A DNA stretch of 64,000 nucleotides from Fimbriosthenelais zetlandica. Its lineage: Eukaryota. Made by a program: the position numbers and the translations under genes. The stretch lies in the NCBI GenBank assembly GCA_977030845.1, contig OZ365115.1, positions 8,432,001 through 8,496,000 of the forward strand, written 5' to 3'. Below, piece after piece: positions 1 to 64,000 of the stretch. Positions within the stretch are counted from its first letter, which is position 1, and every line of letters begins with the position of its first letter. The notes under the pieces were generated by a model. The model saw nothing but the letters and a program-made list of their open reading frames with translations, was not told the DNA's origin and searched no databases.

Positions 1-3000
1 TATCAGACAAATGTGCTGCTCACGGTGCCAAAGTGAGTCTTCTACAATCATTCAATTTCAATTACATGTACTATGTGGCTAAAAGAACATGTAATTGTGC
101 CACTTCTGGGCCTGTTCCAGGAATATATTAGTCGTATACTGAGCATTGCCTATACCTTTGTCTGTGCTTCATGTACCATCTTCATGTATCATTTCTACAC
201 TCCCTGTACCATGTACCGTTCTGTACCATTTCAGATTACAGAGAAACCACGTCCACCTCAACCACCACAACTACTACATCCCCGACCACATCTACCACGA
301 CCAGGCGTCCTGACGCCACCCCAGGTATGGAACGACGCTGGGTTATTAATATGATTGTAATGTCACCATATTCCTTCATCAGGTTGATTCTGATACACTT
401 ATTTAGTACTGTAGGATACGGCTATTCCACACCAATCCGTAGGATTAAGACTAGAAACAAATTGTACATCCTCTGGCTTGTGGAGAGTTCACACTTTAAT
501 CTAGCCAATATCTGATTGTTGTTCATGCTTCGAGTGGTCTATAAAGTAGATTTATGTTAATTTTAAATTCACCATTTATTAGGTAGTTTCCAATTAGTCA
601 AATTCGATAGAATTAGAATGAAAGCCTCCCTTTTCACTGTTTTCTGTGGATGTTATCTCTTTTCATTTAATTGTTTTCCTATTCTTTTTTCATTTCTTCT
701 ATTGATAATTTACCTTAACCTTAACTTAAATTTTAATTTAGTATTACTTAATTTTCATACTTTAAACATCCACTTATGTTATCTAATTTTGCCTTGATTC
801 TTGCTTTTAGAGTGCATCAATATGTACTATTATAGCGCTTCTTTTAATGATGCCTTTTTTAAATGTTGTAAGTTTGGCTTTGGATTCACTTTTTGATATT
901 TGGCTTTGTGTACAAAATAGTCGCAACTTCTAGTAGAACCACCACAACCACCACTACCTCTACTCCAGTACCTACCTCCACCTCAACCCAACCCTCCACC
1001 ATCAGGACAACTCTTGTTACTGCCAAACCTATAGGTCAGTAGGAAACATGCCCACAGACTAGCCATGCCGGGCATGTTACATCCAAAACAATCATAATCA
1101 TGTCAAATGTCAACCTCAATCAACTACAAGACATTCCATGAAACAAATCTTATTCTGTATTGTGAATTTGTAAAAAAATATAACAAAGTTTGCCGATTGG
1201 TTTGTTTGACTAATGGAATGATACCAGCACAAACATTTCTTTTTAGAAGCACCTCTTTAGTTTATGTATCATAATAATTATAACTCGTACACTTCTCAAT
1301 CTGAAATATTTCTCAATCATCTTCCTTATATTCTGAAGCAGAGGAAAACTAAAGACAAGTTGAAGATAAGGAAGTTCTCGGGTAAACGTTTGTAAATGAA
1401 TTAAAATTACACAATAAGTTAAGGGTGTCCACCAAAAAGACTGTCTCCATATAACCCTATATCTTCAGGGACAGTCCTTTTGGTTTAGACCCCTTATAGA
1501 CCACTCTCATCCATGTTTTAAGAATAAGTTGATGTAATTCACAGAATGCCCACAGGGAGACTCAGCTGGTTGGTGCCCCACCATTCCCACCAGCTACTGC
1601 TACACTCAGGAAGATGAATGCTGTGCTACCTGCCAAAAGAGACTCAGATCCACAGCACCACGAGGTAAAGCCAGATTCTGTTGCTCAAATAATTTATTTT
1701 TTATTTTAACCCCTGAACCCACACCCCACTATAACCCCCATGGTCCTTGATCCAGGGGGTCAAGATATTTCCTCCTTTTCTCATATAATTTCTCTCCTGC
1801 AAATGAACTAGATTTCTGAGGTGTTACTCGGCTAATATTGAGATGAAAAATCTAAGAATACTAAATTCTCTATTACAGATTGCAGATATGGAGACCGGTA
1901 CACATGGTGTGTTAATCTGAGACAGGCTCGGTGCTCGGAGGTGAGCGTCCGTGAAGACTGCTGTAGCCTCTGTGAGAGCTGGCACGAGCAAGATGGAAAC
2001 AACGGCGGTAGCTCTGATGAAGGCAAGCATTTATATGCTCTTTTATTATTTAAAATTATGTATATTTTTAAAAATTTATAATGATCAAAATGATTAATTA
2101 GAGAAACATATGTATTTTGGATATTGGTGATTTTAAATGCAAATCATTTTACAGATTTATCCTGAATATTTCGTACCGAATCATTATGAATCAACTTAAA
2201 TACTGACTGTTGTTACAGAATGCGTTGCTGACCAGCTTAATTGGTGCCCATCTATTTCCCCACGAGAGTGCTACGAATCCAACACTAAAGACAAGTGCTG
2301 CAAGAGCTGCCAAGAACACTTCACAGACGTGAATGGTGAGTGGGATGATTATATTTCTTTAACAAAAAATGCATCACTTAAATGTACTTGTATGAAAATA
2401 AATGTAAATACTATAACACATGCATGCGACGAAGCACAAACTCACTTGGCACGTAAGTGAAAAATAAAAAAAATATATTAAGGAATATGCGAGCAGGAGC
2501 TAGACAATTTAGTCATTTACAGATAATCTATATCTGTGATACATTGCATGATGCAAGTTTTATGGGGTGTTGGTTGTAATATAGCATATTGCATGTATAT
2601 GTTAACCTGGATCATGTTCATATTAGTGAAATCTAGTTTTACAATTTTGATTTTGATAGTGTACAAATGCATGTATGAAACCTCCTAAACCTGCACTTTT
2701 GAATAGTGACTACAATTTTATGATGTGTCATTTTTAACCAAGGTTGCGACTATGGGGACAAGGCCCAGTGGTGTTTGGGGGAGAGATTTTACTCCCAAAA
2801 CTGTTATCAGGATCACTGGGTGTGCTGTCACACCTGTCGTACCCGTTACTACACGGGGGTCAAAGGTTAGGTCCCTCCAGTGACTAATTAAAGTACCTAA
2901 TGCTTCTGGAAAACTGTCCACGTATATTGCTCTATTGGTCACTCTGTGTTTTAACCACTTTCTGTTTACATAATTTTCAATTATGTTGATTTGACACAAG

Positions 3001-6000
3001 CAACACATTCTTTTCCTGAATTGAATCAATTTCTATATTTGGGGGATGGAATTTCTTGCTTTTACTTGAAATGCTGTAACAAGAACATTTCCTTATTTCA
3101 CCAATCTCTTTTACAGTTCAATCTGTTCTACCCTGGAATCATTTTTTGTACTCTGGATTATTTATTTCATTTATCTTGTCATTTTCCTTCCATTGTCCTC
3201 AGTTACCCACCTCAGACATTTAATACAGCTACTGCCCAGATTGCTTCCGTAATATTTACTTTCAGTCCCATACTGCAAGCGCCAGGCTGGAGAAATGAAG
3301 CACAATCATATCATAATATTAACCTTCTAACCTCATCAGTCAATGCAGATAAATCAGCCAATATTCATCAATATAAGTATATGCCTCACAATTCACAATA
3401 TCTAACATCTGTTTGTTGCAGTAGATTTTGGCCAGGAGAATTATATACGATGTTGTTTCAGTATATTGTTGTATATTATTATTCAGTTTTTGTTAGCCTG
3501 CAAAATGTCCCCTTGTACGTTTACATTCACAGCTAGTGGAATTGTTTAAATAACGGAATCGTTCTGAATATATTTGGTTTTAATCTTTAACTGCAAGAAA
3601 GACATTTCCAGGCACATAATTTTGGTGCCTGAAGATATTGGAGATTATGAATATAATTAATTCTATTAAATTATATAGCACACTCTCTGTGCCCACATTG
3701 ACGTGCCAGTGTTTTGAATATTTGTTAAGATGAACATATTTTCAATTGAAGGCTGTGAATATGGAGACAGGACTACAGTTTGTGATGGCCTTGATTGTAA
3801 CGACCCGGTTATAAGAGATCTCTGCTGTGCCACCTGTGCTGCTAAAGGCATCACATCTACAACAAAGCCCCTCCGACCTGTCACTGTACCTCCCCCTAAC
3901 TTTGGTAAGAGAATGCTTATATTATTTCATTTTTAGCAAGAAATAACTTGAATAGCCCCTTATAATAATATCCTTATTTTCACAATGCGTTGATAATGAT
4001 TTCAATATTATTGGGGCCCACTACATTAGAACCGAAAAGAAAATTAAGTGAGAAAATAACTACACCCAGAGCCAAAAAATGCTCGTACAGAAAATGCTTC
4101 TATGCTTCTATACAGTCATTAACAGTAAGTTCTCAATTCTGACATTTGATGAACTTCTTTTCAGGCTGTCAAGGAGATGAGGTGTCCTGGTGTGACACCA
4201 TTAAAAGCTTCCATTGCTATAACGACCAAGATGTGTGCTGCAGTACATGTGGCAGGCTTTACCTCGGATTCAAAGGTATGAGCCAGAGATTCACATTGAT
4301 CTGTGATGCTAACATTCTACTAGTATGCTACTGACATCTGAAAAGTTACCGTTTAACACTATTTTTATTATGGGGGTTTATTAAATATCACTATTTTTAT
4401 ATTTATTTCAAGGCTGTGAATATGGAGACAGGGTGAGTTGGTGTGCTGAGGCTGTGGAGAGGCCAGAGGATTGTAACAGACCTGATATTGGTGGTAAGTG
4501 CTGTTACACCTGTGCAGCGAATGGCAACCCATCAACCAAAGGTGAGCAAGATGAGGATAATTGGCTTGGCTAAAGATATATCATTTTACAGGCCAATTAG
4601 ATCAAAGTTTCATTAATATCCCACTAGAATGCAGGAAAAGATTTCTTAGATTGTCTGAGGTGGGGGCCTAGATCGAACATACATCTAGCCCCACCCCCCA
4701 GTTGCAAAACTCTGCATGGATCCACCCCCTGTATGAGACACTCTGAAAGATGTCAGTGTAACTCTCTCCATTTCTCATTCAAACAGAGAGGCCAGAAGAC
4801 TGGACTGAGGGAGTTATAGTTGGATTCTTGAGTGAACAAATCCCAGAGGTAATCATCTTTCCTTTTTGTATACTTATTGTTATTTGTAAGGTAAATAAAG
4901 AAATAAATCAATGAATATCCATAGTAGATATATGCCATCATTGAGCTAAAGGTTAATGTAACTTTCTCCTGTGAAAATTCCAGGTGATTCAAGGAGAAGT
5001 AGAAATGCTTACATTCCTCTCACATAAAGTGAATGACTATTGCATTGAAAACCCAAACCATTGCTGTTCATATTTGGATGACGCCAAGGAAGTCAGGTAA
5101 GTAACTGTTAACACGACTCAACATGTTCGACAATTATGAATCTCAATTGATTTCAATATTAACTATTGTATCCTGCTTTCTTAATAATTATTGTCAATTT
5201 AACCATGTACAGAAGGTAAATGGCTAGGAAATAGCACAATCAGTTTGTTATCAATTTCTCCCATCATTAGGGCTGAGCAATCATCAGAAGATGAAGATAA
5301 TGGTGTGACATTAGAGCAGCAGTCTGATATACGTGTGGTACTGCCCACTGATGTGCAGGTCGCTGGTGGCTACCCACGACGCAGCGACGTCAATAATGGA
5401 GAAATAATGTAAGAATAAGATTGACAATCGACTTAGAAAGGGTCAGCAGTACCATCGTGACAAATATTACAACTTATTTTTGTAAATTCAGCTAAGTAGC
5501 ACACTGGATATTGTTTTTTTAAATTTCCTATTAAAAGGTATCTTAAAATGAATTAAGTTTTACTCTGGCAGACTTATGGATTGTTTCTTTTCAGAAGCTT
5601 AAACAAGGGTTTCACATTTCAATTTTTCGTTATTTTCTAGAACTAAGTACCTGGTGAGTCTTAGGGAGGAATCTTTGGAGAGGCTGTGTGGATTCAAATC
5701 CTCATCTTCCTCTAAAAGGAGAAAGAGGGCAGCCGGAGATGAGCCACCACCCATTTACTTCAGCAAACACAAGCTACGAGAAGTCATTGTAGAAAATAAA
5801 GAAAAAATAGAATCAGTAAGTTCAATTTAAATTCCATTTCGATTATGTAAATGACTTCCTGCTCAAAAATGTCATACTTTTTGACCTGCATGGGGCACTT
5901 CTATTGTGTTTAGTAGTTCTACCTGATTTTTGTAATCTGGTAAAGTTTTTCTGGCAAATAATATGTCTTGTTTCTATTACAGGCACTTGGAGTTAATATA

Positions 6001-7622
6001 TCCAGAGTTGTTCTGGCTGAAGACAAACACATGACAGGGTTTAAAGTGGCCATCGGTGTTGCTGCAGGCGCCGTGGCTGCATTTATTATAGTCAGTGTAG
6101 CACTGGTAATAACAGTCAAAAAATTATTAAGGTAAGCGCAATTTCTCTCTAAATAATTTTAAATTATGTTTAAAAGTATGTGAAAGAAACCATTTGGAGG
6201 TTTTAGATGTGGAACATTGCCTCTTTTTAGCTCTCTTATCTTTTAGCCTTATACGTATCTTCATCCAATTTTGATATGATCTAAAGGTTACAATAATTAT
6301 TCTATTAAATTAATTTAAAAAAAACAATCTTTCATTTCTGCGCTGTTAATATGTCAACAGAAGTCCAAAAAAGGAACATGCTACAACAGAGGTGACTTCA
6401 ACAGTAATCCATAAATCATAAAGATTAAGATTCATTATGATATTGGTAAGGGCAAACAAAAAAACTTGAAAATTAGGTACAACTGAAGTTAAGTTAACAC
6501 ACAATAATATAATTGTAAGTTAAACTAACTATACATGCACATCCATTGGTGTTGGCTTAACATTTATATTTTTTAGATTTTAAGTCTAACTATAATTTAC
6601 TACCTACTATAAAATGTTGTTTAAGTTTGATTTGATTTAATTTTGACTAACATCATTCATCTGATAAGTTTAATTTTTAGCATTTTAATTGTTTTAACCA
6701 TGCGCAGATTTCAACAATGCTGCACACATAGTCTAATACATGTGATACCCCATGCAACTAATTATATCCATAGGTTTCGCTATTTTAAAACACAAATTCA
6801 AACGATTCAAAATGAAGGATGCAAATTCTCATTGACCTAAAGCTTATATCAATATATTATATAGATACTTGTAGATCTATAAAAACACTGAGGCCGAATT
6901 GTTTTACAGTTTATAATGCTAAGATTGATATACTCATTTCATATCTTAATTTATATCTTTAACATGGACAAAGGGAGTTCTGATCTTATGCTGAATTTTG
7001 AACCCTTTCTTTCTCACAAACATTTTAAAATGATATGATCCAATTTTCCCAAATTCTGCAGGCTACGACACTAAAAACAAAGAATTGCTTAAAGTACTAT
7101 AATATTAAGTTGACTGCTTTCTGCTTGGAAAGCTTCATCTCTGATGAATACTGGGATAAATCAATATATTATTTCTCATTTTCCAGTAAGAAAAATTCAA
7201 AAGAATCAAAGGATAAGGAGGAGCTGTATAGGCAGACGCCCATCCCGGTGGTTAAATCGAGGAATAAGGTATCAGACTGGAGCGCCATCACAGGCTCTCT
7301 CTCCTCCCTCTCCTCATCCACCACCAACCTCACCTCAGATGTCTACCTGTCTAACTCCAGACTCCCTAAGGTCAATTACGTCATGTCTACCAAGGACAAA
7401 AACAGTACTTCCTCCAGGGATCATAATATCTCCAACAGCATTCATCGACCCAGGATTTCTCCCGCTCCTCCCCCACCAGCCCTTCCTCCACGGACCTATG
7501 TTAGGAACCATAGATCTGGGGATATGGTTCCAAGCAGTGGTACCAACAGGTCCCATGGCCAGTGGCGCCATGCGTGGCAAAATCGGGGAGGTAGACCGGA
7601 GGAAATTATGGAAAGGTATTAA
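1..7622 (+). CDS. 3' portion of a multi-exon type-I membrane protein: Thr/Ser mucin stalks, tandem PLAC-like 6-Cys repeats, juxtamembrane domain with furin site, TM helix, Pro-rich cytoplasmic tail (5' end lies outside the window)
   Basis: Hand-assembled exons with AG/GT borders and compatible phases: <1-32, 235-324, 921-1034, 1545-1664, 1879-2007 (or 2022), 2219-2335, 2743-2865, 3752-3904, 4165-4275, 4413-4541, 4787-4848, 4984-5096, 5271-5408, 5641-5815, 5983-6131, 7187-7622. Repeats look like GCEYGDRVSWCAEAVERPEDCNRPDIGGKCCYTCA. KRRKRAA occurs in exon 5641-5815, TM is VAIGVAAGAVAAFIIVSVALVITV, and the tail contains PAPPPPALPPRTY. The PLAC label comes from Cys spacing only. Confidence 0.85.
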
Positions 7623-7779
7623 TTGTGAAAACTAGCATTATAAAATCATGGATTTATGGTATATTGTGATATATGAATCTCAAATGTTTCATCCAGCAGC
7701 TGATGAAAGTAGAGATTGATTTGTAATTATAAAGTGTTTCATTTAAACTTTTTTACTTTCCGATATTGAATTATGTGAT

Positions 7780-8186
7780 TACCGTACTTGCCGGTGTATA
7801 ACGCGCAACTTTTTGACCTGGTAATTGGCCAAAATCGGGGCCTGCGCGTTATACACCGGAGCGCATTATATATGGATTTTTCTCACATGGTGACTGCCAA
7901 ATTCGATCTAAGTTCGGCGGGACCATGCTTGTCAGACTTCAAAGGGACGCATGGTGGGAGGCAGCCGACTATGTCCACGGATTAGTGGTCGGCTAATTAG
8001 TCCATACAGAAAAGCTATGTTGCCTTGAGATGGCTATTGTGTCTGGGAGGACGCTGTCTGGGGTGGGAGAAACGGGTATACAAATTGCGCGTTATACACC
8101 GGTGCGCACTATATATGGATTTTACTTGAGAGGTAGGGGGGTGCGCGTTATAGTCCGGAGCGCGTTATACACCGGCAAGTACGGTA
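7780..8186. mobile_element. Non-autonomous Tc1/mariner-superfamily (Tc2/pogo-like) MITE, copy 1
   Basis: Perfect terminal inverted repeat TACCGTACTTGCCGGTGTATAACGCGC ... GCGCGTTATACACCGGCAAGTACGGTA, including flanking TA. Internal copies of GCGCGTTATACACCGG. Near-identical copy at 56655-57061. CCGTA termini with a TA target are characteristic of Tc2/pogo elements. Confidence 0.9.
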
Positions 8187-10250
8187 AGCACTATAGATAT
8201 GGTCATCTATTGCACTGCATTATTTCAGTACATTGCTGCCTTCTTAAAATTATAGTCGTTATTGTCCGTTTAGTTATATTATGCTTTAATCATTTTCAAA
8301 GCAGCATCCCTGAATGAATCAAATAAAGATTTGGGCAAATTTATGTCCAGAGTAGTCCCATGCATGTATGCAACTTCACTTCAAATTTACATAATTATGA
8401 CGACTAGCGTTAGCTTACAAAGACAGCATTGTACTCTGGTTGTTCATATAATATCTTCCTATGTCAGAGACACTGGAGACACAACGATTGCTGCTGCAAA
8501 CGTACAATTTTCAATATATTATACAAAATATTATACGAACTTAGGCTCACCAAAAAAGTGTTCACGTAGTTTGCTATTTATATCGAGGGACGTTTTTATA
8601 AATACACAATATTTGTATGAATATACTTCATATGGAATTATTCCACATATTTATGAAGCTTCTTTTTCTTGATACACGATATAAAAGTTATATTTATGTA
8701 TGTCGTTTTTAACATTAGTTTGATGCAGACCACACCCGGCCGTCAAATCAATATTTATTTCTCGGTGGTTGAGGCGGAAATTTATGGAAAGTTAGACTCT
8801 GAAAGCATGCATGTGAAGTTTTTGGCTTGAAAGGCATCGCTGGATCCTCCTGTAACTTAATTATTTTTTTTATTCCGATCGAGGGGCTATAGGTTACCAC
8901 AATTAACTGTATGCTCAGAAATTCGATTGGAAGTTCTTTTTAATAGTTTCTGTCCATGCGATAGACTTCACATTCCATGGAATCTCTGTGATAAATATAT
9001 TGTTTCAAATTATTTTACAATTATTTGGATATCATTTTGTAAGTTAATTCCCACATCAGTCCCACTCCATGAAAATTAGTAATGTCATACCTCTTTGTGA
9101 TTTCTCTAATGTCTTGATATTCTTCCTTCATCTTTAATAGTACCGGTAAGAATCTTTAATATATTTTACAGAATGTCTTATGAGCGATGTAATGAGTTCT
9201 GCGGGGTCAGGGTTTTTCATTGTTAAGATTGTTTTAAATGACGGAAACTAGTTTATGAATATTAGTGTTAGTCTATAATATTTCATTTTTTGTTTAAAGT
9301 CATTTGACTGACGCAGTTAAAACGGAAAGCAAGTGGTTATCTTCGACGTCAATTATCGTATCGTATATTCTTTTAATATGAAAATGGGTTTGTTTCGCAA
9401 GCTAGGCTACATAATTTATAATGGTTTATATGATAGGGCTCCTCCTAAATACACGCTCTCAAAATATCACAGATTGTGACAGGGTGTTTGATTTGGGGGG
9501 CGGGGGATATACATGCATAGCTTGCTAAACATTGTCCAATTGGACATTTTCTTCTTTCTCAGGACATAATCTTTCTGCCGGGTTTTTATTTTTCCCGGCC
9601 CATGCAGGTACATGTACTTTATAATTCTCTTTCATACATTTTGGTTGCATACCATATCAAACTGTTGTACATAGGCTAATAATATTGCTTAATAATTAAA
9701 TTAAACAACTCATTGATGCACGCTAAGTCACTGCTTAGTAAACGTGACTATATATTAGCCCTATATGTTGGTGTCAATTAAGCTTGATTTTGAAATGTGT
9801 TTGAGTTTTATTTGAGACTGGATCTTTTATCATTTTTGTTATGGCATACATGCGTGAATAAGGTGCTTGGTAAACCAGATTTATATCAAGTATGCCTATA
9901 GGCTAGGCGAGTAAATGGACGGCCCTGAACATTGTAAATTATTATTATACAGTCAGTGTCATTGTGTTGAAATTTGTATCGAAATAAATTGCATATTATT
10001 AAGTGTATAAAAAAAGTATAGGCCTAAAATTATTGATATACGTTAGGATAACAATTTCTTTGATAATGTAGAAATTTGAATTTAATTTCTTAGAAAATAT
10101 TCTGCTGGACAGAGGTTTCTTCTAGTTTCCTTGGCCGTGAATATCATGCATCTATACATCATGTAATCATTGTTTGACGAGTTTTTGTTAAATAAAAATG
10201 CTTCTTAAACCTTGTGCAGTACAAGACTGGAGTGAAGCTATGGAGTTATG

Positions 10251-10450
10251 ATACTGCCACTGAGGGCGCCACTATCACAGATAGACTATGTCATACTGCC
10301 ACTGAGGGCGCCACTATCACAGATTCACAGCTACAAGAATAGACTATATGATACTGCCACTGAGGGCGCCACTATCACAGCTAGAAGAATAGACTAGGTG
10401 GTACTGCCACTGAGGGCGCCACTATCGCAGTAAGTAGAATAGACTAGGTG
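10251..10450. repeat. Four-unit direct repeat with invariant 25-bp core TACTGCCACTGAGGGCGCCACTATC and variable-length linkers
   Basis: Units start at 10251, 10293, 10351 and 10401 (periods 42, 58, 50). Linkers share pieces such as ATAGACTA. Confidence 0.9.
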
Positions 10451-11194
10451 GGATATATTATAGAGATCTCTACAAGTCAAGGCCCTCCGCCCACAACCCA
10501 ACCCCCCCCCCTACTTCTCCACGGATCCGGCAATGAAGTTTATAGGCCTATCAATGATTATCAATACATTCTAAGTTGTAACTCCGTGTCATGTGGAATT
10601 ACTACAAGTTAGATTAAGGGGGTTAATTAAATCTGGTGGCATTATGCACTTACCTTTTTGGTTGCTGTGTAAAGAATCCCTTCAGAGTTCTCTTTCACTG
10701 GTAGGCCTAGGCTAATCACTGGTAATCACTGGTAGCCTAATGATGTTGGTGGTGTGACCCCACATGTTGTGACTGACAGTGTGACAGACATCCTAAAGAG
10801 TAGCCTAATTCCGGATCAGCGTCTTCTAGTCCTTTCTTGAGTTTATAAATAGTTCCCGAGTATATCTCCTCTTCTCCTGTAATCTCACCTGGGCAGGTTT
10901 AGGGCCTTCAGTCGTTTGCCTCCTGCTATTGTTTAGACCTATAAGGCCCAGGCCCTACTTGTTTACCGCTTGTTTATCTGCCTGCCAACAAGACTGAAGC
11001 TCGCCACGTGCAACAACCGTAACGTCAAGAACGCTTCCTCTAGTCTGTTTGTTTACACCAAGCACTGACGGAGTCACAAAGGTTTCACTTTCACATCCTT
11101 CGAGTAGGAAATCCCCATTGTAGGCGGCTCGCAGGCCTAAGTAAAAGCCTGATCTAATCTCCAACCAGGCCATGCCGACTCGTTTTTCGAAATG

Positions 11195-11300
11195 AGGAAT
11201 TCCCTCATGGGGAATCCCTCGAAAGCACGTGACCAGTCTAATCCAATCAGAACGAGGGCGCCCAAAAAGGAACATGTAAACCAAATTTTTCAGGTAAGAT
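11195..11300 (+). promoter_or_regulatory. Possible promoter-like cluster (E-box, CCAAT box) followed by a strong splice-donor-like site
   Basis: CACGTGAC at 11226-11233, CCAATCAG at 11243-11250 and CAG|GTAAGA at 11293/11294, in a locally GC-richer island. No transcript evidence. Confidence 0.3.
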
Positions 11301-12679
11301 CCCACAATTCTAAACTTTAAAATGTCTCGCAAATACTTTAGTTACAATGCCATTCGCCGTTGAACAACTTGTAAAATTATCCAGGTCCATTTTGGTAGCG
11401 GAAATATGAGCAATTTACATAAAATGATTTCATAATTCGATAAAGTTGAACAGGCTAAATGGACGCGTGAATGTTTGATGAGGGACAAAATTGTGACCCA
11501 AGTGAGCCGCTCTTTCGCCACGGATATTTATGGATAAAGGAAATAAAACTTCATTTTAAAGTTCTCAAAAGTTCATGAATCCTGTTTCCAATGTAATATA
11601 CCGAAGCACAAGACCGGATGTAATATCATTAGGCCTATATCCCTCGGCCAAGGGGCAAAATTTAATGTTGACACGAGAGTGTCCGTCATTGCTGTCAAAT
11701 GTGACCATGCTCTCCCTGTCACATATAATTGATATAGGCCTAATGCCGATGTGAAAACACCTAAGACAATGTATAGTAGATGTGTCGATCAGTATAGGCT
11801 TATGTTTAAATAGATTCAGTGATGAATTGATTGATTTTGACGACAATGTAGGCCTAGGATCCGATAGCGTGATCGATTGGCCCTTTACACTATACTATAT
11901 AGGCCCTATTATATAATAATGTGTTCAAATTGTACAATGCAGCCTAGCCTAGGGACCTACTGATTCTGCTTCGAGGCCTAATTAACTGGGGTCTCATAAT
12001 AGGCCAAATGTAGGCCTACTGATTACCCCCCGTTTTATTAATTTATGCTTGTTCTCAAATACGAAAAAAAATCTGGATTTTTTTAGGCACTGATTCTTAT
12101 ATGGCCAATCCGATAGGAAATCATTTAATGGACAGGCTTTTTAAAAATTTCATATTCCTGAATTACGTGAATTACGTATAGGCTACAATGTGTTTTAAAA
12201 ATATGAATTTGTAGACAGTTATTTAATTATATATTATTAATTATTACTATTAATCCATGAATTTTTGGAATGTCATTATATTGGATCCGTGTTTTCAAAA
12301 TCTGGGTCGTTCTGTTTAAACCTACACTATCCCTCTGCATCTCAGAGTTAATATTCCTGGAGAATTTATCACAATGTTGGCATACTAGGTGGTGTTAGAA
12401 AAGGATGGGGTAAAGTAGAGAGGAGCTATTCTGACAGAGGGCAGCACTGGTTGCCAAGCCATGGTTCTTAATAGCAGATAGCTTGGAGTTTGTTCTCACC
12501 AAAATATTTATTGTAAGCCTTAACTTCTCAGAGTTCTCTTTTCTAAAAATGATCAAGTCTTAAAGTATCATCAGATAAATGTTTAACTAAACGTTGTATC
12601 TGGCAAATGGTCTAGCCTATAAAACAAAATAATGATCCATAAAACTAAAAAGAGCTGCCCGTATGGATTTTGGTTACAA

Positions 12680-15600
12680 TTTAGTTAGGCTACAGTTTAT
12701 CTTTTCAGGATACTGATTCTGGTTAAATTGAACAGTGTATTTGGCCGGACTGCTGACTTGGAATGGATTCATATCAAAGGAAATGGTTGCTTCTGACGCC
12801 AGATGCTGCTGAACTGGAATGGATTGGTTTCAATGGGCATGGCAAGTACGCATAGTTCAAAGTTCTATTGTTAACATTAATTAACATTTCATCTTTTCAG
12901 GATACGGCTGTTGAACCGAGAATATTGAGTTGGCCCACACTCGGCTGACTTTCAAGTTTGAATGGATTTATATCCAAGGAAATGGTTCCTTCTGTTGACA
13001 AGACGAGACAGAGTTGGACCAGACTCTGCTGAACTGGAATGGATTGGTTTCATTGGAAATTGCAAGTAGGGAATCAGGTAATTCAAAATCCATTGTCAAA
13101 ATTAATTAACAGTTTCTCTTTTTAGGATAGTGATGTTCCAATGAGTACATTGTGTTGAGCAGGATTCTGCTGACATGGAATGGGTTTATGTCAAAGGAAA
13201 TGGTGGCTTCTATTGACAAGACGAGGTAGAGTTGGACCGGACTCTGAACTGGAATGGAAATGGAAATGACAAGTAGGGAATCAGGTGGTTCGTTAACTGC
13301 TAGCATGATTAATTGACTGTTTTTCTTTTCAAGGTACTGCTTCTGTGAAGTGTACATTTGGCCAGACTGCTGACTTGAAATGGACTGATTGACGTCAATG
13401 GAAATGGTTGCTTCTGGTGACATGATGAGGTAGAGTGGGGCCAGACTCTGCTGAACTGGAATGGATTGGTTTCATTGGAAATGGCAAGTAGGGAATCAGG
13501 TACTTCAAAATTCATTGTCAATAGTAATTAATAGATTTCTCTTTCCAGGATACTGCTGGTCAAATGGAAAGTTTTGTTGAGCCAGATTCGCCGGACTTGA
13601 AATGGGTTTATATAAAAGGAAATGGTTGCTTCTGTTGACAAGACGAGATAGAGTTGGACCGGACTCTGCTGAACTGGAATGGAAATGGAAATGACAAGTA
13701 GGGAATCAGGTAGTTCGTTAACTGCTAGCATGATTAATTGACTGTTTTTCTTTTCAAGGTACTGCTTCTGTGAAGTGTACATTTGGCCAGACTGCTGACT
13801 TGAAATGGACTGATTGACGTCAATGGAAATGGTTGCTTCTGTTGACAAGACGAGATAGAGTTGGCCAGATTCTGCTGAACTGGAATGGATTGGTTTCAAT
13901 GGACATGGCAAGTAGCAAATCACGTGGTTCGAAATCTGTTAGCATGATTAATTGACTGTTTTTCTTTTCAAGGTACTACTTCTGTGAGATGTACATTTGG
14001 CCAGACTGCTGACTTGGAATGGATCGAGTGATCAATGTCAATGGAAATGATTGCTTCTGGCCACATGACAACATCGAGTTGGGCTCTGCTGATTTGACAT
14101 GGATTGGTTTCACTGGAAATGGCAAGTAGGCGATCAAGTAATTCAAAATCTATTGTCAAAATTAATTAACAGTTTATCTTTTCAGGATAGTGATGTTCCA
14201 ATGAGTACATTGTGTTGAGCAGGATTCTGCTGACATGGAATGGATTTATATCAAAGGAAATGGTTGCTTCTGTTGACAAGACGAGATTGAGTTGGACCAG
14301 ACTCTGCTGAACTGCAATGGATTGGTTTCAATGGACATGGCAAGTAGGGAATCAGGTATTCAAAATTCATTGTCAATAGTAATTAATAGGTTTCTCTTTT
14401 CAGGATACTGCTTGTCAAATGGAAAGTTTTGTTGATTCTGCTGACTTGGAATAGATTTATATCAAAGGAAATGGTTGCTTCTGTCGACATGATGAGGTAG
14501 AGTGGGGCCAGACTCTGCTGAACTGCAATGGATTGGTTTCAATGGACATGGCAAGTAGGAAATCACGTAGTTCGTTATCTGTTAGCATGATTAATTGACT
14601 GTTTTTCTTTTCAAGGTACTAGCTACTTCTGTGAAGTGTACATTTGGCCAGACTGCTGACTTGGAATGGAGTGATCGATGTCATATGGTTGCTTCTGATT
14701 TGGCTGGATTGGTTTCTCTGAAAATGGCAAGTATAGCCTATCACGTAATTCAAAATCTTTTTTGTCAAAATGAATTATCTATTTATCTTTTCAGGATAAT
14801 ACTGGTCCAATGAGAAGAGTGTGTTGAGCAGGATTCTGCTGACTTGGAATGGATTTATATCAAAGGAAATGGTTGCTTCTGTTGACATGACGAGATTGAG
14901 TTGGACCAGACTCTGCTGATCTGGAATGGATTGGTTTCAATGGACATGGCAAGTAGGAAATCACGTAGTTCGGAATCTGTTAGTATGATTAATTGACTGT
15001 TTTTCTTTTCAAGGTACGACTTCTGTGAAGTGTACATTTGGCCAGACTGCTGACTTGACATGGACTGATTGACGTCAATGGAAATGGTTGCTTCTGGTGA
15101 CATGACAAGAGTTGGGCTTTGCTGATTTGGCGTGGATTGGTTTCTCTGGAAATGGCAAGTAGGGTATCAAGTAATTCAAAATCAATTGCTAAAATTAATT
15201 CTCAGTTTATCTTTTCAGGATTGTTCCAATGCTGTTCCAATGAGAAGATTGTGTTGAGCAGGATTCTGCTGACTTGGAATGGATTTATATCAAAGGAAAT
15301 GGTTGCTTCTGTTGACAAGACGAGGTAGAGTTGGACCAGACTCTGCTGAACTGCAATGGATTGGTTTCAATGGATATGGCAAGTAGGGTATCAAGTAATT
15401 CAAAATCCATTGACAAAATTTATCAACATTTTATCTTTTCAGGATACTGGTGGTCCAAAGAGTATATTGTGTTGAACAAGTTTCTGCTGACTTGGAATGG
15501 ATTTATATCAAAGGAAATGGTTGCTTCTGTCGACATGACTAGGTAGAGTTGGGCCAGACTCTGCTGAACTGGAATGGATTGGTTTCAATGGACATGGCAA

Positions 15601-16830
15601 GTAGGGAATCAGGTAATTCGTTATCTGTTAGCATGATTAATTGACTGTTTTTCTTTTCAAGGTACTGCTTCTGTGAAGTGTACATTTGGCCAGACTGCTG
15701 ACTTGAAGTGGAGTGATTGATGTCAATGGAATTGGTTGCTTCTGTTGACATGACGAGGTTGAGTTGGGCCAGACTCTGCTGAACTGCAATAGATTGGTTT
15801 CATTGGAAATGGCAAGTAGGGAATCAGGTACTTCAAAATTCATTGTCAATAGTAATTAATAGATTTCTCTTTCCAGGATACTGCTGGTCAAATGGAAAGT
15901 TTTGTTGAGCCAGATTCGCCGGACTTGGAATGGGTTTATATCAAAGGATATGGTTGCTTCTGTTGACAAGACGAGATAGAGTGGGGCCAGACTCTGCTGA
16001 ACTGCAATGGATTGGTTTCAATGGACATGGCAAGTAGGAAATCACGTAGTTCGGTATCTGTTAGCATGAGTAATTGACTGTTTTTCTTTTCAAGGTACTA
16101 CTTCTATTGAAAAGTGAAGTGTACATTTGGCCAGACTGCTGACTTGGAATGGAGTGATCGATGTCATATGGTTGCTTCTGATTTGGCTGGATTGGTTTCT
16201 CTGGAAATGGCAAGTATAGGCTATCAAGTAATTCAAAATCTTGTTTTCAAATTTAATTAACAATTTATCTTTTCAGGATAATACTTGTCCAATGAGAAGA
16301 GTGTGTTGAGCAGGATTCTGCTGACTTGGAATGGATTTATATCAAAGGAAATGGTGGCTTCTGTTGACAAGACGAGATTGAGTGTGTGTGGACTCTGCTG
16401 AACTGGAATGGACATGGTAAGTATGGAATCGTGTAGTTCGAAATCTATTAGCAAATTTTTTTTAAATTATTATTATTGAACTGTTTTTTCTTTTCAAGAT
16501 ACTAAACGTTACTGCTGTTGAAAAGTGAAGTGTGGATATGGCCAGACTGCTGACTTGGAAGTCATTGGTTTCACTGGAAATGGCAAGTAAGTATCATGTA
16601 ATTCAAAATCCATTGTCAAAATTGATTGACTTGGAATATTATTATTATATTGATGTCATTGGAAATGGTTTTATATCAAAGGAAATGGTATGTTGATAAC
16701 CGAGTATTATCATATTCAAAATCTGTTGTCAAAATTAAATAAAAGTTTATCTTTTCAGGATAATGATTCTGTTGAAATGAGAAGAGTGAGTTGGGCCAGA
16801 CTCTGCTGAATCGTTTTACATCAATGTGGC
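12680..16830. repeat. Complex tandem array, about 20 units averaging ~213 bp, with A-type and B-type units
   Basis: Recurring TTTTCAG|GAT (A-type) or TTTTCAAG|GTAC (B-type) landmarks at 12708, 12900, 13125, 13333, 13548, 13758, 13972, 14185, 14403, 14615, 14794, 15013, 15218, 15442, 15661, 15876, 16094, 16276, 16498 and 16758. Each unit contains two diverged sub-repeats (CCAGACTCTGCTGAACTGGAATGGATT...) and an AT-rich segment. Confidence 0.92.
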
Positions 16831-17438
16831 AAGAGTAGCGAATTGAATAGTTGAAAACCAAAAGAACACTTGGAGCAGATTCTGGAAGAGATCGACTCTG
16901 GAGACCAGGAGCATCCGAAGATGGATTAGAAGGAAAAAAAGTGTGGATCATTCATGACACTTTGACAGGTATTTACCAAATTAAACATTTTTATAGGACG
17001 CCATGGTAGGCATACATGTACATCAAAATAATAGAAACTGAGGGGGACCAGGTGGTCAGAACCCCCGCCCCACTCCCGCCGCAGGTGCATGGATTATACT
17101 GGATATGATTTTTTCCGGTGGTTTGACTCGACCTCCCCTACAGTTTTTATTTACACCCCTGAAATCTATTCCAAAATACTTGCATATCAATCGATACAGT
17201 CTACACAGTGTGCAGCTGCAAACACCCTGTCATATGATCAACATGATGCAATCAGTCAGTCATTTTTAATTTTTAATTAAAAAAATTGAAAAAACACCAC
17301 AACTCCCAAAATACAGTTAAGGGCTTTAATGAGGCACATTGTTGTACAGTTGTAATGACGTTTTGGCCTGGTATGAGGCCTTCTTCAGGGTTTTCTATAA
17401 TGTTCAAGTCTTTGAAAGCATGCATAGTTTCTCTCGTA

Positions 17439-17658
17439 CTAGTATGGTGGCCCATGAGTGCCATCTCGTACTCTCGTCCTTCGCCTGCCACGAAAGTACT
17501 TTCGCTTGCCACGAAAGTATTTCGCGGCTTCATATAGGGCACGAAAGTACTTTCTCATATTCCCAGTCCGTTCCCATTCCTTAAAGCGCATTCCCACTTT
17601 TCCTTTGCATTCAATAGACCTATATGAGCTGTGATTGGAGCAGGGTGGTCACACGAAA
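17439..17658 (-). mobile_element. Partial copy (3' end) of a minisatellite-bearing Helitron-like non-autonomous element
   Basis: Reverse complement of 23600-23854. Carries 2 copies of a 21-bp unit with the palindrome CGAAAGTACTTTCG and ends CTAG|T after a short GC hairpin. Classification as Helitron-like is inference. Confidence 0.6.
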
Positions 17659-17870
17659 ATGCCTTTTGATGCTTTTGACAAATTAGGTGGAGATTTTTTA
17701 TTATTAATTCTGATTGGGCCAAAGAGACGAATTTAGGCTATATTAGGCCTAGTTTCGAATTTATAATTGGTAAAGAAAATTAGTAAAAACTGTAGGCCTA
17801 CAGAAAGGGACGGAAATTGCTAATAGGCTAGGCCAACTCATAGGCCCTAGGCCTATTAGGCTATTTTTTT

Positions 17871-18191
17871 AAAACCAGCATTGCATTTTTTCGACACACA
17901 CTGGATCCACCAAAGATCCACATTAGCCTAGGCCCGTACTGATCCTCATAATTTCTATCTCCCTCCACCTTAACTTCCCTAGGCCTACCTAGGAATATTT
18001 ACTTAGGCCTACCTTTAGGCCTACATAGGCCCTACATATAGCCTAGCCTGCCATGGGTCCTACCTGTAGTACACTACCTGCATGGGCTGTGTAGCCTATG
18101 GTGGCAAAACCAGCATTGAATTTTTTCGACACACACTGGATCCACCAAAGATCCACATTAGCCTAGGCCTGTACTGATCCTCATAATTTCT
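17871..18191. repeat. ~85-bp dispersed direct duplication (17871-17956 and 18106-18191)
   Basis: AAAACCAGCATTG...CGACACACACTGGATCCACCAAAGATCCACATTAGCCTAGGCC...GATCCTCATAATTTCT occurs twice, 235 bp apart, with few substitutions. Confidence 0.85.
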
Positions 18192-18350
18192 GGGGTTTTT
18201 TTCGACAAATTATTAGCCTAACATCGAAAAACAGACCCTCAAAGTTTAGGTCTAGGCCTACTCTTTTCAACATAGGCCTAGTAGGGCGTAGCCTATAGGC
18301 TTGTTTTTAATCATCTCAGCCCCATGATGTCTGGTAGGCCTATCCATAGA

Positions 18351-18535
18351 ACTAGAAAAGACGTCTTTTCTAATTCGCGACGTGAGAAAGTAGTTTCGCG
18401 ACGTGAGAAAGTAGTTTCGCGACGTGAGGAATTAGTTTCGCGACGTGAGAAAGTACTTTGGCGACGTGGGAGAGTACTTTCGCGACGTGAGAATGTACTT
18501 TCGCGACGTGAGAAAGTACTTTCGAGACGTGAGAC
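18351..18535 (+). mobile_element. Left part of the minisatellite-bearing host element split by the LTR insertion
   Basis: Starts ACTAG with a 20-bp perfect palindrome TAGAAAAGACGTCTTTTCTA (18353-18372). About 8 tandem 21-bp units (GAGAAAGTACTTTCGCGACGT) run up to the GAGAC target site. Confidence 0.65.
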
Positions 18536-19633
18536 TGTCACATACACCTATGGATGCTGTTTATGCCCATGTAGAGGTTACATGGACAAACACCCAGACC
18601 AGTTCAATGTCACATATGACAGTTGATGACTGGTTGTAGGGTTGTCGTGTGTGATAATAAAAAAGATGTAGAAGGGGTTTTGATGGGTAAAATGTTCTCA
18701 CCTTCGATAGATGTGTGTGTAATAGATGTGTGTGTACTCCATTCGTATAACCAAGTAGTAGTGAGGAGGGAGGAGGTTTTAATAGAAGTGCCTATACTCC
18801 ATTCGAGATCAATACATAATCATAATCGATTAGTAAACGAGGAGGGGGAAGGCTTTAGGCATGTTGAAACTAAAAGGGGTGACTAAGTACATGCCTTAAT
18901 GGAATGTACATGTCGTAGACAGAGGAGGCGCCAGCTTTTAGGGTTTTATGTGTATTTTATGACCATGCCGGTAGTAAAACGACAGTAAAACGACAAAGGA
19001 CATATTGATTACTTAATGGCAAATTTTATGTGCATATTACATGAGGATTCGATGGCAATTGTGTGTTGATCTATGCGAATTCTGTAAGAATGCTGTGGGA
19101 ATTCTGGGAGATTCTGTGCGATTATATGGGAAACCTATGAGAATTATAAGGGATTGTAGTGGAATTATATGGGAAACCTATGAAATTATAAGGGATTGTA
19201 GTGGAATTATATGGGAAACCTATGAGAATTATAAGGGATTGTAGTGGAATTATATGGGAAACCTATGAGAATTATATGTGAATCTATGAGAAATATATGG
19301 GAATTAGTGCTAAGCCAATCAGGGGGCAAAGCATATATAAGGCAGGGGAATATTGAGGTAAACACAACACAAAACCTGGTACTGTAACTCAGAACGTTGA
19401 GAAGGAATCATATCTCTCATGGATTGATTTGTGGAATTGTATCTTTGTCTTCTTTGGATATTGTGATTTGGACCTATTTGAGAAATAAATGCTAAATTAA
19501 CGCATTTACGCCTATTTTATTCTTATCCATGGAGTCCTGCTACTATGTGACACATCGTTGTTTTAGTGTGCAGTGAACACGCATTTTATTTTCTTACATG
19601 AAGGCTCCTACCATAAAGGGGGCCGACATGAAA
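18536..19633 (+). repeat. 5' LTR with internal ~43-bp tandem repeats, CCAAT and TATA boxes and a polyA signal
   Basis: ATTATATGGGAAACCTATGA at 19121, 19164, 19206 and 19249. CCAAT at 19315-19319, TATATAA at 19334-19340, AATAAA at 19484-19489. Confidence 0.85.
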
Positions 19634-19634
19634 G

Positions 19635-19652
19635 TGGTGACCCCGACGTGAT
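19635..19652 (+). other. Primer-binding site complementary to the tRNA-Trp 3' end
   Basis: TGGTGACCCCGACGTGAT is the 18-nt reverse complement of the metazoan tRNA-Trp(CCA) 3' end (...ATCACGTCGGGGTCACCA). It lies 1 nt after the 5' LTR. Confidence 0.9.
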
Positions 19653-20025
19653 GGGAAAAAGACAAGCCATGGATGCGGGAACAGGGCCGGCAGCACAGGA
19701 ACAACCATGTTCTCTAAATCTCCAAGGGAAATCTCCCTCCACCTGTCCAATGGAAGTGTCGTCCTTGCCAAGTAAAGCCCCACCCACAAAACGGAAAATA
19801 GGGCGGCCAAGGAATTGTGGGGAGGATGTGGCTGGAAAGTTTCTCTGTGAATCCTGTGGTGAAAGGTTCACACTAGTAAATTTTCACGCCACCGTGAAGC
19901 CACACCTGATGAATGTTCATAGTATGGACAGGCAGCAAGTCCAGCAGTCCAGCAAGTCTTTGAAAACACCAGACGCACCAGACTCAGTGGGCCAAGAGCA
20001 AGTCACTCAAACTTGCAATAAGTAG
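19651..20025 (+). CDS. 124-aa ORF of the LTR element with an AT-hook-like motif and a C2H2/BED-like zinc finger
   Basis: The ATG overlaps the end of the PBS. KRKIGRPR is followed by FLCESCGERFTLVNFHATVKPHLMNVH (C-x2-C-x15-H-x4-H). Expression is unknown. Confidence 0.5.
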   Translation: MGKRQAMDAGTGPAAQEQPCSLNLQGKSPSTCPMEVSSLPSKAPPTKRKIGRPRNCGEDVAGKFLCESCGERFTLVNFHATVKPHLMNVHSMDRQQVQQSSKSLKTPDAPDSVGQEQVTQTCNK

Positions 20026-20922
20026 TGAGAGGGAGCAAAAGGAAATGATTGCCATAGGAATTATACCAACCCAGACCAAATACCAAGGAAATGGGATGGT
20101 TAAACCATACCAGGAGATCCCCAGTCCAACCAAGTGCCTATAAGTGATCATCAAGGAGCTGTGAAGTGGAATTAGTGATGGCAGTAGAGACAGTTAAAAC
20201 ACAACTAGAGCCAATAAGTCAATACCTACCCATCCCAAAGAAACCAAAAAATGACCAAGGAAACCAATCAGATTGAGCCCTCTGCAGGCACGCAAATACA
20301 AAGGAAAAAAAACAGAACCAATTACCTTGAGCAGGCCAAAGGAAGAGACATTGTTTGAGCCAGAGTTGAAACATTTAATTCCAAATGTGACCTTTGTAGT
20401 CCCAGTATATGTGTAAGCTTTCTAGAAATGTGTTTATATGGTGTGTCAGGATTCGCGGCCCTGGCAGCACCATTGACAGCCATGCCCCACACAATACAGA
20501 CATTTGATAATGATTTGATTTGATAATGATTTGATAATGCTCGCCCATCCCATAAGTTCCCAGATACTCCAGATACACGAGAAGCAGATGATGTTGAGAT
20601 TCCAAATCCAAAATTTTAAAAGGATTCCGGAGGAGACAGTTTCAGAGGTAATTTGATACGTGCTAGTATGAAGATGAAGCCAGGTGAATTGATAAAGACA
20701 AAATATCCCATCCCAGAACTAAAAAAAAAGAGCAGGAGAAAAACGACTGCCAATAGGGAGGACTTCAAGTAACTTTAGTGAGGTAGACACAGCTACCTGT
20801 TCCAACGAGGAAGGACTTCCACAGATAGAAGCAACCAAATCCAGTGTTAAACAGCCGATAAACCGAGGAATAACCAGATGATTGCGGAGATGTACGGTGA
20901 GGTAGACCCATTACCTACTCCG

Positions 20923-21075
20923 ATGAGAAAAGCCTTCCAACCACGGAAGCACCCGAGAGAAATGAGGAAAGTCTTCCATCCACGGAAGCACGCAAGAGAA
21001 ATGAGGAAAGCCTTCCATCCACGGAAGCATCCGAGACCAAGGAGAAAAGCCTTCCATCCACGGAAGCATCCTGCG
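20923..21075. repeat. 39-bp tandem repeat x4 inside the LTR element
   Basis: Units start at 20923, 20962, 21001 and 21040 (ATGAGGAAAGCCTTCCATCCACGGAAGCATCCGAGA...). Confidence 0.9.
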
Positions 21076-22496
21076 TGACAGGAATGTCAGAAACATTCCT
21101 GAGTGTAAAATGAGGAACACCTGTTACCTGTTGTAAAATTCTTGCATCCCAACATGTATGGTTTCAGCAGCTATGATGTCCCAACTCACCAGTACTAATA
21201 ATTATAATTTTAGAACCAAGGAGTGCTATGCTTGATATAATGTAGGTCTATATGCTGAAATTCCCACTGTCTGGCTTGACATGCCAGAGCTGGCACCTGC
21301 TGGTTAGTAAGAGCCACCGAGGAAGAAAGATGTATATTATGTATCAATAACTTGCTATTATACTTTGCTCCCGTATTAAGACACATGTGGATTAACAGAC
21401 ATTGTTAGAAAGCAGATTGAGAACCAAAATAATCAGAAACAGGAAATTGACCCAGATGAATTGCCATGTTGACAGGCCCATTGCATCCTCCAGAGAAATT
21501 GAATAACCCTGCAGACTCCATTTCATAGTGGACATTGTGGTTTGACCAGAAGGGACACATGATTTAGGGTGCAACTCAATGAATGCTGAAAGGTGACCAC
21601 TTGTTGATGCCGGAAATATGCATACATTTATAACGTATAGATTATATACTCGCTTGTGTCATCGACTCTCGCTACATAATGCAGAGCGATTGCCGAGTAT
21701 GACCAGCCATGGCTTACCCAGCCATGGATATGCACTTTGAACATGGATTTATTGATTGGAGTGTTTCGGTGCCAGTGATGATGTGTCACTCAAGTCACAC
21801 AAGAGAGGTATGAAGTTGGGCACCAGACATATCCTAACGAGATGTCGCCTAACCATGGTTTCGCTCTTGTCGTGCTTATACCTGAAATGGACTGTGTAGC
21901 AGTTAATGAAATCTGACGTGTGTTTTGTGCCAGGGAGACACATGCCCACAAGGTATTTTCCTGCCGCCACCAGCGATGGACACTGACGATGGTTATCTAA
22001 TCTGCCAGAGGTCTTAGGTATGGCCAGTGACAGAGGGACAGAATGTAGAACAGGGCATACTTCGACATGACATGAACACACCCAGTTTATTGGTGAGGTT
22101 ATCACTGATAACATGGGTTACTAGGGAAAAACATAGTAACCATGAGTCACCTGTACCCATGTGAACCGTATTGTTATAATAATGAGTCCTAAAGTAGGCC
22201 TACACAATTATAAGTAATCAGAACCTATCTATACCCGTGTTTGACCTGACTATATGTGTTGGTAGTAGTAGAGTAACTTATAATTAGCCTAAGTATCCAT
22301 TACAGAGGATTGCACTGAAGTAGGTATTGTGAACATCGATTGACCAGGACATTATCCCAGCGGGAGACAATTGTGCATGTGGGCTTCTTTGGAGTACCCT
22401 GGACCAGGATTGCATAGTTTATTAAGGGACAACTCATGGAAGGGAGATTTGTGCTGTTGTGATGAACAAAGCACAAATCTTAAAGGATGGGAGGAA

Positions 22497-23594
22497 TGTC
22501 ACATACACCTATGGATGCTGTTTATGCCCATGTAGAGGTTACATGGACAAACACCCAGACCAGTTCAATGTCACATATGACAGTTGATGACTGGTTGTAG
22601 GGTTGTCGTGTGTGATAATAAAAAAGATGTAGAAGGGGTTTTGATGGGTAAAATGTTCTCACCTTCGATAGATGTGTGTGTAATAGATGTGTGTGTACTC
22701 CATTCGTATAACCAAGTAGTAGTGAGGAGGGAGGAGGTTTTAATAGAAGTGCCTATACTCCATTCGAGATCAATACATAATCATAATCGATTAGTAAACG
22801 AGGAGGGGGAAGGCTTTAGGCATGTTGAAACTAAAAGGGGTGACTAAGTACATGCCTTAATGGAATGTACATGTCGTAGACAGAGGAGGCGCCAGCTTTT
22901 AGGGTTTTATGTGTATTTTATGACCATGCCGGTAGTAAAACGACAGTAAAACGACAAAGGACATATTGATTACTTAATGGCAAATTTTATGTGCATATTA
23001 CATGAGGATTCGATGGCAATTGTGTGTTGATCTATGCGAATTCTGTAAGAATGCTGTGGGAATTCTGGGAGATTCTGTGCGATTATATGGGAAACCTATG
23101 AGAATTATAAGGGATTGTAGTGGAATTATATGGGAAACCTATGAAATTATAAGGGATTGTAGTGGAATTATATGGGAAACCTATGAGAATTATAAGGGAT
23201 TGTAGTGGAATTATATGGGAAACCTATGAGAATTATATGTGAATCTATGAGAAATATATGGGAATTAGTGCTAAGCCAATCAGGGGGCAAAGCATATATA
23301 AGGCAGGGGAATATTGAGGTAAACACAACACAAAACCTGGTACTGTAACTCAGAACGTTGAGAAGGAATCATATCTCTCATGGATTGATTTGTGGAATTG
23401 TATCTTTGTCTTCTTTGGATATTGTGATTTGGACCTATTTGAGAAATAAATGCTAAATTAACGCATTTACGCCTATTTTATTCTTATCCATGGAGTCCTG
23501 CTACTATGTGACACATCGTTGTTTTAGTGTGCAGTGAACACGCATTTTATTTTCTTACATGAAGGCTCCTACCATAAAGGGGGCCGACATGAAA
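22497..23594 (+). repeat. 3' LTR preceded by a polypurine tract
   Basis: Copy of 18536-19633. AAAGGATGGGAGGAA lies immediately upstream (22482-22496). Confidence 0.9.
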
Positions 23595-23854
23595 GAGACC
23601 ACCCTGCTCCAATCACAGGCCAAGGAAAAGTCGGAATGCGCTTTAAGGAATGGGAACGGACTGGGAATATGAGAAAGTACTTTCGTGCCCTATATGAAGC
23701 CGCGAAAGTACTTTCGTGGCAGGCGAAAGTACTTTCGTGGTAGGCGAAAGTACTTTCGTGGTAGGCGAAAGTACTTTCGTGGTAGGCGAAAGTACTTTCG
23801 TGGCAGGCGAAGGACGAGAGTACGAGATGGCACTCATGGGCCACCATATACTAG
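23595..23854 (+). mobile_element. Right part of the split host element (Helitron-like 3' end)
   Basis: Five 21-bp units GCGAAAGTACTTTCGTGG(T/C)AG, a hairpin TGGC-N8-GCCA and a terminal CTAG|T at 23851-23855. Matches 17439-17658 in reverse. Confidence 0.65.
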
Positions 23855-26800
23855 TCATCTAATATGGCATTATGTTCTCGGGGTTTCTACCGAACAGAAA
23901 ATGACAGGAGACTTCGTCGTCAGTGTGCTGGAGTCCATTTAATAGACAAACTATACACTCCAGATTCCCTACTTAATTATTTGATTATCTAATTATGATG
24001 GGTCATGAAGCAGTTCAAAGGTTATACTCATGTCGACTTTAGCTGGCTATATAATTATGCCTTCCATTGAATGCTTTAGTTCATTTCCATGCAAAGTCAT
24101 CGTCGTTCCCTGCAAACTGCTTTCACGCTTGGCTGGTCAGAGTTTATTCAGACAAGTTTATTTGACTATACGATATATTAGTAGAGTTTTTGTGAGGAGA
24201 CCATATATATGGAGTGGGCGGAATAATAAGACACTGGGGGTTATGTATGTGAATGATATTCCTAGGAAATAGTCCTGTTGATTTAAGCCAACTTTAGGGA
24301 TATCACTATACCATAGGTCTACAATACACAAGTACTGGCTCAACTCGATATAACTGGATGTGTGTATACCCATTCTAATACAAAGACTATGCAGGAAAAT
24401 AACAAAATTTGAGAGGCAACATAACTTTATAAAATTTAACTTGCCATAACCTACATTTAAATAATTGTTAGTAAAACTAACAATGTGTGATTATCAATTG
24501 CAATTATTATAATGACAATGTTAATGAGAAATTAGAGAATTTTGGTCATTCAGGGACTCCACGCTTTGAATATTTCTATAATCGGCTCATTTGAGTTAAT
24601 TTATAACCAGTGATGCCCAGTCATATAATAGCCCATTGGCATTGGAGCTTGGCTGAATGGCACCCCATATAATTTCATGAAATCGGTGCTGTATGTTCTA
24701 CTTTACATACTTGACATTCCATGAAAAAATCATACCATTCTTGATTTTTGTCATATAAATCGCGGATAACCTTTTCACCAAGCAAGTGGCAAATGGCTTT
24801 TATTTTCTCCCATAAGACTGAATTCTGGACTAGTGTCGTTCTATATCTTGTTTGAGGGAATTGAGAAGGATTGTCACCTTGGACCGACTCTTAACCAAAC
24901 CAGTCGCCTTGTATGTATAAGCTTTCACGGAGGACAAAGAAGCAGACATAAAAAATTCCAAAATATCAATGGTGTGGAGAGCGCACCTGTCTGATTGAGC
25001 GCTACTTCTTGCTCCCCTTCCACCCAATGTTTCTCTGAAAACCGGTTTTTACACTCTTGCCATCCTGCTCAGTTATAAATAACCCTAGAAATACATCCCT
25101 TTCATGCATACAGATAATATAATTCCATGAGAACCTTATATTATATACCTGAATTGGCCGAATTCCAACATGAACCCAGAGCATGTATATTATACAGGAT
25201 TGTCATGGGCTAACCAGACTAATTCACCAGTGTCGGGCAGGGGGTCTGTATTCCAACCCCCGTGGGTATTGGAAGGTCGCGAGGTTAACCTGTAGTGAGG
25301 AGGTTTCAAATTATACTCTCAGTCACCTTCATTTAAAAGTGAACTTGAATGGTTCAGGATGGAAGATCCGTGGAAATATTCTGTAAAGCCTTGGTTATTA
25401 ACAAATGCATGCATTGTCCCATGCATTAGTAGTAAGGCTATCAGAGTATAACGATCAGGTCTATGATTTTTGTCGCAATCTGTATTTACTTAAGAATGCT
25501 GATTTATTTCTGTATTATAAACAGTAACATAAATCATATGATCTGAGAAAAAATAACCATTTAAAAAGGCCATTACAAAGCTTTTGAGTTGAATGTGTGA
25601 AGGTGAAATTATCTGTCACAGAGTATAGAGGGAGCCTTAGCGACAGGTGAGCATTACCCATCAGACTGAACTGACAGAGGACCATAGGCACCTCCATAGC
25701 CTGCCAGGGTAGACATGCTTCCCTTAATAACTATAATAGCTTAAGCATTCTCGCTAAGGACGCGGGCCAACCTGCTTCTGCCAACTCCAATTCATTGCAA
25801 GAAGGATAGGTATTTGAGCAGTAGCGTCGCGAGAATAGGCTTGAAAGAAAAAGTGGAAAGTGAAAGATTATTCTAGGCCATCAGACATGTGAGTATTAAT
25901 ATTATTCAGCTGCATATCTCAAGTTTTATGTGTGAAAAGGATTTCAATATTAAGCTTATCTTATTTAGTGGAACCTTTTTGACCATAATAGTTCGGCAGG
26001 GAATGTTGCTGAATAGGCCTAAATAGATAATATAGATTTTAAAGAAAAGTTAAAAAAAAATGATCGTGTTTGTAGTGTACTACATGCACACTTTCCATTG
26101 TAATCGATGCCTGGCTCCATCAGTGCAAATACGTTCTCATGAATACTGAAGCATTTCAAATTGGAGACCCACACTCGGTCGATATTTGGCAACGACAGTT
26201 TGTTATCATTTCCTCCATACATAATTATTATTAGGAGACTTGATTTTACTGCCACTAGAATCATTTGATTTATTGGCAGGACACAAAATATCTTATATGA
26301 TGTGGAACTTTTGGAAGCTTTGAGGATTCTGAGGAATCTCACACCTTGCCTTTTGTTTGGAAACATGTTCAACTCCCAGAGGATGTAATATGCATGGACC
26401 TTTATCATTTGTAAATAGTTGCATTAGTAAGTGAGGATGGTATTTAATGAAGATTTTATGTGTTTTCAGTGCCTTTTGGAGCGTGACCATAGAAAATGAG
26501 AGCCAGACATGCCAACTAGGCTTTAACATAAAGCAATTTAGCCGAGGACCTCTTCCATTACATCTACACACACAGTCAATGTTCAAGTATTTCCCATAAC
26601 CGAGATCGACCCATTTCCTATAAGCCTTTCACACGTGCCCTACATGCATTGGTTATGGACAAAGGTGATCATTCTTCCACTCCGTGTAAAAGACCGCGTC
26701 CAAAAAGGGGAATAATTAAGAGTGGCATGGGAAAGCTGGAAGCCCGAGTCCAGCGCCGATAATGGCCCTGAAGCTCCTCCCCCTCCTCATGCATGAAGTG

Positions 26801-27172
26801 TATGATCACAGTGTGTATTTACCTCAGTTCTATTGACACAACGGGCAAAGAGATTCACACCAATACAATCACAGGGCTTGATGTGTGTCAATCCTTTGAA
26901 ACTCTAGGTGGAATTTGTTCAAAAGATTATACCTGTCCACATCCAGTCCATGCTGCTCTCTTTCCAAATGTCATTTCATCCCTCATTTATTTTTATAGCC
27001 TCAAAGTAGCAGATAGCTTATTAGCTTTAGACCAAGATTATTATACTTAAGAAAGTGTTTGGAAGAAAGACGAATGTTCGGCGCGGCTGAACAAAGTCAT
27101 TTTCATACACTACGGAAATGTGGGAAAAAAATAAAAAATGTTTAAAATATTTGAATATGGACAGGACATGAA

Positions 27173-28441
27173 ATGGCGTGGAGAAAAAGTGACCTAGTTA
27201 AACATTCAAAAATGGATCTTAATTCGAACATGAATATCCTACGAGCAATGTTGGTGACAGTGATATTTTGCCTATACGCCTATTTGAGTTTAACTTTGGC
27301 AAATTCCACCTATGCACCTTACGGGGACAGTGGATCGTTGTCCTCATCATCGGAGGGAGCGAAGCCTCAGGCTAAGCTTCTAAACAAAGAAAGATTGAGA
27401 ACTCAAAACAACCACCTACCAATAGAAAGAAATCTTCATGATCCTGTGAAAGACATGACACAAATAACACTGAAACTAAGACACTTGGAAGAAATTGCTT
27501 TCAATCTCTCACAACACCACGGTACAAATGCTCCTGATTGTGGAGATGTGGATAAATTTCAATATCCAAACTATCTAAGAAATGTTCCGAACCCACACCC
27601 GTCTACTGGGAAAGGAGGAAAGATTTATAAATTATATATAGAACCAATGGGGCGATTTGGTAATCAAATGTTCCAGGTTGCCTCATTAATTGGCATAGCA
27701 AAAGCTACGTCCAGAGAAGCTGTGATAAGCCCAGTGTTTGACAGTATCCATAGGGTATTTAACATATCAATCCCTGTGGACTACCCACCCTTCGATACAC
27801 CATCCATCCACGAAAACACCTACGCCTCCTACCACCCAAAAGTGTACGAGACACAGCCAAGGGACATGAAATTAATTGGCTATTTGCAATCATGGAAATA
27901 TTTCTACCAATTCAGGACCGAATTCTCAGAGAAGGTGAAATTAAAGACCGATCTGTTAGTGAGAGCAAGCCAGGTGAAACAAAGAGCATGTGAATATTTG
28001 TATAACAGGAATCAGTCGAAAATGTATGTAAATTGCAGGGATATGACATACATAGGAGTTCACATTCGACGGTTGGACATGCATCCAAACTATGTGTCGG
28101 TGCCTACCAGCTACATCCACAAAGCTATGGCATATTTCCGAAGTAGTTACAAAAACACAGTATTTCTGGTATCTACCGATGATCACAAGTGGTGCAGAGA
28201 AGAGCTGAGTGAGACAGATGATGTGTACCTGTTGCCTGTAGATACATTTTTTAACCACTTTGCTGTTTTGACCATGTGTGATCACCATGTGATCAGCGTA
28301 GGAACGTTTGGTTGGTGGGCTGCATGGTTGGCAGGGGGCACTACTGTTTACTATCGTGAGCCAGTGCCTCGTAACTCAATACATTACTGCGGATTTGCTG
28401 CAGAGGACTACTTTCCACCAGAATGGAAAGGAATGACGTGA
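27173..28441 (+). CDS. Alpha-1,2-fucosyltransferase, glycosyltransferase family 11 (FUT1/FUT2-like), single coding exon
   Basis: 422-aa ORF with an N-terminal type-II TM (ILRAMLVTVIFCLYAYLSL). GT11 motifs GRFGNQMFQVASL, GVHIRRLD, FLVSTDDHKWC and CDHHVISVGTFGWWAAWL. The true start may be a downstream Met. Confidence 0.95.
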   Translation: MAWRKSDLVKHSKMDLNSNMNILRAMLVTVIFCLYAYLSLTLANSTYAPYGDSGSLSSSSEGAKPQAKLLNKERLRTQNNHLPIERNLHDPVKDMTQITLKLRHLEEIAFNLSQHHGTNAPDCGDVDKFQYPNYLRNVPNPHPSTGKGGKIYKLYIEPMGRFGNQMFQVASLIGIAKATSREAVISPVFDSIHRVFNISIPVDYPPFDTPSIHENTYASYHPKVYETQPRDMKLIGYLQSWKYFYQFRTEFSEKVKLKTDLLVRASQVKQRACEYLYNRNQSKMYVNCRDMTYIGVHIRRLDMHPNYVSVPTSYIHKAMAYFRSSYKNTVFLVSTDDHKWCREELSETDDVYLLPVDTFFNHFAVLTMCDHHVISVGTFGWWAAWLAGGTTVYYREPVPRNSIHYCGFAAEDYFPPEWKGMT

Positions 28442-29440
28442 TAATTATAGTTTAATGTTTTTTGTATGTAATTTTATGAAGAAAAAAGATCTCTTATAGT
28501 GATTTGTGACTGTTAGGCCTCACTATATAGTTGGATGTAGTCTATGAACTTTCTTTTCAGTGTATAGAAATACACATTTGGGGGTAAACTTCATGTACAG
28601 ATTGTGTATATGAATACTTCGATCATATTAATATGCTTTTCTATGGCATATTAGTCATGTGCTCTCATAAATCATGACACACCTCCTGACTCTCATAATT
28701 ATACGCTCAATGAAACACTTGGTACACTAATGATCGATCACAGCTCTCATTAAACTACCTAGGTGTTAATTACTAAAGGTGTACAATAACACTGTGCTTT
28801 AAGTGCCGCTATATGATTTGTTGCTTAGATTTACAATATATAAAAATGGATCAGATAAACATGATTTCATGATAAACGGATTTCTCTCGCCATTTAGTGA
28901 TAGATGCATGGATAAAATGTCCTAATGAATTTCAATTGTCAAAGTGACCTTTTACCTTTTGTTGAGATTTTTCATAACTAATCAATTAATTGCCCCGTAC
29001 CCGGAAGGGTGTCTCCCAACTTTGAGCTTATATAATAATGATATTATTAATTCCTAATTACATGTAAATACTGAATCCTATTACAGGGAGAGGCCGTCAG
29101 TGACAAAGTGGCTTATTTCGTATAATTATGACCTATTAGTAAGAGCTAAGTATGAAAGAAAAGGAAAACACGAATGTGGTACGGGATATGTTTGAGAACC
29201 TTTTACTCTTCCATGCATTATCTTTAAGTCTGCAACCTATAGTAAGTAACTTATTGATTTTAGGGAACAATGACATAAATTAACTTGAGGCAAGAACAAA
29301 CTCATGAACCTCTCAAAAACCTCTATTCTGTAATGAATATCACAATAAGTCTGTACTTTTGTATTAAAAGGACCATTTATAACAACAATGGAATAATCAT
29401 AATCATGCATGGTATTAGTTACACGCACCTGCACTGGATA

Positions 29441-31291
29441 TTATTTGATATCTTTTTGTTTTAAGACAAAGCATTCCACATAGACACGCCCTTCAGCCAT
29501 CACGTAATAATTGTGTTGTTTGATCTTATACACATAGGATATCATTTTATCCAATCTCTCCTCAACCAAAATGGCAGCAGAAAGTCTCTGAAGAAGCATT
29601 ATAAGTTGTCTATTTTCAGCCACATCCGAGACTGAATTTGACATGAGAGCAATGAGAAAGTTAACCAACAAGATGGGAACAACGATGACATAAGTCGTAT
29701 GTAGAATGGCAACATCAAATGAACCTGGAAATTCATCTGTCAGTTCAATCATGTTAAGCATGACTCTAAATGTGCTGTACATACTCCAAAACATGTCCTT
29801 GAATTCCTTCGAACAAACGTGGTTGATGTAAAAGAGGTTGAAAAATGCCTGAGAGAAGGAAAAGAACAGAATTACATAGAGAATGAGAAAATGGAACATA
29901 TCCTTGAGCATTCGCTGAATGATGGTAACGAAGTAGCCGAGAGCCGGAAGTAGCTGTATGAAGAAAAGCAAGGACCAAATATTGAGGATGTTGGCCAGCA
30001 TGTAGGCTTTGGCTGTTACTTGGGATATGGAGTCTGTATCCAGTTTTTTAGCAGCATGAAATATGATCACAGACGCCGCGAGGAGAAAGTTGCAGATTCT
30101 GTAAAACCGTGTCCGCACGACGAAGTTCTGAGAAGCAAAGAAATGGTAGCAACGTTGATCACGCTTTTTGATGTATCCATAATAAGCGATCAATTCAACC
30201 ATGTCAAACATGACTATGAGAATGGAGAAGACAATCACTGCTATTATCAAAAGATCCAAATATATCCTGTCCATGGTGAAAATAGGCTTTGGGCAGTATT
30301 GTGCATTTGGATCTGGTGGAATCGTTATATTTTCATTCGGTATGACATCTGTTTGCACATCGGAAACAGCACAGACGAATATAAGTCCAGTATAGAGCAG
30401 CCTGAGGAAGAACCAACAAACCAAATAAGGCACGTTGATCCAGATTTTACCAGAGATCCATTTCTGCAATGCTGGATGATCAACGAACGCCGACTGCCGA
30501 GCATGTAGGAGGAATTCTTTTTCCATAACGGTGAACATTTTCAGCGGGGACTTCTTCCGTCTTCTTCCATTTTCACCATAGCTCTCATAGTCCGTAACAT
30601 CATACCAAGTACATAAATGTGCCCCCAAAATACCCTTCTTGAACAGGTAAACTCCTTCCGTACCAAAGATCTTCTGGAAAAGTTTGAAGGTACGCAACCT
30701 CGCTGCTAATTCCAGAGGCCTTAATCCATCAGCGTCATCTAGAAATAAAAGCCTTCGCTTTTCTTTAACACTCAGTCTGTTCACTAGAAAATCATAGATC
30801 TCCACATAATTGTCTTGGTTTTCTGGCTCTATGGCAGCTGCCTTAATAATACCATGTATGACTGTGTCTCCGCGAAGATCCTGGACGAACAAATCAGCTG
30901 AATTCTCCAAGAACAAAGTGATAGCTCCAGTGGACTGGAAAACCGCAGCTAGGACAAGTGGCCGCTGATAGGCACAGGGTAAATGGACTATATCTTTATG
31001 GGAGTTGGCATGGTGAGGTTGGCAATCATAGACAAACCTACCGTTCACTAAAGTCAGCAGGTCTTCGGAGGAACCCGAGTATTCGTTCAATACACTTTGA
31101 ATCAAATCCACATCGTCTCTCTCCAAGGCTTCGTGCCAGAATTCATAATCGCTGATTGGCATCTGGTCGCCATACTTTTTCTTTTTGAGACTGGACCTCA
31201 TCCGGTGTAATCCGTTCGGGGTATGTCCATTATTCTGGATTTTGTGAGTGCCATTCAGAGCAGCTGAGGTTTGCTCTCCATGAATTCCCAT
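29441..31291 (-). CDS. TRPV5/6-like ankyrin-repeat TRP cation channel, single coding exon
   Basis: 616-aa ORF. Ankyrin-like RPLVLAAVF...DLRGDTVIH and DADGLRPLELAARL, linker YDVTDYE, six hydrophobic segments, pore SMYSTFRVMLNMIE, S6 ILLVNFLIALMSNS, and a TRP-helix region. Confidence 0.9.
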   Translation of the reverse strand: MGIHGEQTSAALNGTHKIQNNGHTPNGLHRMRSSLKKKKYGDQMPISDYEFWHEALERDDVDLIQSVLNEYSGSSEDLLTLVNGRFVYDCQPHHANSHKDIVHLPCAYQRPLVLAAVFQSTGAITLFLENSADLFVQDLRGDTVIHGIIKAAAIEPENQDNYVEIYDFLVNRLSVKEKRRLLFLDDADGLRPLELAARLRTFKLFQKIFGTEGVYLFKKGILGAHLCTWYDVTDYESYGENGRRRKKSPLKMFTVMEKEFLLHARQSAFVDHPALQKWISGKIWINVPYLVCWFFLRLLYTGLIFVCAVSDVQTDVIPNENITIPPDPNAQYCPKPIFTMDRIYLDLLIIAVIVFSILIVMFDMVELIAYYGYIKKRDQRCYHFFASQNFVVRTRFYRICNFLLAASVIIFHAAKKLDTDSISQVTAKAYMLANILNIWSLLFFIQLLPALGYFVTIIQRMLKDMFHFLILYVILFFSFSQAFFNLFYINHVCSKEFKDMFWSMYSTFRVMLNMIELTDEFPGSFDVAILHTTYVIVVPILLVNFLIALMSNSVSDVAENRQLIMLLQRLSAAILVEERLDKMISYVYKIKQHNYYVMAEGRVYVECFVLKQKDIK

Positions 31292-31835
31292 TTTGCTTTA
31301 GTAAACTCATGGGTGTGGCCTGTATGGCAGATGCAGTGAGATAGGAGAAAGATGGCAATAGATCTTTCAGATTATGTGGAATTAGTCTGCTGCTACAGTG
31401 ACGTAGGCACCTGTGTGTCCTTGATTGTGGCTGATACACGCATCCCGGATGCCATATAGAATGTATCGACTCAGGTAGATTCTAAATGACAATGGTTATG
31501 GGTGGTGTCCAATATTCACTTTCAAGTTTCACACCCAAGTTAATGAAATTATGAAGTATAATACAACATATGCAGCTCGTTAATTATCAGATCCTGCATG
31601 TAGTCTAAGTGAGCATATATTATTATACTTGTGGAACAGTAGGCCTACTGCATTGATTGATACTTTCTATTTAGAGGATTCATTCTATTTTGTATCCAAT
31701 TCTATTATTATTCTGTTCTTTTCTGTCCATAAACCTTCAATTCAGAACTAAGCTGTAAAATATCTGCATTATGACTGATGCTATACAGATTAAGACAATG
31801 ATCATTAAGGAGACTGAGTATAGGTATAAATATAT

Positions 31836-31975
31836 GCCATGCCTCAGTGGTAGAGTGTTGGACTGGAAAGTTACGGATGAGCCAATGCTGGTTCGAATCC
31901 CGGCAACGGCATAAAGAAATGCACATTTCCATGTTAAACCAGTTAAGCGTGAAGAAGCGCCAGGTATCAGTAACT
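31836..31975 (+). mobile_element. tRNA-derived SINE-like element
   Basis: A-box-like TGCCTCAGTGG and B-box GGTTCGAATCC, then AAACCAGTTAAGCGTGAAG, which is shared with the element at 57.7 kb. Too diverged to be a tRNA cloverleaf. Confidence 0.55.
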
Positions 31976-33454
31976 TAGGCCCCTCAGCAGAGTCGCGTTG
32001 ACATTGGGTTAGGCCTAGGACTAAAATAAGTTAAATAGGCAACCCCAAGAGGTGAGCGACTTCATGCAGCTTTCACCTATTGCTATCTGCTATACCCACA
32101 AGACACTTTCCCACCTTGGAAGAATTGTAGACCTACACCAATAGTTTAGCCTCAATATTTTATTCAAGAAAATTAATCCAACCTTTCTCCAGTATATTTT
32201 CTGCACCTACCAACAATTTACATATATATATAATATTAGTATAGAGATCGGAGGAAATAATACTTTCAATTCATATTACAATTACCATCGTCAATAGTCT
32301 CAATTCATACATGTCCGATCAGGAAATTTGTAAAGTGGACGGCATATAGATTGATACAAATAACAGGCATATCTATATAAGGACACTGCGGCAGACACAT
32401 GGAAGAGGATGCTAATTTAATTGCATGATTTCAACTGGTATAAAGGAAAAATGCAACGTGGCATAATTATTTTGCTACACCAGAATGAAAGAAGTATGAC
32501 ACAAGGCTTAAATATTCTGGATGATAGGCCTACTTGGTATGGATAAGGATGTTGATACGAACAGAGGCTACTTAAATACACGAAAAACATTGATGAATAA
32601 TCTTGTATAATATTGAAGACCCGTGAATTTCGAGGCTTTGGGACAGTTTGGAAGCAGCCATATACAATTCATGCAAAATATAACTCAGACAATTGTCTGG
32701 ATGACTTTTCAGGACAGCACTTCAGAATTAACTTTTTCTTCCATGTAGAAACAGTTTGGATAATTATGCACCGAGCACCATAGGAAAGTTGTCAGCGATT
32801 AACCCTACATAGTTAATCCGACGTTAAGAAAAAACCCATGAAATTCAGAGCTGGAAAATAGTTTTCCTTTTAAAATAGCCCAACAAGCTTGGCACAGATT
32901 GTTTTGGATGGAATGTACTGAACATAGATATAAATGGCGAGATAGGAAAAAGTAATGAAAGTTAGTAAAGTGACGCATGCGATATGGAGCATAAGCCCAA
33001 GAGAAAAAATCCCGTTTTCCTTCATACTCAATTAACTACAAGGCAAAAACATTTACCTACGTTTTAAAAAGGTGTCTTTTCCATCCCTAAAGGGAACAAC
33101 CATTATAACATTCCTTTATGGTGTGGGCCATGGAAAGGCCTTATAAGACACTGAATATTCCATATGAAAGCCAAAGCTGAAGATATTACAACAAGTTGGA
33201 TATATAATTACTGTACATGTATTAATGCTGGCCATACATCCTTATAGGCCTAAAGGCTCACAGGTTCTTTAGAACGCTACTACAGTTGAAGACCCTACTG
33301 CAGGAGAAGTTGCTAATTCATCCTTTCTAAATCAGGTTTCTTCCGTTTTCTGTATATCATATCGTCAAATTAAGTGACGTACTATCCCGGTGTCATCAAG
33401 GAAAATTACCCAGAAAGTCCATCAACCATAGCAACCTCCGAAGACGCAGGGTTG

Positions 33455-36400
33455 CTAAGCAACAACACCGTGATTTCTGACGTCAAAGTAGAGGCAACAG
33501 GCAGCAATGATGGCAAAGATCTAAGAAAAAATATACATGCCAAGAATTAAGAACTGGAAAAAAGTGTACATGATAATTGTGTTCTTACTCTCAACTAGCA
33601 TCAAATGTGGTTGAACAATTATTAGCTCAACTCACCAAATTCATATATCATAAAAAATGCATTGGAACATGGAAATGCTGAAGCAATTTAATTAAATTGA
33701 TACGAATGGAAATTGTTGAATATAAAATCTGAATTTTCATGCATGGTGAACAACAAAGACTGATGAAGGAGACTGTGGAAAAAACGAGCAGAAGAACAGT
33801 CGATCAGGAAAATGAATACTGACTATTTCAAAATGCAGAATCATTGCATGTATTTTGAATCATGGAAATGTACAAACATCTGTAAAGTACCTTTTAAAGT
33901 GTCTACACGGTCTCATATCCTGCTTTGATGGCTTTTCGCAGACAACATGCAAGAAGGACCCCCAATACCTATATAGGCAGGAGGGAGGCACAATCACATG
34001 AAGCAGTGTACAAAATTGAATATACAAACATGCAAATTATGGAAATATCATGGAAACAGGGAAAATTAACAGCGATAATTCTAAAGATGGCATTGCGTGC
34101 ATATATAGCAATACAATAATCTAGTAGGCCTATAATGATAGATTCATCAAACATCGACTACAGAAAGTTTCTATAAAACAGTGGCCAAGAAAATATCAGA
34201 GAAGCATAGAGAAGAGTTGGATGGAATTAAAGGATCACTTACCTGAACTGCTGCCAAGCCAAAAGCTATTCCAATCAGAATGCCAAGATGGCTCTTAACC
34301 CAGTCCTCAAGTGTTGGACGACATCCCTGCAGGATTGTTTTTATTTTTGAAAAATATATCACGTTTTTAAAAATGTATAAAGTAAGTCGAATATAATGGT
34401 CGTCATTAATAGAAAAGGCTATCAGAGGAATGAAGGAATTGTTATGCAATGTTTTCTGGTGCAGCCATTTGCAAACTGTGCAGACTCCGTGTATTGAACA
34501 CTTGAGATGCACTTAAAACCGCCAACTATGTTAGGCCTGTAGGCCTATAGGCTATCACCATTCGATAAACGTCCATGTAACCGACTAGTTCTCGGTCAAT
34601 AGCGAATGGCAGATAAATTATTACAGAGGATGGATTCTGTATTAGTGAAGCTGCGCACATTGTTCTTATAATTTATGTATCAATTCATCATGTCCCAATA
34701 CTGCAGTTAAAAAAAACTGCTACATCGCAACAGCAAATTGTTAAAAAGTGATTATCGACATAGGCTACTACGAAAATCAGATCGACTGTCAATGGACTCG
34801 GACTGTCAATAATACCAGAAAATGATGAGAGGACCAAGCATTATATTGCAGGCCCTGATTCCGAATACTAATTTTATACTGCCTCCTGAAGCAGTAAACT
34901 ATCGGATTTCAGGAATAAGTAAATTCATGAATGGTTGCAATAAGATTGATGGCATGACCAAGGAATGATAGGGTGGAAAAGAAATGACCAGTCACTGATT
35001 GCTAAGAAATTTCTGTCTTGAGTGAACTATCATTAGTTCGCGATCTTTTAGTTCTCTATCTAAATTGCTAAAGACAGATGGCAATATGACTTACCTGGAT
35101 CCAGACATACTGGTCTCTGTTAGGCAGGTTTGCGTTGCTAGCAGCAATTTGACATGCGGTTCTGTTTTGAGGTACTGGAATGTCTGCATTCTTATCAACC
35201 AGGGGGCAGCATGAATCAGGCACAACGATCTGCCATGAGAAAAGCCATAATGTATACTCAATTGTCTATTGGCACTTTCATCATCATGGATTAAACTATT
35301 GGAAACATTATCTTGGAATGTAAAATTGTACAACTTGAAGAACATCATGTTGATGAACTAGATTGGCCAGCTCGTTCTGATTGGTTCTTTTACAAGCATC
35401 TCGCCATTATTAGTGGGACTAGCTCGATATCCGAGTAAGCAGCACTGGGTTGCGAATGACAATTCAAATGGCATCCTCATTCCTTTATAAAACTTTAAAT
35501 AAGCAGGAAATATAACCTACATCAGTGTGGTTGTTCTCTTTGTACCATGTACTGGTCAGCCATTCCTCGGGACCACTGAGAGCACCGCAGCATTTAAACT
35601 GAAAAGAAACAAACGGTGGAAAAATGTACATTTTTAATAAGAAAAAGGAATAAAGTCTCGATGGATAATGTCCATGGATTGGATGAGAAAGAAAATATCA
35701 GAAAAGCAGAAGAAATCATAGATAAGATGGGTACCTCTTTCTGAACGAAATCATATGATTGTGTGATGACGTTGGGATATTCATCAGCCTTCTCAAAGGG
35801 CTTATACTTGTTCTGTACTGTATCATTCAAAGACTTGTCTAGCTGGCCAAGAATCTGCAAAATGGTGTTAAAAGATGATACAGTGAGTGATTTCCAGCCG
35901 TCTCAGGATAAACACAAATTGCTATGCTTCTCACCACAAGCATTGGAACATGACAAATTTGGATAAAGTTTGATAAGTTGAACCAGAGACCTCGAGTCCC
36001 ACATTCAAACTGAACTAATTAAGCCTATATCCAGGAAAATTAAAATCCGTTAGAATGGCAATATAACAGACTATATAACAGTAAAATATAACAGTAAAAT
36101 AAAGCATAATTACCTGATTTTGGAAAACTGCAGCAAGTATTCCAGCAATGAATTGCATAAAGAGAATGATTGAGACGAGCACTGCATACTGGAAGAGCAA
36201 CAACAACACTTCTTAATATTTTGCCCATTCTCTTGATCCACAGTGCTACATTTTCTTCTAGGATATTATCGAATTCCCTCATAAAATAGGGGGAAAATTA
36301 TAATTTCCAAAAGGCCTATATCATATACCAATTTTCTTTCATTGAAACCATTATTATAGACATCAATCTTACCATTAACAGGAAGCAAGCATTTTCTTTG

Positions 36401-39400
36401 AGAGCTCCCCAGCAGCCTAGGAAGCCTGTCACAAATATGACAACACCCACAATAATCAGCGTGACAGCGGCCCCATGGACTAAGTTCTGTCCTGACTCTG
36501 TGTCCACCGTAGCCACATTGAGAAGTTGAAGGGCTCGCTCATCCACTTTAGCCCATATTCCAACCCCAAGAATAACAGCACCGATGATCTGGAAATATAA
36601 ATTTAATATTCAAATTTAAAGAATACTTGGATAAATATTGCATTAAAGAGGCAACAACCGCCTTTAATATTGTCTCTTAAAGGAAGAATTGAAATATAAT
36701 CCAGTTTTCTCCCTTGACATATTCTATCACATCCAGGATTTGGAGAAATGTTATTCGTGGAATTTTAGAAATCATTGCATTGGAAAATGCAAGGTGATTT
36801 CACAGGATGATTTCATTATACGTCCAATTGCATACCAAGGATTACATCATAGCCATGCAGGCGTGGAGAATAGTAACTGTGTATAACCTATAGATTAAAA
36901 TTGCTGAAAACGAGGTGGATGAGAATACATGTACGTGTATATGTAAGATGAGCATTGTGGGAATATTTTTTAAGTAAAATCTAGATGATGCTAAATAATT
37001 CTACCCTATATAATATACTATAATTGAGTCACCCCGATGCCACATTTAAGACTCTAAACACTTATGTTTATCAGCAACACTTACCAAATCAACTGAGCCA
37101 ATATTTAACTTCAAAGTCCCCGTTTATCTCTGGTTTGTAAATATGCTAAGCATCAGTTGAAGACGTCTGGGAGGGTCTTATGATATAGATAACACATTTA
37201 TACAACCCGAGAATATTATAATTCCTATCAGTATAGTTCTAACCTTGAATCTCTTATCAGTTAAATATGTTGGTTAAACCTGTGCATATTTCGTGAATAC
37301 ACAGTAATACGAATCCCAACTAGCAGTGGCAGGGGCCTAGTCAAATTAAAAGATTATCATAAATAGCTCCTTTGAACCACAGTATTTTTATTCTTATTTA
37401 TCCGTAAATTTAAATTTTCAGAGGGATTGAATACAGTGAAACCAGTATATCAATAGACAAATGAGATATCTATACCAGTGAACTCGTGATATTTATCAGA
37501 ACTTTTTTTAATCTGTTATACCGATTACGGGCTGGCGCAGGATTTATTTTGACATTTCTTTTGTGGTGAGCATTGATCAGTAGGCGTATACATTATGAAG
37601 TATATAGGCCTACCTGAAATTATCAAATTTACACCACATAATATCTATCATCATATATAATTATATTTGAGGTAATTATGACTTAATTTCTCCTGGAGCC
37701 ATTTTTATGGTTGTTTTTCTCAATGTTTATGTTTGGTCACTAAAACATTTCTTGTTTATTCATTGTGCTTCAAGGCCAGCCCCTATCCTGCCTTATTGGA
37801 AATCGTTTCTCCGCTAATGTATTGATTGACGTTTCTGGTTCTGTAAACAAAGAATGTATCTATAGACAAAAAAACTCCCTTGACTCGGGAGGGCTTCAAC
37901 TGGCCAGGTTCCTCCTGAGAAACTTTAAGGGAACTCTAAAGTATAGCCTACTCCCACGCATGAGTTTAGTCAATATTTTATGCTCCTTTTCAGTAGGCCT
38001 GCTCACTACAATAACTTGTAGCCAATCACATATCACAGTATAGATTCTCAGAAATCGTACCATAACATTTCTCTCTCCGCCCCCAGCCGCAACCACAAGG
38101 CCTCGATTTTCAATAGTATATACCTCTAATATAAATTTAGGGAAAGTACGAGATATGATCATGGTATGTGTGGGCTAGGTGTTCTGTACATGTACATAGA
38201 ACTAGATTGAATAATATCACATGGAATTACCATTTGCCCGTATCTGTTATGAAACAAAATTGTACAGAACAGATAAAATAATTCATAACGACGGTACTTC
38301 AATTTTATACGTTTTGGGAGAAGGATAGAGGTTTCATAATATACGAAATAAATTATCAACTTCTTTCAAGTTCAATAATGATGTAAGCATCAATGGAAAC
38401 AGGGGATATAGCTATAGATTCATGTGGAATTAGACAGGGCAATTCTTGAAACAAATGATTAAAAATACAGAACTATAGAATGGTGAGAAGGGTATTGAGA
38501 GAGGGAGGGGGTGAATTCGGGAGAGGATAGTTATGGACGCGTGCAATAGTAAGCTACAATCCCATGCACCAAACGACAGTGCAATATTAAATGTGTAAAA
38601 CACTGCGTGTCCATTTCCACTTAAATAAAGACCAATAGAATGATTCTTTATCACGGAATTCATTGAATCTAAACTAGCCAATCGATAAAAGATTGGTAGA
38701 AGCGGGACAGAGTAAGTGGCCTGAAAGTTCTGTCAATCCGGTGTCACTGGTCCCGTAAAAATCAATAGTCTGTTTTAGAAACATGCCTGGTTAGCAAATT
38801 TGCCACATTTATGCCAGTTTAAAGGCACCTGCACAAAAGTTGGAATATTACAAGCCTGTGGTTTAAAATACCAATCTTGGACACACACATCGTGATGCTT
38901 TACTATTTTATTTGGGTTTACACGTTATAACTATCAGACCCATTAAATCAAATTTTAATGTGGTTAAAGCTAATTGATCTTATAATTAGTCAGTGGGTCC
39001 ATAAATTTATAATACATGTATATAGTTTGAGTAAATTTATGTTTATGCTGCACATTTGGTGAGCCTTCAGCGTTTAAGGTTGAGTCGATATTTAACTTTC
39101 TCATTATCTTGGGGTTGAATCTTAATCATTAACATATTGAAGACATTATTTGTATTGGTAACTGTTCGTGACTATTATAAATGTGTATGGTTGTGAACTT
39201 TTAAACATTTCGGCAGGTATTAAAAACATCTTCAATAATTGATGGCGGGCAGGGCCGCATCTTTCAGTAACTGTTTACAAGGAGCGTGCTTATCGATTTA
39301 GAAAAGCAAACACTCTTCCCTCAATGGGCACAATGTTAAATTTCCACCGATAAGAATTTTGGGTCGAGTATAATCACTATTTTCAGAAATAGATACCAGT

Positions 39401-41106
39401 AGTCATCCTTATGTGTTCTGATTTGAGGCTGATCATTGAGAGAAAATATTGGGTCGCCAAAAACATGTGATATTAATTGGAAAGGGTGAATTTTGTGAAA
39501 TTACATCCAATCTGAAAGTCGAAATAGAGAACAAATACCAGCCAAAGAAAAAGGTTGTCCAAGATAATGCTGAGCCTTAAAAGATCGATAGCATAATTCT
39601 TAGGAATTACTCTTACTATTTAGATGTGAAAATGGCAAACACATTGACTTAGTAATGATGACGGTTCATGATTAACTGGTATTCCTATCATGAATCAACA
39701 TAGCAACAGAAAAATAGGTTCACAATAGTAACAGACTGTTCTTTCTGTAATGCAGTGGTGGATCCAGAGGTGGGGTGGAGTGGGTTAGGGTTGCTTGTGT
39801 GGGAGGGAGGGGTGGTGTATTTCCCTTTTTACCCCCCACAAAATAAAAATAAAAATCCGGGGGAATGGGGGTGTGCATTTCGATTTTGGAATGTGTGAGG
39901 GGATTGGAGGGGAGTTAATTTAGGAACAACAATCCCCACAACCACTCCCCTTGGTCAGACCAGGTCAGGACCCACCTTGCCATGTATTGTATCGATCTCT
40001 TCATGTGGCAGGTTGAGCTACACGTGACTTACCGCAGCGTAAGCGTACTTATTAGTTTACATTATCTAGTGTACATTTTGATACCATCATTGATATTTGA
40101 TTAGGATAAAGATCATTCTAAACCAGGTGTTGATGGAATAGCCACATTCATTGTGCCCCGTGAGCCTACGACCCTTTGTTCGCTGTATAAATATCCTAAA
40201 TAAAAAAAAAAAAAAAAAAAAAAAAAAATGTATGGTACATTGGTATAGGCCTACTGGTGTGGGCAAATACCAGAACAACAGTGTTTATTTACATGTATTA
40301 GCTTTACCACATTTTTTCCATAAATATCAATGTTAATTTTAAACTTTGTGGAAGGACTCGCGTCCATATATTGTATATGACATAATTATGTATATTTATA
40401 CCATGCAGAGACATGAAAATTTGTTTGTTGGAGACCATTTGGACCGCGAAAGGTTAAAATGCAATTTACATCCCATCAAAACGCCTATAACTACATGTAG
40501 ATGTGTATACCTGGCTACAATACCGGTTCTCAATACCTAACCAAACCATCAGAATATTCATGGGAAGAGAAACGCATTTTGTCTAAAATTGCAAGGGACC
40601 GACTGACCATGGCATGTAATTAGAAAAGTAACCGTTTTTCTATTCAATGAGGCGCAATGAAATTTGCCCTTCCCATTTGGGCATGAGACTCATGTGATCA
40701 TGACTGCATCAGCAAAAGCTTTCTCAAAGTTCCAACTTCCAAAGTCGAATTATTAATGCAAAGTACATTAACTAAGACAGTATTACGACAGTAATACACT
40801 TGGTTAAATTACAAGTTAACAAACCACAGAAATACAGAACATGAGAGCTAGGTCTTGATTGATAAATAATTAAGGGTCAGGTCGAGTTAGGTGGAGGTAG
40901 GGTGGAGTAGGGAAAAGCCGTCCAGTCTGGTCAGAGTGTAATGGAACCGTTTAAGATAACATGAAAGGGAACAGAAAACGTTCATAAAAGTCCATGAATT
41001 TATATGACAAAATATATAATAATTAACTTACCCAGAATACGATGTTGAACAAAAAGAGAAGATATTTGGCCATTTTAGACCCACATCCTAACGAACCGCT
41101 GCCCAT
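33455..41106 (-). CDS. Tetraspanin (copy A), 8 coding exons, ~282 aa
   Basis: Exons 41032-41106, 36373-36588, 36114-36188, 35735-35854, 35521-35598, 35095-35229, 34243-34326 and 33455-33520, all with phase-0 GT-AG introns. KYLLFLFNIVFW, GFLGCWGALKEN, CCG, PDSCC, GC motifs and four TMs. Confidence 0.93.
40202..40228 (+). repeat. 27-nt poly(A) run, probably the tail of a retroposed element in tetraspanin A intron 1
   Basis: Uninterrupted A tract preceded by ...ATATCCTAAAT. The 5' boundary and TSD were not found. Confidence 0.45.
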
Positions 41107-41159
41107 GGTGATGTCTGTTGAGTCCCCTGTCCCACTCCAAACTGACCGCCTCAAATCCT

Positions 41160-41380
41160 GAAAGAGTGACGAAGGAGAGAGTGGTTGGTATTTATATAGG
41201 CAGGTAGGCTAGCACAAAGATTGAATAGACTAGTCCACGCCCCTCCGATATCATATTTATCAGGGTGGTTGTAACACTTGCAGAGGCGGAGACTTTCCTT
41301 TAAAGACCTTGGCAAGTTTACAGAGGGGGGTCGTTTGGCAAAGTGCATGGGATTGGCAGAGTCCATGTACTCCGCCCATA
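41160..41380 (-). promoter_or_regulatory. Core promoter of tetraspanin A (TATA + Inr, upstream GC/CCAAT boxes)
   Basis: On the minus strand, TATATAAATA at 41198-41189 and TCACTCT with its A at 41167 give 31-nt spacing, 61 nt upstream of the ATG at 41106. CCACGCCC near 41235 and GCCAATCCC near 41355. Confidence 0.6.
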
Positions 41381-44143
41381 TTCCAGCTATAGAGTACATA
41401 AATGTACATGTGTATACCGCCACGATATGTTAGGCAATTATGGGGATCATGGGCGCGAAGAAAAATTCTTACCTCTTATAATACTCAACGTTTTTTTTTC
41501 ACGTGTGTGCTAATTTTTGTGTTCGATTACACTTTTGAATCACAATGAAGTATATAATTTCTGGATTTCAATTTATGTTAAAATTAGTAACCGTTATAAA
41601 TATGGCACTGACCCATGATCTAATATACCCACCCACCCGACAATCCCTCCCCCGCGGACTCACCCCCACCCCTGTGAATCCCCTTGGTCGACACCGTATA
41701 TAATATGACACAGCTTGGTATATCAATATACGGGCTAAATGTTCCAAGAAGTGCATGTATGACATAGCTTGTTTATTCATCATTTTTAATATGGTCATTA
41801 AATAATGATGACGGAATAAATATTCGATATCAAAAGGTGATAGCCTCTCGAATTGAACTTGTACCCAACACATACTATGCTACCAATCAATAGGAGAACA
41901 TAACACAATAGATAGGAAGATTAATATCCTGCATATACCAGTCCGTTCCCACCCCCTATACGGTGTAACCTATTATAAAATGCAGACGCCGTTAAAATAT
42001 CCCACATTAAACTGATCCATAGGCCTACTACTACAGAGAATGCCTGAATCAGTGGATGTTGTAACCGGTTATATTGGGCTTTAGTAGAGTATGAACGATT
42101 AAATAATGCAGATCATGAAAGTGAGATCATAATATTGCTATTAGTTCAGACTGTGACGTGGTTCCAATGTCGATCACGAGATTACCCAAGATAAGCCACA
42201 TATTCAACATTGAGTGATATGTTTCAACTTGCGGAATTGCTTTGCCAAGTGTACAAGGACTTTCCCCATGCACTTGTACAACATAAATAGGCTAATGTGA
42301 AATGTACTCTCTCTGAATAGAATGAATGATTGGTGATTTAACGCCATGCCAGCTGCTATCTCTGTGAATGGAATATTCCCATAAAGATATATTTTGTACA
42401 TGTAGCCTACTGAACGAAGCAATTTGTCCTCGATCTCTAAACCCATGCAGATATAATCTAAGATTCCTAGCCCCGAGAGGATTCAGGATTAATGATGAGA
42501 AATAGACCCCCAAACTGATTCGCATCCAACTGAGAGAGAAAACTTCATGAGGTACTTCTATATAATGTCGATAATGTCCTCTTCCTTCTCTCAAATATCC
42601 ATAATATTCTCTTGCCTCATTCATTTTTACAAGAAACATTCTGACCACTATACCACTTCTTAGGCCTATACCTTCTTTTAGATCACGTCCACGCACCAGT
42701 GCATTTCCCATACAGAAGTCAATCAGGCAAAACATCTAGGCATGTTAAACATGAGAAATGTGCATGTCATGGCTTTGAAAACAAGGTTTGTGGGCAAAAC
42801 CCGTCTCCTACCACCCCCACCAACTTACCTGTGGCCTTTGTGATCGATCCGAACTGTGCACTACAAAACAAGTGTTATATTATAAAGGTATCCCTCCTAG
42901 ATTGGTCCCTAAACAGTCCTATCACCGAGAGTAGATTCAAAAGACGACCAACCTGATACGTTCCCTGTGCTAACTCGAGTATTATCTGTTCACATTTATA
43001 CAGAATAGATGGATTTGGTGATGAATTCTACCAGTACATGTCATAGGATACTTACACCACTACCAGTAATGGCGATGACTAATCTGAGAGTCCTGCCAAG
43101 AACTGGCTTATCAGCATGTGATATATATATACGTGCAGCCTTGTGACCACTTGATATAAGCAAGTTGAACTTTAAACAGGAGTATCCCAGTGTTGATGTG
43201 CTTCCTGTATATATGGTATTGATAACCCGTAGAAGATAATATTACGATGATAAAGGTAGAAGATGATGATGATAAACCAATGTGGCAGTTGGTGCTATGC
43301 GTGTGGGGGGTTTTGGCATCAGGTGTGGACCATGGACAATACACACCTGTCTGTGTTTATGTGCGTGGAGATGGGAGGGTAGCAAGGACGCTGGGTAGGC
43401 CTATTCAATAATGTCAACCAGCACCGAGAGCTATACTGAGCAACTCGCTGTGAAGGTGGGCATGGCTCAGCAGTCACCCCCACCATCACTGCCACATCAC
43501 CTGCTCACAACATCAAAGCGTCGTCCGTATTGATTGATCTGGTTGCCAGCCAGTGTGCTGGTGAGAGGCATTGGTAAAGAATTCAGAATGTGGAGGATTT
43601 GGGATTTTGGCTATTATATGTCTAGTCCAGAGTACTTGCAGGTTCTCTTACTTCCATGTTCTCTTATTTGCAAGTTCTCTTACTTCTTATACATTTAACC
43701 TATAAATAATTAACTTACCCAAATGTCTGCTACTATCCCCAGATAAGTGTTACTGAATGATTAGAATGCTAGGCCAGCCAATTGCCTCCTTCTCACCCAT
43801 CCCCCACCCCGACCCCCCGATTTAAATTTCTACAATATTGTGATGTATGTGTAGTTACCATGAGGTTGATAAGGATAATAATTATTGAACTTATATCTGA
43901 GCTAATGAAAATAGTTCACCAATTGAGAATTTTCAAGATTTATTGCAATGATATACAATCGTTCAACATGTTGTGTAGAAACTGTATTGGGTATACATGT
44001 ATTTCGTCGCAGCAATCGTTTTCCCATGATAACAATACAACAGTGACTACTTGGTTAATGTTGCATTAATGACTTGCATTCAAATAGTGACCATTTAACA
44101 TGATTGTTTTTGGTACTAGTTCCTCAGGACAACACACACTGCA

Positions 44144-47100
44144 TCATTTTTGGAGTTGTTCACGGTCAGCCTTTTTCTTTTTGATTCCTATAAAATGATA
44201 AATTCGGGCATAGATAAAGTCAAACAACTCCAACTCATCTTGGATATCTTTATCAGATCGCCATATGATTAAAGTATGGTAATCTAGCACCGCCTGCAGA
44301 AGAGGGATCCACACCCCAGCAATGATCATACCGACAATGACCAGATAAAAAGGTCCCATCACATAGCCTACTAGGGTGGACGAGCAGGCTGAATCGGTAT
44401 CAAAATCCAGCTCCAAAATGGCAAGCCATATAATCATCATGAGTGAGTTTTTCACAGAAGAGAAATCTTCACAGTAAGGACCCAGAAGCAAAACTGCAAC
44501 CAATACATATGACACACATGCACAGGTGATGAAGACTGCAAAAGCCATGATGGAGGGTGAGGCTTTCTTCAGTATAACAGAGAGAATCATGATTCGTCGG
44601 TTAAACTGAAGTAACCTGGCCACTTTGAGGACTGCCACTACCTGGACTGATGCCATGAGATAGAGCAGAATATAGTCCCACATGGCCACAAAGTACAAAC
44701 TAGTATGTTCTGTATTGTTGGCTTCAAACTTTTCACCCAACTGATGCACCAATAAGTAGCGCTTGAAAAAGGCTACCATGGCACTTATGGCCAAAGCAAT
44801 CGTCGCTAAATCTATGTATGTCTCAAACTTCTGGAAGTAAAGACAGTTGTCGCTCATGCGGATGAAAGTTCTGATCTCTCGAATGATGAAGACCAAGACA
44901 AATATGGCATAGAACACCTCAATGACGACTGAGGAAATTTCCACTGATGCTTTCTGGTAATAAAACTGGGATGTCATGACGTTGTTGAATGGTTGAATCT
45001 CACCAGTGCCAAGGAACTCAAAGATGACCACGACAATATTAAACAGGTTAACATTAGGATTGTAGAGGTTTATCTCGAGCAGTATAGATCTGGTATGATC
45101 GTCAATCCAGCCATTGTCTTTTAGACTCGTTAGTTTGGTCTCAGCCTCATCCAGAGTCCTTCCCAGGTTCTGAATAAATCCACCACCAGAATACAATGCA
45201 TGAGCACCCAGGATAGATTCAGTATCAACATCGTCTGATGATTGGAACCGCCAAGCCATGTTTTCTGGTGACGTATTGGACTCGTTTATCCAGCCAACAC
45301 CATAGTCCCCCTTGTCTAGGTATGTCTGGGAATATGATGAATAACAGGTCTTTTCTGAAATCATACTCATTGTGGAAGTCCATGGACATTTCCCGTCACC
45401 TGGATTTGAGGGAGACAAAGGGACAGATCTTCAGATAATAGCATTAGTGGTTGTCATTAAATTGTGAAAAAAAAATGTCAGAAAATGCTACTTGGCTAGA
45501 ACATCTGAAGTAAAAAGCAAGATATGACATCTTTGGAGGACCAGAGTCTGCAATAGATATCAACGATTACCCACCCGGACCCACTCTGTGTTGTCTTATC
45601 CTAGGAACTCCGATCATAGCATTTGTTAGGTCAGACATGTAGACAGCGTTTGGTTCCTCGTCAATGGTGTTGTACAGAGTTGGTAGAACAGTCTCATTCA
45701 GGTACAGCCAGAGAGCATCTGTATCCTGAACCTGGAACAATAATGTAAATTATTACAATAAAACAGGCTCTTCAGATTCTACTTAATTATTAGAGGAGGT
45801 CTCTAATAAATTCTTATGTGACTTATGCCAGAGAAAACCAACATATTGGGTATTTTCTGATTATTATTCTGTCATAATTGCATTAGAATATCGTCAAAAA
45901 TATGTCGGGAGTTTTCGGAATGTGTCAGAGACTCATGTTTCCTGTCATGTCATGTTCCCGCTGACTAGGAGTGTGGATGATTTTGCTATGGTATGTTATA
46001 CCTGCATGTATTGTGGCAGGTGGCGACACCACTTAATACTCTAGGGTATTAACATAAAAAATTAAATTCAATAAAAAAAATATGGATCGCTTACATCACT
46101 AAGCTGTAGATCTCCATTGTAATGGGCCCTCAGAAGTCCGTCTTTCACCGCCTTATTGCTATGGAAAGCGAATGGATGCAAGTTGCCATAGATAAGCGTG
46201 AGGAGGCAGATGAGAAAGAGGACATTCATGAAGATGCTTGCCAGGAGATTCTTCATCTTGCCTTCATTCAATAGCTGTCTTTTAGCTCTTTCTATAGCAC
46301 TAGAAGTAGGCAGGGTGTAAAGTTTTTTGAACTCAGATTTCCAGACTACAGAATCAGTACTTTGATCACTGTGTACATACTCTTCATCTTCACCTGTAAG
46401 AGAGATGTATACCTTTCAAACCGGAGGTGGAATCACTCAAGCCACAAAACTGAGCTTATCGGTACACAATAATATATATATTTTGGAGCAAAACATGTTT
46501 TCAATTTGGATTGAATGAAGGAGGCATGCTCAAGAAAAGCAACTTAAAGGTGCACTGAAGAAAAAGACAAAAATTTAGCAACAATATACTCTTCATTGAA
46601 AAAAAAACGTCTTGCCAAACTTCTCGTCATAAATGGAACCAATAATTATGGCGTGAAACCAAATTACTAATTGTCAGTGGTTTGAGTACGGTACCTGGCT
46701 CGACATTCACTTCCAAATTGACTCCTTCTGTAATTGGTTGGACTGGCCTTTTGAATATCAAAGCAAGAATAGCTGCGAAAGCAAATACTCTTAATGGCTG
46801 AACGATTAGCGCACTCTGACCAAATGTGACGAAGAAGGAGATCAACCATTCCACACTTCTGTCATATCCATACCGGAGACCGTAGAGCATTATCACATAG
46901 GAGCAGAACAGACTAGAAACAATACCAACGAACCAAGCCAGATGAAGACACCACCATGGTAGTCTGAAAAGAGACAAGTTTATATTATATTCTACTTGAA
47001 ATAACGTACATCTTTGCCACTTGCATAAACCAGAATTACTTCTTCAGTGAAAATGAATACATTCCATGATAACATTATACTCATTAGAAAAGTATTTTGG

Positions 47101-50100
47101 AAAGTGACATCACATACTTAAATGGAGATTTAGGTTTCTTCTTATTCACATCAGACTCTGGAGGATAGTTCTGAAAAGAAAATTTCTTTTTTGAGATGAG
47201 GATACAGTCCTGCAAAATATTGGATTTTGAAGAAAGACATTCGGACACAAACTGATTCTAAAATAGATTCAAATCCTATGGATAAGATTCTTCGGTATTA
47301 ATGATATCACTCACATCAACAGATAAGAAGCTACTTTGGATGGACTTGAAATTGGTACTGCTCCCTCCGGCCTGGACTTTGCTCTCTCTGCTTTCTTTGC
47401 TCGCAGATTCGGTCAGTCTTTCTGTGATGTCTTCTGTGATGTCTTCAACCTGTTGGAATACAACATAAAGAGACCATTACATTAAGTGGTTATTTATATC
47501 ATTATCTCTACATACTTGTAAGAGAACATTGTGCTTGGTCCTTGTTGAATCAATATGCATAGAGGCTTATACTTACTCCTGTCTTGATAAAGGAATTATA
47601 TTCTTGAGGTTTTCCTCGTTGGTTAACTCCAAGAAATGATCTCATAGAATTCATGTCAGGGTGTCCATGTGGGTCGGTACCTTCTTGAGTGGACATACCA
47701 ATTCTACAGAAAGAATCAAATCCTTCCGAGGCAAGAGAAATGCAACGACTACCTCCTGGCTGACCAGGTTTGTAGTCTGGTTGTCTGCCAGTAACCTCCG
47801 GACTCAGGAACTTATTCCCTAGTCGTTCTTGCAATGGAATCTGCTCCCTATATTTAAATAGACAGAAAAGATTAGTTTCCAAAGACGGTGCTTGCAGTTT
47901 ACAAGTCCATAGACCTATGAAAGTCATTCTACCTTGGTCTGGTCTTGGTGCCCATTTTCCTCCTATCTTCCGTACTCTGAAAACCAAAATCTCAAATAAT
48001 TTTTAAGCAAAGAGTGTACAATGATTTAGTTTATGTCTTCAATATTCTTATACATGGACATGCAAAAATGTTAACAAAATAATGTTAGCAAAAAAATGAA
48101 TTTACTTACATCAGATTTTGTGGCAGTCATTGAGTCAAAGATATTGATTTTAACAAATGACTTCAGTGTTACGTCGTCTCCTTGATCACTGGAACACAAT
48201 CAATTTTAGCAGATCTATTATTATAAATCAGTTTTCTCTGAGTAGATGACAACCATTTATGCGACAAGTCTACCGTAAAACCTACCTGTCCTGCTCTTCT
48301 TCCAATTCATATTCATTAGAACGTATCTGCAGGAAAATATTTTATTAATATTATTTAATATTATTTCAATCTATATAAATTGCATACACTTTCATATAAT
48401 TTGTATTTCCAATCCTTAGACTTAATATCACCAATCTGAACTCATACTCACTTCTGGTGATTGACGGTCACTGGCCAATTTACTGCCTTTAGTTCTATGT
48501 TTGTATCCATCTTTTCCATGAAAGGAATGGACGATATCTGAGCTATCCCTCCTTGCTAGATCCCCCTCCTTCCTTTGGGGTAGGTCTATTGCATAGAAAG
48601 AATCAAATTCGTCTGATATGCTGGCAGCTCGTTTTCTTTCCACCGGTTTCAATTTTGCCTTTTCCGGAACAACAGTCTTTTGAGGTGTTGCTTTTGCTGG
48701 ACCAGACTGCTTTATATTATGTTCACTTTGATATTCTTCTCCTGGATGAAAGCCCTGAAATGGAGCAGAGTCTTTAGATCACATTTCCAGTACTTTTGAG
48801 TAAATGTCAATGGCTTTCGATGATTTACCTCAACAACTAAATTGTCTGGAGTTGTTAGTAGAATGGCAGGGGATTGTATGGAGTGATGATTGTCTTGTCC
48901 AGTGTCCATAATGGTTTTTGAAATGCCCTTGTTGCTCAGCAACTCATCCGATGGCCCGAACAGGAAATTCAAAATACTGTGGTAAAGAAATGTTCCAATT
49001 TAACAGCTTCATAAAATCATGGGAAATTTTCACAGGAAATTTCTAAAATACTCTATTCTTTATAATTTTACCCGTCAGATTCCAGAAGGACCTCACTTTC
49101 CAACGTCTCATTTGAATCGTTCTGGAAATGAAAAGGACACAAATTAAAATCTATACATATGTACATGTATACAGACATGGTACAGCTAAGGAACAAATAG
49201 ATGCTGTCAATTCGAAAAAAAAGACTCACATCTGATGAAGGATATTTCTCTTTTCCCATCATGTCATGCCTTGACGTCTGGCTTTGATTGGTTCCTAAAG
49301 TCCTTTACAAAAAGGTGCACTTTGTCACTTACTTTGTGAATAATATGCTTTCAATGACTTCATATGGAATCCTTTCATAATCTTACCACCAATATGAAAT
49401 TCTACAATAACGATTACTGAGGTTATCAATAAATAAACAAATTACTAAGATTACCTTGAACACACAATAAACTATATGTGAAACAAGAAAAAAACTTACT
49501 TATCATCCTCATCTTCATCCAAGTAAAAAGACTTAAAGGTTGTAGAACTTGTGGTTCTGGCATTCGTGTCTTTCTCAAGCCCTGTTTTTAATTCGAAGGC
49601 TTCCTTGCTTATGGAATCTCTAGACTCCTGGCCTGGTCTGACACCACAGTTCCGGAAAACCCAAATTAAGATCATGTTAATTGGTATCGTAATCAATGCA
49701 CTCTCAACACCAATCAGAAATTGAGTGTAGGAGAAGGTATAAGCTCCAATACCGAGCTGGTGGGCAGGATCTGATACTTGTCCATAGAACATGAGATTGG
49801 TCAGCATGGCTGTGGTCAGGAAGCACAGCGCACAAACAAGTCTCTGTGGTCGAGTGAAGACCGTCTGAGGTGGTCTAGCAAATATGCTAATCCACAGATG
49901 TTTGTCTCGTATTTCCTATCGATACAGAAATGTATTTAAGCATTTTGTATTTTACAAGCACTGCACTTTAGAAAACTGTTCAGCGTTTTACGTTTTCGGT
50001 CAATACTTGAAACAATTCAAGCAAAGTGTCAGAAGCTGTATAACATTCATATATATTTCAAATACATGGGCTTACCTGACTGGCCATTGCATTAAACACA

Positions 50101-53100
50101 TAGCCAAATTTCTGGTCAGCTTTTGATGCTGATGCTGGCAAAAAACGATATATCCCAGTGGCCCCATCCAAAGGTGAAAGCCAGTTGTTACATACGAAGT
50201 ACCAGGATGTTCCTTGCTGAATATCCTTCACCATGATTTGCGTGAGAAACCTGTTGATACAAAAAGATTGAGATTATTGTTCTTTCAATTCATTAGGATT
50301 TTGTCGGGTTGGCCCATGGGTGAAAGGTACTGGCTGAGATGATGATATGAGTATCATGAAATACAGGGTTTTAAATGTATTGGACCTTCCGTATTCAAAA
50401 AGTATAGGCATAAATTTATGATATTCATGGAATAGCTGCTGTCAATGCTATGAGGTAAAAGTCTAGACTTACCATGAAGGGAATGTCCCTGAGCAATCAT
50501 GCCATACAATCAGTGTTTTTAGTTCCCCCAGACAAGCTGGGGTGGTTAATAAGAACCAGTCCTCTGCTCCGGTTTCGAACCTAGGACGTTCAGGATCATG
50601 GAGTATATGGATATCGCTATTAGCACGAGAACCTCTGATGAACATTGACACATTAGACGTGGTGCCTGCCTCTCCCCTCCATCCCGTCTGTACCATTACC
50701 AGGTAGCCATATGTGGCAGCCTCTGGGTTGTCTTCAAGAACAACCACTCCAAGCTGTTGTTAATGAATGATATGAGCAATTATTTATTCAAGTTACATGG
50801 TATGGCTGAAGGGGTTGATATACATTGGTGGGAAACGCCTGCCTGCCCCGTGAAGGAAGGCCAAAGAAAACTAAAGCTCCCACTCCAAGATGAAACTGAA
50901 CCTCGACCCCAAAAAAACTATTTGAGAAAGTCGATCAGCTCCCACTAATGTGAATCACAGGCTTTCGTGAAATGATACAGTACTTATAATGTGAAAGCTA
51001 AATGTATATGGATCGAACTACAACTCTTGGAGCACATACCTTCTGTTGGTCCGTCCTGTCCTGTCTCCGAGCCCAGACTGTGAGGAGAATAAAACTCACC
51101 CAGACCACGACCACCAAGCTAACGACCACAGGGTTACTGAAGAAGGTGGAGAACAACTTGATGTCCTTGATCAGGTCCACCTCATTAGGAATGACCAGGA
51201 AGCTGGCTGAGAATGTAGACAAGTGCTTGCAGCTGCACATCACTTCAGATGGTGAACTTTGAGACATAAGCTGTCAAATAGATAGATTCCATTGAGATGT
51301 TACAAATAGAATTTTGGGGTATACACCGGATAGGAAACTCAAATCGAAAGTATTAGCTCCTTCATCTCAATTTTTTAACAAACAAAAAATGCAGCATAAT
51401 TACCAAACAGCCATCCGTTTTCCAAACTCCTAACACAGGATCCCAATCCAGACATGCTCCAAGGAAGACTTCACTGATTATTGTCATTTGCCCATCAACA
51501 AATTCATGGTCCGCCTCTCCATGCACAGCGCTGCTATGCAGCAAGCCAACATAGACTACTTGTGTCTCAGAGTCATTACTGCTGTGTCCAAACAGGCCAA
51601 GTTGGTCATTTAGAGAAATAATGGCTTCAATATCAATGAAAGATGATATGGACACAATATTTTGCGCATTGTATCCAGAAGTGCCATCTATTGCGTCTAA
51701 TGCCCACAGATCGTTGCTAGTATTGCCGTTGAATTCTGTGATATCTGGACGCTGATTAACAGATGCAATGAGAGTGAGATTGACATCCGTTCTTGATAAA
51801 TTAAGGAACATCCTGAATGTTCTGCCTGGAGGTAAATCAAATTTGAAGTAAACGGGACTCTGCTTAGATAAGGTGTCCTCCTGAGTGTTCAGATCGAGAA
51901 TTCCTATTGACGGAAGGGAATCTGTGGCAACTGCAAAGGAAACGTTGAGAATCTAAACAAAAGTTGAATATAGGATATATGATATAGGATATGCTCTCAC
52001 AATATGAATCTCAGTTACAGAGTTTTTGGAAGGTTTTATAGGAGATGGCAGTATACACTTGCATAATGTCTTGCAGCGATATCTATATTTTATTTTAGCA
52101 GCTATCTTGCAATTGTGAGGCTGTTCTTGCCGCCAAGTGAAACCACATGGGCCACAGGCCGAAAAAAGTCATTACTTACATGTTGGTCTCATGTACATTT
52201 GAAGCAGATAATCTGTGATATTGATAGGAATGGGTTGACTGTCCGGAAGAGTCAGGTCTATACCAACCACAGCAGTATTCAGCACTAAAGTAGAATTCCA
52301 AGCAAAGGGATTTTCTCCACTGCTGTAAGACTGAAGACAAGAATAGAGCTCACATTTTATCTTGAGTTGCATATCTACATACTTTTCCTTGGAAATTATA
52401 TTTTTTGATTTACAGACGACCATGGAAATTGGTTTTCACCAGCAGGGCTAGTTCAATTGAAATTAAACTAGCCCTGCTGTAAATGAACTTGTCTTTGGAT
52501 CTGCTCTTTACCTTAACACCGATGCTCGTGTTAGCCGGCCAACCAGTTGCAGACAAATAAGCTTGGATCGTTTCATTCACGTTAATGAAACCTTCTGAGA
52601 GGTCAATGGCCCCATTGTCATAAGTTGAACCTCCACCAGGGACGAGGGACAGTGGCAGACCCTCACTGCTGTTGGCTTTTTGTACAGAGAGGGATATGCT
52701 GCTCAGATTGAAATCAATGGGTTCAGCGTCAGAGTCCAGAACGTATAAAAACCCGTCTGCAACTGCCTCCAAAGTGCCATACATGCTAGTGACTATTACT
52801 TTAACCTAAAAGACGACAAGTGACTTAAGTTATATGGCCTGGATTGAAAAGAAAATATCAGTTTTCTAGATACTACATTGTCTCAACCGAATGGATAAAA
52901 AAAAAAGTATACCTTATCTTCTAGAGCTTGCTTTGTTGCTGTATCTTGACTTTGGTTACCACTGAATCCATCTTTAACTAAGCTGCCAATCTCTGCCTGA
53001 GCAAGAGCATACACTCTCGATGCACTGGACAGGATTGTCCTTGAACGAAATTGGAATACACCCTGTATACATTGATCACATTTGGATACTCTCATTGTAA

Positions 53101-56100
53101 AATAATATGATGAACTGTGGATAATACATACTTGCCTAAATCTAGGGAAACGTCGTCTTCATATTCAGTCTCATTCATTAAATCCTTGAATGTTTGACCG
53201 AAAGATTCAGCAGTTTGCATGGCATCAATCTGAAGTTTCAGTGAAATTTCATGAAAAATATAATATTTTGCAGATTTCCATGTGCTATACATCAATGGAA
53301 TGCTCGTAATCTGCTTTATAAGAATCTGCAACTAACTCGAAATCCATTTTTGCGACTTTAGACTCATTTCATGAAAACATTACACAAAATTTAATGTGAA
53401 GTGAAGTACCTGGGTATCGGAAGTGAGTAGCTCAGGTTGTGCGGTTATTAAATCCAAAACTCGACCAGTGGCATTGAGGATCTCAAAATCTGTAGTATTG
53501 ACCTTTTCCATAGCCACGATGGCCATAGCCATTAACTATCAAAGATACAGATGGATCAAAGAGACAATTTTACTCTGAAACATCATATAATGGCGAACTA
53601 TATAGAAGAGTTTCTCAAGGCCCCCATTTTAAAGTTGGCTGGCCTTTTCCTTTAAATGATTTTTAGTGGGAATTATTTGGCATATTCTGGAACAAGTTCA
53701 CAGCTGAGTTCAGCTGATGGAAAAATATATTACGAACCTGCTGATATTCATTTAGAGACCATGCTACTTGGTTATCATTGATTTTTCCCAGGATAAGCTC
53801 CACGCTATTGATGGTAGCTGCAGGAAGATAAAAAAAACCAGGAGAGTTAGCAGATTAGGAACAAAGTATTCTTTGCATTAAGGAAGGTTTTCAGACACCA
53901 AGTCATTTAAAGATTTAATTAATAATAACAAAAGATATTACCTATAACGTCAGCAAGGGGATTATCAAACACATCTGTTATATTTTGCATCCTCATAAAG
54001 TAAAAATCCATGTCATGAGGAGGACCAGTGGGCGAAACCTAGATGAACAAAGACATTGAATTTTACATTTTGCTAATTTCTAATTTTACAAAGGAACCTT
54101 ACATCTCACCTCTATTTTTTTCTCCCTCCAACTCTTGAGTGTACTCTCTACTGAGATATTTCGCTAGGCCTCCTTACTTCTCTTTTTGTTGTTTTTTTTA
54201 CCTCAAATACTATATTACATCCTAATATACATCATTTAATGTTGATAAAGGCAGGAAAGTCAGTTTAAAATGTAATATATTGCCTATACCAGGATTTCAA
54301 GCGTTTCATTGCCGATTAGGCCTTGGCTGGCAAACCTCTGTACAGTGATGGTTACAGTCGTGTTAGCCTCTGGTTCACCTTTCACCTCCAGCAGGAGAAA
54401 TGGTGGCGTGATGCTTCCTCCGTCATATATTTGATTCGATATACCTGAATCTGAAGGCAGCATTTATCATTATTAGTACAGTATAGCCTGTATAAGAGCC
54501 CCGATACATTGGATATGAGCCCACTCCAACCCCTTTTTCCGTGCGCTATACCCAATATACAAGATGTGAAATGAGACGGAATCTTATTTTTAACATGCTA
54601 GAATTGTGAATTTGTCAGTCATTGGTTACTTTTATGAAGCTAGTTAAATGCTTACCAGTGGCGAAAACGAACACATGATTGACAACGCCTGGTGAATCAA
54701 CACATGTGATGAAATACTGTGCTAGAATGGCTTCTCCATAAGTCGGTTCCACTTCACACTTCTTCATACAAGAGACTTAAAGAAGAATAAAAGGCATATA
54801 TTATATTATTATTGGTCCCATTTTGGGGAAATAATTATTAACATGGCAATGGAATAATCGAATAATGCAATTACATGCATGCCATATATGGACACTGAAA
54901 TTTAATTAAATTTTAATTACAGGCCTATGATGATGTCGGTAAAATTATAATGTGACCACCATTTCTAATGCCTTTTAATGAATCAAGACTTTTAATATTA
55001 TTTAGTGATGTTTAATGACTGTTAGGAACTTTGAATTATCAACTATAAAAAATTCACTTACAATCACGGTAGCAGACGAGTGGGCCTAGAGTGAAGGCAG
55101 CCATTTCATGCCACCACATGACATCACCAACTGACAGTGATCTGATTGGGAAGGTGTCAACCTGCTTTAGGCTTATAGTCTCAAAATGTTCATCAGTAAC
55201 CGTTTTTTTCTTACAGGTGTCTGAGCATTGGCAACCTAAAATAGGATCAGTTAAAATATGTGATTAACAGAAGAGAGAAAATGAGTACCGGTAGTTCTAC
55301 CAAGAAATATCTGATGGTCAAATCAAGGATACTGGTACTATCCTTGGTCATACCACACCCATTATCATTAGTCCTAGATTTTTAGTGCATCATTTGGAAA
55401 GGGACCCTTGAATAGTAGAGTTGTTAACTTGTTTAACCTCCAGTTAGCAATTTTCAGCTATTTCCGGGTGATTAGTGAAGCCTCTAATGAAAAGTACTGG
55501 AGTCAAATATCTTATTCATAGGATAATTGGTCTATATATTACATGTGTTTCCAATCATTTGACATTTTGGCAGTAAATTTTGAAACTGCTAGGTATTAAA
55601 ATCAAGATACTTAACTCCTGGTGGGCAATTTTCAATCATATAATCCACAAAGTTTATCCTGGTCGAGTCATAAGCAGTCCAATACCAATAATCCAATCTG
55701 TTGCCAACACATTGTAGATCGAAAGAATATGAGCAATTTGAAAATTGCAGCACTATTTTTTCACGAACCTGTAGATAAATTAGTATTAATTGGCAGAATA
55801 TAGGTCTAATAATTGGTGACAAAACTCATTTCACATAAATTATAATTAGACAAGTATCTAAGTCGTTTGTAGCTTATATAGATATTAAAAGCAGACTTTG
55901 TATACTACCAGCGAGTAATAGTATTTCAACCAATAAATTAAAATTTTTCTATTTTTCTTGCCTCTTGATAGGTCAATCCCGGGTAGGTGATCTGAGTGGT
56001 GGCGAGATCGGAGACGTTGGTGTAGTAACCACAGATAGCCTTCCTCACTTCACTGTCATGGTGAAAGATGTTCATGGTGCTGTCACTGAAGTCACATGTG

Positions 56101-58321
56101 ACAGTGATGTAGGTTCCATCATTGACAGGATCTATGAGGTAATCACCTTTCTCAGTGTTTCCAAGGCATTGATAGTGGTCAGCACATGAACTGACAAAGG
56201 CATCGGCTGAAATAGAAAGAAACTAACAGGTAAGTTATGAATCATTGATGGCCAAATAATTTATTTCATTTAATAATTTATTAAAATAATTTCGAAACAA
56301 GATCTTCATGACTAGTCTACATGTTATGATGTATAACACTGTATTAGTAGCCAAGGCTGTAGGTCTAGCATTATAGTCTTGGACCTATTTATTAGGCTTA
56401 TATAATTTGAATAGTTTTAGTGAAAGATATTGCAAATTTAATGTACTAAAATGATGAAACTGCTTGGTATTCAAATCACTAAACTCCTGGCGGGCAATTT
56501 GCGATCAATCTAAATTAATATAATTTAATCATGTATACTAGCTATACAAATGACATGGTAGTTAAGAGAAAACCTTCAAGTGTCAAATATTTAACTTTTA
56601 AAGATTTTAAATATTTAAAAAAATGTAGGCAGGCTTATTTTAACATTTATAACTTACCGTACTTGCCGGTGTATAACGCGCAACTTTTTGACCTGGTAAT
56701 TGGCCAAAATCGGGGCCTGCGCGTTATACACCGGAGCGCATTATATATGGATTTTTCTCACATGGTGACTGCCAAATTCGGTCTAAGTTCGGCGGGACCA
56801 TGCTTGTCAGACTTCAAAGGGACGCATGGTGGGAGGCAGCCGACTATGTCCACGGATTAGTGGGATGCTAATTAGTCCATACAGAAAAGCTATGTTGCCT
56901 TGAGATGGCTATTGTGTCTGGGAGGACGCTGTCTGGGGTGGGAGAAACGGGTATACAAATTGCGCGTTATACACCGGTGCGCACTATATATGGATTTTAC
57001 TTGAGAGGTAGGGGGGTGCGCGTTATAGTCCGGAGCGCGTTATACACCGGCAAGTACGGTACTAATACTGCCAATAGCTTACCCGAGTAAAAGAGGAGAT
57101 GTAGAAGCTCTGGAAACCAAAGTACAAGCACATGTAAGGGAGACAAAGGGTAGGACAGAGGGAATTGAATCCAGGATCAAAGGTGACTGGTCGAAGGATA
57201 TAATCATATCCTATAACAGACACCCACCCCTTTGCACTCTCCCCACAAGTCATGATGAGAAAGCTTCGTAGTGCCTAGTGGATTGGTTGGTGGGGAGTGG
57301 GGGTGGGGGGGGGGGGGGGGGGGTGTAAAGATATATAACATTAAAAGGGCAGGGGCGGATGGGTGGAAGGGTGTAGGGGAATGGTTTTTTTTGGGTTTTT
57401 TTCACACTCTTGATTACTCAAGTTTTCGTATGATTTTCAGCTGGGGGCTCTTTCTATGTGCATTATATCACTATGTTAGGCCTACTTACCGTATATCAAA
57501 CCACCTTTTGTCTCTCGTCCCAATCCCTTATAACAAAGATGAAGATTGGGAGGGGGTACGGTACCGTAGCAGGCTTTCACACCTCGTGCCTCAATCACAG
57601 TTTGAACTATACCTGTGGTGTGGGGTGGTGGGGGCTGATCTGTTAATTACTGTAGGCTAATTAGCCGAAATTGCGTAACTACTATAAAGCCAGTAGGCTC
57701 CTCTATGCAGGTGGGCAGGTTTCGTGGCGCAGGTGGGTTGTAGGTTCAGAAAGCCAAGGGCGGCAAGGGTGATCTATGCCAACACGGGTTCGAATCCGGG
57801 TAGCGACCGAAGCATTTTCTTGGTAAAACCAGTGAAGCGTGAAGCTAGGTAAAAGCATAGAACTGCAGCAGTTTGGTTGGACATCAACACAATAGGTAGG
57901 ATAGGAAGCCCCACTCCCAAATTGGCCAAATGGCATAGGCCTATAAATAGTATAATAGACATAGATCTATTTAGTGGGAGGGCGGGAGTAAAAAGTATTT
58001 ATTTAAAAATAAATCTCCAAAAGGAAGGAGACCTCCTAAGGCCAGGGCAGGGCCCCGAGGCTGCACTACACCCATAGCCATACTGGCCCATACCATAGGC
58101 ACTGACCACTGTGTCCAGTTTCAGTGACACGCCCATCAACATCACTGGCAATGACATGACAAAAATACAATTTATGAATGGACACAGAGAGAAATTGATT
58201 GTGAAAACCCATTCTTTGTCCCCCTGGCCATACCCGGTTTCAGATAAACTATAATACTGGAAAGAGTTCACTCACCAAGGCAGACTAACAGCCATGAGCT
58301 GGACCCTGTAGCTGACCCCAT
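44144..58321 (-). CDS. Polycystin-1-like (PKD1L/REJ family) protein: signal peptide, CASPR-type fibrinogen-like domain, REJ fragment, GAIN/GPS, PLAT, polycystin channel domain
   Basis: First exons 58276-58321 and 58094-58144 give MGSATGSSSWLLVCLVMLMGVSLKLDTVVSAY. Then 55962-56206, 55618-55768, 55062-55235, 54656-54775 (CEVEPTYGEAILAQYFITC, REJ), 54290-54450, 53942-54038, 53738-53817 and 53410-53535. Further exons encode NPFAWNS (~52.3 kb), GPS CSCKHLSTFSASF (~51.2 kb), PLAT YLVMVQTGWRGEAGTTSNV...WHDCSG (50.5-50.75 kb), RPPQTVFTRPQRL (~49.85 kb) and LPWWCLHLAW (~46.95 kb). The 1285-nt last exon 44144-45428 has YSGGGFIQNLG and DDHTRSILLEINLYNPNVNLF. Some internal junctions (47-49 kb, 53.1 kb) are not resolved. 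Confidence 0.9.
56655..57061. mobile_element. Tc2/pogo-like MITE, copy 2, in an intron of the PKD1-like gene
   Basis: Same 407-bp length, TIRs and TA flanks as 7780-8186. About four substitutions seen by eye. Confidence 0.9.
57305..57323. repeat. 19-nt poly(G) run within a G-rich tract
   Basis: Directly visible. Flanked by further GGG runs, so it is G-quadruplex-capable. Confidence 0.8.
57722..57860 (+). mobile_element. tRNA-derived SINE-like element, second diverged copy
   Basis: TGGCGCAGGTGG (A-box-like), GGTTCGAATCC at 57787-57797, then AAACCAGTGAAGCGTGAAG as in the 31.8 kb copy. Confidence 0.55.
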
Positions 58322-59903
58322 GTCTTCAAGAGGCCGCCATTAAACCACGTGACAATGTTGTTATTACTAGTGTTCAAACAATCCGCCAGGGGCAAATATT
58401 TTCCCGCCACTCGTACCATATGGCCTGGTCTTCTTTTCCCTAACTTTCCTTCACTAGAGGAACATATCCAAACCTTCGTTAACTTAACTTAACACCCATA
58501 TTAAAAATGAAAATAAAAACAGCGAAATATCTTAAATCATGATTTTATTAAAACTGCCAAGACACTTAAATTCAAGAAACACACATACAGGTGCATTGTG
58601 CTGGTTTTACACCCTATAAAATTATCAAATATTAATTACATCGCATAGTAAATGTTTGTGAAGATTTATTGTTAGTTTCAGCTCTCATTTATAATATCAA
58701 AAGGTTCCATTCTGAAATGTATAACATGCCTATACATTTATACTACGGTATATAGGTAGGCCTATGGTACATGATAAGGGATCATTTTTCAATAAGTTAC
58801 TGTATATTATAATTATTGACTCGTTTCCACCACATCATTACACCCATAAAAGTTATAGATTATCCACGCGTTTACACACAGAGCGGTAAGAAAGATATGG
58901 CTTTTTAGCAAAAATAGCACATTACCAAAAGCTAGCTTTATCTAGGCCTAGTCTACATTTATCACTATACCGTACCTTAATCAGAAATCACATTCAATAT
59001 TAAATTTGCAAGACATTAATTCTTTAGTGGCTCAATAGCTGAAAAAACTTTAATCAGACTTCTAAGATTCCGCCTATCTAGCCTACTCCTGTTTTTCCAA
59101 TTTATATTTAGGTCTATACATAAATATAAAGACTACCGGTACCATTTCAATGTAGACCTACTTCCCTGCGGTGGTCCAGAAAAATTAAATGGCCTCACTA
59201 GCAGAAATTGCAGGAGAATTTTGAAAATTTCACATTGATCTGGGCAAAATATATAGGCTTAGTATTGGCCTAGTAGATTGAAATAGCTCGGATATCCAAC
59301 ACATTTTCCGTCACATTATACATACATACACATAGGCTTTACTATAGCTTAAATTGACCGTATCACATTACTCCGAAGGCATTTAATTTGTACAAATCTT
59401 TTTTTGTAAATTGACAGTCCATGTATTCACAAAAAATAATCAGAATATCCCATCTCGGTTAATATAATGAATTAAGGCATATTATATATACACAGTTTCA
59501 ATCAGAAAAGTGTAGTATGGATAAGATTCAAGCGCCATTCGAATTATTTATATAGAATCTGCATAAAAGGCACACCTATACCGATTTCACCTATACCGAA
59601 TCATGATTAAATGAATATTTCAAACATATAATTTATCTCTGCTCTTATGCAATATTTCTCTAGATACATGAGATATACAACACATAATTTAATCACTTTT
59701 TGTGGCTCATACTTGATGGTATATGTAGGTATTATAATTAGAGAATTCAATTTGACTAATCTAAAGACTTTTTTCGTTGTTTACCTCCTAATATTTTGGG
59801 GATGAGATTGAAAAGAAGGGACTCATTTAAAAGAATTTTTACAGTTGCCTTTCTTTGAGTTATGTGCGTTGTAAAGATTCTGGGGTGAACTTTAAAATGA
59901 TCA

Positions 59904-62900
59904 TCAACCTGAGTAGGACTGGTCCCTCTTGAGAGCAGAGCGAAGGCAGCATGCGGTAACGAACCCGATAATCTGAAAGTATCCAGTAAAGACATGCATA
60001 ACAAGTCAGAGACATTCAACAGAATTAGGTGAAATTCTGAGTGACACAGCTGTTTGCTAAAGAAATAAGACATAAATTAAAATTAAAGAATTAATTGAGC
60101 ACCATGATAATATCTACACAAAAAATAATCCCGAGGGGAGGGTATCGAAATTTTCAAAGGAATGGATGGGGGCGGTGTGTTAGAGGGTCAGCCGTGTGGA
60201 AAACGAGAGGTGGTAAAAAAAAATCAATTCTTGAGCGACCAAAATTAATGTCTGAATAACATAGACCTACCTGAATGGCCCCTACAACAAAGCCAACGAT
60301 AAGCAGGATGAGAGACTGCCTCTTGAACCACTTCTCCAGAGATGAATAGCAACCCTATACACAGAAAACAAAAAATCATTATTTTTTATAAAGAAACAAC
60401 TCATGATTTGAACCGAAACCAAATCCAGCCTTTGGTGATTAAATAGTTTGAGAATCTAAAAAAATATAGGTCTTACAGTGGTCTGTAGATAAGAACTTCC
60501 TTCCCTCTTGTCCTTGGCATCTGTCTGACACAGTACAGCGTCAATGGGCCGTGGATCCTTAGGGTCAGCATTGGCCAACTTGCAGCAAGAGAGAGGCACA
60601 TACTTGTCTGTGGAATTGTGCTGGAAATCAAGAGAGGAGACTTTCAGTAAGGACATAACAATACAGGGATCCTCCTCTAACCCCTACCTTTGGGACTGAA
60701 CAGAAGTGGTCTATATAAGGAGGTGGTGATTTAAAGGGGTATTTTAAACATGGACGAAGCAAACTGTGAGTTGGACAAGACAAACATGGTCGGTTTAAGG
60801 GAGTGGTCGGTTTAGGGGTACTCGATTACAAATGCGGATAAGGGGCTGTGTTTTTATTAAACAAGCATCCATTTTAATTCACCTGAATAAAAACTGCTTC
60901 TATTTGGTCCGTTCTAAATAGAGAAACTCGTAAAGAGAGACCGGACGAGGATATGACTCTGGGGAGGGGTCATGTCGACCAAGTCTCTCGTCCCAATCAC
61001 TCTGCTAACCACAGCACCATGAGCTCCAAAAGTCACAGTAACAGTAGTAGACAAGCATAGCCCCAGCGTGGAAAATTAATGAAGCGCCTGACATTATAAT
61101 GTGATTGGCATGAAGCTCTAGAGACTTTACACCAGCCAGGTTTAGGGACGACGGTAGTGACAAATGAATTGAGACATGGGGAAATGTGGTCCTTCGTTAT
61201 CTGCCGAATACATGTACATGTACATTCACTGCAACATTCAATATAAATTTACTAAGTTTGTTGCATGTATTAGGCCTATGTAGCCATAATGAATGCTCTT
61301 AATATTGTATGAATAATAAGGACTATACCTTGGTGGCATTATGCCATTCACTGTTCCTGTAGTCCTCATAGCTTAAAGCTCCACAGCAATGCAACTGGAT
61401 AAAAAAACATAATGAAAGGTTCAATTATTTTGAATTATTTTCAATACGGATATAAGACCAATAGGCCTATAATAATTGTTAGTTGACTGTTGTGCATATT
61501 AAATTATAATAATCTTACCCGTGTCTGAAGGAAATCCCATGCCACACCAGCTCCTGAATTTTTCCCATACTCTTCCTTGACCTGCCTTTCCATGGATTCT
61601 TGGAGATGATCTTCTACCTGTAACGTTTTCAATATACAATATATACGAGTAGGCCTACCGGTACATGGACCAAAATAGACATCTAAATGTATAGACATAC
61701 CTAAACAATATAGATTCGGAGTGGAAGTTCTTTTGATCAGTCGTTTTTAAATTGGGAGGGGAAATAATTATGACTGCATAAATAATTTGGATAACTAAGA
61801 CATACCCTTTGCTTGTAGATCACAGCTAAGACTGCTGCCACTATTTCTGCTGCCATGACAATAAGGAGTAAGAAGGCATACTGAAATGAAAAAAATTCAT
61901 TTCAGAACCATCTGACGCTTTGTTAGAAGACATCCAGGAACTGAAGGAGCAAGAATTAAACCCTGCAGAAAGGAACATTAAATGAAGGTAAAATTTGAAT
62001 ACTCTATTATGTGAACTAAAGATTGGAATTTCATTACAAATATTATATCACATGTAGAAGAAATTAATGTGTCCCTCTTAATGTTAAATTGTTGTGAAAT
62101 CGACTTTCTGCAAATAAACCATCAATTATGAATGAAGGTCAAGTTCATGTGATAGATGGATGATGAATATAGAGATGTTTACAAAATACAACTCGCTTAT
62201 TTGCTTTGGATACACAGCCATTATCTCCACATTCACTCGCATATAGTCCACGGATTTCCCATGAGAATATTAGACATTTGGCTATCAGGCTTACGGTCAG
62301 TTTTTCTCATATCATTCCAGTGTATTACATTTGTATTACATTTGTAAGCGCCGGTCCCATAAATGAATCGAAATGAAAATCACTAGAGCAATTCATATTT
62401 AGAAAACTAATGCAAAGCTCTCCAAACTTAATAAATTTGTCTGCCTTACGGACTCCCATGGGAAATCCCACATCATAGAAATTTCGCGATTTTTGTCATG
62501 AAATAGGCCCCCAGTACAGGTACATTGCCTAATGAGCTCTATTTACACTGGTCTCTTTTTTATGCCTCAGGGCAAGGTTCCAATCAGTAATTCTATACTC
62601 TCTAGATAATTCATTTACCGGTCGATTCACGTCTCTACATGTTTGATTCAATTAGTGGACAAATAGTTATATTGGCTTCATATAATTCAGTAATTTCCAG
62701 GTGAACCAAATATCACATAGGATTGCCATAAGATACTTTTTTCCTTTATAACTTTTGTAAGCATGCATCTGCCTTCTATGGTCCTATTTGTTTCTTACAA
62801 TATTATGTTGAAAATACCCCTTTATAAATGTTTGAATTTAGAAATGTTGGCCATTCCCAGAGGTGGTCGCACTAGGGGAGGAACACTGAGCTCGATATAA

Positions 62901-63710
62901 TTCTACTTCAATAAAAGCCCTTTAAAAGGGTACGTCTTTCCTAAGTATTTAAATATGGCGGTTTTATACATGGAATATAGGAACATTTTAGCCAGATCTT
63001 ATATGAGCTACTCCATGTAATTCATTAAAGCACGCTATAACCCTGCATGAGTGTGACAGCAAGGCCGAATACTCAATAGCCCGCGCTGGCACACGAATGC
63101 AGGGCTAGCATGATTTAGTGCATTTAGTACATTAAATACTGACGCCGGCATTGTAATTGGCCATTTTACATTATCAGAGACTTTGCGTGTAGTAAATCAT
63201 GTTAATTTCTGTCAGATCTTAAGTAGCCATCTCAAGAGTTGCAAGGTTTTTCTAAATTAAAGTACTTTTAAACAGTTTATGGTGGTCTGAGGCCCACTTT
63301 AAACTGTGAAAAAAACAGTTGCATGGATATCAGTTAAATTATCAGGATTTCAGCCACTGTTTTTCAAAATTTAAGATAGGATGTGGGGTTGGTGGTCTGA
63401 CTCCAAATTAAAGGACTTAACTTTAGAAAAAACTTGCGAACTTTTGAGATGACACCTAACAGACATACTTGTTTTAACATATAATTTAGATTCATCTCAC
63501 CATGAAGAGGAGACATTGGGAACCTCTGAGAGCACCACAGCAGCCGAGGAATCCCACCACAAACACAAAGGCTCCCACCACGATGAATAGCCAGGCGGCA
63601 TGGCTGATGAGATCATCTGATTGGTCAATATTCACCACTAACAGATAGTTGACTATCGTCTCGTCCAGTTTCATCCATAATCCAATGCCAAATACTCCAC
63701 CTCCCGCCAA
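59904..63710 (-). CDS. Tetraspanin (copy B); first coding exon lies beyond the window end
   Basis: Exons 63501-63710, 61806-61880, 61519-61617, 61329-61394 (LHCCGALSYEDY), 60477-60620 (VPLSCC), 60271-60354 and 59904-59972, all with phase-0 GT-AG introns at the same positions as copy A. Confidence 0.92.
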
Positions 63711-64000
63711 CTGCAAACAGAAGAGAGGTATGGTAATAAGTTACAGATACTATTTTATACATCAGAATTATTATAAAATGAACAGAAAACAATCTGAATT
63801 AATTTTTGAGAGTCTGAAAGTGGTGGGGTCTGACCCCTTCCCCCAACACACACAGACCCATATATCCGACCCAGAAGGCCCCCTGATCCATTTTAATTCC
63901 TGGCTGGGCAAGAAAATCATGCAGATGAAAACTTGAAGCCAATTTACAAACACATTTTCTGAAGCTGTGCACATTGAGTAACAGGTAAAACCAAGCATGA

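What the first reader, a model, noticed from the sequence alone, without database searches (positions are those of the whole stretch)
55062..58321. Polycystin-1-like receptor with an N-terminal CASPR/neurexin-IV-type fibrinogen-like domain
Seen: right after the signal peptide, three exons encode SSCADHYQCLGNTEKGDYLIDPVNDGTYITVTCDFSDSTMNIFHHDSE…ITYPGL…SNCSYSFDLQCVGNRLDYWYW…GCQCSDTC…FPIRSLSVGD…FTLGPLVCYRD, and then splice into REJ sequence. Established: this pattern (YxIDP, VxCD, HDSE, CxQ/YxxxxxC, LGPLxC) is the fibrinogen/COLFI-like module of contactin-associated proteins. Described PKD1-family N-termini use LRR, WSC, C-type lectin, SUEL, CUB, EGF or PKD repeats. Inference: a possibly undescribed, short-ectodomain polycystin architecture with a novel ligand-sensing domain coupled to GPS cleavage and a channel domain.
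Basis: partly seen in the sequence, partly recalled or inferred. Interest (0 to 1): 0.7.

Follow-up and report, generated by a model that had tools for sequence, protein, structure and literature searches.

The report
Polycystin-like receptor with collagen/fibrinogen-like head
A multi-exon invertebrate gene for a polycystin-1-like receptor-channel seems to start with a domain of the fibrinogen / collagen-propeptide / CASPR type. This would be an unusual but not revolutionary domain swap. It is not proven, because one splice junction is irregular and no RNA data could be obtained.

Summary
Downstream lies a clear 11-TM polycystin-1-like gene with a GPS motif, PLAT, polycystin/TOP domain and PKD channel, and its stop is at 44146-44144.

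Tools recognise exon 2 as the N-terminal subdomain of the fibrinogen-related/COLFI superfamily, but always below family thresholds. Another species has a 45%-identical exon with the same boundaries. Tools do not recognise exons 3 and 4. They line up only by eye with human CNTNAP2 and COL1A1 sequences printed in two preprints (eight aligned cysteines, about 24% identity).

Three of the four junctions fit: e1-e2, e2-e3 (GC donor) and e4-e5. The three exons form a 1-1 symmetric cassette. The e3-e4 junction has no canonical in-frame splice pair. If intron 4 is retained, a stop follows two codons after the domain. Exon 1 can also splice in frame directly to exon 5. No RNA or DNA runs were listed, so the fusion is likely (about 0.55) but unproven.

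Pfam did not detect REJ. No paper describing this architecture was found, and InterPro could not be queried. The Ciona s-/v-Themis pair is a suggestive parallel. Verdict: probably a new variant of a known kind, of moderate interest.

The parts
58276..58321 (-). Exon 1: ATG plus 15 codons, a weak signal-peptide-like start (MGSATGSSSWLLVCL), with a phase-1 GTGAGT donor
   Evidence: It is the best of 7 ATG/phase-1-donor candidates in 56207-60200 by hydrophobicity and donor score. An alternative lies at 58157-58094.
55962..56206 (-). Exon 2: N-terminal subdomain of the FBG/COLFI-like domain (SC..C..GDYLIDP..VTCDF..HHD..TTQITYPG). Phase-1 acceptor, phase-0 GC donor.
   Evidence: Pfam COLFI E 0.065. 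Homolog P0002/L001 has the same exon ends. PDB profile hits are all FReD or COLFI. Atlas neighbours are GON/COLFI/Fibrinogen_C. Codon-usage z 2.4.
55615..55768 (-). Exon 3: middle of the domain (C-x7-C..RL..YWYW..PPG). Phase-0 acceptor; no canonical donor in the phase that e4 needs.
   Evidence: ORF. By-eye match to CNTNAP2 C-x7-C..RL..Y.WW. No tool recognises it. Codon-usage z -0.1.
55062..55235 (-). Exon 4: C-terminal part of the domain (C.C...C ... FPI..SVGD ... LGPLVC). Needs phase 1 at its 5' end. Strong GTAAGT donor in phase 1. If unspliced, it reads two more codons and then TGA.
   Evidence: By-eye match to CNTNAP2 (C.C, P..VGD, GPL.C..D) and COL1A1 (LPI..VG..GPVC). Not recognised by Pfam, PDB or Atlas. 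Codon-usage z 1.9.
54656..54775 (-). Exon 5: first exon after the cassette. Its phase-1 acceptor is compatible both with e4 and with e1. It has no start codon with a signal peptide of its own.
   Evidence: No ATG-initiated exon lies between 55057 and 54776 (read).
51404..54450 (-). Exons coding about 630 aa of glycosylated ectodomain in the position of a REJ domain. REJ was not detected.
   Evidence: Gene model. No Pfam hit at E<=10 on the pieces. 20 N-x-S/T sequons in the ectodomain.
51040..51270 (-). Exon with the C-terminal half of the GPS motif (C.C.HLSTF) and TM1
   Evidence: Pfam GPS E 0.0023, profile positions 24-43 of 45. TM1 hydropathy 2.76.
50076..50753 (-). Two exons coding the PLAT/LH2 domain
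   Evidence: Pfam PLAT 3.4e-10 for profile 1-79 and 0.0055 for profile 80-106.
44144..45731 (-). Last two exons: polycystin (TOP) domain, six-TM PKD channel domain and stop codon
   Evidence: Pfam Polycystin_dom 2.2e-26 and PKD_channel 1e-23, plus 3.2e-5 for the preceding exon. PDB: PKD2 1.5e-29, PKD1L3 3.7e-27, PC1 1e-19. P0008 from ERR14368249 is 55% identical.
56449..56507 (-). 64-bp relic copy of the e3/intron-3 boundary inside intron 1. It also reads GGAGTT.
   Evidence: blastn, 80% identity, E 5e-10.

Best explanation
The locus 58321-44144 (minus strand) is one gene for an 11-TM polycystin-1-like (PKD1L/PKDREJ-type) receptor-channel of about 2,200 aa. Its mature N-terminus is a roughly 190-aa cysteine-rich globular domain of the fibrinogen-related / fibrillar-collagen C-propeptide (COLFI) superfamily. 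Its closest known form is the 'fibrinogen-like' domain of contactin-associated proteins.

The domain is carried by three exons that together form a phase 1-1 cassette, inserted between the signal-peptide exon and the rest of the ectodomain.

Inferred working model: the head domain binds an extracellular protein or glycan ligand, or oligomerises the ectodomain. The roughly 630-aa stalk in the REJ position ends in a GPS motif that is cleaved at HL|S, leaving the N-terminal fragment attached. The six C-terminal TM helices, together with the TOP domain, contribute one subunit to a heteromeric cation channel with a PKD2-like partner. The solved complexes PKD1L3-PKD2L1 and PC1-PKD2 work this way.

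Shown here: the exons, their phases, the downstream domains, and the superfamily of the first ~55 residues. Inferred: that the cassette is spliced into the receptor mRNA, the fold of the whole domain, and every functional step.
For: - PLAT, Polycystin_dom and PKD_channel are above Pfam cut-offs. The C-terminal half of the GPS motif has E 0.0023 and the sequence reads C.C.HLSTF.
- The PDB search gives PKD2 1.5e-29 and PKD1L3 3.7e-27. Hydropathy shows about 11 TM segments.
- The junctions e1->e2 (phase 1/1), e2->e3 (0/0) and e4->e5 (1/1) are compatible. The model has no in-frame stop over 2,245 codons.
- e4 ends in a consensus GTAAGT donor. There is no start or signal peptide for the receptor between e4 and e5, nor in e5.
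- The boundaries and phases of e2 are conserved in another species. The same sample also holds a 55%-identical channel exon.
- Superfamily evidence for e2: Pfam COLFI; all 11 PDB profile hits are FReD or COLFI at the homologous position; hhalign 88.7%; Atlas neighbours.
- The whole domain aligns colinearly by eye with CNTNAP2 and with COL1A1/COL3A1 C-propeptides. Eight cysteines align with CNTNAP2.
Against: - No transcript evidence exists, because no sequencing runs were listed.
- e3->e4 lacks a canonical in-frame splice pair. Canonical GT-AG splicing gives a frameshift and a stop 20 codons into e4.
- e3 has no coding-like codon bias.
- Pfam, PDB and Atlas do not recognise e3 or e4.
- AlphaFold2 on e2 alone gave pLDDT 42.
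- Pfam did not detect REJ.
- e1 is only the best of several possible first exons.
- Retaining intron 4 gives a stop two codons after the domain, as in a stand-alone secreted protein.
Confidence: 0.55

Rival explanations
1. The cassette is defective or decaying in this genome. Under canonical splicing, the e3/e4 junction shifts the frame, so cassette-containing mRNAs are non-productive. The working receptor would then be made by splicing e1 directly to e5, which is in frame (both phase 1). That would give a PKDREJ-like protein without any head domain.
For: The only GT donors at the end of e3 give phase 0 or 2 and lead to stops in e4. e2+e3+e4 total 573 nt, a multiple of 3, so skipping keeps the frame. 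The codon usage of e3 is indistinguishable from non-coding ORFs.
Against: All three exons keep open frames and all domain cysteines. e2 and e4 score as coding. The 80%-identical old relic of the boundary already has GGAGTT. So the irregular junction is old, yet the exons have not decayed. This argues that the junction works as it is.
Confidence: 0.2
2. Exons 1-4 make a separate product: a secreted FBG/COLFI-like protein of about 208 aa. It ends two codons after the last cysteine when intron 4 is not removed. The receptor uses e1->e5. The locus would then be a ligand-like/receptor-like pair sharing a promoter. [quoted passage not shown]
For: Read-through of e4 gives ..VCYRD-C-K-stop. FReD and COLFI domains are normally C-terminal (established knowledge). 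Three ATTAAA signals lie within 100 nt downstream. The Themis precedent is described in PMC9265791.
Against: A perfect GTAAGT donor sits exactly at the phase that e5 needs. The cassette has no start of its own other than e1. The ATTAAA count is not unusual for this AT-rich stretch. In Ciona the nested gene is on the opposite strand and is a canonical fibrinogen domain. The e3/e4 problem affects this product too.
Confidence: 0.15
3. The N-terminal exons do not form a fibrinogen/COLFI-type domain at all. The motif matches are chance hits in a cysteine-rich region, and only about 35 residues resemble the A-subdomain.
For: No family model reaches its threshold. e3 and e4 are unrecognised. The 1.84-billion-protein search gave only two true relatives.
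Against: Every weak hit from three independent methods falls in the same superfamily and at the homologous position. Motif order and cysteine spacing agree with CNTNAP2 along the whole length, including C-x7-C and the terminal GPL.C..D.
Confidence: 0.07

Closest known systems
PKD1-like 11-TM proteins with a channel domain (human PKDREJ, PKD1L3; sea-urchin REJ3)
   Same: GPS motif before TM1, PLAT after TM1, about 11 TM segments, and a TOP/polycystin domain plus six-TM PKD channel at the C-terminus. The ectodomain is short (~850 aa), like PKDREJ. PDB match to PKD1L3 is 3.7e-27.
   Different: The described N-terminal modules are C-type lectin, SUEL, EGF, PKD repeats, WSC and LRR (PMC1934368). 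None is fibrinogen- or COLFI-like. REJ was not detectable here by Pfam.
Fibrinogen-like (FBG) domain of contactin-associated proteins (CNTNAP2/CASPR2)
   Same: Colinear by-eye alignment of about 185 residues at about 24% identity, with eight aligned cysteines. Shared motifs: Y.IDP, V.C, HD, TQ..Y, C-x7-C..RL, Y.WW, PG..C.C, P...VGD, GPL.C..D (sequence).
   Different: Here there is an extra cysteine giving a COLFI-like C-x5-C at the start, and the ~25-aa CNTNAP2 insert with two cysteines is missing. There are no laminin-G or EGF neighbours. The domain sits at the N-terminus of a channel-type receptor. No statistical test was possible.
Fibrillar collagen C-propeptide (COLFI, PF01410)
   Same: It is the best Pfam model for e2 and its homolog. 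The start is the same C-x5-C...G.Y.IDP...V.C, and the end is P-I...VG...GP.C near the terminus. PDB profile hits include 5k31 and 4ae2.
   Different: Scores are below the gathering cut-off. There is no collagen triple helix upstream. The domain is not C-terminal. The middle part resembles CNTNAP2 more than COLFI.
Ciona s-Themis / v-Themis self-incompatibility pair
   Same: A PKD1-like receptor gene (REJ, GPS, LH2, 11 TM and a PKD channel in s-Themis-B) is physically coupled to fibrinogen-like coding sequence located after its first exon (PMC9265791).
   Different: In Ciona the fibrinogen-like gene is separate and on the opposite strand. Here the exons are on the same strand, in frame and without a start of their own. 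The domain is not a canonical fibrinogen domain. The genome looks spiralian, not tunicate.

Membership tests
PKD1 / polycystin-1-like family | GPS motif immediately before the first TM helix | tested here: met
   C.C.HLSTF is read directly. Pfam GPS gives E 0.0023 for profile 24-43 of 45 on the exon holding its second half; it is below the cut-off because the motif is split by an intron.
PKD1 / polycystin-1-like family | PLAT/LH2 domain after TM1 | tested here: met
   PF01477, 41.1 bits against a cut-off of 23, E 3.4e-10. It continues in the next exon.
PKD1 / polycystin-1-like family | Eleven TM helices, with a polycystin (TOP) domain and PKD channel in the last six | tested here: met
   PF20519 2.2e-26 and PF08016 1e-23. 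Hydropathy peaks are consistent with 11 TM. PDB matches to PKD2, PKD1L3 and PC1.
PKD1 / polycystin-1-like family | REJ domain in the ectodomain | tested here: inconclusive
   No PF02010 hit at E<=10 on any exon piece. The spliced ectodomain could not be submitted. Some family members have partial or no REJ (PMC1934368).
COLFI (PF01410, fibrillar collagen C-terminal domain) | Pfam score above the gathering cut-off (26.2 bits) | tested here: inconclusive
   e2 alone scores 13 bits and the homolog P0002 scores 22 bits. The whole spliced domain has no reference and was not scanned.
COLFI (PF01410, fibrillar collagen C-terminal domain) | Lies C-terminal to a collagen triple helix | tested here: not met
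   The domain follows the signal peptide directly. There are no Gly-X-Y repeats anywhere in the model.
Fibrinogen-related domain (PF00147) | A-subdomain: C...G.Y.I.P...V.CDM with its disulfide | tested here: met
   hhalign gives 88.7% probability, E 2.6e-6, to the FReD units of P0005. Profile hits to ANGPTL3, FGL1 and Ang2 fall at their residues 3-55, E 0.07-0.5.
Fibrinogen-related domain (PF00147) | B/P subdomains (GGGWT..QRR, FWLG, C-terminal binding pocket) | tested here: not met
   No PF00147 hit at E<=1. hhalign alignment stops after 36 columns. The hallmark motifs are absent on direct reading.
CNTNAP-type fibrinogen-like domain | Colinear cysteine and motif pattern along the whole ~190-aa domain | tested here: inconclusive
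   By-eye alignment to the CNTNAP2 sequence printed in 10.1101/605378: about 24% identity and eight aligned cysteines. No score or E-value could be computed.
GON domain (PF08685) | Match to the GON model | tested here: not met
   Only ESM Atlas neighbours (score 0.93) carry GON. There is no Pfam GON hit at E<=1 on e2-e4.
Themis-type nested ligand/receptor gene pair | Independent fibrinogen-like gene on the opposite strand in intron 1 of the PKD1-like gene | tested here: not met
   The exons are on the same strand, begin with a phase-1 acceptor, have no own ATG, and continue in frame into e5.

The most novel reading that the evidence does not exclude
The locus may be a single-promoter version of a Themis-like recognition pair, outside tunicates. 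Alternative processing would yield three products. The first is a secreted FBG/COLFI-like protein (e1-e4, with a stop two codons after the domain if intron 4 is retained). The second is a bare PKD1-like receptor-channel (e1 spliced in frame to e5). The third is the cis-fused form. This would point to an old and recurrent functional partnership between PKD1-like REJ receptors and fibrinogen-superfamily ligands.
Probability: 0.07. Interest if true: 0.75.

Novelty: new variant of a known kind. Interest (0 to 1): 0.35.

Why it matters
PKD1-like receptors are thought to get their ligand specificity from interchangeable N-terminal modules. For most of them the ligand is unknown. A member whose whole variable head is one compact FBG/COLFI/CASPR-type domain on a short ectodomain would be a simple system. 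It could be used to ask what such a head binds and how binding is passed through the GPS site to a PKD channel.

It would also be a second, independent case of PKD1-like and fibrinogen-superfamily sequences being coupled at one locus, after the Ciona Themis pair. The CASPR-type domain itself has no assigned function, so a new context for it is informative.

The value is limited until a cDNA shows that the exons are really joined.

Tried and rejected
- **RNA or DNA reads.** Two run searches (e2-e4 and the last exon) listed no runs, so read laying could not be used.
- **Whole-domain Pfam, PDB or AlphaFold.** The spliced protein has no reference, and long letters may not be typed. A joined reference is not accepted, and a PDB chain id is not accepted as a protein. 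These steps were left out.
- **AlphaFold2 on e2 alone**, with a 2-sequence alignment, gave pLDDT 42, which is unusable. No fold search was run.
- **Search of 1.84 billion representatives with e2.** It gave 7 hits. P0001, P0003, P0004, P0006 and P0007 are spurious repeat or bias matches. Only P0002 and P0005 are real.
- **Word-indexed searches.** The last exon gave 4 hits and none was full length. The e2 profile returned only P0002. An architecture 'ladder' was therefore not feasible.
- **Metagenome scan** with the e2 profile found no relative.
- **Contigs of the homolog** (L001, L004) end 730 nt after e2 and hold no e3 or e4.
- **Ways to rescue the e3/e4 frame.** A U12-type reading of intron 3 (donor GTATCT, TTTTAAC 14 nt before the AG) gives phase 2 and a stop. 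An indel in the A7 run of e4 would put the C.C motif out of frame.
- **Canonical alternative found by my exon-chaining script.** A 37-nt micro-exon at 55805-55769 could replace e3, but it deletes the part that matches CNTNAP2. I judged it an artefact.
- **Other micro-exons** that the script placed in intron 1 lie in repeats and were discarded.
- **Earlier scan notes** gave nothing relevant.

Full report
**What is in the sequence.** The finding lies on the minus strand.
- Exon 1 (58321-58276) is an ATG followed by 15 codons with a short hydrophobic core and a GTGAGT donor in phase 1. Among all ATG-started segments with a phase-1 donor between 56207 and 60200 it is the best candidate, though not the only one.
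- Exon 2 (56206-55962) starts at a phase-1 acceptor and ends in phase 0 at GAG|GCAAGA, a GC donor.
- Exon 3 (55768-55615/6) starts at a phase-0 acceptor.
- Exon 4 (55235-55062) ends at a consensus GTAAGT donor in phase 1.
- Exon 5 (54775-54656) begins at a phase-1 acceptor, and the frame runs on.

**The downstream gene.** An exon-chaining script, corrected by hand, gives a stop-free model of about 2,245 codons ending at TGA 44146-44144. Several small exons in the long cytoplasmic loop (49.4-47.3 kb) are uncertain. Pfam on exon pieces gives PLAT (3.4e-10), Polycystin_dom (2.2e-26) and PKD_channel (1e-23). It also finds the second half of a GPS motif (E 0.0023) on the exon that reads C.C.HLSTF just before TM1. 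The last exon matches solved PKD2 (1.5e-29), PKD1L3 (3.7e-27) and PC1 (1e-19) structures. Hydropathy shows about eleven TM segments. The ectodomain is only about 850 aa and carries 20 N-glycosylation sequons. Pfam did not detect REJ on any piece at E<=10, so 'REJ sequence' is position-based, not shown.

**Is the N-terminal cassette real?** Exon 2 certainly is.
- A search of 1.84 billion representatives returned one close relative, P0002 (45% identity). It also returned a multi-FReD/laminin-G protein, P0005. The other five hits are repeat artefacts.
- P0002 comes from a genomic Logan contig of another organism (run ERR14368249). There the exon has the same phase-1 acceptor and a canonical CAG|GTAAAA donor exactly where this window has its GC donor. 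This supports the long form of exon 2 and the GC-AG intron.
- The same sample also holds a 55%-identical copy of the channel exon. The contigs are too short to link the two.
- I scored codon usage with a table trained only on downstream exons. e2 (z 2.4), e4 (1.9), e5 (1.7) and e6 (2.3) fall in the top few percent of 299 control ORFs. e3 is indistinguishable from controls.

**What domain is it?** Tools only see the first ~55 residues.
- Pfam's best model for e2 is COLFI (E 0.065). For P0002 it is COLFI at 1e-4, extending to profile position 108. Both are under the 26.2-bit cut-off.
- A two-sequence profile against the PDB gives eleven weak hits (E 0.07-1). All are angiopoietin or FGL1 fibrinogen domains or collagen I/III C-propeptides, aligned at their own N-terminal subdomain.
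- hhalign to the FReD units of P0005 gives 88.7% probability over 36 columns and then stops.
- ESM Atlas neighbours of e2 are GON, COLFI and Fibrinogen_C clusters.
- Exons 3 and 4 alone are recognised by nothing.
- AlphaFold on e2 alone failed, with pLDDT 42.
- The spliced domain has no reference, so I could not submit it to Pfam or AlphaFold. That step was left out.

Instead I searched the paper library for short end-motifs. This found the full human CNTNAP2 sequence (bioRxiv 10.1101/605378) and human/mouse COL1A1 and COL3A1 (bioRxiv 10.1101/777490).

By eye, the window's domain is colinear with the CNTNAP2 fibrinogen-like region along its whole length. The shared elements, in order, are SC...LG.T...Y.IDP, V.C, I..HD, GY, TQ..Y, a C-x7-C pair followed by RL, Y.WW, PG then C.C, a further C, P...VGD, and GPL.C..D. 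That is about 24% identity with eight aligned cysteines. CNTNAP2 has one extra ~25-residue insert. The first 21 residues are even closer to COLFI, with the same C-x5-C and G.Y.IDP. The end also resembles the COLFI terminus.

Canonical fibrinogen hallmarks (GGGW, FWLG) are absent. The whole-domain call is a visual alignment without a statistic.

**Is it part of the receptor?**
For:
- Three of four junctions are phase-compatible.
- e4 carries a perfect donor in exactly the phase e5 needs.
- Neither e5 nor the 280 nt before it contains a start or signal peptide for the receptor.
- e2+e3+e4 total 573 nt, a 1-1 symmetric cassette. This is the classic form of a shuffled extracellular module.

Against:
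- e3->e4 has no canonical in-frame junction. The two available GT dinucleotides give phase 0 or 2 and lead to stops in e4. The in-frame joins would be TT-AG/GT-TA (giving PPGG-C.C) or GA-AG (PPG-C.C).
- A 64-bp, 80%-identical relic of this exon/intron boundary in intron 1 has the same GGAGTT. So the oddity is old and not an obvious assembly slip.
- The frame of e4 that needs phase 1 is the one carrying the C.C motif shared with CNTNAP2.
- If intron 4 is retained, the protein stops two codons after the last cysteine.
- e1 can splice in frame straight to e5.
- No sequencing runs were listed for either query, so none of this could be settled.

**Context and novelty.** The single-exon fucosyltransferase elsewhere in the window has its best named relatives in molluscs, annelids and brachiopods, at only 35-42% identity. 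There was no self hit. The genome is therefore probably a spiralian without annotated close kin. This explains the thin comparative data.

The sea-urchin and human PKD1 families use C-type lectin, SUEL, EGF, PKD repeats, WSC and LRR at the N-terminus (PMC1934368). Full-text searches combining polycystin/REJ/PLAT/GPS/PKD_channel with fibrinogen or COLFI found no description of this architecture.

The only link in the literature is the Ciona self-incompatibility system. There, fibrinogen-like v-Themis genes sit in the first intron of PKD1-like s-Themis genes on the opposite strand (PMC9265791). Here FBG-superfamily exons occupy the same place, but on the same strand and in frame. That parallel is suggestive, not evidence of shared function.

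**Verdict.**
- The PKD1-like identity is certain.
- The FBG/COLFI/CASPR-type domain is likely (about 0.8).
- Its incorporation into the receptor is more likely than not (about 0.55).
- The claim that it is undescribed was not checked against InterPro.

It is best classed as a probable new variant of a known kind, of moderate interest, pending a cDNA.

Noticed in passing
window 56655-57061 and 7787-8179: Two copies of a ~400-bp MITE-like element with 27-nt perfect terminal inverted repeats (TACCGTACTTGCCGGTGTATAACGCGC). One lies inside intron 1 of the polycystin-like gene.
   Followed up: partly
window 56449-56507: A 64-bp relic copy (80% identity) of the exon-3/intron-3 boundary lies in intron 1, upstream of exon 2. 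It may be the remnant of an older duplicated cassette. No relics of e2 or e4 were found.
   Followed up: partly
window 27155-28438 (+): Single-exon ORF of 428 codons with a GT11 alpha-1,2-fucosyltransferase domain (1.3e-37). The best named relatives are Haliotis, Lamellibrachia, Sinanodonta and Lingula at 35-42% identity, which hints at a spiralian genome.
   Followed up: partly
window 63495-63740 and 36319-36609 (-): Exons of two tetraspanin genes flank the polycystin-like gene on the same strand.
   Followed up: no
window 12600-16500 (-): A long array of ~160-bp tandem units gives repeated open frames (NQSI.VQQSL...EATISFDINPF...). It looks like a satellite or tandem repeat rather than a gene.
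   Followed up: no
window 55961-55960: Intron 2 uses a GC-AG splice pair, while the homologous intron in the other species (L001 3786/3787) uses GT. Together with the irregular intron 3, two of the first four introns lack a GT donor.
   Followed up: partly
window 57300-57335 (-): A run of about 25 C residues lies in intron 1, next to a tRNA-like (GGTTCGAATCC-containing) SINE-like stretch at about 57700-57830. ARAGORN calls no tRNA there.
   Followed up: partly
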